Assembly: GCA_036397635.1 (NCBI GenBank)
Contig: DASWIP010000031.1
Location: 6,536 to 70,535 of the forward strand
Reading direction: 5' to 3'
DNA length: 64,000 bases
Source: Actinomycetota bacterium
GTDB taxonomy: Bacteria; Actinomycetota; AC-67
Shown: piece after piece, positions 1 through 64,000 of the stretch
Position numbering within the stretch: position 1 is the first letter of the stretch
Layout of the letters: every line of letters starts with the position of its first letter
Translations under genes and position numbers: made by a program
Notes under the pieces: generated by a model
Database searches by the model: none
What the model saw: the letters and a program-made list of their open reading frames with translations, nothing else
What the model was told of the DNA's origin: nothing

Positions 1-2019
1 GTAGGTGTCGCCTCGGCCCCAGTAGTAGTCGTTCCGGTTGTACTGCCAGGAGTAGGACACCGGCAGGATCGTCACCCAGACGCGATCGTCGGGCTGGGAA
101 TCGATCGCCGCCTGCACGAAGGCATCGTGCACCTTCATCGGTGCGATGGTGAAGCCGCCACAGCACTGGTAGCCCTGGGTCCGCAGAGCGATGCCCGCTC
201 CGAGGTTGCCCGACGCGGCTGCGTTGGTGTGGAACCCCATCATCTCGTGGAGCCCGTCGAACGCCTGGCCCCAGCGGCTGGCCGCACGCGAGGAGCTGGT
301 GTCGCGCAGCACCTGGCAGGACAGCAATGCGAACCACTCGAGATCCCGGTCGCCCCAGCGGGCTTCGGTGAACTGCAGCGACTGATCCGTCGGCCCGACG
401 GTGTTCTCGAACGTGAAGCTGTTCGGACCTCCGTGACCGCAGTAGAAGGCGTAGTCCACGTCGTCGGCGTAGAAATGATCGTTGCCGCCTGAGATCGTGT
501 CAGACTTGAAGTCGCTCTCCCACGAGGAGTTCGTGGACCACGTCCACCTGACCTGGGGCCGGGGGCTCGGCGAGTTGTTGGTCCAGTCGCGGAACCCGCC
601 GGTGTAGGGCGAGCAGGCCGGACTGTCGGTGCCTGACCACGATGCGACCTGGTTCCCCCCCTGCGCGTGGCTGCCGCCATGACCCTCGAAGTCGGGGAGC
701 GGGAGCCCGAGCGCGGCGGCTGCGGGTGGCTCATCGATGACGGGCGGCTCGAGCGAGATCTCGAAGCTCTGCTGCGCGGTGGCGACCAAGCCGTTCGCGT
801 CGGTCACCATCAGCGTGAGCGTCTCAGGGATCGGGATGGTCTCAGGGATCGGGATGAGTGCCCTTTCCGGATCGGGGGTGATTTCGTAGGAGACCTCGCT
901 CGAGTTGGTTCCCACGCTGCCGTTGGTGGCGGAGGTCCACGCGTAGGCGTACGGCTCCGTCCCGCCGGAAACCTCGGCCATCGCGCTCACCGTTGACCCA
1001 TCGACGAATCCACCGATCTGGGCCTGCGGCGCGTTCAACACGGCCGGCACGTACTGGTCCAGCGGGATGGTGCCGTCGACGCCCTCGGGCAGACTGGCGC
1101 TGCACTCGAAGTGCGGCACGAGCGTTCCGACCTTCACGTCAAGGCTGGGTGCGAAGTAGACGAGGTCGGCGGAGATCTCAGCTCCTTCCGGTGCGTCCAG
1201 GGCCGCGTCGCAGATGCTCGGTCCAGCGAGTGGATCCGCGATCGGAACGCGAGCCCCGTCGGTGACCTGGCGCAGAGCGTACTGGGCTTGGGCCACCGTC
1301 CCGTCGGGGTTCACCGTGACGCTGACGTTGGCTCCCGGACCCGTGACCCGAACCCCGTCGAGCGCGATCTGCATGGAGACCTGCGTATCGAACAGCCACT
1401 CGGCGCGGTCGCCGATGCCGGGAAGAGCCGGCAGCAGCGAATTCGGGTTCAGTTGGAATGCGACCTTGGAGTTGGAGACGGTGCTGATCGCGTTCCCGGG
1501 AAGGAGCGCGGCGTCGTCGAGGGCTCCCTCAACGAAGTCGGTAGCGGCCTCGGCGCTGAGCACTGCTGGGCCGCCGTTCTGCAACGTCAACGCGATGTCG
1601 AGCAGGTTCAACGTGTCGAGGCCGGGGATCGGATCACCGGGATCGGCGAGGAAATAGAGCTCTTCGGGCAGTCCCTCGGGCATGGTCGGCCCCAGAGGTG
1701 GCACGGTCAACAACGTGGGAAGCTGCTGGAACTGCGCCTCGTCCAGGAACCAGAACACGCCGTTGTCGTCGATCGGCGGCCGGTCGCCGAGCCGTCCACC
1801 GAGCCTCAATGCGGCCACGAGCGCGTCGCCCTGCGCTGCCGTCAGCCCATCGGAGACGACCGTGAGCGTGGTTGCGAAGCACGACGAACGACCCGCCGGC
1901 GAGTACTTACACGCGATCCGTGACGACGGATCGGGATCGGTCCCCCGACCGACGGCGGTCGAGAACGGCGCCATCGTGACCAGCACGGCCACCAACGCCA
2001 AAGCACGTTTCGCTCGCAT
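1..2019 (-). CDS. Secreted hypothetical protein, 3' partial (runs off window at position 1); N-terminal signal peptide MRAKRALALVAVLVTMAPFSTAVG
   Basis: Hand translation of the minus strand gives an uninterrupted frame of more than 670 codons from the ATG at 2019-2017 to the window edge. A GGGGGAG SD sits just upstream. The gene is absent from the ORF track because no stop lies in the window, and the plus-strand track ORFs 1111..1923 and 1214..1657 are antisense to it. Confidence 0.7.
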   Translation of the reverse strand, partial: MRAKRALALVAVLVTMAPFSTAVGRGTDPDPSSRIACKYSPAGRSSCFATTLTVVSDGLTAAQGDALVAALRLGGRLGDRPPIDDNGVFWFLDEAQFQQLPTLLTVPPLGPTMPEGLPEELYFLADPGDPIPGLDTLNLLDIALTLQNGGPAVLSAEAATDFVEGALDDAALLPGNAISTVSNSKVAFQLNPNSLLPALPGIGDRAEWLFDTQVSMQIALDGVRVTGPGANVSVTVNPDGTVAQAQYALRQVTDGARVPIADPLAGPSICDAALDAPEGAEISADLVYFAPSLDVKVGTLVPHFECSASLPEGVDGTIPLDQYVPAVLNAPQAQIGGFVDGSTVSAMAEVSGGTEPYAYAWTSATNGSVGTNSSEVSYEITPDPERALIPIPETIPIPETLTLMVTDANGLVATAQQSFEISLEPPVIDEPPAAAALGLPLPDFEGHGGSHAQGGNQVASWSGTDSPACSPYTGGFRDWTNNSPSPRPQVRWTWSTNSSWESDFKSDTISGGNDHFYADDVDYAFYCGHGGPNSFTFENTVGPTDQSLQFTEARWGDRDLEWFALLSCQVLRDTSSSRAASRWGQAFDGLHEMMGFHTNAAASGNLGAGIALRTQGYQCCGGFTIAPMKVHDAFVQAAIDSQPDDRVWVTILPVSYSWQYNRNDYYWGRGDTY

Positions 2020-2255
2020 CGTGGATCTCCCCCCTCGCCGGGACGCGCTCGGCGAACACGGCCCCCGGATCGACTGATGCGATGAACGTATGCGCGCGCA
2101 CGACGAGGTTCAATACGGGAAATCGCGTAGGGCTCGACGTGCCGATCGCGAGGGGCTCGAGACCGTCGAATGCGAGTGGCGCATCATCGTCGGCTGCTGA
2201 GAGCAGGTGGGGAAGCGGTCGGGCAGGAGAGGGAGCCTCGAAGGACGAATCTGTG

Positions 2256-2786
2256 ATGGAGTTCTCACTCGAGCTGTGGGGAGGTCCTCCCGTGAACGTC
2301 TCCAGATCCCGCGCTGCTGTGGCGCTGGCCGCCGTAGCCGCCGCGGTACTGGTCTCGGGTCCAGCGCCGCCCGCGCAGGCTGATCACTGCAATCGGATCG
2401 TGCTGCACTCGGGGACCGGGCTGCTTATCGATGCGGGACTGGCCGGCTGCCATATGCCGGCGGGGCATGTCGACACGGATCACATCAATCCCGGCTCCTC
2501 GAGCCTGCAAGTGCGCGTGCTGGGAACCGAGAGGCCGTCGGACGTGAGCACGCTCGCCTTCCCCGGTCTGACCGACTCAAGGTCGTGCGCGGACGGTGTG
2601 TGTGGGCTTACCCAGTGGACGTTCGAGCCTGAGGGAACCGTCAGCCATCCGGAGCCGCTTTGGGACAGCGCCTTCTTCTCGATCGCGCGCGCGTCGAGCG
2701 TCGATGGGGGCGAAGCGGTTGTGACGATCTGCTTCGACGACGCAGGCACGGACTGCGTGTCGCGCACGTACCGCACGCTGGCCTGA
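2256..2786 (+). CDS. Small secreted hypothetical protein (signal peptide, Cys-containing)
   Basis: Internal ATG of ORF 2082..2786 at 2256 has an AAGGA SD 10 nt upstream, followed by a hydrophobic AVALAAVAAAVLVSGPAPPAQA signal-like segment. Confidence 0.45.
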   Translation: MEFSLELWGGPPVNVSRSRAAVALAAVAAAVLVSGPAPPAQADHCNRIVLHSGTGLLIDAGLAGCHMPAGHVDTDHINPGSSSLQVRVLGTERPSDVSTLAFPGLTDSRSCADGVCGLTQWTFEPEGTVSHPEPLWDSAFFSIARASSVDGGEAVVTICFDDAGTDCVSRTYRTLA

Positions 2787-2982
2787 AGCAACTGAGGGGT
2801 CCAACCGTCGTCACGCGACGCGTGCTCGGATGCGCGGCGGGACTGATCGAAGCGGGCTGCGCGATCTCGATTATGCTGACCACAGGCAGCACGGAGGAGG
2901 CGCTCGAACGCCTGCCTGATCATTCGATCGTTGGCTAGTTCCGGAGGCGGGGGACCACGGGGCGACGGTCAGATGTCTTCAG

Positions 2983-3855
2983 ATGATGGACTGGATCCGA
3001 GAAGGAGAAGCTCTGCCGCCCGCCTTGCCGGGTGAGCCGGACAGTTCCCGCGCGACTCGACCGACGGTGGTCGAGGATGAGGCCGGCGATCTGCGGATGT
3101 GGTACGCGGGTCACGACGGCTCGACGTCTCGGATCCTTGGAGCCGTCCAAAGGGTCGGGGAAGCGTGGAAGCGAATCGGTGTGGTCATCGATGCCGGTTT
3201 CTCGGGCGATGCGGACCACTATGGCGTCGAGTCTCCGTGCGTTGTGCGCACCCCCGGCGGGTACCTGATGTCCTACGGCGGCTTCGACGGCGAAGTCACG
3301 AGGCTCCACATGGCGACCTCGGCCGATGGACTGAACTGGGCTCCGCAAGGCACCATCATGCAGCGGGAAGCGGAGGACGTCCTTGCGGCCACCGATCCTT
3401 GCCTGCTCGTTTCGGGATCAGGGGTGTGGCTGTATTACACGGGCCATTCCGAGGTCGCGAACCTGCCGCGGGCAACCATCATGGCCGCTGTGTCCCCCTC
3501 CGGTGCGTCCTGGGATCGCATCGGCCCGGTGCTCGAGCCCGCCCCCGGCGAGGTTGCCCTCTCGCATGCCTGCGTCCTCGACGTCGCGGCGACCTTCTGG
3601 ATGTTCTTCGGTTGCGACGACGGCAGCCGCTCCACGATAGAGATGGCGACCTCGCGCGACGGCGTGACCTGGGAACGACGCGGAACGACGCTCTCGCCGT
3701 CGGGGACCGGACCAGACGCGCGTTCGGTACACGGCCCATGCGCAGTGCGCCTGCACGACGGAACTCTGCGGATGTGGTACGCGGGACTCGCAGCCGAGGA
3801 TCAGGGGCCCTCCTATCGCATCTGTTCCGCGAGGTTCCCTGCGCCGCCCTTTTAG
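2983..3855 (+). CDS. Five-bladed beta-propeller glycoside hydrolase-like protein (GH43/GH32/GH130-like)
   Basis: Four repeated blade motifs (E/D)xPC(V/L)x...G..(L/M)xYxG are present: ESPCVVRTPGGYLMSYGG, TDPCLLVSGSGVWLYYTG, SHACVLDVAATFWMFFGCDDG and HGPCAVRLHDGTLRMWYAG. Confidence 0.5.
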   Translation: MMDWIREGEALPPALPGEPDSSRATRPTVVEDEAGDLRMWYAGHDGSTSRILGAVQRVGEAWKRIGVVIDAGFSGDADHYGVESPCVVRTPGGYLMSYGGFDGEVTRLHMATSADGLNWAPQGTIMQREAEDVLAATDPCLLVSGSGVWLYYTGHSEVANLPRATIMAAVSPSGASWDRIGPVLEPAPGEVALSHACVLDVAATFWMFFGCDDGSRSTIEMATSRDGVTWERRGTTLSPSGTGPDARSVHGPCAVRLHDGTLRMWYAGLAAEDQGPSYRICSARFPAPPF

Positions 3856-5753
3856 CCTCGGGCCAGCGCGCGCCGGTGCTCGGAGCGAGGGGCTTGCGGG
3901 AGCGTGAACCGGAAGATGGAGCCCTTGTCCGGCTCACTCTGGAACGAGATCTGCCCGCCGTGCGCCTCGACGAGCCGCTTGGTCAAGGCGAGCCCCAGGC
4001 CGGTCGAGGGCTGACCGCGCAGCGGCGCCGTTCCTTGGGCCCGGTAGAAGGGCTCGAAGATGAGATCCCAGGCATCGGCTGGCACGCCGACGCCCGTGTC
4101 GCTCACCGTGATCTCGACCGCGCCGCTGCCCTCGACCGCGCCGCTGCTCTCGACCGCGCGCACCTCGATCCGCCCGCCAGGCGGGGTGTACTTGACCGCG
4201 TTGTCGAGAAGGTTCTGCACGATGCCTCTGAGCCGCCGCGGGTCCACGATGACGCGCGGCAGGGTGCGTGGGATCCGGACGGTGACGATGAGGTCGTCTT
4301 GATCGAACAGCGGCTGCATGCTGGGGATGACATCGTCGAGGACCTCGCGGACCGACACCGACTCTGGCTCGATCGTCAGCATGCCGGCTTCCATCTTCGC
4401 GAAATCGAGGATCTCGTTGACCAGGGCGAGCAGCTCGCGCGCCGAGCCATCGATCCGCCGGCCGGCGTGCGCGACGACGGCGTCCTTGGGCGCCTGCTCC
4501 AGGAGCATCGCCGCCTGGTTGAGGATGACGGCCAGCGGTGTCCGCAACTCGTGCGAGATCGACGCGAACAGCTCGTTGCGTTGTCCAAGCAGGCGCTGCA
4601 CCTCCTCGGTGCGCTGTTTCACGCGGGCGTCCAACGTGTCATGGCTCAACTGCAACTGATCGGCCATCTGATTGATCCCGAGCGCGAGCGACCCGATCTC
4701 GTCGGCGCCTTCCATGGTGGCGCGCGCGCTCAACTCGCCCCGGCCGAGACTGTGAACCGTGGACACCAACGGCCGGACCTGACCGACGACGACGCGGGAG
4801 AGCAACGCGCCGATCCCCACGACGCCGGCCATCCCCACCAACAGCAGCAGGCCAAGCTGGACCGCTGCTCGGCGCGCGGCTGCGAAGGCAGGCGCCGTGG
4901 GGGTCTGGAACGCCAGCGTCCCGAGCCTTCGTCCCTGCACTTCGTAGGGCGCGTAGAGGACGGCGAACTCCCGACCGCCGCTGCGGATGGTCTGGCGGCG
5001 GGAGGTACCCTCGTCCAACATCGGGACGTTCGTCGGTCGTAACCAAGGGCCGGCCGTTCCCAACTCACTCCCTTTTGCCGTGTAGAGCGCGACGGCTTCG
5101 TCGCCTGGGAACTCGCCGGAGGCTCGCGCCAGCGATTCGTCGAGTAGACCCTCCAGGCGCATCGCGACGATGGCCACGCCTACCACCTCGCACGGCTCGG
5201 ACGAAGCGCACACCGGCGTCGCGATCGCCAGCATCCTGGCATCTTGATCCTCGAGCACACCTGCATGTCGTCCCCCGTCGCGGTCTGCGAGGGCCACTTC
5301 GACGAAGCGCTCGTCGAACCGCGGTGCCGGGCCAGGCTCCGATCCTCTCGACCTGAGCGCGACCGGCCGGCGCGTCGGCTCCAGGACCACTGAGAGGTCG
5401 AGGTCGCTCTTCAACCGTTGCACGGAGCCCAGCAGCCGCGATACCGCGCGCACGTCCCGGTCCGAGACCGCCGTCGCCATCCCCTGGAGGTTCGACGCGA
5501 AGTTGACCGACTCGAGCAGGTAGAGCTCACGATCACGGAGCAAGGTGCGAACGTTGAGGGACCGCTGGAGCAGCTCCTGGTCGAGCTGAGCTTCGGCGCG
5601 CGCGGCGAGCTCGTGGATGATCCGGAAACCGCCCGCCGTACCGACGATCACCATAAGCGCGAAGAAGGGGATGAGCAGCTTCCAGAACAGCGGGAGATCG
5701 CGGAACCACGATCGCCGGTGGGGCGTCCGAACCCGTGCGGCCCTTCGAGACAT
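3852..5753 (-). CDS. Sensor histidine kinase (TM, HAMP, HisKA, HATPase_c)
   Basis: N-terminal TM helix, H-box SISHELRTPL, N-box LLDNAVKYT, and G-boxes DTGVGV / GLGLAL. Confidence 0.9.
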   Translation of the reverse strand: MSRRAARVRTPHRRSWFRDLPLFWKLLIPFFALMVIVGTAGGFRIIHELAARAEAQLDQELLQRSLNVRTLLRDRELYLLESVNFASNLQGMATAVSDRDVRAVSRLLGSVQRLKSDLDLSVVLEPTRRPVALRSRGSEPGPAPRFDERFVEVALADRDGGRHAGVLEDQDARMLAIATPVCASSEPCEVVGVAIVAMRLEGLLDESLARASGEFPGDEAVALYTAKGSELGTAGPWLRPTNVPMLDEGTSRRQTIRSGGREFAVLYAPYEVQGRRLGTLAFQTPTAPAFAAARRAAVQLGLLLLVGMAGVVGIGALLSRVVVGQVRPLVSTVHSLGRGELSARATMEGADEIGSLALGINQMADQLQLSHDTLDARVKQRTEEVQRLLGQRNELFASISHELRTPLAVILNQAAMLLEQAPKDAVVAHAGRRIDGSARELLALVNEILDFAKMEAGMLTIEPESVSVREVLDDVIPSMQPLFDQDDLIVTVRIPRTLPRVIVDPRRLRGIVQNLLDNAVKYTPPGGRIEVRAVESSGAVEGSGAVEITVSDTGVGVPADAWDLIFEPFYRAQGTAPLRGQPSTGLGLALTKRLVEAHGGQISFQSEPDKGSIFRFTLPQAPRSEHRRALARG

Positions 5754-5825
5754 CGCTCCCTCCCTGTGGGCCGCCGTCGGGCATGTGGCGAGGATCGCCG
5801 ACGCAAGCGTAACAGCGGTCGCGTG

Positions 5826-6887
5826 TCAGGCGGAACGGAGATACGCGATGACGGCCAGGACGCGGCGGTGGTCGTCGGGAGTGACCTCGAGCCCGAGCTT
5901 GGTGAAGATGCTCCGCACATGCGCCTCGACCGTCTTGGCGGTCAGCGAGAGATGCTCGGAGATCGCTTGATTGGACCGGCCCTCCGCCATTAACGCGAGC
6001 ACCTCACGCTCACGGGGTGAGATCGAAGCGAGGAGAGCACTTCCTCCTCCCACCAGCGAGCGAACCACGTCGGGATCGATCACGGTGTCACCGGCCACCA
6101 GCCGCACGAGCGCGTCGCGGAGTTGGTGTGGCTCGGACATCCGGCGATCGAGCAGCAGCCCGATGCCCGGCGCTCGCGTCACGACCGCGACATCGGCGGC
6201 GTCGGACAGCAGCAGGATGGGCAGATCGGCTCGGAACGCACGGAGCTGCGCGACCTCCGCATCGGTTCGGACGAGCGCGGCATCCGCGACCGCGACGTCG
6301 CAGGGCTGCTCTGCGATCAGAGCGAACAGATCTTCCAGTGTTTCCACCGAACCGAGCACGTCGAACCCGAGGTCCCCCACCACGCGCACGATCCCTTCGC
6401 GCATGAACATCGAACCGTGTGCGACGGTCACACGGAGCCGTGATTCGACGTTGGCCAAGCGGCGCAGCTCCGTGAGCACCAACCCGGCGAGGGTTGACGG
6501 GAACACGATCTCACCGGCGCGGATCGCGTGAACGGCATCGATGACGTCGGAAGCTTCAGCGGTCTTGACCAGGTATCCGGACGCACCTGCCTTGACGGCT
6601 CGGAGGACGTCAGACCGCTCCTCCGACGACGACAAGACCAGGACCTTCAACGCCGGTGTGTTCGAGAGCATCAGGGCGACCAGCCGGTCACCACTCTCGC
6701 CGGGCAGGCCCATATCCACGATCGCCAGCTCGGGGGATGTCTCGACGAGCATGGTCAACGCCGTGCCTGCATCGCCGGCCTCGGCGACCACGCGCGCGCC
6801 CGCGCGCTCGAGCATCGCGCGAAGCGTTTCACGCCAGATCGGGTGGTCGTCGACCAGCATCACCGTCGCCGGCTCTGGAACCGTCAT
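5826..6887 (-). CDS. Response regulator, LuxR/NarL family (REC + degenerate REC-like + LuxR HTH)
   Basis: MLVDDHP receiver start and a C-terminal LuxR HTH ([37 protein letters not shown]). The start was moved to the internal ATG at 6887-6885 (MTVPEP). The gene is co-directional with, and immediately upstream of, the histidine kinase. Confidence 0.85.
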
Positions 6888-7034
6888 GGGCGGAGTCTCA
6901 CATCCCAGTGCTGAGCGCGCAATGGAGCACACCCCGCATCTTCTGAGCTGGGGGTAACCCTCAAGCCATCTTCGCGGGCCTCCCCCGATGCGACACACGA
7001 TCCGTGAGGGGCACTATGTGCCACAGGGGACGAT

Positions 7035-7736
7035 ATGGCACCGATCAGCAGACCGAGCAGCCTCGAGGGGATACGACCCCTCCTCGCGGTCGTGATCTCG
7101 ATGACGCTGGTCATGGGTGGCATCCTGATCGGATCCCGGCTCCCCGGGCGGGATGTCACGCTGCGCTATCCAACCGGCTTCGCGCTCGACTATGCGGGCG
7201 CGCCCGCAGATTCATTCGTTCCGCTGACAGCGGACGGTCTGTCTCGCGGATCAGACCTCACGCCCCACGGCTCTGGCTCTGCCGACGACGTTCTGACTGG
7301 TGACGGGCGGGCGTTCCAAGGACCGGACCCCGAGTGCCGCGACAACCCGTACGACCTCCGCCCCCGACCGTGCGAGGCGACGAGCCAGAGCGTGGAGTAC
7401 GTAGCGACTCCGGGGGGCTTGGGCGTCAATTACGAAGACTCTCCCGCGAGCGTCGGCGGTCAGATCTTCCAGGTTCCATCGACACTGCGCAGCATCCGGG
7501 TCGAGGACGACAACGGCCCCGGCGTGTCGGTGTTCGTCTGCCAGCGGTACGTGGCCGACGGGAGGGGCGACATCTGCACGAGTGGCGACGTGGAGTTGCG
7601 GTTCTGCTCGGCGGCTGGACCGCTCGATGTCAGCGGTGAGGGATTCAGGCCGGGGTACTTCCGCATCCGTGTGGACACCGCGAGCCCGACCTGCCCAACC
7701 GCGGGAACAACGGGAACCATCACCATCACCTGGTAG
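7035..7736 (+). CDS. Membrane-anchored/secreted hypothetical protein
   Basis: AGGGGA SD, N-terminal TM segment LLAVVISMTLVMGGILIG, and a Cys-containing extracytoplasmic domain. Confidence 0.5.
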   Translation: MAPISRPSSLEGIRPLLAVVISMTLVMGGILIGSRLPGRDVTLRYPTGFALDYAGAPADSFVPLTADGLSRGSDLTPHGSGSADDVLTGDGRAFQGPDPECRDNPYDLRPRPCEATSQSVEYVATPGGLGVNYEDSPASVGGQIFQVPSTLRSIRVEDDNGPGVSVFVCQRYVADGRGDICTSGDVELRFCSAAGPLDVSGEGFRPGYFRIRVDTASPTCPTAGTTGTITITW

Positions 7737-7782
7737 CGCCTGACGCAACAGTCGGCGATGCCAGCCGAGAAGGGGGAAGGGC

Positions 7783-8229
7783 ATGTCCAAGAGACTGAGT
7801 ACGACGGTCTTGGCCTTAGTCGCGAGCATGGCGTTCGCATCGCCGGTGATCTCGCACGCCGGAACGGACCACTACATCTACCGCGCCGGCGACTCGACGG
7901 GCACCAATCTGCTTTCCACCGTGGAAACCCCGGCCGGGCGCGCCGCGCCGCTGGGCTACTTCTTCGTACGTCCCGTCGGCACCAGCTTCACGTTGAATGT
8001 GGACGACCAGGGAACCCTCGATGGGCTCGAGGTCGCCGTGAGCGCCCATACGTCCGACGGGTTCTTATTCGTGGGCTGCTTGCCGGTGCGAACCACGAGG
8101 ACGATCACGGGCGCCAGGCCGGGTGCGGAAGTCGTGATCTGGATCGAGAACCTCGGTCCACGCTCGTTCCCCGGCGCTTGCAGCGGCATGGCAACCGCCG
8201 GCATCGCAACCGTCACCGGCGTTCAGTAG
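7783..8229 (+). CDS. Small secreted hypothetical protein
   Basis: AAGGGGGAAGGG SD and signal peptide MSKRLSTTVLALVASMAFASPVISHA. The gene ends 18 nt before the S8 peptidase start. The overlapping 5' part of track ORF 7758..10241 is in another frame and was rejected. Confidence 0.55.
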   Translation: MSKRLSTTVLALVASMAFASPVISHAGTDHYIYRAGDSTGTNLLSTVETPAGRAAPLGYFFVRPVGTSFTLNVDDQGTLDGLEVAVSAHTSDGFLFVGCLPVRTTRTITGARPGAEVVIWIENLGPRSFPGACSGMATAGIATVTGVQ

Positions 8230-8246
8230 CACTTACAGGGGGAGAC

Positions 8247-10241
8247 ATGAACGCGATGATCAGAAGGATGGCGCTCGCTGCGAGCATCGTGCTGGCGGCG
8301 GCGGGATCGGTCGGTGCCTCGCACGCATCGGTGACACCGGTTGCACCGCGACCGGCGACGGTCCTAGACGCCGGCCTCGTTGCGATGCTGGACGCCGCGG
8401 AGCCGGGCGAGTCCCTGATCGTCTTCGTCCATGGCGAGGGGCGGGAGGACGCGTCGCGCGCGGCGCGAGCGGTGGGCCTCGACGTGCTGGAGCGCTGGGA
8501 GAAGGTCGGCGTCGCGGTCGCCTCTGGCTCTGCGGAGGCCATCCGACGGCTCTCTGCGGATCCCTCGGTGACCTACATCGAGCCAGACCGCCCGGTCGAG
8601 ATGCTCCTGGACACCGCACACATCGCGACGCGCGCGCAGGAGGCTCGCGAGCCCGCCGCAGGGCTGCTCGAGCCAGAGGGGTTCCCCTACGACGGCACCG
8701 GGGTGACGATCGCCATCCCCGACTCGGGGATCGACGCGACGCACCCGATGTTCGTGCAGGACGGAACCTCGAAGGTGGTGCGCAACCTGCGCCATGCCTG
8801 CCTCGAATCGGCTCCGTGCAGCGCCTGGGTCGAGGCCGACGACAACGACGCTGCCGACGGGCACGGCACCGCCGTGGCAAGCGTCGCAGCGGGCTACGAG
8901 CGCGTCAGCGCCAGGGGCAGGACCGTCCGCGGGGTTGCCCCCGGGGCGAAGCTCGTAGGGCTAGGGAGCGAGGGCGTCTATCTCTATGGCCACCTCAGCG
9001 GCTTCAACTGGGTCCTTGAGAATCACGCGGATCCCTGCGGTGATGGAACGTGTCCTCCGATCCGCGTGATGAGCTACTCGGGAGGGTCGGCGGATTCGGT
9101 GACGGCCGCGCAGCTGGTAGAGGCGTTGGTGTCTGAGGGGATCACCGTGACCGTGGCGGTGGGCAACGACGGCGGCGACGGGTCACAGGACAACGTCTCT
9201 CCGCTGGTGCATACCACGACGCCCGGCGTCATCGGCGTCGCGAACTACGAAGACAACGACATCGGCAGCAGGGACTACGGTCTGGACCCCAGCAGCGGGC
9301 GAGGACTCAGGACCGATCCAAGCAGTTATCCCGACCTCGCCGCGCCGGGGACTTGGATCACCCTGGCATGCAGGGCCACGCAACGGAGGTGCCAGCCGGG
9401 CCTCGAAGCGGATCCCGATTACTCGATCCTCACCGGGACGTCCCTCTCTGCTCCGTACGTCGCAGGCGTCGTTGCCTTGCTCGTCGAGGCGAACCCTGCG
9501 CTAACGCCCGCGGACATCGAGGACCTGCTGGAGGACACCGCCTATCAGTTCGGAACGGCCGACTATGTCGCTGATCCGACCAACCCGAACCATACGACCT
9601 CGTTCGACCGGGGTCACGGCCTCGTCGATGTCACGGCGGCCCTGGCGGCCGCGCTGGAGCGACCGGCACCGTACTGGAGCTGCGGTACCGGTGACATCGT
9701 CGATCCGGAGGGCGACGCGACGGCCCTCGCCGAGGAGACGGGCTTGTCGCCGCCGTCGGCCGACGGCCTGGACATCACGCGCGCGTGGGTGAGCACCGAC
9801 CCAACAACCGGCGCGCTCACGTTCGCCGTGCGGCTGGCCGATCTCGGGGAGCTTCCCCCGGCGGCTGCTGTGGGCGAGTACCTGCGCTTCTACTTCACCT
9901 ACGCTGGCGCGCCCTACGAGGTCCACATGCAGCGGCTGGGTGGCGCCGCCGAGGCGAGCGTCCGATTCCATCTGCAAACGGCGGGGAGCGCCATCGATCG
10001 AGTGATCGTCGCCGACGACCTCGCCGGCAGCTTCGACCATGTCGCAGACGTGGTTCGGGCAGTGGTTCCCGCCAGCGCGTTCAACGATTGGAACCCCGCC
10101 GTGCCGGTCGTCGTGGACGGCGACCTCCTGACCGGACTCCAGGTCACGTCCAACCGGCCGCACGGGAACCGTCCTGCAGGGCCGGCGTTCCTGATCGCCG
10201 ACACCGCCAAGGGCGCCTGTCCCCACATCGTCGGGTCCTAA
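8247..10241 (+). CDS. Subtilisin-like serine peptidase (S8) with inhibitor-I9-like propeptide
   Basis: AGGGGGAG SD before the ATG at 8247 and a signal peptide. The catalytic triad is visible: DSGID (Asp), HGTAVASVAAG (His) and GTSLSAPYVAGVVALL (Ser). Confidence 0.9.
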   Translation: MNAMIRRMALAASIVLAAAGSVGASHASVTPVAPRPATVLDAGLVAMLDAAEPGESLIVFVHGEGREDASRAARAVGLDVLERWEKVGVAVASGSAEAIRRLSADPSVTYIEPDRPVEMLLDTAHIATRAQEAREPAAGLLEPEGFPYDGTGVTIAIPDSGIDATHPMFVQDGTSKVVRNLRHACLESAPCSAWVEADDNDAADGHGTAVASVAAGYERVSARGRTVRGVAPGAKLVGLGSEGVYLYGHLSGFNWVLENHADPCGDGTCPPIRVMSYSGGSADSVTAAQLVEALVSEGITVTVAVGNDGGDGSQDNVSPLVHTTTPGVIGVANYEDNDIGSRDYGLDPSSGRGLRTDPSSYPDLAAPGTWITLACRATQRRCQPGLEADPDYSILTGTSLSAPYVAGVVALLVEANPALTPADIEDLLEDTAYQFGTADYVADPTNPNHTTSFDRGHGLVDVTAALAAALERPAPYWSCGTGDIVDPEGDATALAEETGLSPPSADGLDITRAWVSTDPTTGALTFAVRLADLGELPPAAAVGEYLRFYFTYAGAPYEVHMQRLGGAAEASVRFHLQTAGSAIDRVIVADDLAGSFDHVADVVRAVVPASAFNDWNPAVPVVVDGDLLTGLQVTSNRPHGNRPAGPAFLIADTAKGACPHIVGS

Positions 10242-10369
10242 CCCGAACCAGCATCGCGTTCCTGAATACGAAAGTGCTCCTCGCGAAGATTCACGGTCGG
10301 TTCGGCGAACTCGCCGGCGGCGCGCAGCCTCAACCCGACCGGCTCCAGTGCACCGACCAGGGCTGGTCC

Positions 10370-11587
10370 TCAGACAAGCTGCGACAAGAAGGTTTGCGCG
10401 GGGACGATCACGGGGCGCGACTCCTTGAACGAGTCCGCCGAATTGTACGGTGCGTCCATGACGACCTGGAATGCGTGCGCGGCTCCGACCGCCCGCTGGA
10501 AGTAGGCCAGCGAGGGAGACAATCGCGGGCCAGAGCCCTGCTTCACCTCCACGAGGAACCACGGCGTTCGATCGCGCGCAACGATCAGATCCACTTCACG
10601 TTTCTGCTTGTCGCGCAGGTAATGCATGGAGAAGTCACCGAGGCCTGCGTCGGTCCAGAAATGACACGCCTTCAGGAGTGCGGCTGCGACCATGTTCTCA
10701 GCGCGCGCGCCGGGGTCGTCGATGGATGACCAATCCCAGAGGTAGTACTTCGGCGCCTTGCGCAAGGACCGAGCGACGTTGCGCGTCCAGGGGCGGACGC
10801 TGAACAGGACGTAGAGATGCTCCAATGCGGTGAGCCACCGGCGGATCGAGTCCTGAGAGGCGCCCACTTCCGTCGCCAGCGCCGCCGTTGGAGCCGTCCC
10901 ACCCACCCGGTCCGCCACAACGTTTACGAGGTGCTCGACCTGAGCGATGTCCTGCAATCGAGTGAGATCGCGGAGGTCCTCCCTGAGGAGGCGTTCCGAT
11001 CGCAGCCGCCGCCATCGCCGCGCGAACCGCTCCTCCGCCCTCGTGAGCGGCTCGGGGAACCCACCGAAGCGCGCTAGGGCTTCGAAGGAATCGCGATCGA
11101 GCTTCTTGGGGGGCAGGATGAGCGCGTCTGGGTGCGCATTCGGTCGAACAAGTTCGCTGACCGAGAACGGGTGCATGCGATGGGGAAGGAACCGGCCCAA
11201 CAAGCTGTCTCCGCCCCGGCGGAAGATGTCGAGCCGAGCGCTTCCGGTGACCAAGATGCCGGCTTGTTCTCCGTACGTGTCGAAGAGACCCTTGAGCGAG
11301 TTCTTCCACCGGGGCATCTTGTGGATCTCATCCAACACCAGGATCGGCCTCCGGCGCCTCGCGGTGTCTAGCTCGGCGGATCGTGCGACCTCACCTGCGC
11401 CGGCCGCGAACAACCGTCGGACCTCCGGTGCGTCGGCGTTGAAGTAGCGGATCCGACCCAGCGAGGCGGGTGCAGTGCGCGAGGTGCTTGTCTTGCCTAC
11501 CTGACGGGGTCCGGACAAGAACAGCATCTGGCGGTTCTCAGTGAAGTGCTCCTTGATGACAGAGTCGTAGCGCCTTGGCACGTACAT
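10370..11587 (-). CDS. AAA+ family ATPase (COG1373/DUF4143-type)
   Basis: Walker A GPRQVGKTS, Walker B ILVLDEIH, and a C-terminal DUF4143-like region. Confidence 0.85.
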   Translation of the reverse strand: MYVPRRYDSVIKEHFTENRQMLFLSGPRQVGKTSTSRTAPASLGRIRYFNADAPEVRRLFAAGAGEVARSAELDTARRRRPILVLDEIHKMPRWKNSLKGLFDTYGEQAGILVTGSARLDIFRRGGDSLLGRFLPHRMHPFSVSELVRPNAHPDALILPPKKLDRDSFEALARFGGFPEPLTRAEERFARRWRRLRSERLLREDLRDLTRLQDIAQVEHLVNVVADRVGGTAPTAALATEVGASQDSIRRWLTALEHLYVLFSVRPWTRNVARSLRKAPKYYLWDWSSIDDPGARAENMVAAALLKACHFWTDAGLGDFSMHYLRDKQKREVDLIVARDRTPWFLVEVKQGSGPRLSPSLAYFQRAVGAAHAFQVVMDAPYNSADSFKESRPVIVPAQTFLSQLV

Positions 11588-11591
11588 GAGG

Positions 11592-11655
11592 TGACTATAC
11601 CACGGTAGGCCGCGGAACGGTCATAACTATTCCGCGGTAGGCCGTGGAATAGTCA
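11592..11655. mobile_element. MITE-like 64 bp palindromic element with 7 bp direct repeats CATGAGG at both flanks
   Basis: TIRs TGACTATA (11592-11599) and AATAGTCA (11648-11655). Internal imperfect inverted repeats CCACGGTAGGCCGCGGAA / TTCCGCGGTAGGCCGTGG surround the 12 nt spacer cggtcataacta. CATGAGG occurs at 11585-11591 and again at 11656-11662. Confidence 0.4.
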
Positions 11656-12149
11656 CATGAGGATGACCCCGTAGACGCCGCCTCCTCAACGCTGCCGCCG
11701 TGCGCGGGCCGGCGCCAGGACATCTTTGGGAACCCTCGCCATCGCGGGGAGCGGGTGCCGGAGGTGATGCTCTTGCTCTCGGCCGCGCTGGAGTCTTGCC
11801 GACCTTTGGCCGACCCTTGTCGGCTCCTACGCGTCCCTGAGAACGTATCCAGCTTGACACGTCCATCGAGGAACACGGCATGCAGCTCGAGAGTGCATCC
11901 AAGCGCTGCGACGTACTTCTTGAGCGTCGAGAGGTACACATCCTCCACGCGTTCCAGCCGGGACACGTTGGCTTGGGCTACCCCGAGCACGCGGGCTACT
12001 TCCAACTGTGTGAGCTTCCGGGATCCGCGTAGCTCGGCGAGTGCGACCGCAACACGGGCCGCGCCTTTGTGCGCCTCAACGCGAGGGCGACGTCCGGGTT
12101 CTGCGTCGACCCGCGCGCGCAGCTGGTCAAAGTTTCGCCTGCCGCTCAC
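11595..12149 (-). CDS. XRE-family HTH protein (HigA-like antitoxin) with unusual extended C-terminal tail
   Basis: HTH LTQLEVARVLGVAQANVSRLE. The GTG start overlaps the upstream toxin-remnant stop (GTGA). The stop codon and last ~20 codons lie inside the MITE-like element. Confidence 0.65.
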   Translation of the reverse strand: MSGRRNFDQLRARVDAEPGRRPRVEAHKGAARVAVALAELRGSRKLTQLEVARVLGVAQANVSRLERVEDVYLSTLKKYVAALGCTLELHAVFLDGRVKLDTFSGTRRSRQGSAKGRQDSSAAESKSITSGTRSPRWRGFPKMSWRRPAHGGSVEEAASTGSSSCDYSTAYRGIVMTVPRPTVV

Positions 12150-12343
12150 GGGAGTAGTCCTTCCTGTCGGAGCTCTGAGAGGTACACGTCATACAGGTCG
12201 TCGGCGATCGGCACCATCCGCTCGTACCACTTGTTCCACCACCTGGTCTTGTCACCACCGATGAGCAGGATCGCGCTCCTCCGGGGATCGAATGCGAAGA
12301 GAACCCGGAGGTTCCCCGCCGGCGGGATCGTCGTTGATCCCTA
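12146..12343 (-). pseudogene. N-terminally truncated RelE/HigB-like toxin remnant (C-terminal ~60 codons only, no start codon)
   Basis: Hand translation gives ...LRVLFAFDPRRSAILLIGGDKTRWWNKWYERMVPIADDLYDVYLSELRQEGLLP*, stop-to-stop with no Met. It is coupled by GTGA to the XRE gene. Its upstream end abuts the S8-gene fragment. Confidence 0.45.
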
Positions 12344-12597
12344 CGACGCAACGGCTTACGGAACCTCGTTGTCTGCGCCATGCGTCGCCGGCGTGGTAGC
12401 CCTTCCTCGAGGCGAACCTCGCGCTAACACCGCCGGCGGCCTCGGAGCGGTGGCTCGATATTCACGCGCGCCTGGGTGAGCACCGACCCGGCCACCGGCG
12501 CGCTCACGTTCGCCGTGCGGCCGGCCGACTCGGGGAGCTTCCCCAATGGCTGCGGTGGGCGAGTATCTGCACTGCTACTTCTAAAAGGGCTCGATGC
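12325..12597 (+). pseudogene. Decayed partial duplicate of the S8 peptidase gene (two 3' blocks juxtaposed, internal ~270 bp deleted)
   Basis: DNA at 12339-12420 aligns at roughly 80% with 9418-9500 (GTSLSAPYVAGVVALLVEANPALTPA block). DNA at 12440-12597 aligns at roughly 88% with 9768-9897 (RAWVSTDPTTGALTFAVRLADLGELPP...EYLRFYF block). Track ORFs 12069..12479 and 12476..12742 carry the matching peptide fragments. Confidence 0.6.
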
Positions 12598-12650
12598 CGC
12601 TGGGCTAGCTCCCGTTCGGACGAGTTGTGGGGGGGTGATCCGGCCCGGGT

Positions 12651-12686
12651 GCGATGGGGACCGGGCATCAGCCCGGTCCCCATCGC
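12651..12686. terminator. Perfect 16 bp stem / 4 nt loop hairpin (GCGATGGGGACCGGGC atca GCCCGGTCCCCATCGC), likely bidirectional terminator
   Basis: The inverted repeat was read directly. It lies 35 nt downstream of the stop of the minus-strand collagen-like gene and downstream of the S8 fragment. Confidence 0.5.
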
Positions 12687-12720
12687 GATCTTCGATGAGA
12701 TGCCTGTCGGAGGTGGTCGG

Positions 12721-13992
12721 TCAGCCCGTCACGGTTCCGTAGAACAGACACTCGACTCCAACGGGGGGAGCCCCTGGTATCGCGCGCGTGCCGACCACGC
12801 CGGAGACCACATGTCCGGCATCATCGGTGTACAGGAACGTCACCTGTGTCGGTGCCAGATCCGAGTCGAATTCGTCGGTCCCCGTCAGGGTGTCTCCGAA
12901 GGTGTCGAGCTGCGCGGCGCGCTCGACCACCAGCGTGTCGGCCCCGCGCGCGTGCCAGACGATCCTTGCGCCCGGCTCGCTGGAGCGAGCGGACAGGATC
13001 GCTACTGTTGGGGTGCTGGGGTCGAAGAATCCATAGTCGCAGCGACCGGTCAGCTCGAGTCCGGACGCCACGATGAGCGATAGCTCATCCGTCCCAGTCT
13101 TGCTGATCCGGAACGTGCTGGCGCCGTCCCCCGGTGCGCCTGCGGGTCCCTGCGGGCCTGCGGGTCCCTCCGGGCCGCTGAGACCCTGCGGTCCCGCGGG
13201 TCCAGCGAGGCCCGTCTCACCTTGCGGGCCCGCCGGTCCCGGCTCGCCTTGGGGACCGACTGGACCGGGTTCGCCCTGCTGATTCCAGCTCAACAGGCGT
13301 TCGTCCTTCTTGCATGCCGAGGGTCCATCGACCACGCGAAGCGAGCCGCCTGCGTTGCCGTAACAGGCGTAGATCGTGCCGTCCTCAGCGGGGATCTGGG
13401 CGAACGCGAACGTGGCGGTCAGCACCCCGAGGACGCTGAGCGCAGCGACGATGGGGATCGATCGGGCCTTGCGGATGATGCTGGTTCCCGTGGACATGTT
13501 CTTCCTCCTATCTGGGGCTTCCGCCCCTAACGGACCGGGATCGGTCCCGGCCACGAATTTCCTGCGGATGCGGGTTGACGACGCGAGGAGCTGCTCGAAA
13601 TCGGGGCCTTGGAAGACCAACGCACGCAGCGGCGTGCGTGCGACCACGGTCGCCGTCCTCGGCCGATTGGCCAGCAGCGATAGCTCCCCGACCATGGATC
13701 CGGCTCCGACGATCGCGACCAGATCGCCGGCTACGCGGACCTCGGCTTTGCCCTCGATCAGGAGGCAGCAGCCGCGCGCACCATGCCCCTCGACCGTGAG
13801 GGGCTCGCCGGCCTCGACCGTGATCTGGGAGCTGAGCCCGGCGATGATTCGCAGCTCGGCTGCCGTGCTGTCGGCGAACAACGGCATCTCACGCAGCGCG
13901 GCCATGATGCGCCGGCGGTGAACGACCATCCGAGCCATCTCCGCTCCTTTCGGGATCTCGCGCGATGCGACCCGAGAGGATGCTCGCGGCAA
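12721..13992 (-). CDS. In-frame fusion ORF: N-terminal cyclic-nucleotide-binding (cNMP/CAP-like) domain, TM/signal segment, collagen-like GXY repeats and an unknown C-terminal domain. An internal strong-SD start at 13497 would give the collagen-like secreted protein alone (12721..13497).
   Basis: cNMP domain [16 protein letters not shown]...GELSLL...[16 protein letters not shown]. The ATG at 13497-13495 is preceded by ATAGGAGGAAGAAC. It is followed by the hydrophobic [20 protein letters not shown] and then 17 GXY triplets ([49 protein letters not shown]). No stop separates the two parts. Confidence 0.6.
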
Positions 13993-14040
13993 GACGTAAA
14001 GGAGCTGTAAACACCGCCGCCGGCGCGGCTCTGTGACGGG

Positions 14041-17000
14041 CTAGGAGCCGTCCAGCGGCTCGCCCAAGGCGACCATGATCTGAACGAGTGCTTCGCGCGC
14101 GCCGACCTCGGCGGTTCGGCGGACCGCCTCATCGAACGCCGCCTCTCCCACGGCGTCGCGCACGAGCAGACTTGCGCCGTCGAAGGCCGCTCGTTCGGAC
14201 GGCGGCAAGACGCCTTCAGCACGTTCGAGCAGCGCGCGCGCAGCCCCAAGCGCCACCGCGGCCGCCTGCGGAGTGTCAGATGCTGCCACGACGCCGAGTG
14301 CGGTCAAGGAGCGAGCGATCTCGAATGTATCCTCGGTCTGCAGCAGGATCTCTACCGAACGCACCGCATGCGCGCGCGCCTCGACCGCATCGCCGGCCGT
14401 CATCTCCAGCGCGGTCAGGGAGCGCAGCAGCGTCCCATGCAAGCCCTCGTCGATCCCGCGCGCGGCGATCTCCAGCGCCTCGGCATAGCGCGTCCGGGCC
14501 TCGTCGAGGTCGCCACAAGCGAGGGCCACATCGCCCATGCCGATCGCACTGGCGAGCCCACCGCGAACGTAGCCGGCCACTCGCGACGCTTCCCGCGCTT
14601 CTGCGAGATGCGTCGACGCGGCGCCCAGGTCGCCGGCGGCGATGCGGCACGCCGACAGGACGAGAAGCGGCTCGATCGCGCCGAAAGTATCGCCGCTCTC
14701 ACGCATCATTCGCAGGGCGCGCTCAAGCGTGACGGACGCATTCACATATCCGCCCGTCTGATACAGCGCTGCCCCGATGTTGACGACGGCATTCCCGACG
14801 TGGCGCATCGCTCCTGCCGCGTAGGCGAGCTCGAGGGACGCCTCGTACCGCTCGAGCGCCTTCGACATGTGACCGCGGCGTTGATCCACCGAGCCGAGAT
14901 TGCCGAGAAGGGTCATCCGGTAGGTCACGTCACCGAGGGCCTCTGACATCTCGAGCGCTTCCGTCCATCGAGCGTCCGCGCCGTCGGTCTCGCCCTGCCG
15001 CCAGGCGATCACACCCAGGTTCGCCAATGCCCCGACCGCCGCGACACTATCCCCGCGCGCGCGCGCTATGGCGAGGGAACGCTCGATGAGGGCGGTCGCT
15101 CCACCCAAGTCGCCCTGCTCGGCGAGCGCCGGCGCGAGATTATGGATCGCCATGTGCTCTGTCTGCTCGTCGCCGATCCGCTGGGCGATCTCGAGCGCAG
15201 CGCGGAACGTAGTGATGCTTCCGGCGTAGTCGCCTTGATTCTTCATCGCGTTCCCGAGCGTGATCAGCGTGCTCATCTCGAGGATCTCGTCGCGCTCGGC
15301 ACGAGCGATGTCGAGCGCGTCCTCCGCGTACCCTTGGGCGCGCGGAAACTCTCCTTGATCGTTGGCTGTCGAAGCGAGAGATGTGAGGACACGCCCACGC
15401 AGGGGTGCCGTGGTCGCTTGATCCAGCGCGCGCTCGAGGTACTTCCGCCTGTCGCGCACGTAGCCTCGCCGAGCGAAGTACGGTGAGATCGCGACCGCCA
15501 GTCGCGCGGCCTCGTCGGCTCGCCGGTTGCCCGCGGTCGCCCGCTCGAGCGCTGTGGTGATGTTGTCGTGCTCCTCGGCCAGCGATGCAACCGTAACGGC
15601 GTCGCCCATCCAGGCCTTCTGCGTGGTGCTCTCGGCCACGGTCAGCACCCACCCGAGGTGAGCGTCGGCGATGCGGTCTGCCTCACCGGAGGCGCGCAAC
15701 TGCTCGGCCGCGTAATCGCGGATCACGACCAGCATCTCGTACCTGCTGGCCGACGTGGTATGTCGCATCGACAGCAGGGACTTGTCCACCAGACCGCTGA
15801 GAAGATCCAGCACCTCTGCTGCGTCGATCCCATCGCCGGCGCATACGAGGGTCGCGCTGGCGGTCGTGCATCCGCCGTGGAAGACCGACAGGCGGCGGAA
15901 GAGACAACGTTCCTCCTCGTTCAGCAGGTCGAAGGACCATGCGAGGGTACCGCGCATGGTCTGATGGCGCGGATCGCCGGTGCGGCTCCCGACCGTCAAG
16001 AGGCGCAGCGTGTCGGCAAGGTTCGCAACGAGGTCGGGAAGGCCTGCCGCACGCGTCCGCGCGGCGACCAGCTCGATCGCCAGCGGCATGCCATCGAGGC
16101 GCCGGCAGATCTCGACGATCGCACCGACGTGCGCGGCGGCGTCCAGGTGTGCGTTGGCTGCGCGCGCGCGCTCCAGGAACAGCGCAGCAGCGGGATGCTC
16201 CAGCGCCTCCTCCAGAGACCGCGTGTTTGCCGGCGGCACTGGGAGTGGTGCGATGACCGTGACGGTCTCTCCCGGCACTCGCAATGATTCCCGCGAGGTC
16301 GTGAGGATCCGCATCCTTGGGCACGCGGCGAGGATGGTTGCGCAGGCTGATGCGACCTCTTCGAGAAGATGCTCGCAGTTGTCGATCAACAACAGCGCCT
16401 GCCGGCCGGCGAGTTCGTCGAGCAGCGTATCTTGCAGTGCTCGTCCGGCTTGCTCGCGCACGCCGACCGCGGAGGCGATACGGCGGATCACCAATGAGGG
16501 GTCATCGACTGCGGCGAGTTCGACGAGCCATACGCCGTCGGGATATCGGGCGACCATCCGGTGCGCGATCTCGATGGCCAGGCGCGTCTTGCCCGAGCCA
16601 CCGGGTCCCGTGAGGGTCACCAGCCGCGCCTGGTCGAGCAGGTCGCCGACCTCTGTCTGCTCGGCCTCGCGCCCGAGGAAGCGATTCGCCGGGAAGGGCA
16701 GGTTGTGCGGGGCCGCCGTGTCGAGGATCCCGCCCACGTCGAGCGTCGCGGACTGTTTCAGGATCGCTTCGAACAGGGATGAAACCTCGGCTGAAGGGTC
16801 GATGCCGAGCGATTCGGCAAGGTGCTCTCGCAGTTCCTGAAACGCCTCGAGCGCGTCGGACTGTCGTCCCGCTCGGTACAGCGCGAGCATGCGTCTCGCC
16901 CACACTGTTTCGCGTGTCGGGAACCTGGCGCATTCGACGGCAAGCTCTTCGGCCACCCTCCGATGAGCACCCAGCGCGAGATCCACATCCGCCTTCTCTT

Positions 17001-17571
17001 CGACCGCGATCAGCCGCTGCTCGTTGAGACGAGCCGCGCCCGAGCGTGCGAAGGTGAGATCGATGCCGGTGAACGCATCCCCTCGCCACAAGCCCAGTGC
17101 CTCGGCGTACAGCGCGCTCGCATGACGGTGCGCGCCACGCGTCTCCCCTGCGCGCGCCTCGGCCAGGAGGGCGACGAATCGGCCGCTATCCACCTCGTTG
17201 CGCATGTCGACATCCAAGCGGTAGCCGCGCGGGACCGTCTCGACAACTCGTCGCCCACACATCTCTTCGAACGTCCGACGCAGCTTCGACACGTGCACGC
17301 GCAGGGCCGTTCCGGCGGTATCCGGTGGCGAGCCGTCCCACAGGTCCTCGATCAGCGCATCCACGGGGATCGGCCGCCCTTCGGCGAGCAACAGTCGCGC
17401 AAGCAACGCCTGCTCCTTCGTCGCCGAGATGGGAAGAGTCTTGCCGTCGTGGGTGACGGTCAGGGGGCCCAATATTTCGAAGAACACGCACAGAGGGTAC
17501 CGTCGGTGACGCCACGCGTGAACGCCGCCCACTCTCTGGTGCCGGGGGCCTCGATCAGCCAGGCTACCCAT
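14041..17571 (-). CDS. AfsR/SARP-family transcriptional regulator (OmpR-type winged helix + BTAD + NB-ARC ATPase + TPR repeats)
   Basis: FEILGPLTV SARP start motif, Walker A GPGGSGKTRLA, and a C-terminal ~500 aa TPR-like region. The true start may be the in-frame GTG near 17480 rather than 17571. Confidence 0.85.
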   Translation of the reverse strand: MGSLADRGPRHQRVGGVHAWRHRRYPLCVFFEILGPLTVTHDGKTLPISATKEQALLARLLLAEGRPIPVDALIEDLWDGSPPDTAGTALRVHVSKLRRTFEEMCGRRVVETVPRGYRLDVDMRNEVDSGRFVALLAEARAGETRGAHRHASALYAEALGLWRGDAFTGIDLTFARSGAARLNEQRLIAVEEKADVDLALGAHRRVAEELAVECARFPTRETVWARRMLALYRAGRQSDALEAFQELREHLAESLGIDPSAEVSSLFEAILKQSATLDVGGILDTAAPHNLPFPANRFLGREAEQTEVGDLLDQARLVTLTGPGGSGKTRLAIEIAHRMVARYPDGVWLVELAAVDDPSLVIRRIASAVGVREQAGRALQDTLLDELAGRQALLLIDNCEHLLEEVASACATILAACPRMRILTTSRESLRVPGETVTVIAPLPVPPANTRSLEEALEHPAAALFLERARAANAHLDAAAHVGAIVEICRRLDGMPLAIELVAARTRAAGLPDLVANLADTLRLLTVGSRTGDPRHQTMRGTLAWSFDLLNEEERCLFRRLSVFHGGCTTASATLVCAGDGIDAAEVLDLLSGLVDKSLLSMRHTTSASRYEMLVVIRDYAAEQLRASGEADRIADAHLGWVLTVAESTTQKAWMGDAVTVASLAEEHDNITTALERATAGNRRADEAARLAVAISPYFARRGYVRDRRKYLERALDQATTAPLRGRVLTSLASTANDQGEFPRAQGYAEDALDIARAERDEILEMSTLITLGNAMKNQGDYAGSITTFRAALEIAQRIGDEQTEHMAIHNLAPALAEQGDLGGATALIERSLAIARARGDSVAAVGALANLGVIAWRQGETDGADARWTEALEMSEALGDVTYRMTLLGNLGSVDQRRGHMSKALERYEASLELAYAAGAMRHVGNAVVNIGAALYQTGGYVNASVTLERALRMMRESGDTFGAIEPLLVLSACRIAAGDLGAASTHLAEAREASRVAGYVRGGLASAIGMGDVALACGDLDEARTRYAEALEIAARGIDEGLHGTLLRSLTALEMTAGDAVEARAHAVRSVEILLQTEDTFEIARSLTALGVVAASDTPQAAAVALGAARALLERAEGVLPPSERAAFDGASLLVRDAVGEAAFDEAVRRTAEVGAREALVQIMVALGEPLDGS

Positions 17572-17678
17572 ATTGATGGACCGCGCGGCCGGAACTCATC
17601 GGGTTCCCCTCACGGACGCGCAGGATCCACGGTGACCACGCAGGGGGTGACTTGGTCGGTCTCTGGTTCGGGTTGTCG

Positions 17679-18500
17679 TCAGGGCCTGGATGCCTTGACG
17701 ATCACCGCGGTCGCGACGTGGCTCTGTCGTTCCTGTGGGATCGTCCGGCGCATCGCCTCGATGACCTCGGCGGTGAAGAGCGGGTACATCGACGCCTCAG
17801 CGACGCCGAAGGGGCGATGGCCCCCTACCCACACGTTCGTGAACCCCGCTCGCTCGAGTTTGTCGGCGAAGACACGCTCCGCCAGGGCGCCCGACACTCA
17901 GCCGGCCCAAGCGCTGGGATCGGCTGCGACCTCGATGGGGAGCTCTGTATCGAGCGTGAGGTCCCCCAAGCAGATGCGGCCGCCGGGGCGCAGGACACGG
18001 TGGATCTCAGCCATCGCGCGGCTCTTGCGCGCCGAGAGGTTCAGCACACCGTTCGAGATCACCACATCGACCGACGCGTCGGGCAGCGGGATGTCTTCCA
18101 TCTCGCCCTGAACGAACCGGGTCCAACCGGCGACGCCCGCCGCGGTCGCGTGCGTGCCCGCTCGCTCGCACATCTCCTCAAGGATGTCCAGACCGATCGC
18201 GCTGCCGGTTGACCCGACGCGCCTGGCAGCGAGGATCGTGTCGATGCCCCCGCCGGATCCCACGTCGAGCACTGTCTCGCCGGGCTGGAGGAACGCGTAG
18301 CGGATCGGGTTGGCAACCCCGAGGGCCCAGCGCACCGCGTGGGCAGGGAGCTCAGCGAGCTCGGCGTCGCTGTAGAGCTTGCGCGCGACCGCCTCGCCAC
18401 CGCCGGACTCGATCGAGCGGTACGACTGCGCGACGTTGTCTTTGATCTCCTGTTGGAACATCAGGTCGCGGGCCATGACTCTCCTGTCGTCAAAGCTCAT
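17679..18500 (-). pseudogene. ArsM/UbiE-like class I SAM methyltransferase interrupted by a single in-frame TGA (17898-17900) at the position of a conserved Cys. Either a pseudogene or a recoded (Sec/readthrough) gene.
   Basis: SAM motif [11 protein letters not shown], then ...DPSAWAG-TGA-VSGALAERVFADKLERAGF...HVATAVIVKASRP (an ArsM-like C-terminus) in the same frame. Track ORFs 17898..18500 and 17679..17897 are one frame split by the TGA. Confidence 0.6.
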
Positions 18501-18726
18501 CCAGGAAGCGCTCCAAGTGGTCGCGGACGTGCTGCGGGATCACGTCGGACGTGCCGGTCGCTAGGAAGGACCGAACCTCCCTGGCGAACTCCAATTCTCC
18601 ACAGCAGGTCCGGCAGAACGCGAGGTGCTTCTCGACGCTCTCTTGCTCCTCGGGGGAGATCGCGTTGTCCAGGTACTCCCAGAGCCGCTTCACTGCCTCG
18701 GAGCATGGGATCAGCTGCTCGGTCAT
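18490..18726 (-). CDS. rsrA: Zinc-associated anti-sigma factor (ZAS, RsrA-like)
   Basis: HLAFCRTCC (HxxxCxxC) motif and ~78 aa length. Overlaps the downstream methyltransferase start by 11 nt and the upstream sigma gene stop. Confidence 0.8.
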   Translation of the reverse strand: MTEQLIPCSEAVKRLWEYLDNAISPEEQESVEKHLAFCRTCCGELEFAREVRSFLATGTSDVIPQHVRDHLERFLDEL

Positions 18727-19313
18727 GGTGTTTCCTCTCTAGCGAGGAGCCCCGCGTCGCCTGCGTAGCTCCACATCTCGATCTCGAAGCGCTTGCGCGC
18801 GCGATGCAGGCGCGCGAGCACGGTTCCCAGAGGGACGTCGAGCATCTGGGCGATCTCTTTGGTCGACCATCCCTCCATGTAGTGCAGGACGAGCGGTGCT
18901 CGGTAGATGTCCTGGATCCGCATGAGCACCGCGTGGACATCCTCTTTCCCGAAGGCGCTGAGGAAGTCGTGGTGGAGCGTGTCGGAATAGGGGAAGGGAT
19001 CCTCGATCGCGATGGTTCGGTAGAGCGAGAAGTCGTCGATCTCTTCGACGCTGACCTCTTCCACCGCGCGCGATCGCTTCCGCAGTGTGTCGTGGAACAC
19101 GTTCACCAGGATCCGCTTGAGCCATGGTCCAACCGAGGCGTCGGTCTTCAGGGTCCCGAACGACCGGTAGGCCCGCAGCAGCGTCTCCTGCACCAGATCC
19201 TCCGCGCTCACCTCATCCAGCCGCCGCGCCAGTGAGTACAGGCCCGCCAGCTCGGGAAGCGTCAGCAACCGGAACGCCTCCTTCGTGCGGTCCTGCACCA
19301 CCTGTTCGTTCAT
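18723..19313 (-). CDS. ECF RNA polymerase sigma factor (SigR/SigE-like)
   Basis: Sigma-70 region 2 (LVQETLLRAYRSF) and region 4 (WSTKEIAQMLDVPLGTVLARLHRARKRF). ATG at 19313 chosen; the track ORF begins at a GTG at 19337. Confidence 0.85.
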   Translation of the reverse strand: MNEQVVQDRTKEAFRLLTLPELAGLYSLARRLDEVSAEDLVQETLLRAYRSFGTLKTDASVGPWLKRILVNVFHDTLRKRSRAVEEVSVEEIDDFSLYRTIAIEDPFPYSDTLHHDFLSAFGKEDVHAVLMRIQDIYRAPLVLHYMEGWSTKEIAQMLDVPLGTVLARLHRARKRFEIEMWSYAGDAGLLAREETP

Positions 19314-19378
19314 CGCGCGCGGCTTCGAACCTTCCACGAGGAGTCCTCACAGGGTTAGACGACGCCGAGGGCGATCCT

Positions 19379-19401
19379 ATTGCACGCCGGCACGATGCAA
19401 T
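19379..19401. promoter_or_regulatory. Palindrome ATTGCA-N11-TGCAAT in the divergent sigma / membrane-protein intergenic region (candidate operator)
   Basis: Inverted repeat read directly from the sequence. Confidence 0.3.
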
Positions 19402-19447
19402 ACAACTGTCGCGCCGACCGTCTTGTCATGGGCAGGAGGTGAGATCT

Positions 19448-19948
19448 ATGGCAAGCATCACACTGGAGGGCGATCGGTCGGCGACCGCCGACTCAATGCT
19501 CCGATCCGGCTCGTGGCTGATGGGTGTCGCGGCGGTGGGGTTCATCGGGTACTCGGTCATCTTCCTCATCAGGAACTTCACGGACAGCTTCCTCGAGCTG
19601 GGGATCGGCCCGAGCGAGGTCAACGTGGGCAAAGAGGCGATCCAGGCGTTCAGCCCGTCGCTGTACCACTACATCGGCCATCTCCACATCGCCGTTTCGG
19701 GCTTCATCGCTGCAACCGGTGTCGCGGTGCTGTTCCTGGTCGCGTACGGCGTGCGTCGCGGCCACCTGTGGGCGTGGATCGGCGCCGTCGCGGCACCCGT
19801 GCTGGGGCTCGCGGTTGCGCTGCCCGCGCACTATCCCAACAGCTTCGATACCGTCGGGCACCTGGGACTCATCTACTTGGCGGTCGTCATCTTCGTCGGG
19901 GGCGCCCTCGTAGCGCTCCGAGGCCTCGTCGACCATCGCCGCACGTAA
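19448..19948 (+). CDS. Integral membrane hypothetical protein (4 TM)
   Basis: AGGAGGTGA SD 5 nt before the ATG and four hydrophobic helices. The 5' part of track ORF 19124..19948 has no support. Confidence 0.6.
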   Translation: MASITLEGDRSATADSMLRSGSWLMGVAAVGFIGYSVIFLIRNFTDSFLELGIGPSEVNVGKEAIQAFSPSLYHYIGHLHIAVSGFIAATGVAVLFLVAYGVRRGHLWAWIGAVAAPVLGLAVALPAHYPNSFDTVGHLGLIYLAVVIFVGGALVALRGLVDHRRT

Positions 19949-20011
19949 ACGACAAGTTATCCCGGGGCCGGCGTCGAGGCTGGTCCGGGGGTCGACCTAC
20001 CGAAAGGAAGG

Positions 20012-20197
20012 ATGCCCGTGACCGAGACGTTGCTGTGCGCGAAATGCGGAGGTGCCGCCGATGGGTGGAAGTGCGCCATCTGCGGGTCCCTTGCGCGCGA
20101 TCACGATGCCAACCATATGCACGCCGGCTCGGATCGCTACTGCACGATCAAGTGCGCGGCGTGCAGCGAGGCCGACGTGCTCTGCACCTGTGTGTAG
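20012..20197 (+). CDS. Small Cys/His-rich protein (9 Cys in 61 aa; metallothionein- or zinc-ribbon-like)
   Basis: AAGGAAGG SD and the sequence CAKCGG...CAICGS...HMH...CTIKCAACSEADVLCTC. Confidence 0.5.
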   Translation: MPVTETLLCAKCGGAADGWKCAICGSLARDHDANHMHAGSDRYCTIKCAACSEADVLCTCV

Positions 20198-20255
20198 ACC
20201 TGATCGGGACCGGGTCGTCCTGGGTTGGCTGAGCCGGCGCCGTGATCCTCCGCGT

Positions 20256-20699
20256 CTAACCTTCGAGTTGGGCTTTGAGGCGCTCCAGCGCTTTGGTCGC
20301 CTCCTTGCGGATCGCCCCCGGCGCCACCCGCTTGGCGAGGAAGCCTCGGACCCCCTTGGCGGAGGGGATCCCGACGGTTCTCGTGACGAGCGTGCCGCCG
20401 TCCTTCGCCTCGAGCGTGAAGGCGTGTGTGAACGTCCCGTCATCCTGCGCCGCGTCGAACGCCACCTGCTTGGGCGAATCGTACTGCGTGATCCGGATGC
20501 GGGCGCCGACATCCTTCCCGAGGAACTTGGAGCTCGACGTGAACTCGCTGCCTACGGCGATCGGCGCCTCGCTCGCGGCTGACACCTTGAGCGGGGCCTT
20601 CGCGCTCCAGGCGCCGTGATTGGTCGGGTCGCCGATGTGCTCGAAGACCGTGTCCGGCGGCGCATCGATCCACACCGAGGCTTCCGAGGTGATTTCCAT
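20256..20699 (-). CDS. SRPBCC-superfamily protein (polyketide cyclase/dehydrase-like)
   Basis: Start MEITSEASVWIDAPPDTVFEHI is typical of SRPBCC/activator-of-Hsp90 ATPase homologues. Internal ATG at 20699 chosen. Confidence 0.7.
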   Translation of the reverse strand: MEITSEASVWIDAPPDTVFEHIGDPTNHGAWSAKAPLKVSAASEAPIAVGSEFTSSSKFLGKDVGARIRITQYDSPKQVAFDAAQDDGTFTHAFTLEAKDGGTLVTRTVGIPSAKGVRGFLAKRVAPGAIRKEATKALERLKAQLEG

Positions 20700-20767
20700 A
20701 TCGTGCACCTCCCGCTTGCGCTCCCCGCAGCCTACGCCGGTGGGATCAGGTTGTCGCACCTCGTGCC

Positions 20768-22063
20768 TCATGCTCCCTTGGCCGGGTGACCCGGTCGGGA
20801 AGGAGTGCCGCCGCCGGCCGCCCAGCGGTAGATGCCTTTCGCCATGACCGAGGACTCAGTCTCGGCAAGGAGATCGAAGATCTCCCGGTGAGCAGATCCG
20901 ACCGTCGGATCATCGGGAGCGGCGCGCCAAGCGAGGTCGGCGAGGTGTGCGGCCAACCGCAAGCGCCCCTCCGCGGCGCGTTCGCGCGCGGTTGCGGCCA
21001 GGCGGTCGGCACCACCGGCGAGCGCCGCGATCTCTGCGGCTGCTTCGCTGTCGCGCGGTGGTTTGAGCCGAGATGGGTTGCCGTCGTACCAGCCGCCGTA
21101 GAGGCGCCACACGTTGCGTACCACGAACTCGGGATCGTCGTAGATCGGTTGGAGGTACGGCCGGTCGAGCAGATGGGCGGGGGTCGTCACGGTGTGGATG
21201 ATCTCGTCGAGCGTCGCGCCGGCGTTCATCATCTCGACGGTGCGGTCGTGCAGATGCTCGAGCAGCTCCGCGGTGTCCGACAACGCCTGCCGGATCCGGC
21301 CGGCGCCGACGATGAGGAAGCCGTGCCCCGGAAGGAGCAGCTCGGCGCCAAGGTCGGCCATCATCCGCAGCGCGCGCGCCCACTCGCGCGGGTACCGCTG
21401 TACCTTCTGCGGGTTGCCAGCGTTCGGCGTGGCCCAGATGAACAGATCGCCGGAACACAGGACGCGGCGGGACGGCACCCAGGTCCAGGTGTGGTCGTCG
21501 GTCTCGCCGCGCGCGTGATGCAGCTCGAATCGGTCGGCGCCGGCCTTCACGCTCAGCGAGTCGCGGTAGGTCCGGTCGGGCTGCGGGTACTCCGTCGGCC
21601 ACGTGAACTGGTCGGTAAGCCCGAACTGCCGCTGGTTGATCACCGCGTTATAGCCGGCGGTGAGGACGTAGCGCTCGAACCGGGCGGGAACGGCTTCGTG
21701 CGCGATCACTTCGGGTGGCGGCCAGCCGTTCGCGCGCGCCTCTTCCTCGAACGGCGCGACGCCGAAGACGTGATCGATGTGGCCGTGCGAGAACACCGCG
21801 AGGTTCAGCCGGCTGTGGTCCCAGGACCGGATGCGCTCGTGGTGCATGGATGCGAGCCCGAACTCGCCGGTATCGACGAGCACGAGCCCTTCGTTGGTGC
21901 GGAAGGCGGCGACGTTCGACAGCGTTGTGCTGAAGAACACGCCGGGGGCGATCTCCTCGCCGCCGCCCGTCTCCCGTATCCCGCCCGACAACGGGTGCTC
22001 ACGCGTGAGATCGAGCTCGCCGTTCCACGCGCGCTCGGCCCGCTCGAGCAACCCGCCACTCAT
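20768..22063 (-). CDS. MBL-fold metallohydrolase, alkyl/aryl-sulfatase (SdsA1/BDS1)-like
   Basis: HGHIDH metal-binding motif and a long C-terminal dimerisation / SCP2-like region, about 430 aa in total. Confidence 0.75.
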   Translation of the reverse strand: MSGGLLERAERAWNGELDLTREHPLSGGIRETGGGEEIAPGVFFSTTLSNVAAFRTNEGLVLVDTGEFGLASMHHERIRSWDHSRLNLAVFSHGHIDHVFGVAPFEEEARANGWPPPEVIAHEAVPARFERYVLTAGYNAVINQRQFGLTDQFTWPTEYPQPDRTYRDSLSVKAGADRFELHHARGETDDHTWTWVPSRRVLCSGDLFIWATPNAGNPQKVQRYPREWARALRMMADLGAELLLPGHGFLIVGAGRIRQALSDTAELLEHLHDRTVEMMNAGATLDEIIHTVTTPAHLLDRPYLQPIYDDPEFVVRNVWRLYGGWYDGNPSRLKPPRDSEAAAEIAALAGGADRLAATARERAAEGRLRLAAHLADLAWRAAPDDPTVGSAHREIFDLLAETESSVMAKGIYRWAAGGGTPSRPGHPAKGA

Positions 22064-22322
22064 GGGCGCGTATGGTACTTGGCGACGACGCCCGACGACG
22101 CCGACGCAGGGTTCACTCAGACGCCGACTCGTTGAGGCTCGGCTCGGACCGGATCGATGATGAGACTGGAAGTGAAAGCACGAACGCGCTTCCGGCCGGC
22201 CCTCCGGGAGGTGTCTCGCCCTATAAGGTCAGGGTCGGAAGGTCGATCGACTCGCGGCAAGGGAACCCGATGGTCTCGATGCCCGTCCCATGTTTAGGAC
22301 GTGGGTTAGAAAGGAGCAGAAC

Positions 22323-23225
22323 GTGAGGCTCCGTGCGCCGGTTGCGGCGGCCGCCGCGGTCGCGGTGGCGCTCGGCGCGGCCGTCGGTGTGTTGGTCGCC
22401 CGCGACGACGAACCCGACCCGACGCCGACCCCGGGACCGCCGCTTGGACAGACCGAGCTCGCGTACTTGCTCACCGATCGATTCGATCCGATCTTCTTCT
22501 GCGATCCGGACTTCTACCCGGTCGGTAGCGATGAGGGTGAGCGGACCAACGCGCGCACCTGGTGGACCTCGGCGGATCGAGACGGTGATGAGGTGACGAC
22601 GATACTTGCGCACCTCGGTCTCTCGGGTGAACTGGACGATGAGGAGGCCCTGCGCGCCTATCGCGAGCACAAGCGATTGATGGCGATCGGGCTCGAGCCG
22701 GACGGCGCCGGCCTCCGCTTCGCATTGCGCTCCGGGCAAGAACAGGATGCGGTCCAGGTAACCGGAATGATCGCTCGTGACGGGACGATCCGGACTGAGG
22801 CGCAAGAGCCGGCGAACACGGCCTGCCCGATCTGCCTCCAGGCCGGAACGCTGATCGATACCCCCGACGGGCGGGTACCCATCGCGGCGCTTCGCCCGGG
22901 GATGCGCGTCTGGACCGCGGACGAGGCAGGACTTCGGATCGAAGCCATCGTGCTGCGGACGTCGCGACGGGCCGTCGGTTCACCATCGCTGCTCGTCCGC
23001 GTCACGCTCGCGGACGGACGGAATATCGTTGCTTCCGCTGCGCACCCCACCGCCGACGGGAGCCACCTCGGCGCACTGTTGCCCGGCGGGATCCTCGACG
23101 GGTCCGGCGTGACTTCGGTCCAGATCGTCCCCGCGTCCGGCGGTGTGACCTACGACCTGCTTCCGTCCGGCCCGACCGGCTCGTACTGGGCGGACGGCGT
23201 GCTCGTGGGAAGCACCCTCGGCTGA
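22323..23225 (+). CDS. Secreted protein with C-terminal Hint (bacterial intein-like, BIL) domain
   Basis: AAAGGAG SD 6 nt before the GTG at 22323 (an in-frame ATG at 22290 is the alternative). N-terminal signal-anchor AAAAVAVALGAAVGVLVA. Hint N-block CPICLQAGTLIDTPDGRVPIAALRPGMRVWT. Intein-like C-block TYDLLPSGPTGSYWADGVLVGS, lacking the terminal HN. Confidence 0.65.
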   Translation: MRLRAPVAAAAAVAVALGAAVGVLVARDDEPDPTPTPGPPLGQTELAYLLTDRFDPIFFCDPDFYPVGSDEGERTNARTWWTSADRDGDEVTTILAHLGLSGELDDEEALRAYREHKRLMAIGLEPDGAGLRFALRSGQEQDAVQVTGMIARDGTIRTEAQEPANTACPICLQAGTLIDTPDGRVPIAALRPGMRVWTADEAGLRIEAIVLRTSRRAVGSPSLLVRVTLADGRNIVASAAHPTADGSHLGALLPGGILDGSGVTSVQIVPASGGVTYDLLPSGPTGSYWADGVLVGSTLG

Positions 23226-23272
23226 TGGTGTGCGACCAGCGCGGTGGCCGCGGAACTAGTGGGTAGGGGTTG

Positions 23273-24961
23273 TCAATGGGCTGGGCCCGCCCACTCGGGG
23301 AAGGGGCTCGGGGTGGGCGGTGCGACCTCCGTGAAGTAGCGGATCATCCAGTACGGCGTGAGGAAGTCCAGACCGGGCATGCGCCACGAGCGAGGTTGCC
23401 CGTTCCCCAATCCATCGAGAAGCCTCGGGCCGCGCTGCCATAGGAAGTCCCAGGGCGGGCGTACGGCGACCGGCAGAGGGTCCCTCGCCTTCCATCCTGG
23501 GCTCTGGCTCACCGGTGGAGCGTCGGGTTGTCCCGGCCGCCAGGCCACCGGACCGACCGGCGTGTACACGTGGTACTCGTCTTGCGGCACGCACTCGAGA
23601 TCGTTGCCGCAACGCGGGCTGTTGAGCACGAGCTCCCCTGTCGAGATCCGCGCACGGTACTGCAGCCACTCCCGCAGATGGGTGACGGCGGCGTCGAGGC
23701 GCCAGGCGTCGCCGGTGAGGGCGTACGTGATCGCCTCGAAATGGGCGTTGATGGCGTCGCGCGTTGACTTGTCCTCTACCGCGAAGCCGGCTGCCAGGAA
23801 CTCGCGCTCGGCCCCGGTTGTGGTGCGCAGAAGGTTGAACGCGTTCAGGTGGTGCAGGTTGTACTTGTAGTACGGCTCGTAATTCTCGAGGTTGTCGACC
23901 TCCATCGATGGTCCGAGTTCGGGACCCTGGTTCGCGAATTCCTCCAGCCACACCGCGTTCCACTTCTGCCGGTCCTCCTCAGTGCCCCCGTTGTTCAAGA
24001 CATGCCGGACGGCATTCGTCATGTTCAGCCGAGCCATCGGGACGTGAACGAAGAGGGGCGAGATGAAACCGTCGAAATCGTTCTTCGTCGTCACGTACCC
24101 ATGGGGACGGGGGTAGAACCAGCCGTACTTCAGCAGGAAGTTGCCCATCGAGAGGAGATCCTCGCGGATCTGATCGGCCAGCTCGGGCTCGTCCGGGCCG
24201 ACGAGGTCGAAGATCGTGAGCAAGCCGAAGGTCAGGCCCGCGTATGTGTCGCGGCTTGGCGAGGTTTCGCAGTAGTAGGTGCCACCGTCGCCCGAGGTCC
24301 AGGTGATCTCGTAGACGCGGTTGCTGTTGTTGTTCACCGGCTCTACCTCGTCGACCGTGGGTGGGTTGATCCCCATCTGGCCCAGCCCGACCGGTGTGCA
24401 GGTTCGCATGAGCATGCCGCGCTCGCCTTCGATGATCCCTCCACCGAAGTCGGCTGCGTGACGCTTCCCCGTCGGATCGGAGTTGACGCTCGGAGGGATC
24501 TTGAGGCCCCCGCGCCAATCCTCTGCGATGTTGATCTCGCGATGCTGGGCGACCAGGATCGTCTCGATCCTGCTCAAGGCCTCGTCTCGTTGTGCGGTCC
24601 AGAACGCCGTGTCATCACCGGCGGCGAGGTGGGCTTTCGCGACGGCGTAACGCATCGCCTCTGCGCCGGCGTAGACGCCGGTCCACTCTCCGCTATCACC
24701 CCACGACCATGTGCTCTCCACATCGCCAGGGATCTGTTCCGCGGTGCGGAAGTTGATCTCGACGATATGACCCTGCTGGAACGAGTCGTTGATCTTGGTC
24801 TCCAGGTCGACCATCGCGGCGGTGTCGGCGTCCGTCGTCAAGGGCCCTACCAACGGCGGCGTGGGCGGCGATGCGGGACTGGCCGAACCGGCGATCGACG
24901 TTGAGGCGAGAACGACTGCTACGAGCGCTCGTCTCATATGAGCAACATGTGCGCGATCCAT
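23273..24961 (-). CDS. Secreted protein, paralogue P1 of an unrecognised ~550-600 aa family (putative carbohydrate-active enzyme)
   Basis: GAAAGGAGAG SD before the ATG at 24961, then signal peptide ...MRRALVAVVLASTSIAGSA. Shared family motifs are FGGG(V/I)xGExGxLMRxCTP, YxCxxTSRDxYAG, ALKYLWNxPRPHG, PLFVYVPMARLNM, YYKYxLHH and LPYWM(I/L)RYYTE. The gene lies 31 nt downstream of P2. Confidence 0.75.
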   Translation of the reverse strand: MDRAHVAHMRRALVAVVLASTSIAGSASPASPPTPPLVGPLTTDADTAAMVDLETKINDSFQQGHIVEINFRTAEQIPGDVESTWSWGDSGEWTGVYAGAEAMRYAVAKAHLAAGDDTAFWTAQRDEALSRIETILVAQHREINIAEDWRGGLKIPPSVNSDPTGKRHAADFGGGIIEGERGMLMRTCTPVGLGQMGINPPTVDEVEPVNNNSNRVYEITWTSGDGGTYYCETSPSRDTYAGLTFGLLTIFDLVGPDEPELADQIREDLLSMGNFLLKYGWFYPRPHGYVTTKNDFDGFISPLFVHVPMARLNMTNAVRHVLNNGGTEEDRQKWNAVWLEEFANQGPELGPSMEVDNLENYEPYYKYNLHHLNAFNLLRTTTGAEREFLAAGFAVEDKSTRDAINAHFEAITYALTGDAWRLDAAVTHLREWLQYRARISTGELVLNSPRCGNDLECVPQDEYHVYTPVGPVAWRPGQPDAPPVSQSPGWKARDPLPVAVRPPWDFLWQRGPRLLDGLGNGQPRSWRMPGLDFLTPYWMIRYFTEVAPPTPSPFPEWAGPAH

Positions 24962-24992
24962 GGGCTCTCCTTTCGAAGGCACCGGCGGGCGT

Positions 24993-26627
24993 TCATCGGA
25001 AGATGGGACCGGGCCACGCCGGGAACGGCGAGAGCGCAGGCGGGGCGGCCTCGGTGTAGTAGCGGATCATCCAGTAGGGGAGGAGGAAGTCTGCGCCGGG
25101 TGATTCCCACCGCGGATCGTTCGGACCGCCGTCGAGGATCGTCGGATCCTTCTGCCACATGAAGTCCGCGGGGTATCGCAGAGCGACCGGAAGCGGATCC
25201 TGCGCGCGCTGCCGGTCGTCGAAGCCCGGCTGGGACACGATCAGGTCCTCCCCCTCCGGGAGCGGCTGGACCATGTCGACTTGATCGCGGGGGACGCAGG
25301 TCAGCGTGGTGCCGCATGCGGCGCTGTTGTTGACCACGTTCCCGTTGGCGTCGGCGTTGGCCCGATAGTCCAGCCACTGTCGATGATGCTCGACGGCGTC
25401 GTCCAGCCTCGGTTCTTCGCCGGTGAGCGCGAACGTGATCGCCTCGAACAAGGCGTTGACGTCGTCGCCGGTGGTGGCGTCCATGACCCCGAACGCCTGA
25501 GCGAACACCTCGCGCAGGACGGGATCCTGCTCGAGCCGGACCAGGTTGAATCCGGTGATGTGATGCAGGTGGTACTTGTAATACCCGCCGTGGGGCCCGG
25601 CCGCGTCGATCTCCATCGACGCCGCCAGCACTGGAACCTGCGAGGCCAGTTCCTCGGCCCACAGAGCCTCGTAGCGCGCCACGTGCTCGGCCGTGCCGGC
25701 TTCGCGCGCGGCGTGGCGCGCCACCTGAAGCATGTTCAGCCGCGCCATCGGGACGTAGACGAACAGCGGGGATACGAAGTTGTCGAGGTCGTTTCCGCCG
25801 AACAGCTCGGGGACGACGACCTCGCCGTGTGGCCGCGGCGTGTTCCACAGGTACTTCAGCGCGTAGTCGGTCATCGCCATCAGGTCGTGGCGGATCGTCT
25901 CGCGCATCGCGGGATCGTCGGCGGTGACAAGATCGAATGCCGTTGCGAGCCCGAACGTCACACCCGCGTAGGCGTCGCGGCTGGTCGCGTCGAGGCAGTA
26001 GTACTGCTCTCCATCCTCCCAGTCGAGAGGACCGACGAGCCGGTCCCGACCCGGGTCGCGACCGACGTTGAGAGGCGGGGGCGCGTCCACCGGAGTGCAG
26101 GCCCGGAAGAGGAGGCCGGCCTCGCCGGGGAACACGCCGCCACCGAAGTCGATGTATCCGTCATCGGTCGGCTCTCGATCATCGTTGACGCGCGGATCGA
26201 ACTCGGTCTGCCAGGCGGCCGAGATGTTGATCAACAGGTGGAACTGTTCCACCATCTGGTCGACACGTGACTTGGCCTGTGCCTTCTGGGCTTCCCAGAA
26301 CGAGGCGTCCTCACCCGCGGCAAGCTTCTGGGCCGCGAGCGCGTATCGGAACGCCTCCGCTGCGAGGTAGTTGCCGGTGTACAGGGCCGAGTCGTTCTCG
26401 CCAACCAGGGTGAGGATCTCGCCTTCCGCGCGCTCGGAGTCCACGTAGTACTGCTCGTGGATCTGCCCGTAGTGGAAATGGTCCAGGATGCGGTCCTCGA
26501 ACCAGGAGGCTGCGGTGAGGTCGGCGTCGGTGTCCAGCGGCGCGCCGAAGGGCTGCTCGGCGCGCGCAGGTGCGCTCGCGGCGAGGAGTCCGGTGATCGC
26601 GAGAACGATCGGCAACCTTGGGCGCAT
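24993..26627 (-). CDS. Secreted protein, paralogue P2 of the same family
   Basis: GGGAGGAG SD, signal peptide MRPRLPIVLAITGLLAASAPARA, and the same motif set as P1. Confidence 0.8.
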   Translation of the reverse strand: MRPRLPIVLAITGLLAASAPARAEQPFGAPLDTDADLTAASWFEDRILDHFHYGQIHEQYYVDSERAEGEILTLVGENDSALYTGNYLAAEAFRYALAAQKLAAGEDASFWEAQKAQAKSRVDQMVEQFHLLINISAAWQTEFDPRVNDDREPTDDGYIDFGGGVFPGEAGLLFRACTPVDAPPPLNVGRDPGRDRLVGPLDWEDGEQYYCLDATSRDAYAGVTFGLATAFDLVTADDPAMRETIRHDLMAMTDYALKYLWNTPRPHGEVVVPELFGGNDLDNFVSPLFVYVPMARLNMLQVARHAAREAGTAEHVARYEALWAEELASQVPVLAASMEIDAAGPHGGYYKYHLHHITGFNLVRLEQDPVLREVFAQAFGVMDATTGDDVNALFEAITFALTGEEPRLDDAVEHHRQWLDYRANADANGNVVNNSAACGTTLTCVPRDQVDMVQPLPEGEDLIVSQPGFDDRQRAQDPLPVALRYPADFMWQKDPTILDGGPNDPRWESPGADFLLPYWMIRYYTEAAPPALSPFPAWPGPIFR

Positions 26628-26645
26628 CCTGGGTTCTCCTCCCTG

Positions 26646-26680
26646 GGTTTGTACGGAAATCTTACGAAATACCCCGCGGG
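26646..26680. promoter_or_regulatory. Conserved AT-rich direct-repeat motif site A (TTTGTACGGAAATCTTACGAAATACC + CCGCGG), promoter region of P2-P1
   Basis: Shares 20/26 identity with site B. The 46 nt upstream of the P2 ATG align almost base-for-base with the 46 nt upstream of the P3 ATG (GGTATTTCGTAAGATTTCCGTACAAA vs GGTATTTGTAAGGTATTCGTACGAAT). Confidence 0.45.
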
Positions 26681-26714
26681 GAGGTTTCGACGCTGTGTGC
26701 CCCGCGTCCTGCCT

Positions 26715-28388
26715 CTAGAGCGCCGGCGGTTTGACCCCGAAGACACCGAAGCGGAAAGCGAAGCTCGTGTCGCCGGCGATCCCGAGCGCGCCACGGATGA
26801 AGGCTTCCCAGGGATCGATCCGTCCGAGCGTCAGCGCAGCGAGCGTTTCCGCGTCGCCGGACAGCTCGAGCCGGCGGTGACCCCCGCTCGCGGTGCGCGC
26901 GGCGCATCGGCCTTGGTCCACCACGAGTTCTCGGGCTACCTCGCGATCGCCGACCGTGATCCGGAAGCCGATCACGACGCTCATGCCCTCGGCGGCGTCG
27001 GCGTCGAAACCGGCGACCCATGCGCCGACGATGGCATCTGCGACGGCATCGGGATCCTCGTCCTCGAGGATGGATGAGGCGGCGTCCGCTCCGGCGTCGG
27101 CCACCCGCTGCATGATCGGTGGTAACGCAGGCCGCTTCGGGGCGGCTCGCGACCGCGTGGGACGTCCGCTGAGCCAGTCGCATACCGACACGATCCGATC
27201 CCAGTCGCGTGCATGAGCGAGGTGCGCGAGGTAGGAGGCGGCTGCTCCGAGGCGGGTCGCGTCACCGTCGCCGAGTGCCGACGGATCCGCCAGCTCCCGG
27301 GCGAAGGTCTGGTGGACGGAATCTGCTGCCTCGCGAGCCCGGGACGGCCAGGGTGGAACCCGGGCGTCCGGGGGCGGAAGCCTCGGGACGGGCACAGTCC
27401 GATCTCTTTGGTACCAGTAGGCGACCGAAGACCAGTCATCGTCCCGATCGTTGGCGTGGCCGCGCTCGATGCTCGCGTGGAGTGAGCGGTCGAACCTGAT
27501 GGGATCTGCGACGTGGAAGCGGTAGAGGTGCGAGAAACCGCTCCAGTCCGGACGGTCGGTGACCGGCTGTCCGTACCATGGGTGTGAGAACTGTTCCGCC
27601 GGACTCCACGCTGTGCCCGCCCAGTCCTCCGTCCCCGTGCCGTGGATCGCCGGTGGCCATCGGTCGTCGTCGATGAAGATCATCTCGTCGCCTTCCCCAT
27701 ACCAACCGCCGTCGGTGGAGTGCACGTACAGGAACGCGCCGAGATAGTGACCCGCTCCCCGGATGTCGGCGAAAACGTGGTTGCCGTCCCGGGATGCGTG
27801 AGGCTGAGGGCCGTACACGCCGGGCGAGTCCTCCTCGCGACGAGCGGGCGTCCGGTTCCACCAGGCGTGGAAGCGCTCCGCGCGCGGCTGTTCCGGCCAG
27901 GACTCGTGATCGATGTGGAGATAGATCGCGAGCAGCGGAAGATCCGACTGATTCTCCACCTCGAGCCGGAAGCCGTCGGCGAACGGCATCTCGAACCAGG
28001 CGTGATACGAGCGCGCATCGCGCGGCGCGACCGAGAGCAGCTCGGAGGCGAACTCTCCCGCCACGCAGTTGCCGGCACCGAAGAAGTCGCCGAAGGGAAC
28101 CTCGACGCTCGGGGTTTCCTCTCCATCCCAGTACGCGCGCAGCACGAGCGATCGGCCCCAGAGCAGGTCGGGGGCGAGTGCGGTGGCCCACAGGTGCGTG
28201 ATCCGTCCCGCCCCTTCGGCTTGGGCGACGTTCTGAGTCGCGCCGGGGGGGACGAACGATGAATCGTTGTTCCCGCCGGTACGATCCCACGTCGATACGC
28301 GCGCGCGGCGCGCGGCCGAGGGGATGGCGTCGCCGGTCACCAGGCCGGACAGATCGCGCGCGTTGAGCCTGATCTCTCGTTCCGTCAT
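26715..28388 (-). CDS. DUF2961 (GH172-family glycoside hydrolase-like) protein fused to C-terminal SCP2 sterol-carrier-like domain
   Basis: DUF2961 signature VSTWDRTGGNNDS... The C-terminal ~110 aa (GFRITVGDREVARELVV...LELSGDAETLAALTLGRIDPWEAFIRGALGIAGD) is SCP2-like. The ATG at 28388 overlaps the P3 stop (ATGA). Confidence 0.8.
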   Translation of the reverse strand: MTEREIRLNARDLSGLVTGDAIPSAARRARVSTWDRTGGNNDSSFVPPGATQNVAQAEGAGRITHLWATALAPDLLWGRSLVLRAYWDGEETPSVEVPFGDFFGAGNCVAGEFASELLSVAPRDARSYHAWFEMPFADGFRLEVENQSDLPLLAIYLHIDHESWPEQPRAERFHAWWNRTPARREEDSPGVYGPQPHASRDGNHVFADIRGAGHYLGAFLYVHSTDGGWYGEGDEMIFIDDDRWPPAIHGTGTEDWAGTAWSPAEQFSHPWYGQPVTDRPDWSGFSHLYRFHVADPIRFDRSLHASIERGHANDRDDDWSSVAYWYQRDRTVPVPRLPPPDARVPPWPSRAREAADSVHQTFARELADPSALGDGDATRLGAAASYLAHLAHARDWDRIVSVCDWLSGRPTRSRAAPKRPALPPIMQRVADAGADAASSILEDEDPDAVADAIVGAWVAGFDADAAEGMSVVIGFRITVGDREVARELVVDQGRCAARTASGGHRRLELSGDAETLAALTLGRIDPWEAFIRGALGIAGDTSFAFRFGVFGVKPPAL

Positions 28389-30169
28389 TCGAACCGAGGG
28401 CCCGGCCACGCGGGGAGCGGGCTCTCCGGGCCGGGAACCTCGACCTCGCTGTAGTACCGGAGCATCCAGTACGTCGCGAGGAAGTCGATGCTGGGACCCC
28501 GCCACGGCACCGCGTGATCCCCGTTGATGATCGTCGGATCCTTCTGCCACAGGAAGTCCGCGAGCCGGCGGACCCCGACCGGCAACGGATCCTTCGCTCG
28601 GCGCGCGCTGTCGGTGCCGGGCCGGAACGGGGTGACCACCTCGTCGCCGCCGGGCACCGGCAGGACCATGTCCACCTGGTCCTTCGGCGCGCACTCCAGG
28701 GGTCGCTCCTGGATCGGAGCGTTCTCACCCGGATCTTCGGTGATGTCGCAACGCCCGGTGTGCAGGAACGGTGTGTTCCCCGCGCGCGCCGCCTCCTCGT
28801 GGAAGGCGTAGTAGTCCAGCCAGTCGCGGTGGTACCCGACCGCCTCGTCGAGCCGGGCCACCTCGCCGGTCAACGCGTAGATCATCGCCTCGAAGAACGG
28901 GTTGCCGTCGTCGGTGAGGCTCGCGTCGAGAACGGACATGGCTCGCTCGAACTCTTCTCGTACCACCGGATCCGGCTCGAGCCTTATGAGGTTGAAGAAG
29001 GACACCAGATGCAGCTGGTACTTGTAGTAGGCGTTGTGTGGGCTCATCGAGTCGATCACCATCGAGTCGAGCAGCGATCCGGTCCCGACGGTGTTCGCAA
29101 CCTCTTCGAGCCAGAGGACCTCGTAGCGCTGCTTTCCTTCGGCGTGGCCGATGAGGTTGGCGGCGTGGCGCGCGGTCTGGAGCATGTGCAACCGGTGCAG
29201 CGGAACCTGGATGAACAGCGGGCTGAACGGCCCGTTGAGGTCGTTGTCGGTGATCGGGTTGGCGACCCGCCCGTGCGGACGCGGCTGGTTCCACAGGTAC
29301 TTCAACGCGTAGTCGGTCATGGCCATCAGGTCGTGCGCGAGCGTCGCGCGCAACTCGGGGTTCTCCTCGGTCGCCAGGTAGTCGAGCGCGACCGCGAGAC
29401 CGAAGATCGTCCCCATGTAGGAGTCGCGACTGGTGTTCTGGACGCAGTACCAGTTCCGGCCGTCTTCCCACCGAAGCGGCCCGATGACGTAGGGCGTGGG
29501 GGCGTAGTTGTAGCGGATGTCGGTGTAGGCGGGATCCGCGTCCTCCGGGGTGCACGTACGCATAAGCAGGCCCTTCTCGCCTGGGATGACGCCCCCGCCG
29601 TAGTCCAGCCAGCCGGACTCGTCCGGCGTCTTGCTCAAGTCGATCTGCGGGTCGAGCTCGGTCTCCCAGTACTGCGCGATGTTCACAAGGATGTGGTAGT
29701 AACCGACGATTTCAGCGGCGCGCGCGCGAGCTTCGTCGCGCTGCCCGCGCCAGAACGCTACTGCTGCGGAATCGCTCGGTACATCGTCGAGCGGGTCGAC
29801 GCCGAGTAGCACGAGCTGCGCTTTGGCTTGGGCGTACCGCCACGACTGCGCCGCGAGGTATACGCCGGTGTAGTTACCGGAGTCGCCCTCCCCTTCCATG
29901 CGCACCGGCTGGGCGTCCGGGTCCAGGTGCGGCCACGCGTCGAACAGCAGCGGGACGATCATGCCCTCGAAGGTGTGTTCGGGGATCAAGGATTCGAAGC
30001 GAAGGGCCGCGTCGAGGTCTCCGGCGGTGTCGAGCGGACCGGTGTCGTCACTGATCGCCTCGAAAGGCTCCGCCTGCCCGATGGGCGGATTGACGGCGAG
30101 CAGCGCGAGCACGAGTCCGAGGAGCGGGGCGATCCCCCGACGCATGACACCGTTCCCGCGTGATCCCAT
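28385..30169 (-). CDS. Secreted protein, paralogue P3 of the same family
   Basis: AAGGGGG SD before the ATG at 30169 and signal peptide MGSRGNGVMRRGIAPLLGLVLALLAVNPPIGQA. Same motif set as P1/P2, and translationally coupled to the DUF2961 gene. Confidence 0.75.
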   Translation of the reverse strand: MGSRGNGVMRRGIAPLLGLVLALLAVNPPIGQAEPFEAISDDTGPLDTAGDLDAALRFESLIPEHTFEGMIVPLLFDAWPHLDPDAQPVRMEGEGDSGNYTGVYLAAQSWRYAQAKAQLVLLGVDPLDDVPSDSAAVAFWRGQRDEARARAAEIVGYYHILVNIAQYWETELDPQIDLSKTPDESGWLDYGGGVIPGEKGLLMRTCTPEDADPAYTDIRYNYAPTPYVIGPLRWEDGRNWYCVQNTSRDSYMGTIFGLAVALDYLATEENPELRATLAHDLMAMTDYALKYLWNQPRPHGRVANPITDNDLNGPFSPLFIQVPLHRLHMLQTARHAANLIGHAEGKQRYEVLWLEEVANTVGTGSLLDSMVIDSMSPHNAYYKYQLHLVSFFNLIRLEPDPVVREEFERAMSVLDASLTDDGNPFFEAMIYALTGEVARLDEAVGYHRDWLDYYAFHEEAARAGNTPFLHTGRCDITEDPGENAPIQERPLECAPKDQVDMVLPVPGGDEVVTPFRPGTDSARRAKDPLPVGVRRLADFLWQKDPTIINGDHAVPWRGPSIDFLATYWMLRYYSEVEVPGPESPLPAWPGPRFE

Positions 30170-30193
30170 CTCGGCCCCCTTGACGCACCCCGA

Positions 30194-30226
30194 TTCGTAC
30201 GAATACCTTACAAATACCGTGAACGG
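30194..30226. promoter_or_regulatory. Conserved motif site C (TTCGTACGAATACCTTACAAATACC + CCGTGAACGG palindrome) in the 49 bp divergent P3/P4 intergenic region
   Basis: Same architecture and absolute orientation as sites A, B, D and E. It ends at the candidate GTG start of P4, so P4 is probably leaderless. Confidence 0.45.
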
Positions 30227-31850
30227 GACACAAGCCCTCATCTGGCGCGCGGCCGCAGCCGTGCTGTGCGGCGCTTTGCTCACGCCCGTGGGAGCGTCCG
30301 CCTCATCGCCGCTCACCCCCGACGACCAGGCCGCGGCTCTGCTGCTCGAGGACCGCATCGCGGACAACCTGTGGTACGGCCAGGTCTTCGAGGCGACCTA
30401 CCGCACGCCCGATCGCACGCCGGGTGATCTCGCGAGCGTGCACAACTTCGGTGACTCGGCCCTGTGGACCGGCACCTATCTCGCAGCGGAGGCGTTCCGG
30501 TACGCGACCGCGCGCACCAAGATCGCCACCGGCGAGGACGTGGCTTTCTGGGGCGAGCAGCAGGCGGAGGCGAAGGCCCGCATCGATCAGATAGTCGCCA
30601 AGTACCACCTGCTGATCAACATCTCGAAGAACTGGGATTACGAGCTCGAGCCCTCGCTGGACCCGCCGTCGTTCGGCGGCGGCGTGTTCCGCGGCGAGCC
30701 CGGGTACCTGATGCGCGCCTGCATCCCCACCGACGCCCCCTCGTGGGCGACCTGGGGCGAGCCGCGCGGCCCCCGGGTGTTCGGGCCCTTGGACTGGGAC
30801 GACGGCAACCAGTACTGGTGCGAGGACGCGACCAGCCGCGACGCCTACGCCGGCACGACCTTCGGTCTTCTGACCGCGTTCGACCTCGTCGGGCCCGACG
30901 ACGACGAGCTGCGCGCGCAGATCCGTGACGACGTCATCACGATGACGACCTTCGCCCTGAAGTACCTGTGGAACACGCCGCGGCCGCACGGCAACATCTC
31001 GCTGCCGCCGGAGGACCTCGAGGAGTACAGCCCCGTCGACGTCTGGGGGCACGACTTCGAGAATTTCATCTCGCCGTTGTTCGTCTACGTCCCGATGGCG
31101 AGGCTCAACATGACCCAGATCGCTCGCCACGTCGCCGATGAGGCGGGCACGCCCGAGCAGGCGGCCTTCTGGGAAGCGGTCTGGGCAGAGGAGCTGGCGT
31201 CGCAGGGCTCGTTGCTCGCGACGTCGATGGAGATCGATTCCTTCCAGCCCAACGACGGGTACTACAAGTTCAACCTGCATCACCTCACCGGCTACACCAC
31301 GATCAGGCTCGAGCCGGATCCGGCAGTGCGCGAGCTGCTTCGCCAGGCGTTCAGCGTCATGGACAACACGACTCGCGACGACGTCAATGCGCACTTCGAG
31401 ACCATCACCTACGCGCTGACCGGCGAGGCCGGCCGTCGTGACCTAGCGATCGAGCACCTCCGGGAGTGGCTCGACTATCGCGCGCGCATCGACCTGGGCG
31501 TGCCGACCAACAACAGCCCCGGCTGCGATGTCGAGTTCGAATGTGTGGCGCGGGACTCGCTCGAGCTGGTCGTGCGCGCGGCGGACGGATCGGAAGCCGC
31601 CGCGGTCACGCTCTTCCCCGGGACCGACGCCCGGCTGCGCGCGCGCCGCCCCCTGCCGGTGCCGCTCCGTCCCCCGACCGATTTCCTGTGGCAGCGGCCG
31701 CCGACGCAGCTCGAGGGCTTCGAAGGGGCGACGCGCCAGGCACCGGGCATCGACTACCTGCTGCCGTACTGGATGCTTCGGTACTACACGGACGTGGCGC
31801 CGCCGGGCTTGTCGCCGTTCCCGCCTTACCCTGCGCCGGCGCACGCATGA
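30219..31850 (+). CDS. Secreted protein, paralogue P4 of the same family (start uncertain: GTG 30219 or TTG 30180)
   Basis: The 5' part of track ORF 29898..31850 overlaps the divergent P3 and is not credible. From the GTG at 30219 the N-terminus MNGTQALIWRAAAAVLCGALLTPVGASA is a plausible signal peptide. Same motif set as P1-P3. Confidence 0.65.
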   Translation: MNGTQALIWRAAAAVLCGALLTPVGASASSPLTPDDQAAALLLEDRIADNLWYGQVFEATYRTPDRTPGDLASVHNFGDSALWTGTYLAAEAFRYATARTKIATGEDVAFWGEQQAEAKARIDQIVAKYHLLINISKNWDYELEPSLDPPSFGGGVFRGEPGYLMRACIPTDAPSWATWGEPRGPRVFGPLDWDDGNQYWCEDATSRDAYAGTTFGLLTAFDLVGPDDDELRAQIRDDVITMTTFALKYLWNTPRPHGNISLPPEDLEEYSPVDVWGHDFENFISPLFVYVPMARLNMTQIARHVADEAGTPEQAAFWEAVWAEELASQGSLLATSMEIDSFQPNDGYYKFNLHHLTGYTTIRLEPDPAVRELLRQAFSVMDNTTRDDVNAHFETITYALTGEAGRRDLAIEHLREWLDYRARIDLGVPTNNSPGCDVEFECVARDSLELVVRAADGSEAAAVTLFPGTDARLRARRPLPVPLRPPTDFLWQRPPTQLEGFEGATRQAPGIDYLLPYWMLRYYTDVAPPGLSPFPPYPAPAHA

Positions 31851-31884
31851 ACACCCGAACGCCGGCACGGCCGTCGCGGATAGC

Positions 31885-32934
31885 ATGAGCGACGCGGAGA
31901 CCCCCGCAGCCATGAACACCGAGCAGATCCCCTCGTCCCGCCCTTACGCGCTGTCCGCGCGCGGGGTAGGTGTGAGTTTCGGAGGCTTGCGCGCGCTCGA
32001 CGGCGTGGACCTCGACGTCGAGCCCGGCGCCATCATCGGTGTGATCGGGCCCAACGGCGCCGGCAAGACCACGCTGTTCGATGCGATCAGCGGGTTCATC
32101 CCATGCGAGGGGAGGATGTGGGTCAACGGCGTCCAGATCAGCGGCCTCCCACCGCACCGCCGCGCCGCGGCCGGGCTCGGCCGCTCGTTCCAGGACGCGC
32201 GCTTGTTCCACGCCATGACGGTGCTGGACACCCTGCGGGTCGCCTGCGAGCTGCACGTACGCGCTTCAGGCGTCGTTGGCATCGTGCTCGGACTGCCCGG
32301 CGCGCGCGGCGCCGAGCGCGCTGCGACCGCGCGCGCGCTGGAGCTTGTCGAGCTGTTCGGGCTCGGCGGATTCCGCGACAAGCTCATCCGTGAGCTGTCC
32401 ACGGGGACACGCCGGATCGTGGACCTCGCGTGCGTGCTCGCCCACGGCCCGTCGGTCGTGATGCTCGATGAGCCGTCGTCGGGGATCGCGCAGCGGGAGA
32501 CCGAAGCCCTGGGTCCGTTGCTGCGCCGGATCCGCGACCGCACCGGGTGCGCGATGCTGCTGATCGAGCACGACATGCCGTTGCTTCTGCACCTGGCCGA
32601 GCGCGTCTACGCGCTCGAGACCGGCCGCGTGATCGCATCGGGGGATCCCGAGGATGTCGTGCACGACCCCGAGGTGATCCGCTCGTACCTCGGTGCCGAC
32701 GCCGCCGCGATCAACCGGTCGGGCGCGCTGCCCGATGCCGCGCCGAAGCCTCGGGCTACCCGAGCCCGCAGGCCAGCGAAGGCCGCGCGGTCCACGACAT
32801 CGAACGCCGAAGCCACGACATCGAACGCCGAGGCCAAGATGAAGAAGGTGCGCGCACGCGCAGCCGCCACCAAGAAGGTCACCAAGAGAGCCACGAAGAA
32901 GGCGCCCACCACGAAGGGCAGCCCCAGCGTATGA
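31885..32934 (+). CDS. ABC transporter ATP-binding protein, LivG-like, with C-terminal Lys/Ala/Thr-rich histone-H1/HupB-like tail
   Basis: Walker A GPNGAGKTT, signature LSTGTRR, Walker B VVMLDEPSSG. The tail is ...KMKKVRARAAATKKVTKRATKKAPTTKG. A 21 bp tandem duplication (STTSNAEA x2) lies at 32789-32830. Confidence 0.85.
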   Translation: MSDAETPAAMNTEQIPSSRPYALSARGVGVSFGGLRALDGVDLDVEPGAIIGVIGPNGAGKTTLFDAISGFIPCEGRMWVNGVQISGLPPHRRAAAGLGRSFQDARLFHAMTVLDTLRVACELHVRASGVVGIVLGLPGARGAERAATARALELVELFGLGGFRDKLIRELSTGTRRIVDLACVLAHGPSVVMLDEPSSGIAQRETEALGPLLRRIRDRTGCAMLLIEHDMPLLLHLAERVYALETGRVIASGDPEDVVHDPEVIRSYLGADAAAINRSGALPDAAPKPRATRARRPAKAARSTTSNAEATTSNAEAKMKKVRARAAATKKVTKRATKKAPTTKGSPSV

Positions 32935-35102
32935 CCGCGACGCCGTCACGCGGCCGCGTGCTGCTCAGAGATCAACCCGCCGTGGGCGTGGTCGTCTCCG
33001 ACGGGCTGCACGTGACGCGCACCGCCGCCGACGGCACGTTCGCGCTTCGCGGGTTCGGGCCGTTCGCGATCGTGACGTGTCCGACCGGATGGACCACCGA
33101 CGGGTGGCACCTTCCCGCCGGCGACGACCTCAGGTTCGAGCTGCATCCCGATGAGCAGCCGGTCCCGTTCACTTTCGTCCAGGTCACCGACCTGCACGTG
33201 TCGCTGGGCGATCCCGCGTTCGGCGACGGTGCGGGCGACGCGACCTTCTACCAGGCCGACGGCGAGTGGCGCGAGCGGATCGTCACCACGCCGGCCGTCC
33301 TCGCATCGCTGCTGGAAGAGATCGCGCGCGAGCAGCCCGGCGCTTGGATCGTCGCCACCGGCGACCTGACGAACACCGGCGCGGAAGACGAGTACGAGGC
33401 GTACCGTGCAACGGTCGCGGCGAGCGGGCTGCACGTCGTGTCCATCCCAGGCAATCACGACCTCATGCCTCAGCGAGGCGATGACGAGGGAGGCGCCGAC
33501 ACGCTGTACGCGGCGGTGACGGCGCGGTACGAGGGCTACCTCGGGCCGCGGTATTTCTCGTTCGACCACGGAGGGCTGCATTTCATCGTGATCGACTGGT
33601 TCACGCACCTGTTGGGGGTCGATCGCCAGGCGCAGGAGACCTGGGTCGCCGCCGACCTCGCGGTGGCAGGCGACACCCCCGTGGTGATGCTGACCCACGA
33701 TCAGATGCGAGCCGAGTTCTACGCGGGGCTCGCGCGCGCGCCGGTCGCCAGCTTCTCCGGCCACTGGCACACGAGTCGCGTCGTCGTGCACGCGGGGACG
33801 ACCCACTACAACAGCGCCCCGGCCACGTTCGGCGGCTTGGACTACACGCCGGCGAGCTACCGGGTCGCCACGTGGGACGGCGCGAGGCTGCGGGTGCGGA
33901 CCGTCGCGCGCGGCGACGGCGCTTCGAGTGGCGCGACGTTCCGGAGCGAACCCGCGCCGGATGGCGTGTGCGCCTGGACGGCCCGCCTGGACGGCGGCGT
34001 GCACCTGGGGCCGCCGGTGGTGCACGGCGACGCGGTGCTTGCGACGTCGAAGCGGGAGGACGAACCCGGCGGGTCGATCGCGTGTTTCGATGCGGCCGAC
34101 GGCACGCTGCGGTGGCGGGTCGCCCTGAGCGCCGGGGTGAAGGCTGCACCGCTTGTCGTCGGCGACCTCGCGGTCGCAACCGCGGTCACCGGCGAGACCG
34201 TGTGCGTCGAGATCGGCACCGGGCGGGAGCGGTGGCGGACCGAGATAGCCGATCCGTTGCTGCTGTGGACCTACCTGCGCCCGGCCTCCGACGGCGCGCG
34301 GGTGTTCGTCGGGGACGTGGCGCGGTTCGTCGCGCTCGACCTCGTCGACGGCTCGGTCGCCTGGGCCCGCGAGGACCTCGGGAAGCGTGAGAACATGACC
34401 GCGCACGCCCACCCGGTCGTCGTCGACGGCACGCTGCTGGTGTCCTTCACCGCTCAGATCCCGGACCTGTGGGGCCTGGATCCGGCGACGGGCGCCACGC
34501 GCTGGCCCGCCGGCGTCGCCGCGCGCAGCGTCTACCAAGGGTCGTCGTCGGAGATCGTGATCCACCTTCCCCGGACGCCGGTCGCCGCGCTGGCCGCCGA
34601 TCCGGATGGAAAGGACGTCTACGTTGTTCGGCTCGGGTCTGTGCTCGAGCGCGTCCGCGCCGCCGACGGCGCGAGTGTCTGGACGGCGCAGTTCCTCGGC
34701 TGGTTCAACCCGGCGCGCCCGGCCGTGACCGAAGACGCGGTGCTGGCGTCCGCCGGGACGGGGACCGTGTTCTGCTTCGAGCGCAGGAGCGGCGCTCTTC
34801 GGTGGCGAACCGAGGTGGCGCGGGACGCGCCGGTCGCGCTGGGGCCGTACCGGGCCTCGGGGGCGGCGCTGCTCGCCGGGCCGCTGGTCGTCGGCGACGT
34901 GGCTGTGGTGGCCACGGGCGACGGGCGTCTGGTAGGTCTGGCCTGCGAGGACGGGCGGGAGGTCGGGATGATCGACGTTGGCGTTCCGGTGACGAGCCGC
35001 GCCGCGATCGCCGGCGAACATGTCGTGGTGGCGGCGCTGGACGGTACGGTACGGGCGCTGCCCTTGGCGGCCGTCGGGGTCGGCCGATTGTCGGCACCCT
35101 AG
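32931..35102 (+). CDS. Calcineurin-like metallophosphoesterase fused to PQQ/BamB-like beta-propeller repeats
   Basis: The ATG at 32931 overlaps the LivG stop (ATGA). Motifs GDLTNTG and GNHD mark the N-terminal metallophosphoesterase half. The C-terminal ~400 aa carry repeated ...GxLxA(L/F)DxxxGxxxW propeller motifs. Track ORF 32946..35840 on the opposite strand is an artefact. Confidence 0.75.
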   Translation: MTATPSRGRVLLRDQPAVGVVVSDGLHVTRTAADGTFALRGFGPFAIVTCPTGWTTDGWHLPAGDDLRFELHPDEQPVPFTFVQVTDLHVSLGDPAFGDGAGDATFYQADGEWRERIVTTPAVLASLLEEIAREQPGAWIVATGDLTNTGAEDEYEAYRATVAASGLHVVSIPGNHDLMPQRGDDEGGADTLYAAVTARYEGYLGPRYFSFDHGGLHFIVIDWFTHLLGVDRQAQETWVAADLAVAGDTPVVMLTHDQMRAEFYAGLARAPVASFSGHWHTSRVVVHAGTTHYNSAPATFGGLDYTPASYRVATWDGARLRVRTVARGDGASSGATFRSEPAPDGVCAWTARLDGGVHLGPPVVHGDAVLATSKREDEPGGSIACFDAADGTLRWRVALSAGVKAAPLVVGDLAVATAVTGETVCVEIGTGRERWRTEIADPLLLWTYLRPASDGARVFVGDVARFVALDLVDGSVAWAREDLGKRENMTAHAHPVVVDGTLLVSFTAQIPDLWGLDPATGATRWPAGVAARSVYQGSSSEIVIHLPRTPVAALAADPDGKDVYVVRLGSVLERVRAADGASVWTAQFLGWFNPARPAVTEDAVLASAGTGTVFCFERRSGALRWRTEVARDAPVALGPYRASGAALLAGPLVVGDVAVVATGDGRLVGLACEDGREVGMIDVGVPVTSRAAIAGEHVVVAALDGTVRALPLAAVGVGRLSAP

Positions 35103-35132
35103 TTTGTATGTATAGTTACCATATACGACGTC
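35103..35132. promoter_or_regulatory. Conserved motif site E (TTTGTATGTATAGTTACCATATACG + GACGTC) upstream of the substrate-binding-protein gene
   Basis: Same orientation and tandem ~11 bp unit structure as sites A-D. It sits 86-116 nt upstream of the ATG at 35218. Confidence 0.35.
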
Positions 35133-35217
35133 GAGAGCAGGAAGTCCGGTTCGCCCGAGCGCGGAGGCCTGAGGGTCGGCCGCGTTACGGTGGTCCGGCG
35201 TCGGGAGGCCAGAGGGC

Positions 35218-36816
35218 ATGAATGACCGACTGGATCGAGTCTTCAAGCATCCCATATTCAACCACCCGCAGACGCTCCGGGTCCTGACGATCGCCATCTC
35301 CGTCACCCTCGTCAGCGGCGTGGCGATGATCGGTCCCGTCGGCGGTCGCGGCGATGATCCCCGCGACAACGAAGGGGCGTTCGTCGTCGACGACGACGTT
35401 ATCCCGGGGACGACGGCCAGCCTGTCGCCCGGCGCGACCCCATCGCTGAGCGGATCCGGGACGCCGGTTACACCGGGGCAAGGATCGACACCCGGCTTCA
35501 TCATCCCAGGTGGCGGGAAGCCATCGATCCCGCCCTCGAAGATCCCGAGCTTCGGACTTCGCACCCAAGGCATCACCGCCGACGCGGTGAAGATCGGCAT
35601 CTCGTACAACGTCGCTTCGTGCGGCGACGCGGCGGTGCTCGAAGCGATGCTGGGGCCCACGACGGCGGGTGATCTGGAGAAGTCGATCAACACGTTCGCG
35701 CGCCACATCAACGACACGGGCGGGCTCGGCGGGAAGAAGTACCAGCCGATCATCGTGGACGATGGCGGTGCCGGCTGCCCGGCGAAGAACATCTCGGCAG
35801 CGATCAAGATGGCAGAAGAGGAAAAGGTCTTCATGGCCATCCCGGGGCTGCACGTCGAATCCGACTACATCATGAAGCACTACAAGATCCCCGTGTTCGG
35901 GGGCCGCGAGGATCCCGACTCGCTCGGCCGGTACGGCCCCAACGGCCTGCAGATCCTCGAACCTCTCGAGCCGACATTCGAGGCGTGGGCGAGCTTCGGC
36001 CGGTACTACCTCAACGGACAGGATAAGAAGCCGTGCCTGATCCGGATCGAAAGCGGCGCGGCCGGCGACTTCGACACCGCGGAGCGGATCCTCAAGCAGA
36101 AGATGTCGAAGTACGGGCTGACGTTCGCCGACCGGATCTGGGTGTTCAAAGACGACGTTTCGACCGCGCAGCAACAGTCCAATTCGATCGCGGCTGCGGC
36201 CAAGGGCAAAGGTTGCGATCAGGTGTACTACCTCGCAGGCAACCCGATCGGCCTGATCTTCTTCACCGACGCTGCCACCCAGAACGGGTGGTTCCCGACC
36301 TGGACCTTCACCAGCATGGTGATCCTCACCGACGACGACGCGATCGGGAACCTGATGGATCCCGTGCAGTGGGAGAACGCCATCGGCCTTTCCTACCGCG
36401 TGCCGGCCGGGCAGCATCGCGATGAGGGGAATTGCAAGCGGATCTACGAGCGCTACAACGGCAACGACGGGCAGAGCGATTCCGCCGCGGTGAAGCTGGC
36501 GTGCGCGACGATCCTGCCCACCGCGGAGATGATGCGCCGTGCGATCCAACTCACCGGCACGCTGACCGCCGATACGCTGTTGCTCGGCGCCGACGCGATC
36601 GACAACGACTTCTTCTTCGACGCGACCGTCCCCCTCGACTGGCGGTACCCGAACATCAACGGTCCGTTCAAGACCCGCGGTTTCAGCCACTACACCGTTG
36701 TGGACTGGAGCTCGTCGCAGAAGCGCTACACGTTCCCGAAGTACCCCTGTTACTACAAGGTCTTCGAGGCCCAGAACGGCGGCTGCGAGAACCTCACGAA
36801 GTACTACAAGAAGTAG
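35218..36816 (+). CDS. ABC transporter substrate-binding protein (type-1 periplasmic binding fold, LivJ/amide-binding family), membrane-anchored
   Basis: GGGAGG SD, N-terminal TM anchor, Pro/Gly/Ser/Thr-rich linker, then a PBP1 domain. Confidence 0.8.
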   Translation: MNDRLDRVFKHPIFNHPQTLRVLTIAISVTLVSGVAMIGPVGGRGDDPRDNEGAFVVDDDVIPGTTASLSPGATPSLSGSGTPVTPGQGSTPGFIIPGGGKPSIPPSKIPSFGLRTQGITADAVKIGISYNVASCGDAAVLEAMLGPTTAGDLEKSINTFARHINDTGGLGGKKYQPIIVDDGGAGCPAKNISAAIKMAEEEKVFMAIPGLHVESDYIMKHYKIPVFGGREDPDSLGRYGPNGLQILEPLEPTFEAWASFGRYYLNGQDKKPCLIRIESGAAGDFDTAERILKQKMSKYGLTFADRIWVFKDDVSTAQQQSNSIAAAAKGKGCDQVYYLAGNPIGLIFFTDAATQNGWFPTWTFTSMVILTDDDAIGNLMDPVQWENAIGLSYRVPAGQHRDEGNCKRIYERYNGNDGQSDSAAVKLACATILPTAEMMRRAIQLTGTLTADTLLLGADAIDNDFFFDATVPLDWRYPNINGPFKTRGFSHYTVVDWSSSQKRYTFPKYPCYYKVFEAQNGGCENLTKYYKK

Positions 36817-36819
36817 CCG

Positions 36820-38082
36820 ATGAGCGAGCGTCTCGCCCTCGACGGAGGAACCCCGGTCCGCCGCCAGCCCCTGTCGATGGGCAAGGGTGTCGCGTTCCTC
36901 GGCGACGAGGAGCGGGCGGCGGTGATGGCGGTGCTGGAGAGCCGCAGCCTGTTCCGCTACTACGGGCCCGACCTGCAGGAGACCGTCGCCGGGTTCGAAC
37001 GAGACGCAGGGGCGTATCTGGGTGCCGCGCACGCCGTCGCGACGTCCAGCGGGACGGCGGCGCTTCGTGTCGCGCTTGCCGCGCTGGGGATCGGGTGCGG
37101 TGACGAGGTCATCGTCCCGGCGTTCACCTTCATCGCGACGGTCAATGCGGTCGTGCTCGCCGGTGCCGTCCCGGTTTTCGCCGAGGTCGACGAGACGCTG
37201 GGCCTCGACGCTGCGGCAGTCGAGGCGGGCGTGACCGAACGGACCGTGGCGGTCATCCCCGTCCATCTCGAGAACGTCGCCTGCGACATGGACCCCCTGC
37301 TGAAGATCGCCGAGCAGCGCTCACTCGCCGTCCTCGAAGACACGGCCCAGTCGATGGGCGCGACGTATCACGGGCGCGCGCTCGGCACGCTCGGCGACAT
37401 CGGCGCGTTCTCGCTCCAGCTCGAGAAGAACATCACCGCGGGCGAGGGCGGCCTCATCGTCACCGACGACGAGGCGCTGTGGATCCGGGCTGCTCGGTAT
37501 CAGGATCAGGGCGGTCAGTTCGTGACCGGCCACGGCGGCAGCCGCGGTGCGGAACTCGACGAGCCGTTCGTCGGGGAGAATCTTCGCATGACCGAGATCG
37601 CCGGCGCGATCGCCGGCGCGCAGCTCACGAAGCTTCCGTCGATCCTCGGTGCGATGCGCCGGAACAGAGCGGCCATCGAGGCTGCGGTCGGTGTGATCGA
37701 TGGGATGCAGGCGCGCCGCAGTCCCGATCCCGACGGCGACGGCGCGTCGAGCATCACGTGGTTCCTCCCCGACGCCGCGCTCGCCGCCCGGTTCGCCGAC
37801 GCCTTGCGTGCCGAGGGGATCCCATCGGCGCAGATCTACGATGGCCGGCCCGTGTATGCGACGCCATCCATCCTCGGCCGGCGGACCGCGAGCGGGAAGG
37901 GTGGTCCCTGGAACTGCGCCGAGCATCCCACCGACGTCGTGTACCGGCTCGGGATGTGCCCGCGAACCGAGGCCCTCGTCGCGCGCTCGGCATCCGTCGG
38001 GATCGGCGCGCGCTGGAACGAAGACGATGCTCGTGACGTCGCGGCGGCGGTGCAGAAGGTCGCGTCGGTGCTCCTCGGATGA
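36820..38082 (+). CDS. DegT/DnrJ/EryC1/StrS-family PLP-dependent aminotransferase
   Basis: AHAVATSSGTAALRVALAALGIGCGDEVIVPAFTFIATVNAV and the family-typical length and pattern through the gene. Confidence 0.9.
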   Translation: MSERLALDGGTPVRRQPLSMGKGVAFLGDEERAAVMAVLESRSLFRYYGPDLQETVAGFERDAGAYLGAAHAVATSSGTAALRVALAALGIGCGDEVIVPAFTFIATVNAVVLAGAVPVFAEVDETLGLDAAAVEAGVTERTVAVIPVHLENVACDMDPLLKIAEQRSLAVLEDTAQSMGATYHGRALGTLGDIGAFSLQLEKNITAGEGGLIVTDDEALWIRAARYQDQGGQFVTGHGGSRGAELDEPFVGENLRMTEIAGAIAGAQLTKLPSILGAMRRNRAAIEAAVGVIDGMQARRSPDPDGDGASSITWFLPDAALAARFADALRAEGIPSAQIYDGRPVYATPSILGRRTASGKGGPWNCAEHPTDVVYRLGMCPRTEALVARSASVGIGARWNEDDARDVAAAVQKVASVLLG

Positions 38083-39053
38083 GCCTGCGCGTCGCCGTCA
38101 TCGGCTGCGGCGCCGCCGCCCGGCGGCTGCATCTCCCCGCGATGCGCGACGCCGGCGCCGACGTGGTGGCGTTCGCCAGCGGCTCGCGCGCGTCCGCGTC
38201 CGCGGCGGCGGCGGACTGGGGCGGCGGCATCGTTTACGACGACTGGCGTACGGCCATCGAAGCTGCCGGCGTCGATGCCGTCGATATCTGTACGCCGAAC
38301 CATCTGCACGCCGAGATCGCCATCGCGGCCGCGCGGGCCGGCAAGCACGTGCTCGTCGAGAAGCCGATCGCGCCGACGCTGGCAGAGGCCGACGCGATGA
38401 TCGACGCTGCGGCCGACGCGGGCGTGGTGCTGATGGTCGCGCACAGCGCGCGCTACGCGCCGCCGGTGCGCGCGATCCTCGCGGCGGTGCGCGCGGGCGC
38501 GATCGGAACGGTGCGATCCGCGCGCGCCGTTCTGCGCAACGAGGGCCCCGAGGTGTGGTCGCCGGACTCGACGTGGTTCACGGACCCGGCGCGCAGCGGG
38601 GGCGGAGCGCTGCTCGACCTGGGTGTGCACGTCGCAGATCTGCTGCGCGCGGTGTTCGAGCGCGATGCGCTCGAGGTGACCGCGATGTGCCGGCCGGAGG
38701 CGCCTGCAGAGCTCGAGGCGCATGCGGTCATCCGCTTCGAGGATGACGCCTTGGCGACGATGCAGGTTGGTTGGGATTCCGGTAGCGGACCCGACGTCGT
38801 GGTCGAGGTCGCCGGTGAGGCGGGCGTGATCCGGTTCGACGGCGCGCGCGCCCCCGTGGTGCGAACCGCCGATCGCGAGAAGGACGTACCGCCCCAGGAG
38901 CCCGATGATGCCGTCGCTGCGTTCGCGCGCGCCGTCGCCGGACGGGAAGCCCCCGCGGTCACCGGGGAAGACGGGCGCGCGGCGCTTTCCATCGTGATGG
39001 CTGCCTACTCGTCGGCGCGCACCTGCACGACGACGAAGGTCGACCGGAGGTAG
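38079..39053 (+). CDS. Gfo/Idh/MocA-family NAD(P)-dependent oxidoreductase
   Basis: LRVAVIGCGAAARRLHLPA Rossmann start and EKP motif VLVEKPIA. The ATG overlaps the aminotransferase stop (ATGA). Confidence 0.9.
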   Translation: MSLRVAVIGCGAAARRLHLPAMRDAGADVVAFASGSRASASAAAADWGGGIVYDDWRTAIEAAGVDAVDICTPNHLHAEIAIAAARAGKHVLVEKPIAPTLAEADAMIDAAADAGVVLMVAHSARYAPPVRAILAAVRAGAIGTVRSARAVLRNEGPEVWSPDSTWFTDPARSGGGALLDLGVHVADLLRAVFERDALEVTAMCRPEAPAELEAHAVIRFEDDALATMQVGWDSGSGPDVVVEVAGEAGVIRFDGARAPVVRTADREKDVPPQEPDDAVAAFARAVAGREAPAVTGEDGRAALSIVMAAYSSARTCTTTKVDRR

Positions 39054-39057
39054 GTCC

Positions 39058-41052
39058 GTGGACATCGTCGTGCTCGGACTCGTCATCGGGATGGCCAACG
39101 CGCTGCTCGCGGTGGGTCTGGTGCTCATCCACAAGGCTAACCGCGTGATCAACCTGGCCCACGGTGAACTGGGCGCCTTCACGGTCGCGATGATGCTGTC
39201 GCTGACCCGCGTCGCGCACCTCAACTACTGGCTGGCGCTGCTCTGCAGCCTCGCCGGAACGGTTTTGCTGACCGCGATGATCGAGCGCACGGTTCTTCGC
39301 CGGCTGTTCCGCAGCCCGCGATTGATCATGCTCATCGCCACGATCGGCGTCGCCCAACTGGTCATCGTGCTGCGGCTCGTGCTGCCGAAGCCGAGGACGG
39401 CGCTTGGTGATTCGATCCTCGCCGGCGGCGGATCGCAGTTCCCGGTGCCCTTCCAGATGGACCCGATCCCCTTCGGCCGGATCGTGCTCGGGCCGGCGCA
39501 CTTCATGGCGCTGGTCGCCGGACCCCTGCTCGCGATCGGGCTCCTGCTGTTCCTGAAGCGGTCCTCCTATGGGATCGCGCTTCGCGCTGCCGCCGAGAAC
39601 GCGCCGCGCGCGCAGCTGCTCGGTATCCCGGTCCGCCGGGTGTCGACCCTGGCCTGGGTACTGGCAGGCCTGCTCTCCGGCGTCGCAGCGGTGCTGCTCG
39701 CGCCGATCATCGGCTTCTCGGCGACCGAGGCGGTGGGGTTGCCGCTGCTGATGCGCGGCTTGGCCGCCGCGACCGTCGCGCGCATGGAGTCCGTCGGGAT
39801 CGCGTTCGTGGGCGGCCTCGCGCTCGGTGTCGCGGATCAGGTCGTGTTCTTCACCACGGGGCGGAGCGACCTGACGGATCTGGTTCTGTTCATCGTGATC
39901 CTGCTCGCGCTGCTGCCCAGGCGCGCGCTTCAGCGTCGCACGGTCGCGGCGGAGGAGTCGTCGTGGGACGTCGCCGACCCGGTACGGCCGTTGCCGATCG
40001 AGCTCGCCTCGCATCCGCGGTGGCGCGCGCTCAGCCGTACGGCGCTTGCCCTCGGCGTGCTTGCGATCGGCGCCGGGCCGTTCCTGCTGCAGCCGTCGGC
40101 GACGTTCTTCCTCTCGACCGTGTTCCTGGTCGGCGCGGTCGCCGTGTCGATGACGGTGCTGACCGGCTGGGCCGGGCAGATGTCGATCGGGCAATGGGCC
40201 CTGGCCGGTGCCGGCGGCGTGATCGGATCCAAGCTCGTCGGCACGATGGGATGGCCCTTCTGGCCGTCGCTCCTCGTCGCGGCGCTGCTTGGCATGGTGC
40301 TCGCCGTCGCGATCGGGTTGCCGGCGCTGCGGCTCGAGGGCACATCGCTCGCGGTCGTCACCCTCGGGTTCGCGGTCGTTTCTGCATCCTGGCTGTTCCA
40401 ACAAGATTGGTTCGGCGGCGACGGATTCATGCCCAAGCCCGACTATCTCTCGACGCGGTGGTACTACGCCGTCGCGATCGTGTTCCTGGCGCTGACGATG
40501 CTCGCCGCGCGCGCGCTGCAGCGAAGCAGGTTCGGGCGGAACACGGTCGCGGTTCGCGACAACCCGCGGCAGGCAGCATCGTTCGGCGTGGCGATCGTGC
40601 GCACCAAGCTCACGGCGTTCGCGGTATCGGGTGCGATCGCGGCGGCGGCCGGGTTCCTGTGGGCCGCGGGGATCGGGATCGCCGACGCGTCGGTCTTCCC
40701 GCCGGTCCGGTCGCTCTCCATCGTCGCCGCGGTCGTCATCGGCGGGCTCGGCTCGGTCCCCGGGGCGGTGCTCGGCGCGTTCTATCTGCAGGCGATCCCG
40801 TACTTCGGCGCGTCGATCTCGCCGTACATCGGGTTGCTCACGACCGGGTTCGGTCTGTTGATCCTCCTGATCTTCTTCCCCGGGGGGCTCGCCCGGCTGG
40901 TTCAGACGGGACGCGATCTGCTCGCTCGTGCCGTCACCGGGATCGATCCGCGACCACAGGGTCGCGTGGCCGATGAGGATGCGCTCAGCGCTGCCAGCGA
41001 AGGGCTGGTCCCCGATGGCGTCGCGCCCGAGCCGGTGGGGACGAGGGTGTGA
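39058..41052 (+). CDS. ABC transporter permease, fused LivH-like + LivM-like domains
   Basis: About 20 hydrophobic helices. The N-terminal half is LivH-like and the C-terminal half LivM-like. Confidence 0.85.
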   Translation: MDIVVLGLVIGMANALLAVGLVLIHKANRVINLAHGELGAFTVAMMLSLTRVAHLNYWLALLCSLAGTVLLTAMIERTVLRRLFRSPRLIMLIATIGVAQLVIVLRLVLPKPRTALGDSILAGGGSQFPVPFQMDPIPFGRIVLGPAHFMALVAGPLLAIGLLLFLKRSSYGIALRAAAENAPRAQLLGIPVRRVSTLAWVLAGLLSGVAAVLLAPIIGFSATEAVGLPLLMRGLAAATVARMESVGIAFVGGLALGVADQVVFFTTGRSDLTDLVLFIVILLALLPRRALQRRTVAAEESSWDVADPVRPLPIELASHPRWRALSRTALALGVLAIGAGPFLLQPSATFFLSTVFLVGAVAVSMTVLTGWAGQMSIGQWALAGAGGVIGSKLVGTMGWPFWPSLLVAALLGMVLAVAIGLPALRLEGTSLAVVTLGFAVVSASWLFQQDWFGGDGFMPKPDYLSTRWYYAVAIVFLALTMLAARALQRSRFGRNTVAVRDNPRQAASFGVAIVRTKLTAFAVSGAIAAAAGFLWAAGIGIADASVFPPVRSLSIVAAVVIGGLGSVPGAVLGAFYLQAIPYFGASISPYIGLLTTGFGLLILLIFFPGGLARLVQTGRDLLARAVTGIDPRPQGRVADEDALSAASEGLVPDGVAPEPVGTRV

Positions 41053-43091
41053 GCTTGCGGCCCCCGCTCTCGCCGCGGACGTGGATCCCGCGGCTGCGCG
41101 CGTATCTCAACGGCGAGGCGCTGTTCCCGATCCTGGTGCTGTTCGCGCTCAACGCGGTCGACGAGTTCGATAGCCGGACCTTCGATGTGCTGGGGCCCGA
41201 GATCGCCGAGGACTTCGGCGTCGGGGTCGGCGCCTTCGGATCGATCGCGGTGCTGGTGCTGCTGCTCGTGCCCCTGGTCGCGGTGCCGGTCTCGTACCTG
41301 GCCGACCGGTGGCGCCGGATGCCGCTGGCGATCGGCGGTGCGGCGGCGTGGGGCGCCTTCTCGCTGGCGACGGGCCTCGCGCCGATCCTGCCGCTGCTGA
41401 TCCTGTCCCGGGTGGGGTCGGGCTTCGGGAAGGTCGTCAACCAGCCGGTGCACGGGGCGCTCATCTCGGAGTTCTACTCGCCGCGCACGCGCGCGAAAGC
41501 GTTCGGGATCCACTCGCTGGCCAACATCGGCGGCGCGGCGGTCGCGGCCGTGCTCGGCGGCGTCATCGCGCAGGTGTTCGGCTGGCGGACCGCGTTCTTC
41601 GTGCTGACGATCCCGACGGTCGCGGCGATCCTGATCGCGTTGCGGCTGCGCGAGCCGCCCCGCGGCCGCTTCGAGGTCACCGAAACGCCGGCCGCGCCCC
41701 CGTTGCGCCAGACGATCCGCCGGCTGTGGGCCATCCGCTCGCTGCGTTACCAGTGGATCGGACTCGCCTACACGACCGGATCGACGCTGGGCATCGGCGT
41801 GCTCGTGCCGTTCTTCCTGGAGGAGGACTTCGGGGTTGAGCCGGGCTTGCGGGGCGTGCTGATCGGCGTCGGGACGGCGATCTCGGCTGTCGCCGTGCTC
41901 ATCGGCACGGCGGTCGCGCAGAATCGGATCAACGAGCGGCCCAGCGAAGGACTGCGGCTGCTGTGCTTCAGCGGCATCGCTGCCGGCGTGGCGCTGTTCG
42001 GGATGGCGGTCGCACCGTCGCTGGCGCTCATCGTGCTGTTCCTGTGGATCATCATGGCCATCTTCGCGTTCGTCGCACCAGGCCTGCTGTCGATCACGGC
42101 GATCGTGTCGCCCCCGGAGATCCGATCGTCGGCGTTCGCGCTCGGCGGGTTCATCGCCCTCGCGGGCTCGGGGTTCTCGCTGATCGGCTTCGCGATCGGC
42201 GACCAGGTGAGCATGCGGCTTGCGATCGGCATCATGGCCCCGGTGTTCCTGCGCGGTGTCGGCTACTTCTTCAAGGCCGCCGGGTATCTCGACGATGACG
42301 TCGAGAGACTCGATCCCGCGCATGCGCAGAAGGCGGGCGGCGAGAGCGGCCCTGTGCTGCTCGAGACCAAGGGGCTCATGGTGTCCTTCGACGGCGTCCG
42401 CGTCCTGTTCGGCGTGAACCTCGAGATCCGGCGAGGCGAGGTCGTCGCGCTGCTCGGCACGAACGGTGCCGGGAAGTCCACCACGCTGAACGCGATCAGC
42501 GGCATCGTCGAGCCGGAGGCCGGCAACGTGTGGTTCGAGGGTGAGGCGATCGTCGGCGAGTCGCCCGAGCAGACGGTCAAGAGGGGCATCGTGCAGGTGC
42601 CGGGCGGGCGCGGCGTCTTCCCCGGGCTGACGGTCGAGGAGAACCTGCGCATGGGCGCGTTCCTCATCCGGCGCGACCGCGCGCTGGTTCAGCGGCGCCT
42701 GGACGAGGTGTTCGGTCTGTTCCCCAGACTCGCGGAGCGGCGCGGGCAGCGCGCCGGGTCGCTGTCCGGCGGCGAGCGCCAGATGCTGACGCTCGCCCAG
42801 TCGTTCCTGCTGCGGCCGACGCTGCTGCTGATCGACGAGCTTTCCCTCGGCCTCGCCCCGACCGTGGTCGAGGAGCTGCTCGGCGCCGTGCGCACGATGA
42901 ACCAGGAGGGGACGACGATCGTCATCGTGGAGCAGTCGGTTAACATCGCGCTCAACCTGGCCGACCGCGCCTACTTCATGGAGAAGGGCGAGGTTCGGTT
43001 CTCGGGGCCGACCGCCGAGCTGCTGCAGCGGCAGGACCTGCTGCGCTCGGTCTTCCTCGAGGGAGCAGGCAGGTCGGTCGCGCGCACGTGA
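41049..43091 (+). CDS. Fusion protein: N-terminal MFS-transporter-like domain (~430 aa, ~12 TM) + C-terminal LivF-like ABC ATPase
   Basis: MFS motif A LADRWRRMP. C-terminal Walker A GTNGAGKST, signature LSGGERQ, Walker B LLLIDELSLG. The start overlaps the permease stop. Confidence 0.8.
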   Translation: MSLRPPLSPRTWIPRLRAYLNGEALFPILVLFALNAVDEFDSRTFDVLGPEIAEDFGVGVGAFGSIAVLVLLLVPLVAVPVSYLADRWRRMPLAIGGAAAWGAFSLATGLAPILPLLILSRVGSGFGKVVNQPVHGALISEFYSPRTRAKAFGIHSLANIGGAAVAAVLGGVIAQVFGWRTAFFVLTIPTVAAILIALRLREPPRGRFEVTETPAAPPLRQTIRRLWAIRSLRYQWIGLAYTTGSTLGIGVLVPFFLEEDFGVEPGLRGVLIGVGTAISAVAVLIGTAVAQNRINERPSEGLRLLCFSGIAAGVALFGMAVAPSLALIVLFLWIIMAIFAFVAPGLLSITAIVSPPEIRSSAFALGGFIALAGSGFSLIGFAIGDQVSMRLAIGIMAPVFLRGVGYFFKAAGYLDDDVERLDPAHAQKAGGESGPVLLETKGLMVSFDGVRVLFGVNLEIRRGEVVALLGTNGAGKSTTLNAISGIVEPEAGNVWFEGEAIVGESPEQTVKRGIVQVPGGRGVFPGLTVEENLRMGAFLIRRDRALVQRRLDEVFGLFPRLAERRGQRAGSLSGGERQMLTLAQSFLLRPTLLLIDELSLGLAPTVVEELLGAVRTMNQEGTTIVIVEQSVNIALNLADRAYFMEKGEVRFSGPTAELLQRQDLLRSVFLEGAGRSVART

Positions 43092-43840
43092 GCGCGCGCG
43101 CGAACGCGGGCGAGCTGATCGCCCGCGGCGACGCGGTGCTCCTCGACGTGGACGGGGTCATCTGCCTGGAAGACGAGCCGATCGCCGGCGCCGCGGAGGC
43201 CGTCGCGTCGCTTCGCTCGCGCGTGCCGCTGCTGGTTGCGGTGACCAACGATTCGCGGCGCACGCGCGTCCGGCAGCACGAGCGTCTCGCGCGCGTAGGC
43301 CTGACAGGCGCGCGGGTGGCGACGGCGATCGACGCGCTGGCCGCTGAGCTGCTCGCGCAACGGCACTGTGTCGTCGCGGCGTGCGGCACGCCGTCGTTGA
43401 CCGCTGATCTGAGACGTCTGGGCGTCGACGTCGACCCCACGCGCGCGACGGCGCTCGCGATCGGGGCTGCCGCGAACCCGTCCGCGGTCGCCGACGGACG
43501 CGCGATGCTCGCGCGCGGGCTGCCGGCGTTCGCCGCGAACGCCGACCTTTCGATCCCGACGCTGGAGGGGCGCGTGCCCGACACCGGCGCGGTGGTTGCT
43601 GCCTTGGGCTGTCTGCCAACCTTCTGCGGGAAGCCGAACGAGCCCATGAGCCGGATCGTGCATGCGCTGATCGGCGACGCCGCCCGCGTCGTGGTGATCG
43701 GCGACGGGATCGACACGGATCTCGCGTGGGCGCGCGCGGAAGGCTGGGCGTCGATCTACATCGGCGAGGGCGAGGGCGGGGACGTGGATGCCGACGCAGT
43801 CGTGCCTTCGATCGCGGCGCTTGCTACAGCAACGCCCTGA
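43088..43840 (+). CDS. HAD-superfamily hydrolase (subfamily IIA, NagD-like sugar-phosphatase type)
   Basis: Motif I LLDVDGVI and motif IV VVVIGDGIDTDL. Confidence 0.8.
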   Translation: MSARANAGELIARGDAVLLDVDGVICLEDEPIAGAAEAVASLRSRVPLLVAVTNDSRRTRVRQHERLARVGLTGARVATAIDALAAELLAQRHCVVAACGTPSLTADLRRLGVDVDPTRATALAIGAAANPSAVADGRAMLARGLPAFAANADLSIPTLEGRVPDTGAVVAALGCLPTFCGKPNEPMSRIVHALIGDAARVVVIGDGIDTDLAWARAEGWASIYIGEGEGGDVDADAVVPSIAALATATP

Positions 43841-44885
43841 GATCGTCGCTCGCGGAGGCGACCTCGCCCCCCCGGATGCATCCCGCCACTTTCAGCTCGG
43901 CGTCCCAGATCGCGAGGTCGGCGCGCGCGCCGGGCGCCAGCGTCCCGCGATCGGCGGCCTCAAGCAGCGCGGCCGGCGCGGCAGAGGCCATGCGCGCGGC
44001 CTCCTCGATGCCCAGCCCGTGCACGCGCGCGATCCGGCCGACGCCGTCGGCGAGGGTCGCGGCCGAGCCCGCGAGCACGCCGGCCGGCGGGCGACGATCG
44101 GGGGCGGCGTCGGGGTCGGGGGCGGCGTCGCTGACCAGGAAGACGCGCGGCCCCGCGACGCGCAGCGCCAGCGCGAGGATCGCGTCGTGCAGGTGCACCC
44201 CATCGGCGATCAGGGCGACGCGCCCGCGCTCGTCCAGCAGGTACGCGAGTGCGGCACCGGGCGCGCGCTGATGCACGGGCGTCATCGCGTTGAACAGGTG
44301 CGTCGCGACGTCGATGCCGTCCTCGATCGCCTCGATCGCCTGCTCGTAGGTGGCGCCGGTGTGCCCGGCCGCCACGACGATGCCTCGCGCGATCGCCGCG
44401 GCTGCGTAAGCGCGCGCGCCGGGCACCTCCGGTGCGAGGGTGATCATGCGCACGCCCGGCAGTTCGAGCAGCGCGCGCGTCTGCGGGTCGTCGCCGCGGC
44501 GCAGGTGCTCGGGCGGATGCGCGCCCGGGTGCTCGGGGGACAGGACGGGTCCTTCCAGGTGCAGGCCGAGGAGGCCGGTGTCCGAGCCGTCGCGGGCGGC
44601 GGCGACTGCAGCGGCGAGCGCCGCGACGCGCGCGGGCTCGGATGACGGCACCGCGCAGAGCCACGAGGTCACCCCCGCGGCGGCGAGGCGCGCGTCCAGA
44701 GCCGGCAGGCACGCGGGGTTCCCGAGCGGGAACAGCTCGCCCAGCCCGTTGACCTGCAGGTCGATGAGCCCCGGCGTGATCGACCATCCTTCGGGGAGGT
44801 CCACGACCGGCCCGGCCGGCGGCGCGCTTAGGACGGGCCCGTCGATGCAGACGAGCCGGTTGGCGGCGCGCAGGCTCAGGCGCAT
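43824..44885 (-). CDS. nagA: N-acetylglucosamine-6-phosphate deacetylase
   Basis: GLIDLQVNG, HLEGP, AAGHTGAT and HLFNAM motifs. The start was moved to the ATG at 44885 (MRLSLRAANRLVCIDG); the track's N-terminal extension to 45374 is unsupported. Confidence 0.85.
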   Translation of the reverse strand: MRLSLRAANRLVCIDGPVLSAPPAGPVVDLPEGWSITPGLIDLQVNGLGELFPLGNPACLPALDARLAAAGVTSWLCAVPSSEPARVAALAAAVAAARDGSDTGLLGLHLEGPVLSPEHPGAHPPEHLRRGDDPQTRALLELPGVRMITLAPEVPGARAYAAAAIARGIVVAAGHTGATYEQAIEAIEDGIDVATHLFNAMTPVHQRAPGAALAYLLDERGRVALIADGVHLHDAILALALRVAGPRVFLVSDAAPDPDAAPDRRPPAGVLAGSAATLADGVGRIARVHGLGIEEAARMASAAPAALLEAADRGTLAPGARADLAIWDAELKVAGCIRGGEVASASDDLRALL

Positions 44886-45556
44886 GTCTCGCCCATGATG
44901 ACGGTCAGCGACGGATGGCGGCGGAGGTGCGATGCGGGGACGTCGTCCCCCGCCGGTCCCTCGAGCAAGCGAAGCAGCGCGGCTTGCTTCCCGGGGCCGG
45001 CCGCGATGATCGCGACTCGCTCGGCGCGCATGATCGTGCCGAGACCGATCGTCAACGCGAGCGCCGCGGGTGCGACGCCGCCGAGCCGCGCGAGGTTCGC
45101 CGGTGCCAGCGCCACGATCCGGACGCCGTCGGCGGCCCGGCTGCCGGGCTGGTTGAAGGCCACGTGCCCGTCGGGGCCGAGCCCGAGCAGGACCGCGGCC
45201 AGTCCCTGTTCCTCGATGCGAGTCTCCAGCGTCGCGGGATCGGCGGAAAGGTCGTCCACGCGTGCGGCCAGCGCCGCCGGGAGCGCGCGCCGCAGGCGGC
45301 TCGCGAAGCGCTGGTCGGGATCCGCCGGCGGCGGCATCAGTTCGTCCACGGGCACGATGGTGCGCTCCGTCCACGCCGGATCGTCGGCGGGCAGGTCACC
45401 GTAGAGTGGGAGCGTGCTGGAGCCGACCGCGAGCCCGACGAGCCTGCCCCTGCCGGCATGCAGGGCTTCGAGCAGCCACGCGCGCGCCGCGGCAGCCAGC
45501 CCGGGACCCGACGCCCGGATGAGGTTCGGCGCGGCGGGGATCTCTGCTGGTGGCAT
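44876..45556 (-). CDS. nagB: Glucosamine-6-phosphate deaminase
   Basis: LLGLGPDGHVAFNQPGS active-site motif. The start was set at the MPPAEIP ATG (45556). The track start at 45589 would overlap the divergent GH84 start codon within CCATGG. Confidence 0.8.
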   Translation of the reverse strand: MPPAEIPAAPNLIRASGPGLAAAARAWLLEALHAGRGRLVGLAVGSSTLPLYGDLPADDPAWTERTIVPVDELMPPPADPDQRFASRLRRALPAALAARVDDLSADPATLETRIEEQGLAAVLLGLGPDGHVAFNQPGSRAADGVRIVALAPANLARLGGVAPAALALTIGLGTIMRAERVAIIAAGPGKQAALLRLLEGPAGDDVPASHLRRHPSLTVIMGETCA

Positions 45557-45587
45557 TTTGTACGAGAATCTTACATAATTGCCGGCC
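45557..45587. promoter_or_regulatory. Conserved motif site B (TTTGTACGAGAATCTTACATAATTGCC + GCCGGC) filling the 31 bp between the divergent nagB and GH84 start codons
   Basis: 20/26 identity to site A. Contains the -10-like TACATAAT 8 nt before the GH84 ATG, so the transcript is probably leaderless. Confidence 0.45.
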
Positions 45588-46886
45588 ATGGGCGAACGGC
45601 GATGGCTGGGCGCGGTCGAGGGCTACTACGGCCCGCCGCTGTCGCACGAGGAACGCGTCGAGCTGATCCGCTGGCTCGGGACGCAGGGGTTCAACGCATA
45701 CGCCTACGCGCCGAAGGATGACCCCCTCCATCGCGAGCGTTGGCGCGAGCCTTACCCCGAAGACCGGCGCGCGCTGTTCCGCGAGCTGGTCGCCGAGGGG
45801 CGCGCGGCGGGGCTCGAGGTCGTGCTCGTCGTCTCCCCGGGCCTGGACTGGGGCGACGACGACGAAGCCGCCCTCGCGGTCAAGCTCGAGGCGTTCGCCG
45901 AGGACGGAGCGCAGACCCTCGGGATCGCCTTCGACGACGTGCCGCCCGGTGGGGCCCAGCTCGGGGCCGCGCACGCTTCCGGTATCGCGGCCGCCGTCGG
46001 GCGGCTCGGCGGCGGGTTCGAGTGGATCACCTGCCCGACCGACTACGCGAGCGATCGAGTGACTGCCTACCTGCGCGCCTATCACGACGGACTCCCCGAC
46101 GGCGTCGAGGTGATGTGGACCGGCCCGTCGATCGTGAGCCCGCGCGTCACCGGCGAGATGGCCGCCGCCCTCGGCACGGAGCTCGGCCGGCCGCTGCTGT
46201 TCGCGGAGAACTATCCCGTCAACGACGGCCCCATGGCCGGCGTGCTGCACCTGGGGCCCTACCGCGGTCGCGCGCCGGACCTCCCGGCGGCGACCAGCGG
46301 CGTGTTCTTCAACTTCATGTCATTCCCGCGCGCGAGCCGCCTCGCGCTCGCTGCCGGCGCGCGCTTCTGGCGCGACCCGACCGGGGATCCCGAAGCGATC
46401 TGGCGCGAGTGCCTCGCGGCATCCCCGGGGCTGGAGCCGCTGGCCCGCGCGTCGCGCTCTTGGATCGGCGACGAGGGCCCCGACGCCGGACTCGCGTCGG
46501 CGGCCGCGGCGGCGCTCGACGGGGACACCGCGCCGCTCAAGGCCTACATCGACGCGGGAGTGCGCGACGGGCTCGAGCCGGCGCTCGCCGCCGAGATCGA
46601 GCCGTGGCTCGCGCAGTGGGAGGCCGAGACGCTGGCGATGCGCTACGCGACGATGTGGCTCGACGAGCCCGACCGCTGGGGGGTCGAGGGCCCATTCGCC
46701 GTCGCCGAGGCGTGGGCGCGCGCGCGTCACTCGCGGCTGCAGCTTTTCGGCATCCGGTGGGCGTACTACCCGCTGGTCGCACGCGCGGGGGACGAGCTGC
46801 TCGCCCTGCCCGAGGCGTTGGTGACCGGCGCGAACCTGACGGACCTGCTGTGCGCTACCGTGATCGAGCGGGCCTCGAAGGGCTGA
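45588..46886 (+). CDS. GH84-family beta-N-acetylglucosaminidase (O-GlcNAcase-like), no signal peptide
   Basis: N-terminal GAVEGYYGPPLSHEERVELIRWLGTQGFNAYAYAPKDDPLHRERWREPYP matches the GH84 catalytic-domain start (cf. human OGA: GVVEGFYGRPW...LNTYLYAPKDD). The protein begins directly with the domain. Confidence 0.8.
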   Translation: MGERRWLGAVEGYYGPPLSHEERVELIRWLGTQGFNAYAYAPKDDPLHRERWREPYPEDRRALFRELVAEGRAAGLEVVLVVSPGLDWGDDDEAALAVKLEAFAEDGAQTLGIAFDDVPPGGAQLGAAHASGIAAAVGRLGGGFEWITCPTDYASDRVTAYLRAYHDGLPDGVEVMWTGPSIVSPRVTGEMAAALGTELGRPLLFAENYPVNDGPMAGVLHLGPYRGRAPDLPAATSGVFFNFMSFPRASRLALAAGARFWRDPTGDPEAIWRECLAASPGLEPLARASRSWIGDEGPDAGLASAAAAALDGDTAPLKAYIDAGVRDGLEPALAAEIEPWLAQWEAETLAMRYATMWLDEPDRWGVEGPFAVAEAWARARHSRLQLFGIRWAYYPLVARAGDELLALPEALVTGANLTDLLCATVIERASKG

Positions 46887-47586
46887 GGTCCACCTCGATC
46901 CCCGCGAGGCGAAGCAACCCCCACGCCGCCGCCGATTTCGCCGGGCCGGGCGCCGCCGACGCCTCGACCCGGTACGCGCCGAGTAGCGCGCGCACCGCGC
47001 GAAGGATCGCCGGGTAACGCCGGGCGAGCCCACCGCCGATCACGATCAGCTCGGGCGTCTCCGCATCCTCGATCGAGCGCGCGAGCGCGGCGGCGATCGT
47101 GCCGATCGCCTCCACCGGCACCGGCGAGGGGAGCGCCCATCCGGCGGCGACCGTCTCGAGGCATCCGGTGCGCCCGCAGGGGCACGCCGCCTCGCCGAAC
47201 GAGCCGCGATGCCCGAAGACCTCGTGCTCGACGACGGCGCCGTCACGCACGATCGCGCCGCCGATGCCGGTGCCGAGCCCCAGGTACGCGAGATCGCCGA
47301 CGCCCCGCAGGACGGCCTCGCCCAGCGCCGCGGCTTGGGCGTCGTTGGCGACGACGCGCGCGGTGCCGTCGAGCCCGAGCGCCGCCACGGGGTCCACGTC
47401 GAACCAGCGAAGGTTGGATGCCGCGACGACCCGGCCACCTGCGACGAGGCCCGGCACCGCGATCAGCAGCGGCGCGCCGTCGGCACGCGAGGCGCCGTCG
47501 AGGAACGCCGGCTCGGCCGCGCCGTCGAACACGACGGTCTGGATGCCACCGCCCCCTACCTCGATGCAGACAGCGCGCGCCGTCAT
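46855..47586 (-). CDS. ROK-family sugar kinase (N-acetylglucosamine/glucose kinase-like)
   Basis: The 3' third of track ORF 46855..48687 reads MTARAVCIEVGGGGIQTVV...CPCGRTGCLE (ROK Zn motif). The ATG at 47586 overlaps the regulator stop (ATGA). Confidence 0.75.
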   Translation of the reverse strand: MTARAVCIEVGGGGIQTVVFDGAAEPAFLDGASRADGAPLLIAVPGLVAGGRVVAASNLRWFDVDPVAALGLDGTARVVANDAQAAALGEAVLRGVGDLAYLGLGTGIGGAIVRDGAVVEHEVFGHRGSFGEAACPCGRTGCLETVAAGWALPSPVPVEAIGTIAAALARSIEDAETPELIVIGGGLARRYPAILRAVRALLGAYRVEASAAPGPAKSAAAWGLLRLAGIEVDLSPSRPARSR

Positions 47587-48743
47587 GTCCGCAGGTGGAA
47601 CGTCTCGGAGAGCACGAGCCCGGCGGCGCCGAGCAGCGTCGCGCGCTCGTTCAGTGAGGACAGCACGATGTCGAGGCCGTCGCGCAGGTGCGGCAGGCAT
47701 CGCTCGCGCGTGTGCTGCTCGATGCGCGCGCGAAGGTCCTCGCCTCCGCCGACCGCGTCGCCGTGCAGGATGATCCGCGGCGGGTTGACCAGTTGCATCA
47801 GCAGCGCGAGCCCGAGCGATAGGTTGGCGGCGTACAGGTCGAGCAGCGCGCCGGCGTCGCGAACGCCGGTGCGTGCGAGCGTCACGAGCGCGGCCGCGTC
47901 GAGCTTGGACGCGCCGGGAAGCTTGCGCGCGCGCGCCTCGCGTCGCAGCCACGGCAAGGTCGCGATCGTCTCCCAGCAGCCGCGGAGTCCGCACGCGCAG
48001 CGCGCGTCGTCCCCGAGCGGCACGTGTCCGATCTCGCCGACGCGTCCATCTTCGCCGCGGTAGATGGTCCCGTCGATCACGAGGCCGGCGCCCAGGCCGT
48101 GCCCCGTCTGGATGGCCGCGAAGGTGGCGACACCGCGACCCTCGCCGAACCATTTCTCGCCGAGCGCTTGGGCGTGAGAGTCGTTGTCGATGAGCACATC
48201 GGCGTCCAGGCGCTCCCGTAGCCCCTGCGCGAGCGCGTTCCCGCCGAGCCCGGTGATCTGCGACGAACCGACCACGACGCCGTGCGCCGGGTCGCACACG
48301 CCCGGGACGGCGACCCCGATGCCGAGCAGGTCCGGCCGCGTGGGCGACAGTAACGCCGAGACCCTCGCGACGATGTCGCGATGCACCGCGCGACCGTCGG
48401 TCGGATCGGTCAGCTCGGCCGCCTCGTGCGCGAGCAGCTCGCCGCGCGCGCTCACCAGCGCGGCCTCGCACGCATCGGCGCGCAAGGCGATCCCGACCGA
48501 GAGCCCGGCGCCGGCGCGGAACCACAGCGGGCGTCCCGGCTTGCCCACCCGTGTCACGCTTCGGTCGGGGGGCCCTTCCTCCAGCAGCCCGCCGTCGAGC
48601 AGCGGCCGGACGATGCCCGAGATGGTGGCGCGCGGGACGCCGGCGAGCCGCGCCAGGTCGGCGCGCGTCAGCGGCCCGTGGTCGCACAATGCCTGCAGCA
48701 CGCGTGAACGGTTGACATCGCCCATGCGGCTCGGGGACAGCAT
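47583..48743 (-). CDS. ROK-family transcriptional regulator (NagC/Mlc-like: HTH + ROK domain)
   Basis: HTH LTRADLARLAGVPRATISGIVRPLL and ROK motif CACGLRGCWE. The start was chosen at the ATG at 48743, which has a GGGGGGAAAC SD. Confidence 0.8.
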   Translation of the reverse strand: MLSPSRMGDVNRSRVLQALCDHGPLTRADLARLAGVPRATISGIVRPLLDGGLLEEGPPDRSVTRVGKPGRPLWFRAGAGLSVGIALRADACEAALVSARGELLAHEAAELTDPTDGRAVHRDIVARVSALLSPTRPDLLGIGVAVPGVCDPAHGVVVGSSQITGLGGNALAQGLRERLDADVLIDNDSHAQALGEKWFGEGRGVATFAAIQTGHGLGAGLVIDGTIYRGEDGRVGEIGHVPLGDDARCACGLRGCWETIATLPWLRREARARKLPGASKLDAAALVTLARTGVRDAGALLDLYAANLSLGLALLMQLVNPPRIILHGDAVGGGEDLRARIEQHTRERCLPHLRDGLDIVLSSLNERATLLGAAGLVLSETFHLRT

Positions 48744-48865
48744 GCGCGCGCTACCGCGGCGGCCGTTTCCCCCCGGGTCGATGATGCCCCCCTGCCCCGA
48801 TCGTCGATGAGTGAGCGCATCGTAGCGGGGGCGCGCGCGTCCGGAGGTGTGGGTGGGCGCGTCGC

Positions 48866-50002
48866 TCACGTTGCCTCCCTCGCGAACGCCCCGGCGACCA
48901 GCGCGTCGGCGAGCTGGGACACCGCGCGCGCGCCGAGGCTAACCGTCTCCTCGTAGCCGTCGCCGAACGGCATCGGGAGATAGCCGTGCCACGCCGGCGC
49001 GAGGCCGGCCAGCAGCGCGCGCCCTCCCCGTGCATCGTCGATCGCGCGTCCGAGCGCGTGGAACGCCTCCCCCGGGATGCCGACCAGATGCACCGAGCCG
49101 AGCATCCACTCGACCAGCTCGACGGTGTCCTCGGTGATGCCCAGCAGCTGCGCGAGCGTGCCCTCGGCGGGAACCGTCAGGTGCCGCGACCCGGTCCGCA
49201 AGGGTCCGGCGATCGGAACGGCGGCGGTGAGTGCGGTGTGGACTGCGATGGCCGCCGCCGCTCCGATCGCCGATGCTTCCTCGTAGGCCTCCGCGAGATG
49301 GGTGGGAACGTCGGTGTGTCGTTCCACCGGGTTCACGTCGCCGAGCGAGCCGGAGAGCATGACCGTCGTGCCGCCCCCGATCTCGGTCAGCGCCTCGCGG
49401 AACGGTCCCACCCAGTCACGCGAAACCGCGAGCCACGGCGAGCCCAGCGACACAGGATGGATGGCGATGTTCGCGATCACGCCGACGCGCGCGCCGTCGG
49501 TCGCGCGCAGCTCGAGCGCGGCGAACCACGGGTCGTAGGGCAGGCCGCGGCGGTTGTAGGAGATGTCCGCCGGCAGTGATGCGCGCGCGTGATGCAGCGT
49601 CACCGGCACCGCCGCCGCTTTCGCCGCGCGCGCCGCATCGGTGCACCGCTCGACCAGGAGCCGGCCGTATCCTTCCGGCGTTTTCCAGCCGAGCTGCTCG
49701 CCGCCGGCCATCGCGTTGGGTCCCGAATGGGTGTGCGTGCTCGAGGTGAGCACCGCGTCGCGAGGCAGACCATGCTCGACCGCGAGCGTGTCGCGGATCG
49801 GGTCGGAGAACTCGACCGACATCCCGAGCAGGTCCAGCACGAGCACGCACGCGGCCCGTTCACCGTCGTCGAGCCAGACCGCGTAGACCTCGAGGTCGTC
49901 GTGCACGGTGCCGGCGGGCTCGGTCCTGTCGGCGAAGCCGGCGAGGCTGACCGGCACCGGCGGCGTGATGGTCGCCTTGCCGATCCCCGCGCGCCAGCTC
50001 AC
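48866..50002 (-). CDS. Neutral/alkaline ceramidase-like hydrolase (N-terminal catalytic-domain-like, ~379 aa)
   Basis: ...VLVLDLLGMS...SSTHTHSGPN resembles the neutral-ceramidase THTHSGP motif. The GTG at 50002 is coupled (GTGA) to the upstream hydrolase stop. The long N-terminal extension in the track ORF overlaps the neighbouring gene. Confidence 0.5.
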   Translation of the reverse strand: MSWRAGIGKATITPPVPVSLAGFADRTEPAGTVHDDLEVYAVWLDDGERAACVLVLDLLGMSVEFSDPIRDTLAVEHGLPRDAVLTSSTHTHSGPNAMAGGEQLGWKTPEGYGRLLVERCTDAARAAKAAAVPVTLHHARASLPADISYNRRGLPYDPWFAALELRATDGARVGVIANIAIHPVSLGSPWLAVSRDWVGPFREALTEIGGGTTVMLSGSLGDVNPVERHTDVPTHLAEAYEEASAIGAAAAIAVHTALTAAVPIAGPLRTGSRHLTVPAEGTLAQLLGITEDTVELVEWMLGSVHLVGIPGEAFHALGRAIDDARGGRALLAGLAPAWHGYLPMPFGDGYEETVSLGARAVSQLADALVAGAFAREAT

Positions 50003-50904
50003 GCGCCGCCCCCGAGCACCTGCGAGGCGAAGCCGCGGATCCGCCCCGACGCCTCCTGCCGGCGCGTTACGAAGAAGATGTGTCCCGCCTCGTCGTAGGT
50101 CTCTAGCGTCGCACCCGGGATCGCGCGCGCGTAGTGCTCGCCGTGGAACAGGGGGACGACCTCGTCGGCCGTCCCGTGCAGCACCAGGGTGGGAACGGAG
50201 ATCTGAGGGACGTCGTCGCGGGAAGCCTGAGCGCGGCGGATCTGTGCCAGGTCGTTGCGCATCCCCGCCAGACCCGGGGGCGCATCCAGGTGGGTTCGCG
50301 CGAAGGCGACGAGGTCGTCGCGGATGCGAGGGTCCGCGGCCACGCGGCGCTGCTCGTCGGGGGTCAGGTCCGAGGCGATCTTGCGGTCGATGACGCGTGC
50401 GCTGGCGAGCTGCCGCGCCGCGAGCACACGGCCGACCGCCGACAGGATCTCGCCGAGCACCGGGACGGTCATCAATCGCGGCTCGCGTGGGATCTTCAGC
50501 CGGTGGGCGACCAGCGCGCAGGCGAGCACCAGCCCGGCGGTCCGATCGGGGTGCCGGGCCGCGAACGCGGCGGCCGGCGGCCCGCCGCCGGACGCGCCGA
50601 CGACCAGCGCGCGCTGGATCCCGAGCGAGTCGAGCGCGGCCGCGAACGCGTCGGCCTGCTCGTCGTAGGTCCGCCCGACGCTCAGGGGAGTGCGCCCGTA
50701 GCCGGGCCGCGAGGGCGCGATCACCCGGTAGCCGTCGCGCAGGTCGGCGGCCAGCGTCAGGGCCTGGCGCCACGAGCCTGGGACGCCGTGGACGACCAGG
50801 ACGCACGGGCCGTCGCCGGCGCGACCCACTTCGATGGGTCCGTGCGCGGTGGGCACCAGCGCAACGTCGTCCCAGATGCTGGTTGCGGGAGACTCGGTCG
50901 GCAT
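49999..50904 (-). CDS. Alpha/beta-fold hydrolase
   Basis: HGVPGS oxyanion region, nucleophile elbow VGASGGG, and a C-terminal HG...DE...H catalytic region. Confidence 0.8.
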   Translation of the reverse strand: MPTESPATSIWDDVALVPTAHGPIEVGRAGDGPCVLVVHGVPGSWRQALTLAADLRDGYRVIAPSRPGYGRTPLSVGRTYDEQADAFAAALDSLGIQRALVVGASGGGPPAAAFAARHPDRTAGLVLACALVAHRLKIPREPRLMTVPVLGEILSAVGRVLAARQLASARVIDRKIASDLTPDEQRRVAADPRIRDDLVAFARTHLDAPPGLAGMRNDLAQIRRAQASRDDVPQISVPTLVLHGTADEVVPLFHGEHYARAIPGATLETYDEAGHIFFVTRRQEASGRIRGFASQVLGGGA

Positions 50905-50936
50905 GATTGGTAAGATATCATACTAATACCCGCGGA
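50905..50936. promoter_or_regulatory. Conserved motif site D (TTGGTAAGATATCATACTAATACC + CCGCGG) between the ADP-ribosylglycohydrolase stop and the alpha/beta-hydrolase start
   Basis: Same orientation as A-C and E. On the minus strand it reads GGGTATTAGTATGATATCTTACCAATC-ATG, which parallels the P2 and P3 promoter regions. Confidence 0.4.
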
Positions 50937-50951
50937 TGGGGGCCCGGCCGG

Positions 50952-52277
50952 TTACGAACCGCGCCGCGCGAGCCCACCCATGCGCGCGGTTACCGCCGCA
51001 AGCGAACGCTCATGGAACAGCGCCAGTGCCGTTCGCAGGTCATCCCGGAACGGCCGCCGCCACCGCTCCTCCAAGGCCTCCGGCCCGAGCAGCGCGCCGA
51101 GCAGCGATCCCGCGGTCGCGCCGAAGGAATCGGTGTCGTTGCCCTGCATCACCTGAAGGCAGATGCCGTGCCCGGTGTCCTCCGCGAAGCGCAGCGTGTT
51201 CATCAGGGTCCCGATCTCCTGGTACACCCGGCAGTGGGTGTACGAGCCGAACAGGTCGTGGACACGCCGGTAGCCGTCCTCGAAGCCCTCCGCGTACGAG
51301 ACCTCGTCCAGGCACTGCCGCGCGCGCTCGGCGAACCGGCTGCGCTGCGGCACGAAGCCCAGCGCCACGCGGAACGCATCCAACCGGTCGCCCCCGCACG
51401 GCGCCGCGGCGATCGCCGCGGCGACGAACATCGCCGCATACACCCCGGTCCGGCGGTGCGTGCACGAGGCATCCCGCCACGCGAGCGCGGCCGCGCGCGC
51501 CGGGTCGCCCAGGCACGCGTACGCGTACGCGTCCACGCGGATCAGCGCCCCGCACAGCTCGTCGCCGGGGTTCAGCTCCGCGACCCAGGCGTCCGGATCC
51601 GGCTGCTCGGTCTCGTGCAGCGCCTGCAGTGCCGCGCGCGCCATCAGCGTGCGCTCGGGCCCGAAGGTCGCCCGCAGCGGGAGCTGGAGTGCCCACTGCT
51701 CGAGCATCTGCTCCTTGGTCCAATCCAGCCCGTGCGCCTCGAGCAGCAGCATCCCGATGATCGTGTAGTTGAGGTCGTCGTCGGGCACGACGTGGTCGAT
51801 CCGCTCGCGGACGAGCTCGGGCCATTGGCCCTGCCGCTCGCGCAGACGCGCGACCGCCGCCTCGCTCGGGTAGTCCCGCAGCGGCCACTCGCCGACCGGC
51901 TCGAGCGCGTCGCGAAGCTCGTCTCGCGTCGGGTCGATCTCGAAGAGCTTGCCGAGCATGCAGCCGCAGACGCGGGCCAGGAACGCGGCTTCGGCGCGCG
52001 CGCGCGCGTCCTCGGGGGAAAGGGGCGCCAGCGGCTCGCGCGGCCGGTCGGGGTCCGCGGCGGCGAGGATCGCCGGCAGGTCGTCGGGCTCCTCGTAGGG
52101 CCAGTCGATGCGCACCGGCGCGTTCGCCAGCCGTCCCGCGATCGCCGCGAGCGCGTCGTAGGAGTCCGGCGCGGTGGCCAGCTCGTCGGCGAAGCCGTCG
52201 ACGTTGTGTCCCTGCTCGTCCTTGTCGGCCAGCACGGCCGTCAGGCGCGCGCGGAGGGACGCGATCGTCGGCAGCAC
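50952..52277 (-). CDS. ADP-ribosylglycohydrolase-family protein
   Basis: N-terminal ARVCGCMLGKLFE, mid DDDLNYTIIGMLL, and C-terminal MQGNDTDSFGATAGSLLGALLG (GxDTDS metal site). Confidence 0.7.
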   Translation of the reverse strand: MLPTIASLRARLTAVLADKDEQGHNVDGFADELATAPDSYDALAAIAGRLANAPVRIDWPYEEPDDLPAILAAADPDRPREPLAPLSPEDARARAEAAFLARVCGCMLGKLFEIDPTRDELRDALEPVGEWPLRDYPSEAAVARLRERQGQWPELVRERIDHVVPDDDLNYTIIGMLLLEAHGLDWTKEQMLEQWALQLPLRATFGPERTLMARAALQALHETEQPDPDAWVAELNPGDELCGALIRVDAYAYACLGDPARAAALAWRDASCTHRRTGVYAAMFVAAAIAAAPCGGDRLDAFRVALGFVPQRSRFAERARQCLDEVSYAEGFEDGYRRVHDLFGSYTHCRVYQEIGTLMNTLRFAEDTGHGICLQVMQGNDTDSFGATAGSLLGALLGPEALEERWRRPFRDDLRTALALFHERSLAAVTARMGGLARRGS

Positions 52278-52445
52278 GGGCGATAGCCTATCCGGCTACT
52301 CGGCCCTGTCGTGATTCGCAAGAGTTTCCAACTTTTCCAAGCCGAACGGCAGGAACCGACTGAATGATGCGCGAACCTGCGCATCGACACGTCCGGGACG
52401 GGGGTTCCGGCGGGACACGAGCCAGGAGGTCGGCCATGAGGCGCA

Positions 52446-52789
52446 TCGTTCTCGGGATGATCATCGCGGCGGCGATCGCGCCGGCCGCCGCGGGAGCGGA
52501 CGACATCCCCGACGGGAGAGACTGCCGGCAGGCCTCGGAAAGCAGCGTCACCACCTACGCGAACGGCTCCTCCGAGGCGGACCGCCTCGCGATCTGCGTC
52601 AAGAACGGCGGGCAGACGGTGTTCTACTTCGGCGGCGAGATGCAGTCCGAGGATCCCCGCAACGATGGCTTCGGCGGCACCTGCGGTGCGATCATCGTGG
52701 CCGACGAGCCGGTCACCTCGGGCGCGTACGGCGAGGACTGGGACACGCGCGGCTCCAGCCCCGGCCCTGAAGACGACTTCCACTGCTGA
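52446..52789 (+). CDS. Small secreted hypothetical protein
   Basis: AGGAGG SD 8 nt before the ATG at 52446, signal peptide MRRIVLGMIIAAAIAPAAAGA, and 4 Cys. Confidence 0.5.
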
Positions 52790-52793
52790 GGAG

Positions 52794-55016
52794 ATGCTGC
52801 TTCCCTCACGTCGTATGACGCGAGTGCGGTCGTCCGCCGCCGCCCATCTCATCGCCCTCGTGGTCGCGATGGTGCAAGCGACGGGTCTGGCTTTGGGAGC
52901 GGGTACAACTTCGCCCGGCCCGGGCGACGGGACGCAGCTCGTCGTCCAGACTCTGTCGAACCGGGCGGACCTGATCTCCGGCGGTGATGCGCTGATCGAC
53001 ATCGCTCGATCCGACGGGGGCAGCGTGTCGGGTCTGACCGTCATGGTGAACGGAGACGATGCGACCGCCGCCTTCGCCGAGCGGCCCAACGGACGCATCC
53101 AAGGGGTCGTGACTGGTCTGGCGGAGGGCGAGAACGTCATCGTGGCGGAGGCTTCGGGTGCGACGGGCGCGCAGCTCGTCGTGACGGATCATCCGATCGC
53201 TGGGCCGGTCTTCTCGGGTGAGCAGGTCCAGCCCTGGGCTTGCACCACCGAACGGAACGGTTTGGGGGCGCCGCTTGACGAAGCGTGCAACGCGTCGGCG
53301 GTGCAACGGTGGCGGTACCGCACCACCGGTGGCGCGTTCGCCGACTACGACGTCGCCGACCCGCCGAGTGATGTGGCGACCACCACGACCGATCAGGGTG
53401 AGGCCGTGCCCTACGTGTTCATGGTGGAGACCGGAGCGATGAACCGTGGCATCTATCGGTTCGCCATGCTCGCAGACCCGACCCAGCCGATCGAGCCGTG
53501 GGTCCATCCGCGCGGCTGGAACGGCGGCGTCTACTACAAGTTCGGTCCCTCGTGCGGCACGCAGTACAGCCAGGGTGACCCGATCGAGAACGTGGAAGAC
53601 AACCGGCCCCTGTCGAAGGGGTACGCCGTCGCCACTTCGTCGCTGTCTGTGCTCGGCTCGAACTGCAACACCGTCACCTCGGCCGAGTCACTGATGATGC
53701 TGCAGGAGCACATGGTCGAGCGGTTCGGTCCCATAACGCATACGCGCGGAAAAGGCGGCTCCGGCGGCTCGATCGGCCAGTTCGTCGTCGCGAGCAGCTA
53801 CCCGGGCCTTCTGCAAGGACTCAACGTCGATCTCTCCTTCGAGGATGTCTGGACGACGCTGAACGAAGTGGCTGATTGCCGGCTGCTGCTGAACTACTTC
53901 ACCCAGACCTCTCCTCACCTGTGGGGTGACGCGCGGGCGCAGGCGCTGGTCACCGGCCACATGTCGATCGCGAGCTGCGCGGCGTGGGAGGTCGCGTTCG
54001 CGCCGTTGCTGAACCCGACCACGGGTTGCGGGGCGGGATCGCCCTACGATCCGAGCAGCAACCCGAGCGGGTGCCGCGCGACGATCCAGGACATGCAGGT
54101 AAGTATCCTCGGCCGTCGGCCGCCGGAGGTGTGGAGCGCCGCGGAGCAAGCAGCCGGCTTCGGGTTCGCCGAGTTCCCCTACGACAACACCGGGCGTCTC
54201 TACGGGTTGAACGCGTTGCGGTCCGGCGACATCACCTCCGAGCAGTTCGTCGACCTGAACGAGAAGATCGGGGGGCTCGACGTCGATGGCAACGTCGTCG
54301 CCGAACGCAGCGCCGCCGATGCGGCCGTCGTCGAGACCTTGTATCGCGCGGGGCTTGTGAGCAGTGGCGCCACGCTGAAGCAAGTGCCGATCATCGACGT
54401 GCGCGCGTTCACCGGCAACGCCGAGATCCACACCAACTTCCACAGCTACGCGATGCGGCAGCGACTGCTCAACGCGCAAGGGCACCACGACAACCAGTCG
54501 ATCTGGCAGCTCTTCGAGGTGCCCAACCTGCCGTCGGTCGCGGGGCCGCAGAGCTTCGCGCTGATGAGCCAGTGGTTGCACGCGATCGACGCGGACGCCG
54601 GCGGCGACTCGATCGAGGCGAAGATCGCCCGCAACCGTCCGGCAGGCGCTGAGGACTCGTGCCTGATCCAGGACCAGAAGGACGGCGACCTGAGCCGGTG
54701 CGCCGCGTTCACCTACTACGGGAACCCGTTGATCGCATCGGGCGGACCGGCGTCCAACGACGTGATGAAGTGCGCGCTGCGGCCGTTGCCGAATGTGTGG
54801 CCCGCCGACGGCAGCTTCGGCCGGCTGCCGTTCACGCGCACCGTCGGTCCGGTGACCGGACAGTGGGAACGGCTGCGCGCGAACTTCCCAGACGGCGTGT
54901 GTGACTTCAGCCGCCCGGGTATCGGTCAGGTGCCGGTCGAACCGTGGACGACGTTCGCAGGCGGACCGGGAGGCACACAGCTGGGGCCCGCGCCGCGATC
55001 AGAGGCCGTGTCTTAG
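52794..55016 (+). CDS. Large secreted protein, alpha/beta-hydrolase-like (tannase/feruloyl-esterase-like nucleophile elbow GKGGSGGSIG)
   Basis: Signal-like MTRVRSSAAAHLIALVVAMVQATGLALGAG and a GxSxG motif. Start is 52794 or 52815. Confidence 0.55.
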   Translation: MLLPSRRMTRVRSSAAAHLIALVVAMVQATGLALGAGTTSPGPGDGTQLVVQTLSNRADLISGGDALIDIARSDGGSVSGLTVMVNGDDATAAFAERPNGRIQGVVTGLAEGENVIVAEASGATGAQLVVTDHPIAGPVFSGEQVQPWACTTERNGLGAPLDEACNASAVQRWRYRTTGGAFADYDVADPPSDVATTTTDQGEAVPYVFMVETGAMNRGIYRFAMLADPTQPIEPWVHPRGWNGGVYYKFGPSCGTQYSQGDPIENVEDNRPLSKGYAVATSSLSVLGSNCNTVTSAESLMMLQEHMVERFGPITHTRGKGGSGGSIGQFVVASSYPGLLQGLNVDLSFEDVWTTLNEVADCRLLLNYFTQTSPHLWGDARAQALVTGHMSIASCAAWEVAFAPLLNPTTGCGAGSPYDPSSNPSGCRATIQDMQVSILGRRPPEVWSAAEQAAGFGFAEFPYDNTGRLYGLNALRSGDITSEQFVDLNEKIGGLDVDGNVVAERSAADAAVVETLYRAGLVSSGATLKQVPIIDVRAFTGNAEIHTNFHSYAMRQRLLNAQGHHDNQSIWQLFEVPNLPSVAGPQSFALMSQWLHAIDADAGGDSIEAKIARNRPAGAEDSCLIQDQKDGDLSRCAAFTYYGNPLIASGGPASNDVMKCALRPLPNVWPADGSFGRLPFTRTVGPVTGQWERLRANFPDGVCDFSRPGIGQVPVEPWTTFAGGPGGTQLGPAPRSEAVS

Positions 55017-55107
55017 GGGGGTCCGTCTCCTCACGCCCATCGCTGAGCCGCGCGCGGTGGCAGCTCCGATCGGCGCAAGCCCGTCGTCCCGCCTTCGTTC
55101 TTCGGGG

Positions 55108-55482
55108 TTACCAGAGCGAGTGGATCACCGGTGACCCGTGGAGCACGGCGATGTCGACCTTGCCCGCCCATTCGACGAAGGCGCCGAAGTCAGACCAGCT
55201 CTCTGCAGCCTGCTTCCAGTGATCGTCGAGACCAGCCGGGCTCTCATACACTTCGGTGAGAGCGAAGCATGTCTTGCCGGTCGGCGTAGATGAGGGGTCA
55301 AGCGAGTTCGACAATTCGGGCCCCTTCGCCACGTCGTAGCTCAACAGAGCGAGCTTCCCGTCGCGATGGTGGGTCTTCTCCAGCCAGTCTGCATGGGTCG
55401 TGAAGAGGCGCTCTCCGTCGGCCGCGAGGTCGGGAGGCGCGGTGAACACCATCGTGATCTGTGTCTTTCCCTTGTGAGACAT
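55108..55482 (-). CDS. Small cytoplasmic hypothetical protein
   Basis: AAGGAGGAAGG SD directly before the ATG at 55482, and 124 aa. Confidence 0.5.
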   Translation of the reverse strand: MSHKGKTQITMVFTAPPDLAADGERLFTTHADWLEKTHHRDGKLALLSYDVAKGPELSNSLDPSSTPTGKTCFALTEVYESPAGLDDHWKQAAESWSDFGAFVEWAGKVDIAVLHGSPVIHSLW

Positions 55483-55628
55483 CCTTCCTCCTTGGTGACG
55501 AGCGGCAGCCGCCTGGTCGCCTGCGCGCTTGTCCACCCTGGGGGCCCAGCTCCGGTGGGTCAATCCCTAAACTGAGGGTGTGGTGGCCGGTTTTGTGGCG
55601 TTGGTCGGCGACGGATCGAGTCGTTCGG

Positions 55629-56060
55629 TCAGAAGATTCCGAAGACGAAATGTCTCGTTGCCGAGTTCGAGGCGACGGTGATGACGGCGTAGCGAGCCCC
55701 GGTCGGGATCGTGCCTGCTTCCCACGACAGTCCGGAGAACGTCTGCAAGGAGATGGGGTCGGAGCCGTCGCAGGTTCCGAGATCCGCATAGAAAGAGACG
55801 TCGGGATCAAGAGCGTCCGAGAGTGAGAAGGTGTGACCTGTGTCCTCGGCGGTCAGCTCAACGACCCATCCCAGAACGCCTTGGGATCGCGGACCGGTAG
55901 CGAGCCAGGCACACCGGGCGGGACGGTCGACCGGCTGGAGAGCCGGGGCCGCTTTGGCAGCGGGGAGCAGGATGGTGCCCTCGATCTGGCGCGTGTGAGC
56001 CGCGGCCGGCTGGTGGGCGACGAGGGCGAAGCCGATCGCCACGATCATGAGGATCCTCAT
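55629..56060 (-). CDS. Secreted hypothetical protein
   Basis: AAGGGAA SD, then MRILMIVAIGFALVAHQPAAAHT signal peptide. The upstream part of the track ORF is antisense to a VOC-domain remnant and was rejected. Confidence 0.45.
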   Translation of the reverse strand: MRILMIVAIGFALVAHQPAAAHTRQIEGTILLPAAKAAPALQPVDRPARCAWLATGPRSQGVLGWVVELTAEDTGHTFSLSDALDPDVSFYADLGTCDGSDPISLQTFSGLSWEAGTIPTGARYAVITVASNSATRHFVFGIF

Positions 56061-56262
56061 CTGCCGATTCCCTTCTTGTCGTCGCGGGATCGTCGGATCG
56101 GTCCACAAGGGTGTTTCGACTGGATGCCCCGAGATTCCTGCGACGGTCTTCGCTGGCCTGCGGCGCGAGCGGATCGCTTGGTTCAAGGACCCCGCCGGTA
56201 ATGTGCTGTCTGGGCTCGGCCCGATAGGGGCCGGTATCCTTCGGCTGATCGAGCAGGTGTGA
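56061..56262 (+). pseudogene. Possible C-terminal remnant of a VOC/glyoxalase-family gene
   Basis: Track ORF 56047..56262 ends ...VFAGLRRERIAWFKDPAGNVLSGLGPIGAGILRLIEQV, a typical VOC C-terminus. No upstream N-terminal half exists in frame. Confidence 0.25.
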
Positions 56263-56305
56263 CGGCATCTTCTGGACACGCTGAAGGAAACGGGGAGGTA
56301 GGCAT

Positions 56306-57421
56306 ATGGGCGGGGTGCGCGTTCTGGTCGGGACTCGTAAGGGCGCGTTCGTTCTGACCTCTGACGGGAAGCGGGAAAGCTGGGACGTCGAGGGACCGCA
56401 TTTCGGCGGCTGGGAGATCTATCACCTCAAGGGATCACCCGCCGACGACGAACGAATCTACGCGTCGCAGAGCACCTCCTGGTTCGGTCAGCTGATCCAG
56501 CGCTCGGATGACGGTGGCCGGACGTGGACGCCGGTAGGGAACGAGTTCACCTACGACGGCACTCCCGGGACGCACATGTGGTACGACGGCACACCGCATC
56601 CGTGGGAGTTCGCGCGCGTCTGGCACCTCGAGCCGTCGCTGACCGATCCCGACACGGTCTACGCCGGTGTCGAGGACGCCGCGTTGTTCCGTTCCATCGA
56701 CGGTGGGCAGAGTTGGCACGAGCTTCCCGGCTTGCGCGAACATGGATCCGCCGGCTCGTGGCAGCCGGGTGCGGGCGGACTGTGCCTGCACACGATCGTC
56801 GTGGACCCGACCCGTCCCGACAGGATCTTCGTCGCCATCTCCGCGGCGGGCGTGTTCCGTACGGATGACTCGGGCAAGACCTGGCAGCCGATGAACCGTG
56901 GGCTGCGATCCGAGGGCCTGCCCGATCCTGATGTCGAGGTCGGTCATTGCGTGCACCGCATCGCCCTGCACCCGTCACGTCCAGATGTGCTGTTCATGCA
57001 GAAACACTGGGACGTGATGCGCAGCGACGACGCCGGCGAGTCGTGGAACGAGGTCAGCGGCAACCTGCCCAGCGACTTCGGGTTCGTCGTCGACGTGCAC
57101 GCGCACGAGCCCGACACGATCTACGTCGTCCCGATCAAGAGCGACTCGGAGCACTATCCACCCGACGGACGGCTGCGCGTGTACCGCAGCAAGACGGGTG
57201 GGAACGATTGGGAGGCGCTCACCGACGGGCTTCCCCAGAAGGACTGCTACCTGAACGTGCTGCGCGATGCGATGGCCGTCGACGCGCTCGACCCGTGTGG
57301 CGTGTACTTCGGCACCAGCGGAGGGCAGGTGTACGCGTCAGCCGATGCGGGAGACAGCTGGGCTCCGATCGTCCGGGATCTCCCGGCGGTGCTCTCCATC
57401 GAGGTGCAGACGCTGCCATGA
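56306..57421 (+). CDS. BNR/Asp-box repeat beta-propeller protein (sialidase / Ycf48-like)
   Basis: Five SxDxGxTW boxes: [32 protein letters not shown] and [16 protein letters not shown]. Confidence 0.8.
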
Positions 57422-57714
57422 TCCGGGTCGTGCTCCCCACGCATCTGCGAAACCTCGCCCACGTGGATGGAGAAGCGACGCTCGACGTGCATGGGCCGGT
57501 GACGCAGCGCTCCGTCTTCGACGCGCTCGAGTCAAGCTATCCGATGCTCCGCGGCACGATCCGCGACCATGCCACGAAGAAGCGCCGGCCGTTCGTGCGG
57601 TTCTACGCGGGTGGGGAGGACCTGTCGCACGAGCCACCGGACGCCCTGCTGCCGGACGATGTCGCCAGCGGTACTGAGCCTCTCCTGGTCGTGGGCGCCA
57701 TGTCCGGCGGCTAG
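57418..57714 (+). CDS. ThiS/MoaD/CysO-like ubiquitin-fold sulfur-carrier protein ending in Gly-Gly
   Basis: 98 aa. The ATG overlaps the BNR gene stop (ATGA). C-terminus ...[10 protein letters not shown]. Confidence 0.6.
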
Positions 57715-57754
57715 CGTCGCCGGGCCCCGGGACCGCGAGGCTCTTCGTGACCGA

Positions 57755-58558
57755 TCAGGTCACGATCAGCGTGCCCGCCATGTCGTCGTCGGCCGGGTCG
57801 GGGGACTCTGGATCGCTGTGAGGCTGGCAGTAGAAGATGTACGTCCCCGGCTCCGAAGGGATCTGGATGGTCTTGGAGCTCCCGACGGTGAAACCTTCGT
57901 CGATGCCAAGCTCGTCCACGGTGAAGGTGTGGAAGAAGGGATCATCGTTCTCGACGTAGATCGTCGACCCCGCGGGGACCGTGATCTGCTCGGAGCTGAA
58001 CTCGAAGTTCTTCATCGCGACCTGCGCGGCCGCGCCGGTCGCATCGGCGGTCGACCGCCCTGTGACCGTGAGCACGCCTGAGATGACGGCGAGCACCGCG
58101 ACGGTCGCCACGGCGATGCGGATCCCTCGTGCCTCCCCGCCTTCCGCGCGCGCGGTCAGGTGGCCGCGTCGTCCGGCTTTGATGGCCGCGACGGACGATG
58201 CCACGCCGAGCAAGACGCCCGGCACGTACAGCACCGAGGGGATGAAGTCGAAGAAGTTGTTCGGGACGAAGAGCCCGAAGATCATCCAGAACAGCATCAG
58301 CGCGCCGAGCAGGCCCAGAACGATGCCGACGATCTTCGCCCAGGTTCCGAAACGCCAGACGAGAGAGGCGACGATCGAGAAGACCACGATCGGGATCACG
58401 AAGAAGGTCGCGTCCGCGAGATCGAGTCCGAAGGCCGCCCCGGCTGCCAGCAAGATCAGGGGCGCTGCCGCCGCCGATCCGAATCCAAGCACCGCCAGGC
58501 GGGTCCAGCGGGCCTTCCCTATGCGCACGGTCGTGTCGAGTGTTCCAGCCATCCCCAT
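57755..58558 (-). CDS. Membrane protein with C-terminal cupredoxin (blue-copper) domain
   Basis: Four N-terminal TM helices. The C-terminus has H...YIFYCQPHSD...MAGTLIV (Cys-His-Met copper-ligand pattern). Confidence 0.7.
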   Translation of the reverse strand: MGMAGTLDTTVRIGKARWTRLAVLGFGSAAAAPLILLAAGAAFGLDLADATFFVIPIVVFSIVASLVWRFGTWAKIVGIVLGLLGALMLFWMIFGLFVPNNFFDFIPSVLYVPGVLLGVASSVAAIKAGRRGHLTARAEGGEARGIRIAVATVAVLAVISGVLTVTGRSTADATGAAAQVAMKNFEFSSEQITVPAGSTIYVENDDPFFHTFTVDELGIDEGFTVGSSKTIQIPSEPGTYIFYCQPHSDPESPDPADDDMAGTLIVT

Positions 58559-58753
58559 CCACCTCCCAGGATCAGGCCGACCATACGAAGCGGCCCAGGT
58601 GCGGTCCAGGAAGGCTCCACCACAACGACCAGGGAGGTGTCCCTCCCCGTGTGTCTTTGGTCGCCTCGATTTCCGACCGACCGGAAGGATTTAGGGCACG
58701 AGCACCGTATTTCCCTTCCTGGAGGCCGTTCCCAGACCAAGGAAAGGAACCCG

Positions 58754-61114
58754 ATGCTTCGCAGGGTCATGCTCTCCGCGCTCGTGCTCGCCCTCGTTCC
58801 GCTGCCGGGTATCGCCGGCGGGGATGCGGATCCCTGGTACGAGTGGAGCGGTGAACCAGCCCTGATCGCCAATGCGGGCGTCTATCGGCATGGCGAGTTC
58901 ATCTACAACGACTACGTCTACGACGATCATGGTGCGAACACCGACGGCAAGGACCGGCTCGATCTGCCGTTCGGCGCGTGGCCGGATCCGAGCCGGCCCG
59001 GCGAAGCGCGGTTCTCCCCCACCGGGGGCGCCGTCCGTCACGCCGGCGACTTCATGTACGCGGCCGACGACGACAACCTGATGCGCAACGTCGCCGACCT
59101 CCTCGAGTTCCGCGTCACGACGGACCCCGACGATGTGTTTCTGCACGCCCGCTTCGGCGACATGACCGCGGAGGATTCCAACGTCGTTGCCGCGTGCATC
59201 GACACCGATCTCTTGGCGGCGACCGGGGTGCAATCTTGGCCTCATGGCGCGAACATGACCGCGCGCCTCGGCTGCGACCTGCTCGTCACCGCGTGGGGCA
59301 CCGGCGCCAGCGTGGCGACGAGCGACGGCGTCGCCGACCTGGCGTCACTCGACGGCGACGTTCGCGCCGACGTTGCCGAGGCAACGATCGACCTTCGCCT
59401 GCCGAAGAGCCAGGCCGACCCCGGCGACGACACGTGGCGTATGTGGGTCGCGAGCGGGATCTGGGACGCGGCCGCGAGCTCGTGGCTGCAGGTCCCGCCG
59501 ATCCCGCAGGCGATCGGCGAGCCGCTGGTCTCCGGTGGCGGCCTCGGTGTCCCGAACGTCTGGGACCTCCTGTCGAACAACAACGAGTCGAACTCGTACT
59601 GGATGGAGGAGAAGCAGGCGAACGATCTGGCGCGCTCGTACATCTTCGACGACTTCGTCGACGTCGACTTCGATCGTCTGAAGGAGCACGACAACGACCC
59701 CGATCCGCAGATCACGGGATTCATGCAGCGGATCTATATCTCCGAGCATCCCATGGACCCGCCGCGGGGCATCATCGCCGAGGGCGACGAACCGACGACC
59801 AACTTCGAGTATCTCGGGCCCTACCAGCCCTACGCGATGGTGGTTCCCTCGCGCTACTACGACGAGCCGAACAGCCGTTGGGCATACGACGAATGCCTTC
59901 ACCCGCTCAACGGCAACCACATGGTCGAGGTCTATTACTCGCAAGCCTTCTATCAGGGCGAGGGGTACAACCCGCTCGTCACCGGGACTGTCCCGCAGAC
60001 CGGCTATCTCGGGTTCAGCGAGATCGAGGGCCTCGCCGACCGGCTCGGCACGCTCTACTCATGCGTGCTCGGCCGCGGAGAAGGGGTCGGGTACACGGGC
60101 GGCGATGGTTTGGTCGACGCGCTCGAGGTGCAGGCAGACGTGTTGCGTCGTTACCGTGTCGACGAGGATCGCGTGACGGTGCACGGCGTGTCCCTCGGTG
60201 CGATCGGCTCGTGGTACATGTCGCAGCTCTACCCGGACCGGTACAGCGCGGTCATGCCCTACATCTTCTCGCCGAACATCGTTGCCGGCGACCTGCCGCG
60301 GTTGATGAACCTGCACAACACCCCTGTGTTCTATGCGATCGGCACCCTCGATCAATTCGCGCAGGGGACGCAGGGTGACCCGACCGCCGATCGCATGGAA
60401 GAGGAAGGAAACGAATACGTCTACGTGCACTACCTCGGGCGGCAGCACGAGGGCCGCATCGAGGGGGACTTCCTGCCGTTCACCGAGGCGCTTGCGTATC
60501 CCCGGACGCGGGTCGAGGATCCTGCGCGCGTCCGCTACCGTTTCGACGCCGGGGCGTTCAGCTCGAAGATCCCCGGGGATGGATCCGCATACTGGGTGCG
60601 CGCGTCGCAAGCTCGTAGCGGAGACAGCTCCACGGTCGACGTGACGAGTCTCGCGCGCGCCGAGCAGCTTCCGACGCACCAGGTGATCTTCGACGGGCTC
60701 TACACGAACACGATCGAGGGCTGGCAGGCGCGCATCAGGGGGCTGTTGCGGGTGAGCGAGGCCGAGTTCCAAGCCATATGGCAGCCCGCGCAGTGGGAGC
60801 CGGGTTGGGAGGAGCTCTCGCTCGAGGTGACCGAAGCTGCCCTCGAGCCACGGGTGGTGAGCAACGGTTTCGAGCTCACCTCGAGCAACCTCGGCGCGGT
60901 GACGCTCGACACCGACCGGATGGACCTGGACACCGACGAGCCGATCGTCGGTATCGCCTCGGGGGATGGCCCGACATCGTTCACGCTGCTCGGCATCCCC
61001 GGCGGCGCGAGCGTGACGATGGACGGTGACCCCGTCACGACGGATCTTGCCTTCGGCGGGATCACCTTCACGGTCGATCTCAGCGGTGGGCCCCACACCC
61101 TCGTGATCGGCTAG
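58754..61114 (+). CDS. Secreted alpha/beta-hydrolase (S9-peptidase/esterase-like) with N-terminal and C-terminal accessory domains
   Basis: AAGGAA SD before the ATG at 58754, signal peptide MLRRVMLSALVLALVPLPGIAGG, and nucleophile elbow HGVSLGAIGSW. The upstream part of the track ORF is unsupported. Confidence 0.7.
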   Translation: MLRRVMLSALVLALVPLPGIAGGDADPWYEWSGEPALIANAGVYRHGEFIYNDYVYDDHGANTDGKDRLDLPFGAWPDPSRPGEARFSPTGGAVRHAGDFMYAADDDNLMRNVADLLEFRVTTDPDDVFLHARFGDMTAEDSNVVAACIDTDLLAATGVQSWPHGANMTARLGCDLLVTAWGTGASVATSDGVADLASLDGDVRADVAEATIDLRLPKSQADPGDDTWRMWVASGIWDAAASSWLQVPPIPQAIGEPLVSGGGLGVPNVWDLLSNNNESNSYWMEEKQANDLARSYIFDDFVDVDFDRLKEHDNDPDPQITGFMQRIYISEHPMDPPRGIIAEGDEPTTNFEYLGPYQPYAMVVPSRYYDEPNSRWAYDECLHPLNGNHMVEVYYSQAFYQGEGYNPLVTGTVPQTGYLGFSEIEGLADRLGTLYSCVLGRGEGVGYTGGDGLVDALEVQADVLRRYRVDEDRVTVHGVSLGAIGSWYMSQLYPDRYSAVMPYIFSPNIVAGDLPRLMNLHNTPVFYAIGTLDQFAQGTQGDPTADRMEEEGNEYVYVHYLGRQHEGRIEGDFLPFTEALAYPRTRVEDPARVRYRFDAGAFSSKIPGDGSAYWVRASQARSGDSSTVDVTSLARAEQLPTHQVIFDGLYTNTIEGWQARIRGLLRVSEAEFQAIWQPAQWEPGWEELSLEVTEAALEPRVVSNGFELTSSNLGAVTLDTDRMDLDTDEPIVGIASGDGPTSFTLLGIPGGASVTMDGDPVTTDLAFGGITFTVDLSGGPHTLVIG

Positions 61115-61147
61115 CCGGGGTGAGCGCGTGACCGTGAGTGGACCGGG

Positions 61148-61519
61148 TTAACCGCGGCGGTCCTCGGGTGTGCGGCCGGTGGCGGTTCCCCATGAATGAC
61201 GGCTCACTACCGGCATCGCGTCCGGCGGGAGCGCGGCGTTGGAGCGCGCGAGCTGCTCGATAAGCGGTGCATCGCAGACCCGGCAGAGCTGCACCTTCGT
61301 GTAGCCCACGACCGACATCTGATCCCCGCGGACCTTCTGGACGACGGCTTTCGGCGCCTCGACCAGATCTCGTCCCCCGCACTGCGGGCACGTGGGGCGC
61401 GGATCACGCTCCCAGCGATGTGCGCACGCATCGCAGGTGAGCATGATCACGTCGCCATCGCGCTCGCCGCGGATGTCTTCCGCTTCGCCGCAGGCCGGAC
61501 AGGCTATCGCTCGAGTCAT
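61148..61519 (-). CDS. Zinc-ribbon hypothetical protein (three CxxC pairs)
   Basis: CPACG...CDAC...CPQCG...CRVC. Confidence 0.5.
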   Translation of the reverse strand: MTRAIACPACGEAEDIRGERDGDVIMLTCDACAHRWERDPRPTCPQCGGRDLVEAPKAVVQKVRGDQMSVVGYTKVQLCRVCDAPLIEQLARSNAALPPDAMPVVSRHSWGTATGRTPEDRRG

Positions 61520-61669
61520 TCCGTCATCACCCTAAACGAGTCGATGGAGTGGGCCGGATAAGCGACAAAGCCGTAAGAATCAGGTGATAGGGGCGTATCT
61601 ACCATCTGGGTGGTGCGAGCCAGGGCGCGGTGGCGCGCTCACGCACGCCCGGTGATGGGGGAGGGACGC

Positions 61670-62335
61670 ATGGGGCTACGGCGACTGATGGGGTTGATGG
61701 TCGTCATCTTCGCGCTCATGGGGTTCGGGCTTGCCGCCGCGGCACCCGAGTGCCTCGGCAGCAGCGCGCATGCCGCGAACTGCGATTGGGACGGGGACGG
61801 CATCGCCAACAAGGACGATCCCGACGACGACAACGACGGCTGCCTGGACGAGGCGGACAACGACAAGTGGGTGGCCGATCCAGACAACTGCAGCGGGGGT
61901 GGCGAACCCGAACCCGAACCCGACCCGATCGACGAGCTGATCGCGGCCCTCTGCGGGGTCGTGCCGGACCTGCCGGTCTGCGGTGACGGCGGTGGTGGAG
62001 AGCCTCCGACGCCGGATGAGATCGTGGCGGCGTTCTGCGAGCAGGTTCCCGACGCACCGATCTGCGATGGCGGTGGGGAGCCGCCAACACCTGATGATCT
62101 GATCGCAGCCTTGCTTGAGCTGCTCTGCGGAGTCGTGCCGGACCTGCCGGTCTGCGGTGACGGCGGTGGTGGAGAGCCTCCGACGCTGGATGAGATCGTG
62201 GCGGCGTTCTGCGAGCAGGTTCCCGATGCACCGATCTGCGATGGCGGTGGAGAGCCGCCGCCGGCTCCAACGCCGGAGGAGATCGTGGCCGCGGTATGCG
62301 AGCAGGCGCCCGACGCGCCGGTCTGCACCCTGTAG
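61670..62335 (+). CDS. Secreted Asp-rich calcium-binding (thrombospondin type-3-like) repeat protein with internal ~176 bp tandem repeat
   Basis: GGGAGGGA SD, signal peptide, DWDGDGIANKDDPDDDNDGCLDEADND, then two ~97%-identical DNA repeats (approx. 61951-62126 and 62127-62300) encoding LCGVVPDLPVCGDGGGGEPPT(P/L)DEIVAAFCEQVPDAPICDGGGEPP. Confidence 0.7.
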   Translation: MGLRRLMGLMVVIFALMGFGLAAAAPECLGSSAHAANCDWDGDGIANKDDPDDDNDGCLDEADNDKWVADPDNCSGGGEPEPEPDPIDELIAALCGVVPDLPVCGDGGGGEPPTPDEIVAAFCEQVPDAPICDGGGEPPTPDDLIAALLELLCGVVPDLPVCGDGGGGEPPTLDEIVAAFCEQVPDAPICDGGGEPPPAPTPEEIVAAVCEQAPDAPVCTL

Positions 62336-62473
62336 CATCGCTCGGCAGCGGAGAGCGCTCGGAGCCATCCGGGCGCTCTCCGGTTGTTCCAGCGCCGAGA
62401 CTCCGCCGGCCTCGACGAAGGCTGGCTCCGAGGGTGCAGGAGGAAGCGGAGAGCCCGAAGAAGTACATCCGCC

Positions 62474-63646
62474 ATGGACAGAGCGGCGGAACGAACGGTT
62501 GGGCGTCGGGACTTCATGCGTGGCGCCGTCGCGCTCGGGGCATCCTGGGCGATCCTGCCTCGGCTCGCGTTCGGCGGGTCGGGCTTGGACGGCGAAGGGG
62601 TGTGGTTGGCCGGCGACCTGCACTGCCATACCGTGTTCTCGCACGACGTGTGGTCGCCCGAGGACGACAACACCGACATGGAGGAGGCCTACACCTTCGG
62701 CTGGACCGCGGCCGAGCAGATCACCAACGCGGAGGTGCGCGGGCTCGATTTCCTCGCGGTGACCGACCACAACGACGTGCGCTGGCTCTCGGACGGAACG
62801 TTCGCGGGCTACGACGGTCCGGTGACGCTGGTGCCCGGTTACGAGCACTCGCTCCGCCACGGCCACGCCGGCTGTCTCGGCGTCTTCGAGCGGTTCAGCA
62901 TCGACACGTCGGGCGACGATGGAGCCCTCGCCCTTCGCGACGCGGTGCGCGCCGCCGGCGGCATCTTCATCTTGAACCACCCCTTCTATAAGGGCCATCC
63001 CCAGACGGGTGCCGACGGGATCCCGGCGTGGGGCTACTCGCCGGAGACCGTGGTGCCCGATTCCGTGGAGGTGTGGAACATCAGCTGGCCTTTCCGGCGC
63101 CCCGTTTTCCAGGGGTTCTCCACGTCGGAGAACTATCTGTCGCTCCCGTGGTGGGATGAGGAGTTCCTCGGCCGGGGCCTACGCATCCCGGCGACGGGCG
63201 GCAGTGATAACCACTGGCGCTCGACCTACACCGTTCAGGGCGTCGGGCAGCCGACCACCTGGGTGTACGCGCGCGACCGCACCTGGCAGGCGGTCCTCGA
63301 CGCGATCGTCGCGGGACGAACGTTCGTCGCGGCCGAGCCTCCGGTGCTCGGCGGCGCGCGCGTCTTCCTCGAGGCCGAACAAGGTTCGGAGCGCTGGATG
63401 GTCGGCGACGTGGTACCGGCAGCCTCGGGTGAGGTGACGGTCTCCGCGCGCGTCGTGGGCGCGCCCGGCATGCTTGTGCGATTCGTCGTCGACAACGTTC
63501 CCGGGCCGCTGACGCCCGTGGCCGGTCCCGAGTACACGCACACCGCGAGCGTCGATGCCGGCGCGCACACGCGCGTGCGCGCGGAGCTGCTCGCCGACGA
63601 AGGCTGGTGGATGATGGCCCTCACCAGCCCGATCTACTTCGGCTGA
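62474..63646 (+). CDS. Tat-exported PHP-domain metallohydrolase (CehA/McbA family)
   Basis: Twin-arginine motif GRRDFMRGAVALGASWAILPRLAFG. PHP motifs GDLHCHTVFSHD, AVTDHND and GGSDNH. Confidence 0.75.
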   Translation: MDRAAERTVGRRDFMRGAVALGASWAILPRLAFGGSGLDGEGVWLAGDLHCHTVFSHDVWSPEDDNTDMEEAYTFGWTAAEQITNAEVRGLDFLAVTDHNDVRWLSDGTFAGYDGPVTLVPGYEHSLRHGHAGCLGVFERFSIDTSGDDGALALRDAVRAAGGIFILNHPFYKGHPQTGADGIPAWGYSPETVVPDSVEVWNISWPFRRPVFQGFSTSENYLSLPWWDEEFLGRGLRIPATGGSDNHWRSTYTVQGVGQPTTWVYARDRTWQAVLDAIVAGRTFVAAEPPVLGGARVFLEAEQGSERWMVGDVVPAASGEVTVSARVVGAPGMLVRFVVDNVPGPLTPVAGPEYTHTASVDAGAHTRVRAELLADEGWWMMALTSPIYFG

Positions 63647-63667
63647 GCCGAAGGCAGCCGAAGCGGT

Positions 63668-64000
63668 CTACGAGACGTGGTCGTCGAGATCCGCGTCGAC
63701 CTCGGCCGCCCAGCGCGCGTTCGCTTCTTCGAAGAGACCGCGGACGTATGCGAGGTCGTATGGCTGCTCGAGCAGCGTGTCCGGATCCCACTGGCTCCGT
63801 GGCTGGTTCACGAAATCGCCGCCGTAGATGTGGATCGCGCCGGTGAAACGCCGCTCGGGGTTGCTGACGGAGTGGATAGCATCGCTCCCGAGCGCCAGCA
63901 CGTCGCTCTCACGCAACTCCCTCCCGCCGGAGCTTTGGATGCGGTCCGGCCCCCTGCGATACAGGGTGTTGTCCTCGACGCCGCCGTAGATCCCGATGGT
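63668..64000 (-). CDS. Cupin-like protein (cysteine-dioxygenase-type fold?), 5' partial (start beyond window end)
   Basis: Hand translation shows the frame stays open from 64000 into track ORF 63668..63916. Motif ...SVSNPERRFTGAIHIYGGD. Confidence 0.4.
   Translation of the reverse strand, partial: TIGIYGGVEDNTLYRRGPDRIQSSGGRELRESDVLALGSDAIHSVSNPERRFTGAIHIYGGDFVNQPRSQWDPDTLLEQPYDLAYVRGLFEEANARWAAEVDADLDDHVS

Follow-up and report, generated by a model that had tools for sequence, protein, structure and literature searches.

A 64,000-nt stretch of Actinomycetota DNA (hereinafter the window) contains an open reading frame in which a cyclic-nucleotide-binding (cNMP-binding) domain runs, without a stop codon, into a collagen-like protein with a predicted export signal. 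With a probability of about three in four, this frame represents a lineage-specific, in-frame and most likely neutral fusion of two formerly separate, co-oriented neighbouring genes, the upstream of which lost its stop codon. Sequence comparisons suggest that the fusion is young and limited to one lineage or population, rather than being an established new type of sensor.

The fused open reading frame and its two starts

The feature is carried by the minus strand, where a single open frame covers 12721–13992 and encodes 423 aa counted from a TTG; the strand was absent from the original prediction. ATG 13938-13936 is almost certainly the true start, giving a product of 405 aa, because AAAGGAG is located upstream of this ATG, the closest relative of the cNMP-binding half (P0156) aligns without gaps from Met1, and gene callers chose the same start in six assemblies. 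Counted from this ATG, the cNMP part preceding the internal Met comprises 147 aa and not the ~165 aa proposed originally.

The Pfam families cNMP_binding (PF00027; 55.1 bits, cut-off 27.5) and Collagen (PF01391; cut-off 27.2, score in Table 1) are both matched in this frame, and no stop codon separates them. GC3 is higher than GC2 across both halves in one and the same frame; thus the sequence is coding, and high GC content alone does not account for the open frame. Directly before the internal ATG (13497-13495) stands ATAGGAGGAAGAAC. GGAGG followed by 4–9 nt also precedes the starts of several further genes in the window. Accordingly, both the uninterrupted frame from cNMP domain into collagen-like protein and the strong ribosome-binding site at the internal start, as originally described, are borne out by the sequence. 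The coordinates of all features are listed in Table 1.

Table 1. Features of the fused locus, in positions of the window.
Feature	Position	Strand	Basis or remark
Perfect 16-bp hairpin, 4-nt loop	12651..12686	.	convergent genes on either side; 35 nt downstream of the ORF stop
Fused ORF, 405 aa + stop	12721..13938	-	stop codon 12721-12723; maximal ORF reaches TTG 13992
C-terminal beta-rich domain, two Cys, 133 aa (residues 273-405)	12724..13122	-	small family
Collagen-like region, 17 uninterrupted Gly-X-Y triplets (residues 222-272)	13123..13275	-	PF01391, 33.9 bits
Conserved two-Cys N-terminal module (residues 181-221)	13276..13398	-	homologue alignment; AF2
Signal peptide or signal-anchor, predicted (residues 148-180)	13399..13497	-	hydrophobicity, charges, homologue starts
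Junction without in-frame stop (residues 132-147)	13498..13545	-	other frames stop: TAG 13529-13527, TAG 13510-13508
Internal Shine-Dalgarno core GGAGG	13504..13508	-	6 nt before internal ATG 13497-13495
Complete stand-alone-type cyclic-nucleotide-binding domain (residues 1-131)	13546..13938	-	Pfam, PDB sequence matches, AF2, Foldseek
Shine-Dalgarno AAAGGAG of the cNMP start	13944..13950	-	5-nt spacer to ATG 13938
AfsR/SARP-type regulator (Trans_reg_C, BTAD, NB-ARC/AAA, TPR)	14041..17571	-	immediately upstream of the fused ORF, co-oriented

The stop-free junction is present in independent assemblies

Eight contigs, from six or more independent metagenome assemblies, encode precisely this 405-aa product, and the same protein is deposited at NCBI as HEX9711618.1 (Actinomycetota MAG). 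Six of these contigs were retrieved (ENA ERZ27256807, ERZ27256803 and ERZ27256991; Logan SRR8537877; JGI 3300030606 and 3300030620). Their identity to the window is 99.95–100%, none of the few population SNPs falls within 12721-13992, and the stop-free junction is reproduced exactly.

These contigs bear on another explanation of the fusion, namely that two normal genes were joined by an assembly or sequencing error that deleted a stop or caused a frameshift. Such an error would not need to be large, since both other frames have a TAG in 13498-13545 and one base change or indel restores a stop. However, the DNA of the ORF is identical in three data sources, at least six samples and the output of different assemblers, while these contigs do show genuine SNPs at other positions, and we regard an error as extremely improbable. 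The re-sequencing of the junction that was originally advised is, in effect, supplied by the independent assemblies: the stop is truly absent in the population.

The cNMP-binding half has an intact domain

The cNMP-binding half has the complete layout of its domain, with N-terminal helices, a beta-barrel, a phosphate-binding cassette and the alphaB and alphaC helices. The phosphate-binding cassette is intact, and its key residues are invariant across relatives. A PDB sequence search matches the CNB domains of PKA regulatory subunits at an E value of 1.9e-19, with an alignment that runs through STRIRRKF. The AF2 model of this half has a mean pLDDT of 84.6, contains helices at residues 111-120 and 122-130, and in Foldseek reaches TM scores of 0.73–0.78 to the CNB domains of PKA-R, MloK1 and HCN; the nearest solved folds are those of the PKA regulatory subunits and the CNBD of MloK1. 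Together, the sequence and the model indicate an intact CNB domain, which may bind cAMP or cGMP.

In size, fold and phosphate-binding cassette, this half resembles the stand-alone bacterial CNB proteins, including P0156, P0171 and the actinobacterial 'CRP-like cAMP-binding proteins' of 130–158 aa, and like them it has no DNA-binding HTH. Unlike them, it lacks its own stop, and the frame runs on through to a signal peptide followed by a collagen-like protein. An identity as a CRP/FNR transcription factor was considered and rejected, because a C-terminal HTH is missing (no HTH family was detected in the product by Pfam) and a disordered linker and signal peptide are found in its place. The mycobacterial acetyltransferase Pat likewise combines an N-terminal CNB domain with a further module, and its CNB region gives a local match. 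In contrast to the fusion described here, which is a singleton with an exported structural partner and a disordered linker, Pat is old, widespread and cytoplasmic and has an allosteric interface.

Compared with the two-gene relative described below, the cNMP half is conserved at 54% identity without gaps, and the collagen half at about 40% identity with gaps. Judged by this alignment, the cNMP half carries no sign of decay. Because it is undecayed and better conserved than the collagen half, it is unlikely to be a dying remnant. The original prediction had named, as an outcome that would speak against it, relatives with two separate genes together with a decaying 5' part in this copy; two separate genes are indeed found in one relative, but decay of the 5' part is not.

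The collagen-like half belongs to a large family of secreted proteins

The C-terminal 258 residues correspond to a protein of about 257 aa and belong with the stand-alone secreted collagen-like proteins, a large family. The homologues of this half all begin at a Met equivalent to the internal one, and all of them have the signal peptide and the two-Cys module. In nine relatives checked as DNA, an in-frame stop is located shortly upstream of the equivalent Met.

The predicted export signal aligns with the N-termini of all homologues. It has an n-region with a charge of +3 and a 20-residue hydrophobic core, followed by AFA|QI. Residues 160-180 (KD19 = 2.19) are the only segment of the product with KD19 above 1.6, flanked by charges of +4 inside and −2 outside; the signal or transmembrane segment originally placed after the internal Met is therefore found where it was expected. 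The module that follows has the pattern IPxxDGTIxaCY..GG.LRvvD...C...E..LSWNqqG, in which C, G, R, C, E and W are invariant. It is modelled by AF2, as a monomer, with three short strands and a pLDDT of 91–95, and is not covered by any Pfam family.

The 17 Gly-X-Y triplets counted in the original prediction are confirmed. The C-terminal domain that it described is also present, albeit shorter than the ~140 aa given there. This domain is predicted as all-beta by AF2 (monomer), with a low confidence (pLDDT 45–58). Its relatives are P0160, P0023 and partly P0251 only, and a word-index search with the domain alone returned zero matches.

The direct family of this half consists of proteins with the module 'IPxxDGxIxaCY...C...E..LSWN', such as P0160, P0023 and P0098 from Solirubrobacter, which have in common with it a signal peptide, the two-Cys module, an uninterrupted Gly-X-Y run and a variable C-terminal domain. 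Thousands of stand-alone relatives have the same N-terminal module, which does not agree with the original view that bacterial collagen-like proteins are rare. Scl1/Scl2, BclA and Lcl are looser relatives, and the collagen repeats give local matches to the models for Scl and Lcl. An identity as an LPXTG-anchored adhesin of the Scl1/Scl2/Lcl/SclB type was rejected, because the scores are 30–35 bits against NCBIfam cut-offs of 325–500 and come from the repeats only; an LPXTG cell-wall sorting signal is absent from the sequence. What sets the present protein apart is its N-terminal extension, predicted to be cytoplasmic, which is found in no other member of the collagen-like family.

The junction resembles non-coding sequence

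Alignments with PKA-R and P0156 indicate that the present frame is native to about residue 134. Homology to P0156 stops at this residue, and 13 further codons lead to the internal Met. Past the same point, the cNMP relatives have Pro/Gly/Ala-rich tails of 14–26 residues and then a stop. From the end of the domain to the ATG there are 39 nt here, compared with about 139 nt in the two-gene relative.

GC3 of the junction is 0.60, compared with 0.8–1.0 on both sides. Its rare codons are TTA (1% of Leu codons in the genes of the window), CCA and AGG AGG, the last pair being the Shine-Dalgarno site itself. In the AF2 model, pLDDT is below 50 from residue 133 and residues 133-147 are predicted to be disordered. 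Because of the low GC3, the rare codons and the predicted disorder, the 13–16 codons of the junction look like a former 3' tail or intergenic DNA.

Two further features of this region were examined and set aside. A hidden frameshift at the 3' end of the cNMP part was rejected, because the other frames fit the C-helix of the homologues no better. The junction also contains two potential hairpins (GGACCG/CGGTCC and GGGGC-GGAA-GCCCC), which were rejected as evidence of RNA structure, with z = −1.1 and equal folding in 25 of 200 shuffles.

A distant relative has the two genes side by side

Among the best 120 matches of a search of 5.8 billion clusters, PF00027 and PF01391 occur together only in the query (P0001), and in an exhaustive HMMER search of 1.84 billion representatives the query alone matches over its full length. 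Seven long cNMP-type matches do occur; five of them were scanned, and all five are multi-cNMP proteins that have no collagen domain. In the databases searched, only this protein has the combination, consistent with the original statement that the architecture was not a recognised one. Likewise, we found no paper on a cNMP-binding and collagen-like combination in bacteria.

The closest relatives of the two halves are two separate proteins encoded on one 5625-bp contig (Logan SRR14005100), each of them the sole member of its cluster. The closest relative of the cNMP half, P0156, has 160 aa and a cNMP domain only, with 54% gapless identity over residues 1-134. The closest relative of the collagen half, P0160, has 256 aa, with 39–44% identity over residues 155-382, C-terminal domain included. 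The P0156 gene (653-1135) and the P0160 gene (1194-1964) are located on the same strand, in different frames, 58 nt apart, and a 1146-aa Trans_reg_C/BTAD/AAA/TPR regulator adjoins the pair.

On the evidence of gene order, the two loci are syntenic and the relative holds two genes. Specifically, the window and the SRR14005100 locus are alike in the order and orientation of the genes and in having a regulator of the same type next to them. They differ in that the genes of SRR14005100 are separate, the cNMP protein having a 26-aa tail and its own stop, and in the position of the regulator, which is downstream and convergent in SRR14005100 but upstream and co-oriented in the window. A single two-gene relative was found, a distant one at 54% and about 40% identity.

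The more distant relatives examined have neither the fusion nor the pair. All 23 cNMP relatives of 130–232 aa are stand-alone proteins. Of 66 loci from GTDB genomes and JGI metagenomes, 60 represent close relatives of the cNMP half or the collagen half, and none matches both halves. Around 26 cNMP relatives, no Gly-X-Y ORF is found out to about 5 kb, and the cNMP-collagen pair is absent from the neighbourhoods of P0171, P0023, P0002, P0175, P0251 and P0121, whose neighbours are unrelated. Since the two-gene relative and all distant relatives are unfused, parsimony makes the separate state ancestral and the fused state derived.

Probable origin of the fusion and its proposed products

We propose that the ancestral pair consisted of a gene for a stand-alone cNMP protein of 140–160 aa and a gene for a secreted collagen-like protein some 257 aa long. 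The upstream gene has lost its stop; what is left of tail and leader is by chance free of stops and in frame, and both halves are intact. Within the fused ORF, the downstream gene has kept the Shine-Dalgarno site and start codon native to it, together with the predicted signal peptide. A loss of the stop is the favoured origin because the closest relative has the genes adjacent but separate, the distant relatives are stand-alone, and the internal Met is the start used throughout the family.

Three routes to the present junction are conceivable: the stop was changed by a single substitution (e.g. TAA or TGA to TTA), a 1-nt indel moved the frame past the TAG that lies within the Shine-Dalgarno site, or roughly 100 nt were deleted. 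Estimated from base composition, a 13-codon stretch is stop-free in about 75% of cases and in frame in 1/3, together about 1/4. A fusion is therefore likely to follow any loss of the stop, and selection is not needed to explain it.

Translation from ATG 13938 would give the 405-aa chimera, in which the internal signal would insert with the N-terminus in and the C-terminus out, as a type II anchor. This topology is suggested by the single hydrophobic segment, the positive-inside charges (+4/−2) and the AXA site. The cNMP domain would then face the cytoplasm, with the Cys module, the collagen stalk and the C-terminal domain outside. Signal peptidase would probably still cut AFA|QI, yielding the same mature collagen-like protein and a membrane-tethered cNMP-binding stub; if so, one CNB stub would arise for each exported protein. 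Translation from the internal ATG 13497 would give the ordinary secreted precursor. As a speculation, the very rare TTA in the linker could slow read-through.

The original prediction had offered two readings, a fusion that makes one or two products and a pair of genes joined when the ancestral stop separating them was lost. Our analysis retains the second as the origin, of which a real fusion with two products may be a consequence: the fused allele is reproducible, each of the two starts has a good Shine-Dalgarno site, and the cNMP half is intact.

It could be argued that the fusion was selected, as a single-pass transmembrane protein that couples a cytoplasmic cAMP/cGMP sensor to an extracellular collagen-like trimer. 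Such a protein might, for example, place the display or release of a surface fibre under nucleotide control or signal from the outside in, with the internal start adding unfused subunits. Its topology is feasible, the cNMP domain is complete, and neither half is damaged or out of frame. Every assembly carries the fused allele, and such fixation in all samples seen is expected of a selected functional fusion too. The gene pair has also been kept beside a SARP-type regulator in the distant relative, suggesting a functional link; conserved adjacency suggests that the proteins cooperate, and a fusion between them would therefore be more than an accident. Nevertheless, we consider selection improbable: the architecture is a singleton among all clusters and representatives searched, the junction appears unselected in its rare codons, low GC3 and disorder, the AXA cleavage site would part the halves after export, and once the stop is lost, chance alone would leave 13 junction codons in frame and free of stops in about one case in four.

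At the other extreme, the cNMP part might be a dead remnant or an untranslated leader, with the internal start alone in use and the long ORF an annotation artefact. The internal start is the native start of the family and has a strong Shine-Dalgarno site, the junction is non-coding in character, and a decayed peptidase fragment nearby indicates that gene decay does occur in this neighbourhood. The cNMP half itself argues against this reading, which we judge to be very unlikely. Specifically, it has its own Shine-Dalgarno site and ATG and a GC3 of 0.8–1.0, it has acquired no gaps, stops or frameshifts over 134 residues at 54% identity, and it has kept its ligand-binding motif and a confidently predicted fold while being better conserved than the collagen half. 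We thus return to the loss of a stop between two neighbouring genes, with a resulting fusion that is most likely neutral or mildly tolerated and not a designed sensor.

Implications

To our knowledge, the functions of stand-alone cNMP-binding proteins are largely unknown. The fusion, together with the adjacency of the two genes in the distant relative, suggests on comparative grounds that the cNMP-binding protein and the collagen-like surface protein are functionally linked. This pairing, with an AfsR/SARP regulator alongside, is seen at two loci. We find it doubtful that a cytoplasmic cyclic-nucleotide sensor and an extracellular collagen-like fibre are joined in a working transmembrane protein and that the pair reveals an undescribed signalling link. 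If this were true, cyclic-nucleotide signalling would be linked with collagen-like surface structures in uncultured Actinomycetota, and the fusion would serve as a 'Rosetta stone' that points to a physical interaction of the pair at the membrane.

The domain combination is unique, but the event itself, a gene fusion with the internal start retained, is of a known kind and belongs to ordinary evolution. The locus provides a natural example of how a missing stop and a retained internal ribosome-binding site can yield two nested products from one locus. It is also a warning for annotation, since the NCBI name 'cyclic nucleotide-binding domain-containing protein' conceals a secreted collagen-like protein.

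Surroundings of the open reading frame

A sigma-70 promoter scan of 12400-14200 found none, such a scan being uninformative for Actinomycetota, and an Rfam scan of the whole window gave no family match. The hairpin located 3' of the ORF (Table 1) is probably a two-way terminator that has no T-tract.

Conserved module of the collagen-like part

Immediately N-terminal to the Gly-X-Y repeats of the fused ORF is a conserved module of ~40 residues with two Cys, with the consensus IPxxDGxIxaCY..G.LRvID....C...E..LSWNqxG. The module recurs in many collagen-like proteins of bacteria that stand alone and span several phyla (P0002-P0120, the 256-aa relative P0160, and many exhaustive-HMMER matches), and the Pfam scan returned no family covering it. 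It is modelled as three short strands, with pLDDT of 91–95. The module could serve as a nucleation or trimerisation module of the triple helix.

Genes around the fused ORF and its relatives

The second-closest cNMP relative, the stand-alone protein P0171 (148 aa, 50% identity), is encoded next to a small secreted-protein gene (locus L073, 720-1735). The secreted protein, which is encoded 3' of P0171, contains 132 aa with the signal peptide MNRVLLTLALASCFGVAFA and is not collagen-like. In this subfamily, stand-alone genes for cNMP-binding proteins may tend to adjoin secreted-protein genes, on the upstream side of the latter.

Upstream of the AfsR-type regulator, as viewed via locus L001 (1-1260), are genes for an ECF sigma factor, a zf-HC2 anti-sigma factor and a SAM methyltransferase and a 72-aa ORF (17600-18940), all in the same orientation as the regulator and the fused ORF. 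Together, these genes, the regulator and the fused ORF may constitute one regulatory neighbourhood.

A partial, decayed gene for a subtilisin-like S8 peptidase lies just past the fused ORF's 3' end and is convergent with it. The fragment is a paralogue of the intact S8 gene's 3' part, with 88.5% identity over 122 bp (12462-12581 versus 9775-9896), and the protein motifs of the paralogous stretch are GTSLSAPCVAGVVAL and STDPATGALTFAVRPAD. An insertion or duplication seems to have split the peptidase end or copied it, which points to recent rearrangement and decay adjoining the fusion.

Between the peptidase fragment and the convergent fused ORF is an inverted repeat that has a perfect 16-bp stem and a 4-nt loop but lacks a T tract. 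It went unreported in the consensus terminator scan and is probably a T-tract-less terminator acting in both directions. The 101-nt tRNA-Ala(cgc) that ARAGORN called within the coding sequence of the intact S8 peptidase is over-long and intragenic, and hence most likely spurious.

Features in the window
Feature	Position	Strand	Location
Intact S8 peptidase gene	7758/8247-10241	+	
tRNA-Ala(cgc) call	8284-8384	+	
AAA_14/DUF4143 ATPase	10370-11587	-	between intact S8 gene and fragment
HTH_37/XRE gene	11595-12149	-	between intact S8 gene and fragment
S8 peptidase fragment	12290-12583	+	
Inverted repeat	12651-12686		
Two-Cys module	13276-13398	-	
ECF sigma factor (Sigma70_r2/r4)	within 17600-18940	-	
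zf-HC2 anti-sigma factor	within 17600-18940	-	
SAM methyltransferase	within 17600-18940	-	
72-aa ORF	within 17600-18940	-

Follow-up and report, generated by a model that had tools for sequence, protein, structure and literature searches.

A very probable selenocysteine codon in an ArsM-fold methyltransferase gene of soil Actinomycetota

Introduction

A gene for a methyltransferase of the ArsM fold, located on the minus strand of the 64-kb stretch of DNA analysed here (the window), is interrupted by one in-frame TGA at the place of a conserved cysteine. This raises the question of whether the codon reflects a pseudogene or a sequencing error, the boundary between two shorter proteins, readthrough of an ordinary stop, or a site at which selenocysteine (Sec) is inserted. 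Formate dehydrogenase is the main known case of Sec use in Actinomycetota. ArsM-type proteins with Sec in a UxxG motif are among the supported prokaryotic selenoproteins (PMC13188914, PMC9312934), with WP_011987699.1 as an example and Fomenko et al. 2007 Science 315:387 as the source given in those papers. The gene described here is of this already known kind, with Sec at UxxG described since 2007, and it overturns nothing. What appears from the sequences to be the clade's own is the lack of the other ArsM cysteines, a score below the NCBI cut-off for ArsM, and a conserved sigma/anti-sigma operon with a bidirectional promoter motif.

Results and Discussion

Structure of the methyltransferase gene

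The methyltransferase gene spans 17679..18476 on the minus strand and encodes a SAM methyltransferase of 265 codons (MARDLMFQ...KASRP). Its lone in-frame TGA is codon 193, at 17898..17900 (-), in the context ...DPSAWAG-TGA-VSGALAERVFADKLERAGF..., such that the Sec-site motif reads U-V-S-G. The 72 codons that follow (17679..17897, minus strand) end with ...HVATAVIVKASRP and the terminal TGA stop at 17679-17681, and the frame has no other disruption; the gene structure put forward in the original prediction is therefore the one we find. The NCBI product (P0001) comprises just the first 192 aa, the remainder being absent from the annotated methyltransferase, and gene callers assign a separate 72-aa ORF to the portion beyond the TGA.

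The favoured translation start is the ATG at 18476, which is supported by the N-termini of homologues (M-[AT]-x-DLM...) and by an AGGAG box, and which leaves a gap of 13 nt between the anti-sigma stop codon (18490-18492) and the methyltransferase. An 11-nt overlap of the two genes had been proposed, but this requires a start at ATG 18500 and is disfavoured by the same evidence.

A scan of the window shows that this is the sole TGA flanked by coding-like GC3 on both sides, and no other TGA-interrupted coding region was seen in the 64 kb. TGAs flagged in the orthologous loci resemble ordinary stops separating adjacent genes in the same frame. Reassignment of TGA across the genome is ruled out, as TGA ends most of the neighbouring genes.

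Conservation of the TGA codon

The same codon is TGA in all 14 orthologues identified by protein similarity and in 91/91 metagenome contigs with a methyltransferase context, the latter set (78 distinct flanks) having been recovered through the sequence of the downstream hairpin itself. Among the carriers are 11 species-level MAG orthologues together with L001 and L002 (69-88% amino acid identity), and the loci L186, L189 and L190 likewise have TGA at the equivalent of codon 193. At this column the full-length database homologues have Cys without exception (109/109), and the codon is TGC in all four Cys-form homologues whose DNA was read. Closer orthologues thus have TGA and more distant homologues Cys, and the neighbour-joining tree is accounted for by one U<->C change. 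Purifying selection acts on both sides of the codon, with dN/dS of 0.22 downstream versus 0.16 upstream, and the similarity to ArsM structures runs across it.

Immediately after the TGA, the window and the 11 first-set orthologues all have GTG, making TGAGTG invariant among them. The next codon is GTA, ATA, CTG, CTC, CTA, ATC or ATT in 31 of the 91 metagenome loci and in L186.

A SECIS-like hairpin downstream of the TGA

A hairpin at 17864..17884 (-) begins 13 nt past the UGA and is drawn, from 17884 to 17864, as U-GGCGGAG [CGUGU] CUUCGCC-G, with an 8-bp stem and a 5-nt loop (17872-17876) in which G and then U occupy positions 2-3. A stem-loop had been predicted in this region, and it is real, although better drawn with this stem, loop and starting point. 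It includes an 18-mer (17867-17884) that is the longest invariant nucleotide run of the gene, the runner-up being 6 nt, and pS is 0.022 inside the hairpin versus 0.55 elsewhere. The third base is invariant in seven consecutive codons, a state found in only 12.8% of codons (permutation p < 5e-5), and the Arg201 codon is always the rare CGT. Both of the single-sided stem changes that are observed preserve pairing, the RNAalifold consensus backs the stem at -10.7 kcal/mol, and Cys-form genes are without the hairpin. The stem itself is invariant and offers no compensatory covariation, and the support for the hairpin is of one kind, conservation at synonymous sites; its 100% identity in the metagenome set arises by construction, as that set was gathered using the hairpin. 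A single-sequence minimum free energy fold of the 55 nt after the UGA chooses another structure that is no better than shuffles (z = +1.15). This fold was set aside in favour of the alignment because DNA of 69% GC makes it uninformative.

In the published bacterial SECIS model (PMC13188914 Fig. 2A) the loop is 3-9 nt, the stem 4-16 bp and the UGA-to-loop distance 16-37 nt, with a G within the first two loop positions and a minimum free energy of -7.5 kcal/mol or lower. A comparison with this model had been suggested, and the hairpin agrees with it on the four published criteria (loop 5 nt, stem 8 bp, UGA-to-loop 21 nt, -10.7 kcal/mol). It resembles the E. coli fdhF SECIS and the bSECISearch consensus in being a coding-region hairpin just past the UGA whose small apical loop contains G-U, and in having spacing, stem length and stability within range, but its sequence is unrelated to that of fdhF and it has no bulged U. 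It is also unusually invariant, with 18 nt unchanged across proteins down to 39% identity, the wider set being the one gathered using the hairpin. Searches of Rfam, over the whole window at gathering thresholds and around the TGA at E <= 10, returned no SECIS or other relevant family, and no curated bacterial SECIS model covers the hairpin.

Selenocysteine machinery and the decoding of the UGA

A tRNA-Sec is present on the contig L156 (Rfam RF01852; 74.8 bits, gathering score 47; E 1.5e-14), a single metagenome contig of 5.8 kb on which it lies about 4.7 kb from a methyltransferase orthologue that is 75% identical. The search for Sec genes that had been proposed is thus answered in part, with a bona fide tRNA-Sec on the contig of an orthologue and none in the window. 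The refuting test set out with the prediction, a lack of all Sec genes together with a sense codon in orthologues, does not overturn it, since closer orthologues have TGA, more distant homologues have Cys, and L156 has the tRNA-Sec. Neither selA, selB, selD nor tRNA-Sec was found within the 64 kb or in the flanks of Sec-form loci other than L156. ARAGORN identified no tRNA-Sec in the window, L001-L012 or L186-L191, no sel genes were among 30 ORFs of the window searched against Pfam, and tblastn searches of the window and 1.4 Mb of loci, using SelA, SelB and SelD of E. coli as queries, had no match in any Sec-form locus. The only match in the tblastn searches was to an unrelated Gallionella contig.

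Several alternatives to Sec insertion have to be weighed against these data. A recent nonsense mutation leaving a pseudogene, or an error in sequencing or assembly at 17898-17900, has in its favour that a single base change converts TGC or TGT to TGA and that the NCBI product has only 192 aa. However, over 100 independent assemblies, drawn from a range of samples and species, have the same TGA, the 72 downstream codons maintain an unbroken frame at a dN/dS of 0.22, and conservation of the hairpin extends to synonymous sites; a contaminating template shared by the assemblies is excluded by identities of 69-88%. Because all orthologues examined have the TGA and the 72 codons beyond it are under purifying selection, we exclude both a pseudogene and a sequencing error, and regard the chance of either as negligible. 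A split enzyme, in which ribosomes stop at the UGA and reinitiate at the GUG next to it to give pieces of 192 and 72 aa that assemble without the active-site residue, would fit the TGAGTG that is invariant in the window and the 11 first-set orthologues, as well as the separate 72-aa ORF annotated by gene callers. Such an arrangement is extremely improbable, since the codon after the TGA differs from GTG in 31/91 metagenome loci and L186, the residue deleted by the break would be the very one for which 109/109 homologues have Cys, and the invariant hairpin 13 nt downstream and the linked tRNA-Sec would be left unexplained.

Programmed stop-codon readthrough is rare in bacteria, which weighs against SelB-independent decoding of the UGA by a near-cognate tRNA (Trp, Cys or Arg) with the hairpin acting only as a stimulator. 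In its favour, sequence alone does not distinguish which amino acid is inserted, and the available DNA of the source genome, the 64-kb window, yielded no Sec machinery. Readthrough of this type is nonetheless very unlikely given the pairing of Cys and UGA at the catalytic site, the fit of the hairpin geometry to the bSECIS model, the tRNA-Sec on L156, and the precedent for Sec at the same site of ArsM-type proteins (PMC13188914).

Sec insertion, the reading preferred in the original prediction, is the one supported here. The internal TGA is almost certainly a real Sec codon in these soil-actinobacterial genes, with more than 100 relatives, and in all likelihood the window contains an intact selenoprotein gene that has been cut short by annotation pipelines. 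SelB carrying Sec-tRNA(Sec) would most probably bind the 21-nt hairpin such that Sec is inserted and termination does not occur, and in the absence of selenium the 192-aa truncated product would be made. Taken together, a 265-codon gene with UGA at codon 193, SECIS-driven Sec insertion and a Sec193 at the position of Cys224 of the ArsM enzymes can be proposed with strong confidence.

Genes of this type are mis-annotated by NCBI and metagenome pipelines, as 192 aa plus a separate 72-aa ORF, in more than 100 soil-actinobacterial contigs, and the clade is captured by no NCBIfam selenoprotein model. The 18-nt invariant SECIS and its 13-nt spacing provide a precise searchable signature for the family, and this signature may help to define SelB specificity in the lineage.

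Relationship to ArsM and other methyltransferases

The best NCBIfam match of the protein is NF008823 (PRK11873 arsenite methyltransferase), with a score of 211.6 bits that is below the curated cut-off of 263, and ArsM structures in the PDB are matched at E 3e-25. U193 aligns with Cys224 of CmArsM (4fr0/4kw7), an As(III) ligand equivalent to Cys206 of human AS3MT, in agreement with the earlier placing of the TGA at a conserved As(III)-ligand cysteine. The suggestions that the other three ArsM cysteines are replaced, and that this is not a canonical ArsM, also stand. The Cys72 site is Val (LGVANP; Val in 186 of the 187 family members), the Cys174 site is Gly (SNGVLNL; 187/187), and the N-terminal CC motif is missing, so that of C44, C72, C174 and C224 in CmArsM, C224 alone has a counterpart, in the form of Sec. 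Two accessory cysteines are kept in the Cys-form relatives and often lost in Sec forms, 14 of 78 of which contain no Cys at all. Because the other three ArsM cysteines are absent across the subfamily and many Sec forms are Cys-free, the selenol would be the only soft nucleophile or ligand of the active site. Sec and Cys forms with differing accessory cysteines constitute a natural experiment on the benefit of Sec to an enzyme.

The AF2 model of a Cys-form relative (P0002) has a pLDDT of 91 overall and 90-98 across the part after the Sec site, which together with the dN/dS of the post-Sec codons indicates that these belong to the same globular enzyme and encode its C-terminal part. Its best PDB matches are ArsM structures, with TM scores of 0.71-0.72 and about 250 of 268 residues aligned. 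CmArsM, CrArsM and human AS3MT (PDB 4fr0, 6cx6, 5evj, 8xt7) share this fold, the SAM motifs and the Cys224-equivalent position. Unlike these canonical enzymes, the protein retains just one of the four conserved cysteine positions, the second As(III) ligand being among those missing, and at 265 aa it is shorter and without the ArsM C-terminal domain.

The UxxG ArsM selenoproteins are similar in that Sec replaces the Cys of C-x-x-G (CmArsM Cys224, AS3MT Cys206) in an ArsM-fold SAM methyltransferase whose Cys homologues form a Cys/Sec pair with it. The clade described here differs in coming from soil Actinomycetota MAGs and in being embedded in an ECF sigma/anti-sigma operon; it also scores under the NF008823 cut-off, and its lack of equivalents of Cys44, Cys72 and Cys174 may be a further difference. 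The multi-Sec fusions ArsM/AhpD (NF041537), ArsM/DUF2284 (NF041536) and methyltransferase/UXPK-star (NF047649), attributed to Haft & Tolstoy 2025 in PMC13188914, have a homologous methyltransferase domain (139-167 bits) with the same UxxG Sec site. All three models score below cut-off here (NF041536, 139 vs 575; NF041537, 167 vs 510; NF047649, 159 vs 460) and, in contrast to the fusions, the protein is a single domain that has just one Sec and lacks AhpD and DUF2284 domains as well as a UXPK motif at the C-terminus.

In characterised ArsM, As(III) and MAs(III) are bound jointly by Cys174 and Cys224. A plain arsenite methyltransferase that uses Sec, and that detoxifies arsenic as canonical ArsM does, would account for PRK11873 being the best NCBIfam match and ArsM and AS3MT the best structural ones, and for JGI naming many homologues 'arsenite methyltransferase'; As(III), being thiol-reactive, could also plausibly trigger the anti-sigma factor encoded upstream. 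We consider this function unlikely, however, given the score of 211.6 under the curated 263, the Val and Gly at the Cys72 and Cys174 sites, the lack of the CC motif, the loss in Cys174 of the second As(III) ligand that pairs with Cys224, and a neighbourhood in which no arsR, arsB/acr3 or arsC was found at the methyltransferase loci. Together these features suggest an enzyme other than a canonical arsenite methyltransferase.

The substrate would most likely be a thiol-reactive metalloid or chalcogen compound that is held by the single selenol and then methylated with SAM. It could be methylarsenite or a thiol-arsenic adduct, a selenide or tellurite species, or sulfide or persulfide; each specific substrate, proposed from the missing cysteines and the gene neighbours, is doubtful at best. 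Membership in the MddM1/MddM2 S-methyltransferases was considered and rejected, as these are of the UbiG/UbiE type and 204-210 aa long. MddM1, MddM2 and MddH are oxidative-stress-inducible class I SAM enzymes of Actinomycetota that methylate H2S and methanethiol and detoxify reactive chalcogenides (PMC12904073, PMC11445057). They belong to other subfamilies, have no Sec and show here no homology beyond the shared fold, offering just a functional analogy for a methyltransferase under stress-sigma control.

The sigma/anti-sigma operon and its predicted promoters

As originally predicted, genes for an ECF sigma factor and a zinc-binding (ZAS) anti-sigma factor lie upstream of the methyltransferase. 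The sigma gene (18723..19337, minus strand) starts at GTG 19337 or ATG 19313 and has Sigma70_r2 and r4_2 domains, and its stop overlaps the start of the anti-sigma gene (ATGA). The latter (18490..18726, minus strand) encodes a soluble protein of 78 aa that matches Pfam zf-HC2 (E 7.7e-11), with C8 and H34-x3-C38-x2-C41-C42 invariant in 14 orthologues. Both genes are upstream of the methyltransferase in 16/16 loci and in 50 of the 51 metagenome loci with enough room, and the sigma factor is 57-72% identical across all orthologous loci. Two copies of the promoter-like motif TGCAAT-N17-CGTC, versus 0.33 expected, are present in the window. One, at 19358..19384 (-), faces the sigma/anti-sigma/methyltransferase operon and its mirror image, at 19396..19422 (+), faces a divergent gene (19448..19948, plus strand) whose 166-aa product is a multi-pass membrane protein; the pair is at the same place in orthologous loci, in Sec and Cys forms alike.

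The SigR-RsrA and SigH-RshA systems are comparable in having a small soluble anti-sigma factor with C...H-x3-C-x2-C zinc ligands that is translationally coupled to an ECF sigma factor, and a cognate ECF-type promoter (predicted here) upstream of their own operon. The present operon differs in including its own effector enzyme and in that both proteins score under the curated cut-offs: the anti-sigma factor has 49.5 bits against 62.5 for TIGR03988 (RsrA), and the sigma factor 96.5 against 251.55 for TIGR02947, which does not support SigR/SigH orthology. SigR-type promoters are GGAAT-N18-GTT, unlike the motif found here. The literature was searched for ECF groups in which a methyltransferase is a conserved neighbour, and nothing useful emerged.

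A plausible scenario, suggested by synteny and the motif, is that the methyltransferase is the effector of a three-gene operon in which the zinc-thiolate anti-sigma factor is inactivated by a thiol-reactive or oxidative signal, and the freed sigma factor then drives the two back-to-back promoters of its own operon and of the membrane-protein gene. This arrangement of sigma-controlled operon, anti-sigma sensing and paired promoters is somewhat favoured, and it would place a selenoenzyme behind a dedicated thiol/zinc-sensing sigma switch. A more speculative proposal, which we put forward only tentatively, is that these proteins form a distinct stress-sigma-controlled 'single-selenol' methyltransferase family of aerobic soil Actinomycetota, in which Sec is the sole redox-active or soft-ligand residue. 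If so, the chemistry would be unlike that of arsenite methylation with a pair of Cys residues, with the zinc-thiolate sensor as its dedicated switch, and could be SAM methylation of a Se-X adduct (perselenide, persulfide, tellurium species or MAs(III)) or a relay through Se-methyl-selenocysteine.

The membrane protein matches no Pfam or NCBIfam family, and its gene is probably part of the same regulon. It is conserved in the same divergent position at 75-78% identity in L001, L002, L003 and L007-L010, and at 48% in L011. The gene is present in 28 of the 48 metagenome loci with enough room, and in L061 it is located downstream instead.

An in-frame TGA codon in an ArsM-like methyltransferase gene

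The minus-strand gene at 17679-18476 encodes a class I SAM methyltransferase (Pfam, NCBIfam), whose frame reads through ...DPSAWAG to a TGA at 17898-17900, resumes with VSGALAERVF..., and continues for 72 codons to ...HVATAVIVKASRP and the stop TGA at 17679-17681, as first described from the sequence. No other TGA in the 64 kb window has coding-like third-position GC both before and after it. Judging from homologue N-termini and an AGGAG box, translation more likely starts at ATG 18476, and with this start there is a 13 nt gap after the anti-sigma stop rather than the 11 nt overlap originally proposed for the two genes.

The NCBI product from the window is 192 aa long, and protein searches show that close relatives (79-86% identity) are all 192 aa and end at the same site; distant relatives (≤68% identity) are full length. 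DNA of close relatives was obtained by exact protein look-up (loci L001 and L002) and from species-representative genomes (L003-L012), with L186-L191 added later, and all of these have the TGA at the same codon, with 72-80 conserved codons beyond it. Comparison of 11 orthologues (amino-acid identity 69-88%) gives a dN/dS of 0.16 before and 0.22 after the TGA, with synonymous divergence of ~0.5-0.57 on either side, which shows that the tail is translated and that purifying selection acts on it. The column aligned with the TGA holds Cys in each of the 109 full-length database homologues, with TGC as the codon in all four Cys-form genes whose DNA was read. The split into 78 Sec forms (TGA at this codon) and 109 Cys forms needs just one U<->C change on a neighbour-joining tree that has a canonical ArsM as its root.

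A conserved hairpin downstream of the TGA

All 11 orthologues share one sequence, TGGCGGAGCGTGTCTTCG, at positions +14 to +31 after the TGA (window 17884-17867). In their codon alignment the third base is invariant in just 12.8% of codons, yet this run extends over 18 nt, and the next-longest invariant run in the gene is 6 nt. Third positions are frozen in seven consecutive codons (permutation p < 5e-5), Arg201 is always encoded by the rare CGT, and synonymous divergence in the hairpin codons is 0.022, compared with ~0.55 elsewhere. The stem-loop noted in the original prediction is present and conserved, although RNAalifold redraws its pairing as an 8-bp stem (U-GGCGGAG/CUUCGCC-G) with a CGUGU loop. 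There are only two stem substitutions (U-G to U-A and G-C to G-U), both pairing-compatible, and the isolated hairpin has a folding energy of -10.7 kcal/mol (z = -2.5). The bacterial SECIS model has a loop of 3-9 nt on a stem of 4-16 bp, a G within the first two loop positions, a UGA-to-apical-loop distance of 16-37 nt and an MFE ≤ -7.5 kcal/mol (PMC13188914); the hairpin agrees with all four published constraints, its loop having G then U and lying 21 nt from the UGA. Cys-form genes lack the hairpin and vary synonymously at the corresponding site.

As a falsification test, a metagenome collection was scanned using the bare 18-mer, returning 120 stretches. Ninety-one are in methyltransferase context, each with TGA exactly 13 nt before the 18-mer and none with TGC or TGT at the Sec codon; the remaining 29 are unrelated genes in which LAERVF is encoded by chance. 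We note that one 1,093 bp contig, L111 (JGI25407J50210_10047386), contains the exact hairpin and a downstream VSGAMAERVF but has GTG at the place of the TGA, with no match to the methyltransferase in the frames on either side; decay of a copy or a chimeric assembly could account for it. Directly after the UGA (17894-17897 in the window), GTG is the codon in 11/11 of the first orthologues and 60/91 metagenome loci, and Cys forms have GTC or ATC after the Cys; the GTG bias might reflect an influence of codon context on UGA decoding versus termination.

Probable selenocysteine insertion and alternative explanations

No tRNA-Sec, selA, selB or selD was found in the 64 kb window or in most locus flanks. 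A 5.8 kb metagenome contig, L156 (Ga0184632_10004494), encodes an orthologue 74.6% identical to the window protein and, ~4.7 kb from it, a full-length tRNA-Sec, called by ARAGORN as tRNA-SeC with anticodon TCA and matching Rfam RF01852 at 74.8 bits (gathering score 47; E 1.5e-14). From this tRNA-Sec, on one metagenome contig, at least the L156 lineage therefore decodes Sec.

A pseudogene, or a sequencing or assembly error at the TGA, is excluded by the presence of the TGA in close relatives, the purifying selection beyond it and the Cys in 109/109 homologues, which disposes of two readings offered by the original prediction. The genetic code is not reassigned, since neighbouring genes terminate at TGA. 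A split enzyme, with a stop at the UGA and a restart at the GUG directly following, is suggested by the invariant TGAGTG of the first 11 orthologues, but is undermined by other orthologues having GTA, ATA, CTG, CTC, CTA, ATC or ATT at this position, and leaves both the hairpin and the Cys/UGA correspondence unexplained. SelB-independent readthrough is compatible with the sequence data, but is disfavoured in that the SECIS geometry, the tRNA-Sec linkage and precedent all point away from it. The conserved TGA, the Cys/Sec pairing, the SECIS-like hairpin and the L156 tRNA-Sec agree with Sec recoding, the interpretation initially preferred, and support this being a real, unannotated selenoprotein gene.

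Elsewhere in the window, ARAGORN calls a 101-nt tRNA-Ala(cgc) at 8284-8384 on the plus strand, which is probably a false positive of GC-rich DNA; Rfam at gathering thresholds reports no tRNA anywhere in the window.

Protein fold and relationship to known selenoproteins

An AlphaFold2 model of P0002, a full-length Cys-form homologue, has pLDDT 91.3 and pTM 0.90, and its best PDB matches are the ArsM structures 6cx6, 4fr0 and 5evj (TM 0.71-0.72 over ~250 of 268 residues). The segment past the Cys/Sec is well ordered, with two strands and several helices, and a 192-aa truncation would therefore be an incomplete enzyme. In the PDB alignments the TGA falls exactly on CmArsM Cys224, bearing out its proposed placement at a conserved ArsM cysteine; Gly stands at the Cys174 site and Val at the Cys72 site, as in 187/187 (position 143) and 186/187 (position 54) family members, respectively. 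The family also lacks the N-terminal CC motif, and the closest NCBIfam model, the arsenite methyltransferase PRK11873, scores 211.6 bits, short of its curated cut-off (263). With these replacements, the missing motif and the sub-cut-off score, membership among arsenite methyltransferases fails, and the protein is not a canonical ArsM, as had been held.

Two accessory cysteines, C103 (EMC in the window protein) and C169 (GRIC), are kept in 102/109 and 107/109 Cys forms, and in 40/78 and 47/78 Sec forms, respectively; 14 of the 78 Sec forms have no cysteine whatever. These raw counts, which ignore phylogeny, suggest that with Sec in place the helper cysteines can be dispensed with. Many members thus have no soft nucleophile other than the selenol, which argues against both an intramolecular selenosulfide cycle and As(III) chelation by two protein ligands. 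A plausible activity is that Sec193 binds a thiol-reactive metalloid or chalcogen and that the enzyme would methylate the bound species.

Reviews count an 'arsenite methyltransferase, NF008823, motif UxxG, one Sec' as a supported prokaryotic selenoprotein, with Fomenko et al. 2007 as the source (PMC13188914, PMC9312934), and three fused forms date from 2025: ArsM/AhpD, ArsM/DUF2284 and methyltransferase/UXPK-star (PMC13188914). The U-V-S-G of the window protein is the same Sec site, so this kind of selenoprotein is already known. What is new is a clade of Actinomycetota Sec-methyltransferases that, unlike canonical ArsM, lacks the other ArsM cysteines and, unlike the fused selenoproteins, is single-domain, together with its close coupling to an ECF/ZAS pair and the extreme conservation of its SECIS. 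Current pipelines miss this clade: NCBIfam selenoprotein models score the window protein at 139-167 bits against cut-offs of 460-575, and the NCBI annotation is the 192-aa fragment.

Operon organization and neighbouring genes

The two same-strand genes upstream of the methyltransferase code for an ECF sigma factor and a 78-aa zf-HC2 anti-sigma factor, the pair originally recognized there, and the arrangement is syntenic in 16/16 loci examined, including Cys forms from Allosalinactinospora, Actinosynnema and a Jiangellaceae MAG and a cupin-fused form, and in 50 of the 51 metagenome loci that extend far enough upstream. The anti-sigma zinc motif, C8...H34-x3-C38-x2-C41-C42, is invariant, and no membrane segment was found in this protein. 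Between the start of the sigma gene and a divergent gene, which encodes a 166-aa membrane protein without a known family, lie two mirror-image copies of TGCAAT-N17-CGTC, one facing the operon (19384-19358, minus strand) and one facing the divergent gene (19396-19422, plus strand). Both recur in orthologous loci and are the only matches in the window (0.33 expected). The simplest reading is that the sigma, anti-sigma, methyltransferase and membrane-protein genes constitute an autoregulated stress module, in which oxidation or alkylation of the anti-sigma zinc-thiolate would free the sigma factor to induce the methyltransferase and the divergent gene, a proposal inferred from synteny and the motif alone.

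A second back-to-back motif pair precedes a DsrE-like gene in the Jiangellaceae MAG (L062, 2093-2158), and hints that the sigma regulon may reach beyond the operon. At the end of contig L011 (CAWJAP010000011.1), which is binned as Vicinamibacterales (Acidobacteriota MAG), the genes for the membrane protein, sigma, anti-sigma and Sec-methyltransferase form a cluster of the actinobacterial type; this points to either a binning error or a transfer of the module between phyla.

Cys-form genomes have a second ArsM-like paralogue near the module (L060 2601-3377, L061 6886-7650, L062 4235-5014 and L063 7425-8210; PRK11873 179-231 bits), often with DsrE-like, cupin and MOSC proteins nearby. In this paralogue the C72 and C174 sites are again missing and the active-site loop carries a C-x7-C pair; among the Sec-form loci for which neighbouring gene calls were read, none showed such a paralogue. 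Beside the Allosalinactinospora Cys form (L060, 228-2446) a molybdopterin oxidoreductase is called as two genes 66 nt apart, of 536 aa and 180 aa, the latter with Molydop_binding.

Immediately downstream of the window methyltransferase is a 1,176-aa SARP-type regulator (14041-17571, minus strand) with Trans_reg_C, BTAD, NB-ARC/AAA and TPR domains, which is not conserved beside the module in orthologous loci whose gene calls were read. An ORF at 12721-13992 (minus strand) has an unusual pairing of a cyclic-nucleotide-binding domain with collagen-like triple-helix repeats, and a 680-aa ORF at 41049-43091 (plus strand) combines MFS_1 transporter and ABC_tran ATPase domains, which may be a genuine fusion or may come from two genes joined by a mechanical ORF call.

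Follow-up and report, generated by a model that had tools for sequence, protein, structure and literature searches.

A family of predicted secreted six-hairpin proteins, candidate glycan-cleaving enzymes, in a conserved amino-sugar-type locus of Actinomycetota

The window analysed here, a stretch of 64,000 nucleotides from an uncultured soil bacterium of the Actinomycetota, carries four related genes (P1 to P4) grouped around a gene with a DUF2961/GH172 domain, which raises the question what these four proteins are and on which substrate they and their neighbours might act. All four open reading frames are present at the positions given in a preliminary description of this DNA, as follows.

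P1: 23273..24961, minus strand, predicted six-hairpin family member, predicted secreted, 562 aa
P2: 24993..26627, minus strand, predicted six-hairpin family member, predicted secreted, 544 aa; the protein that was modelled
GH172-SCP2: 26715..28388, minus strand, GH172 (DUF2961) with a C-terminal SCP2 domain, 557 aa, without signal peptide
P3: 28385..30169, minus strand, predicted six-hairpin family member, predicted secreted, 594 aa
P4: 30219..31850, plus strand, predicted six-hairpin family member, predicted secreted, 543 aa from a GTG start

Third-position GC is high (0.82-0.90) in the reading frames of P1-P4. P4 is the first gene of a plus-strand transporter block; in the JGI gene call for the identical contig it starts at a TTG at 30180, 13 codons upstream of the GTG. 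P1 begins 31 nt 3' of the P2 stop codon and has its own Shine-Dalgarno sequence, and because of this arrangement the two genes are probably co-transcribed. The ATG of the GH172-SCP2 gene overlaps the P3 stop codon as ATGA.

Paralogy, spread and database searches

P1-P4 can be aligned over their full length (about 540 aa), with 41-49% identity to P1, a mean column identity of 61% and more than 100 invariant columns, among which fall all the collinear motifs listed previously. They are true paralogues, with a similarity far beyond chance. A hydrophobic, signal-peptide-like N-terminus is found in all four, as had been claimed, and in 119 of 129 full-length homologues, and the proteins are accordingly predicted to be secreted. 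Each contains exactly four conserved cysteines (P4 has an extra one in the signal-peptide region), and we propose that two disulfides stabilise the P proteins.

The family is described in none of the databases searched, in line with its initial designation as unrecognised. P1-P4 have no match in Pfam even at E<=1, and the few matches that they have in NCBIfam (E 0.05-0.09, 10-13 bits) are far under the family cut-offs of 540-1496 bits. PDB sequences are matched neither by single sequence (phmmer) nor by profile, and none of the 240 matches listed has an entry in the precomputed Pfam column. The P-domain region of ten distant relatives also lacks a Pfam match; two of the ten match Pfam only in fused PHP/DUF3604 and Ig-like domains. 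Proteins of 1337 aa and 1509 aa combine the P domain with such domains, as is typical of exoenzymes that degrade polymers.

The family is large, with at least 1309 representatives of 50%-identity clusters among soil and groundwater metagenome proteins, and its genome matches all come from metagenome-assembled genomes (MAGs). These belong to Actinomycetota, including Mycobacteriales, Frankiaceae, Acidimicrobiales and Nitriliruptorales, and also to Acidobacteriota and Gemmatimonadota; MAGs of Mycobacteriales and Frankiaceae carry several P paralogues per genome. Each of P1-P4 has orthologues in other MAGs at 55-77% identity, whereas the paralogues share only 35-54% with each other; they are old, anciently diverged subfamilies gathered in one place, and the term "fourfold local amplification" used at first is misleading. 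A distant and much larger branch of short proteins (about 410 aa, 25-30% identity), found in Acidobacteriota and Gemmatimonadota, retains the GDS, SRD, YxKFNL, NAxF, DFLWQ and PYWMxRY motifs; no carbohydrate-related neighbours were seen in the three contexts of this branch examined in these two phyla. Some members from Actinomycetota are solitary as well (e.g. that of locus L001). Both observations speak against the glycan-cleaving role proposed below.

Predicted fold and conserved residues

The model of P2 (pLDDT 93.1, pTM 0.92) has 12 long helices, and a model of the short branch reaches a pLDDT of 91.2. According to these models P1-P4 would be single-domain (alpha/alpha)6 six-hairpin toroids, with 12 helices in six inner-outer hairpins; a toroid of this kind had been named beforehand as a possibility, and the confident predictions bear it out. 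The actinobacterial proteins have beta-hairpin insertions (P2 residues 143-212 and 444-475). Only short beta-hairpins follow the toroid, and the short branch stops about 20 residues past the last helix.

An alignment of 56 sequences, which otherwise share only 45-69% identity with P2, has about 35 invariant columns, including several Asp, Arg, Lys and Gln residues (D79, R94, R175, S216-R217-D218, D248, R265, K351, D488, Q492, D513 and R522) and many aromatic residues. In the P2 model D79, D218, K351, N391 and D513 lie at the N-termini of every second helix; helices 2, 4, 12 and 10 begin at, or a few residues from, the invariant D79, D218 and D513 and the near-invariant E395, respectively. D79 of the GDS motif and D218 of the SRD motif, both located where an inner helix begins, are candidate catalytic residues.

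A Foldseek search with the P2 model gave nothing significant. Among the closest systems are the GH76 alpha-1,6-mannanases (BT2949, PDB 4v1r) and the related methylmannose-polysaccharide hydrolase MmpH (7qsj), with identities of only 7-12%, compared to which the P proteins of actinobacteria add the beta-hairpin insertions and the two putative disulfides. Membership of GH76 was rejected, as there is no Pfam Glyco_hydro_76 match at E<=1, no GH76 chain among PDB sequences by phmmer or profile, and only a Foldseek E>0.02. GH76 enzymes use an adjacent Asp-Asp catalytic pair; no DD dipeptide occurs among the invariant columns. The putative exported protein YPO2471 of Yersinia pestis (PDB 7tem; 10-11% identity, no sequence-level relationship) gives no functional clue, since its PDB entry says only that much. 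Other six-hairpin glycosidases among the closest systems belong to GH8, GH9 (including the exo-beta-D-glucosaminidase 5dgq), GH15, GH88 and GH105. Toroid lyases of families PL8, PL15 and PL21 normally bear a large C-terminal antiparallel beta-sandwich domain; it is missing from the P models, and membership of this type was rejected. The same applies to class II terpene cyclases, as their DxDD motif is absent as a conserved feature, the sole match being a non-conserved DWDD in P4.

The wider locus, its synteny and its regulation

The strong recurrent partner of the P genes is a set of genes of about 20 kb, which in the window runs on to 52.3 kb. The unit to be considered spans about 29 kb (23.3-52.3 kb) rather than 8.6 kb. 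It contains the following further features; the NCBIfam matches of its genes are all far under the family cut-offs.

31972..32748, plus strand, LivG-like ABC ATPase (ABC_tran and BCA_ABC_TP_C)
32750..35102, plus strand, Metallophos phosphoesterase fused to a PQQ-type beta-propeller; start codon approximate
35218..36816, plus strand, Peripla_BP_6 solute-binding protein
36820..38082, plus strand, DegT/DnrJ/EryC1-type sugar aminotransferase
38079..39053, plus strand, GFO/IDH/MocA oxidoreductase; best NCBIfam match inositol 2-dehydrogenase, under the family cut-off
39058..41052, plus strand, fused BPD_transp_2 permease, 664 aa
41049..43091, plus strand, MFS_1 domain fused to an ABC ATPase, 680 aa
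43088..43840, plus strand, HAD-IIA phosphatase
43824..44800, minus strand, Amidohydro_1 protein (NagA-like); start approximate, open frame to 45374
45588..46886, plus strand, GH84-type beta-N-acetylglucosaminidase, without signal peptide
46903..47571, minus strand, short ROK protein of the kinase type
47583..48869, minus strand, ROK regulator with N-terminal helix-turn-helix; best NCBIfam match NagC, under the family cut-off
48896..50002, minus strand, Ceramidase_alk-like putative amidase, 369 aa; 46% identity to a gene of locus L089 with a weak PF04734 match
49999..50904, minus strand, alpha/beta hydrolase
50952..52277, minus strand, ADP-ribosylglycohydrolase-family protein
26651..26665, no strand, palindrome copy 1, upstream of P2, overlapping a TAAGAT -10-like hexamer
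30197..30211, no strand, palindrome copy 2, in the 49-nt gap between the divergent P3 and P4, overlapping -10-like hexamers on both strands
45560..45574, no strand, palindrome copy 3, abutting a CATAAT -10-like hexamer 8 nt before the GH84 ATG

This gene set recurs beside P members in many MAGs of Actinomycetota. Among 45 loci of at least 8 kb, where all counts are lower bounds because flanks extend to at most 10 kb, transporter genes recur (LivG 22, permease 20, MFS-ABC fusion 17, Peripla_BP_6 14), together with genes for ADP-ribosylglycohydrolase-family proteins (15), ROK regulators (13), alpha/beta hydrolases (12), ROK kinases (11), SIS proteins (10), ceramidase-like proteins (9), GH84 (7) and NagA (6). 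Canonical NagA, NagB and SIS-domain genes are present in loci L089 and L093, and uronate-catabolic genes were not seen in the conserved locus. The utilisation-type locus suggested earlier is recognisable: it has genes for import, for regulation and for cytoplasmic glycosidases, and its components are conserved in synteny. The gene context does not point to the substrates then put forward for screening (arabinan, levan, inulin and difructose anhydride); the GH84, NagA, NagB, ROK kinase and NagC-like regulator genes point to GlcNAc or another amino sugar.

Importers of the Liv/HAAT type (Peripla_BP_6) usually carry amino acids, urea and amides, rather than oligosaccharides. The importer found here is of this type, which is a point against a glycan substrate.

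The domain assignment of the central gene is clear, as the full-length DUF2961/GH172 domain is matched (PF11175, E 2.4e-73, model positions 2-235 of 235), SCP2 is found over its gathering score (E 1.1e-4), and a protein identical to the gene product has precomputed GH172_1st, GH172_dom and GH172_2nd matches. GH172 was found within 10 kb of a P member on only two other contigs, contrary to the partnership initially envisaged. With three of the 45 loci, two of them overlapping, against 20-22 for the Liv-type ABC genes, 15 for the ADP-ribosylglycohydrolase family and 13 for the ROK regulator, the link is weak across genomes, and GH172 is not a conserved partner of the P family. According to two reports, known GH172 activities include those of exo-alpha-D-arabinofuranosidases acting on mycobacterial arabinan (PMC10115798, PMC10509167).

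The homology noted between the regions upstream of P2 and P3 is confirmed by a common GGTATTT(C)GTAAGrTwTyCGTAC, and contains an imperfect palindrome of 15 bp, GTAMGR-N3-YCKTAC. It is present in three copies, compared to 0.06 expected, and each immediately precedes a gene of the locus; it was not found in other MAGs, which speaks against the proposal made below.

Proposed function and alternative explanations

Taken as a whole, the data are best explained, with a likelihood somewhat above even, by P1-P4 being new secreted six-hairpin glycan-cleaving enzymes of a ROK-controlled locus for utilisation of a GlcNAc-glycoconjugate. For this uncharacterised family, glycan catalysis is suggested by predicted fold and gene context, and we infer both the substrate class and the identity of the palindrome-binding protein. 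P1-P4, most likely glycoside hydrolases, would start the breakdown of the glycoconjugate outside the cell, each subfamily possibly cutting a different linkage. The Peripla_BP_6 protein would capture the released fragments for the neighbouring Liv-type ABC importer, made up of LivG-like ATPase, fused permease and MFS-ATPase fusion, and enzymes without signal peptides would dismantle them inside the cell. There GH172-SCP2 could act on furanosyl residues, GH84 could remove beta-GlcNAc, the ADP-ribosylglycohydrolase-family protein may take part, and the ceramidase-like amidase and alpha/beta hydrolase may strip acyl groups. The freed sugars would pass to the ROK kinase, the NagA-like amidohydrolase, the DegT/GFO pair and the HAD phosphatase, and the NagC-like ROK protein would serve as repressor of the gene set through the palindrome overlapping the -10 regions of P2, P3/P4 and GH84.

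Such a system would resemble Gram-positive polysaccharide-utilisation loci and NagC/ROK regulons for GlcNAc/chitosan in its putative secreted depolymerases, binding-protein-dependent ABC importer, cytoplasmic exo-glycosidases, sugar kinase, NagA, NagB, putative ROK repressor and palindromic candidate site overlapping promoters. It differs in its importer, which is of the Liv/HAAT type with a fused BPD_transp_2 permease and one MFS-fused ATPase, whereas the known systems usually have a CUT1-type sugar system, and in its additional ADP-ribosylglycohydrolase-family, ceramidase-like, Metallophos-PQQ and DegT/GFO genes.

The P proteins might be carbohydrate-active without being hydrolases, namely lyases acting on polymers of uronates or amino sugars, or secreted epimerases or isomerases. 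We consider this rather unlikely, as the models lack the beta-sandwich of the toroid lyases, the conserved locus shows no uronate-catabolic genes, and enzymes of the AGE family are cytoplasmic whereas the P proteins appear to be exported. A similarly low probability is given to the P proteins being autolysins or turnover enzymes of the producer's own envelope, with a locus that recycles fragments and does not forage on foreign polymers. The several paralogues in Mycobacteriales and Frankiaceae, the arabinan-active enzymes among known GH172s, and the presence of GlcNAc salvage genes and phosphoesterases would agree with such a role. However, members are found in Acidimicrobiales, Nitriliruptorales, Acidobacteriota and Gemmatimonadota as well, in which arabinogalactan would not be expected, and the locus, in which a ROK protein of the repressor type is combined with an importer that depends on a binding protein, is organised like an inducible catabolic regulon.

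That the toroid binds or transforms an extracellular lipid, terpenoid or amide-linked compound, for instance of a hopanoid- or sphingolipid-like nature, seems very improbable: besides the missing DxDD motif, polar or charged and aromatic side chains predominate among the invariant residues, a composition expected of sugar-binding sites and not of a hydrophobic cavity, and a sugar-related type is common to regulator, kinase, GH84, NagA and NagB. About as little can be said for non-catalytic secreted binding or scaffold proteins that share just the six-hairpin fold, as the invariant Asp, Arg, Lys and Gln columns, and several motifs kept at 25-30% identity, represent conservation typical of active sites.

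The P family is therefore a good candidate for a new carbohydrate-active enzyme family. A more specific proposal, which we regard as tentative and rather less probable than its negation, is that it founds a new GH (or lyase) family whose members number thousands in uncultured Actinomycetota, Acidobacteriota and Gemmatimonadota from soil, and that its four subfamilies in Actinomycetota open a lipid- and/or phosphodiester-linked, GlcNAc-containing cell-envelope glycoconjugate in an undescribed ROK-controlled system, comprising the Liv-type ABC importer with MFS-ATPase fusion, GH172-SCP2, GH84, the ADP-ribosylglycohydrolase-family enzyme and the ceramidase-like amidase. With four subfamilies in a single locus, a set of proteins is at hand for expression and for the screening of substrates. 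Should the P proteins prove to cleave glycans, they would constitute a new CAZy family that annotation currently overlooks in at least 1309 clusters (50% identity), and for this reason uncultured Actinomycetota, Acidobacteriota and Gemmatimonadota would be credited with less carbon- and nitrogen-cycling capacity than they have. The conserved 20-30 kb locus, with its unusual importer, ADP-ribosylglycohydrolase-family enzyme, short ceramidase-like amidase and GH172-SCP2 fusion, would then represent an undescribed route for the use of amino-sugar glycoconjugates, possibly from bacterial cell-wall necromass.

Four paralogous secreted proteins

Four paralogous secreted proteins, P1 to P4, are encoded in the window (GC content about 68%), together with a DUF2961/GH172 gene lying between P2 and P3:

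23273-24961, minus strand: P1
24993-26627, minus strand: P2
26715-28388, minus strand: GH172-SCP2, a DUF2961/GH172 protein with a C-terminal SCP2 domain
28385-30169, minus strand: P3
30219-31850, plus strand: P4

Each of the four P genes is an open reading frame in frame with high third-position GC. The proteins align from end to end with more than 100 invariant columns, which contain every motif listed in the preliminary description and bear out the paralogy; identity to P1 is 41-49%, and mean column identity is 61%. P2 starts at ATG 26627, with the ribosome-binding site GGGAGGAG ahead of it, and P1 starts 31 nt past the P2 stop, preceded by GAAAGGAGAG. P3 starts at ATG 30169. The most likely start of P4 is GTG 30219; the JGI gene call on an identical contig begins at TTG 30180, 13 codons earlier. 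The gene between P2 and P3 encodes a full-length DUF2961/GH172 protein (Pfam, E 2.4e-73) with the SCP2 domain at its C-terminus (E 1.1e-4, above the gathering score), and it overlaps P3 in the sequence ATGA, which holds its ATG and the P3 stop.

Hydrophobic, signal-peptide-like N-termini were found in P1-P4, as previously noted, and in 119 of 129 full-length homologues. An N-terminus check found no signal peptide in the GH172, GH84 and ADP-ribosylglycohydrolase-family proteins of the locus. Every P protein has exactly four cysteines, excluding one in the signal-peptide region of P4, and their conservation across the whole family suggests two disulfides.

The cluster had been taken for a fourfold local amplification. 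Among themselves, the paralogues share only 35-54% identity, against about 51-77% with orthologues in other MAGs (52-64% for P1, 53-68% for P2, 62-77% for P3 and 51-74% for P4). A recent tandem amplification is therefore rejected, as P1-P4 are less alike than each is to its orthologues. In several MAGs, three to five P copies are scattered over the genome. P1-P4 are four old subfamilies, and the co-location of all four is a peculiarity of this genome.

Family membership and predicted fold

Searches of Pfam, NCBIfam and PDB sequences place P1-P4 in no family, in agreement with their initial description as unrecognised. Pfam gave no match even at E<=1, and the handful from NCBIfam (E 0.05-0.09) were at chance level and far under the cut-offs. 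All PDB sequences were also searched, with phmmer (single sequence) and with a 56-sequence profile, and nothing but chance matches to antibody CDRs came up. Among 5.8 billion proteins, 177 relatives of P2 were found, all from metagenomes or MAGs of Actinomycetota, without any Pfam domain and called 'hypothetical protein' wherever a source gives a name. When 1.84 billion cluster representatives were searched exhaustively with a profile, 1309 of them matched at E<=1e-3; at E<=1e-10 the number was 607. No Pfam domain was found in the P-domain region of ten distant representatives, two of which are long proteins (P0135 and P0136; 1337 and 1509 aa, the latter at 10001-14530 of comparison locus L089) with an N-terminal P domain followed by PHP/DUF3604 and Ig-like domains.

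A scan of 185,579 species, one genome each, identified 80 P-family loci, all from MAGs. Close members occur in Frankiaceae, Mycobacteriales, Acidimicrobiales, Nitriliruptorales and unclassified Actinomycetota, and relatives with 24-31% identity in Gemmatimonadaceae, Bryobacteraceae and one halobacterial MAG. A short form of about 410 aa belongs to the same family (hhalign probability 100%, E 8e-67) and keeps the motifs GDS, SRD, YxKFNL, NAxF, DFLWQ and PYWMxRY; at least 2789 matches, all unnamed, make it commoner than the actinobacterial form.

The AlphaFold2 model of P2, built from the family alignment (pLDDT 93.1, pTM 0.92), consists of twelve long helices with beta-hairpin insertions, and the short-branch model is of equal confidence (pLDDT 91.2). 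The predicted models form a six-hairpin (alpha/alpha)6 toroid, a fold that the preliminary description had named as a possibility. Foldseek found no PDB match at E<=1e-3; the structural matches of both models are at 8-12% identity, the majority being glycoside hydrolases, polysaccharide lyases or sugar epimerases and a minority terpene cyclases. A terpene cyclase was rejected because the conserved DxDD motif is absent from the P family, and a toroid lyase with a beta-sandwich because the models lack the lyase-type beta-sandwich domain.

In six-hairpin enzymes, the pocket residues lie at the starts of every second helix. The invariant residues D79, D218, K351 and D513 and the near-invariant N391 (P2 model and alignment) are found at the start of every second helix, and E395, also near-invariant, lies a few residues inside one of them, from which we infer candidate catalytic residues. 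The P proteins share the fold of six-hairpin glycosidases and would share their mode of action, but no sequence-based test places them in GH76 or any other existing family. They are predicted six-hairpin toroids, yet no existing family can claim them, and a literature search for a matching new GH family returned nothing relevant. The description that suits them best is a new family in a known fold class, without match in PDB, Pfam (2025) or NCBIfam (June 2026). 'New' is judged here against these three resources; a very recent CAZy family is possible, but the lack of any match in the three and the name 'hypothetical protein' in all sources that give one speak against it.

A conserved gene neighbourhood

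A much larger conserved unit has the P genes at its edge, and its genes are also found around P-family members in many other Actinomycetota MAGs. The gene order after P4 was derived from Pfam scans and from tblastn against related loci.

Genes following P4, in order, with occurrence among 45 P-family loci of at least 8 kb in brackets (flanks of at most 10 kb, so that the counts are lower bounds)
31972-32748: LivG-like ATPase (22/45)
32750-35102, plus strand: Metallophos-PQQ propeller
35218-36816: Peripla_BP_6 binding protein (14/45)
next: DegT aminotransferase
next: GFO/IDH/MocA oxidoreductase
next: fused BPD_transp_2 permease (20/45)
41049-43091, plus strand: MFS_1-ABC ATPase fusion (17/45)
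next: HAD phosphatase
next, minus strand: Amidohydro_1, NagA-like (6/45)
next: GH84 (7/45)
next: short ROK kinase-like protein (11/45)
47583-48869: ROK regulator, nearest NagC (13/45)
next: ceramidase-like protein (9/45)
next: alpha/beta hydrolase (12/45)
50952-52277, minus strand: ADP-ribosylglycohydrolase-family protein (15/45)

SIS genes were found in 10 of the 45 loci. No equivalog cut-off was reached in NCBIfam by ten genes of the locus, the ADP-ribosylglycohydrolase-family gene included. The common thread of the locus is GlcNAc or amino-sugar catabolism, and in L089 the 1509-aa P-PHP fusion lies amid ROK kinase, GH84, ROK regulator, NagA and SIS genes. Conserved neighbours were absent in the three contexts examined for the short branch in Acidobacteriota, and a literature search for this gene combination found nothing relevant.

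GH172 was found in 3 of the 45 loci, two of these being overlapping pieces of one contig. It was rejected as the defining partner of the P genes, as it lies near them on only two other contigs. SCP2-bearing GH172 proteins form a small clade, about 35 clusters among 4229 GH172 matches. A clade member in another comparison locus, L093, is followed by genes for an alpha/beta hydrolase, a ceramidase-like protein, two ROK proteins, GH84, NagB and NagA, and that of L094 adjoins a ceramidase-like gene. This context and the low count near P genes indicate that GH172-SCP2 belongs to the same functional set and is an occasional P neighbour. The GH172/DUF2961 literature search returned only known GH172 activities.

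Several neighbours have uncommon architectures. The 680-aa protein at 41049-43091 has an N-terminal MFS_1 transporter domain fused to a C-terminal ABC ATPase, which is unusual for the second ATPase of a Liv-type importer; it recurs in L004, L088, L089 and at least 17 of the loci counted above, and is conserved at 51-71% identity in many Actinomycetota MAGs, adjoining the fused LivH/LivM-type permease. Phosphoesterases are also repeatedly associated with the family: the fusion of Metallophos with a PQQ-type beta-propeller adjoins P-family members in six loci, and the two long P-domain proteins contain the PHP/DUF3604 module. The ADP-ribosylglycohydrolase-family gene lies directly beside P4-like members in L012, L015, L017, L020 and L047. 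Between a P4-like member and this gene, L088 encodes a 549-aa protein (11649-13298, plus strand; also in L013) without a Pfam domain or a tblastn match to the P family, which may be another uncharacterised component.

Other genes flank the unit. Alkyl sulfatases usually end in an SCP2 domain. Next to the P cluster, where SCP2 is fused to GH172, the gene at 20256-22063 (minus strand) encodes a metallo-beta-lactamase that has an alkyl-sulfatase dimerisation domain but no SCP2. The 3' end of this gene overlaps the start of a gene for an SRPBCC (Polyketide_cyc2) lipid-binding protein, likewise next to the cluster. Between the alkyl-sulfatase-like gene and P1 lies a gene (22290-23225, plus strand; also in the identical JGI and Logan contigs) for a 311-aa protein with a hydrophobic N-terminal segment and a Hint_2 (intein/hedgehog-type) domain. 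Upstream of the locus lies a regulatory block (14041-19337, minus strand) that encodes a large regulator of SARP/STAND type (BTAD/NB-ARC/TPR) along with a methyltransferase, a zf-HC2 anti-sigma factor and an ECF sigma factor. The protein encoded at 12721-13992 (minus strand) joins a cyclic-nucleotide-binding domain to collagen triple-helix repeats. The conserved locus is followed directly by a gene for a full-length DUF6351 tannase-like protein (52665-55016, plus strand; E 3e-214). Three plus-strand ORFs with coding-type GC3 (58160-61114, 61610-62335 and 62384-63646; 984, 241 and 420 aa) have no Pfam match at E<=1e-5.

Putative regulation and role of the locus

The reported similarity between the P2 and P3 upstream regions is centred on a 15-bp imperfect palindrome, GTAMGR-N3-YCKTAC, and a third copy (45560-45574) lies directly ahead of the GH84 start. 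For the pattern derived from the first two copies, the expectation in shuffled sequence is 0.06 matches; three matches occurred in 0 of 100 shuffles, compared with 4 of 100 for a looser 15-bp consensus allowing one mismatch. The P2 copy overlaps the -10-like hexamer TAAGAT, and the copy in the P3/P4 gap overlaps TAAGGT on the P3 side and TACCTT on the P4 side; the GH84 copy abuts, but does not overlap, CATAAT. The starts of P4 and GH84 lie no more than about 10 nt from their own hexamers, which suggests leaderless or near-leaderless transcripts. The search of other loci matched the palindrome in contig copies from the same organism but in no other MAG, and when 22-36 kb was scanned with promoter and terminator consensus patterns, no signal exceeded the shuffled background. 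The arrangement fits a single putative repressor for P genes and GlcNAc genes together, a role for which the NagC-like ROK protein would be the first candidate.

We propose that the P enzymes, once exported, cleave a GlcNAc-containing glycoconjugate outside the cell, the fragments of which would be taken up by the Liv-type importer. In the cytoplasm, GH172-SCP2, GH84, the ADP-ribosylglycohydrolase-family enzyme, an amidase and an esterase would dismantle them, and the ROK kinase, NagA, DegT/GFO and HAD phosphatase would channel the sugars into metabolism. The SCP2, ceramidase-like and esterase components and the phosphoesterase links hint, speculatively, at a substrate with acyl and phosphodiester groups, perhaps as in cell-envelope polymers. 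The P cluster first described is real, with the emphasis shifting from partners of GH172 to a conserved locus for amino-sugar glycoconjugate utilisation, in which the P proteins would be the secreted entry enzymes.
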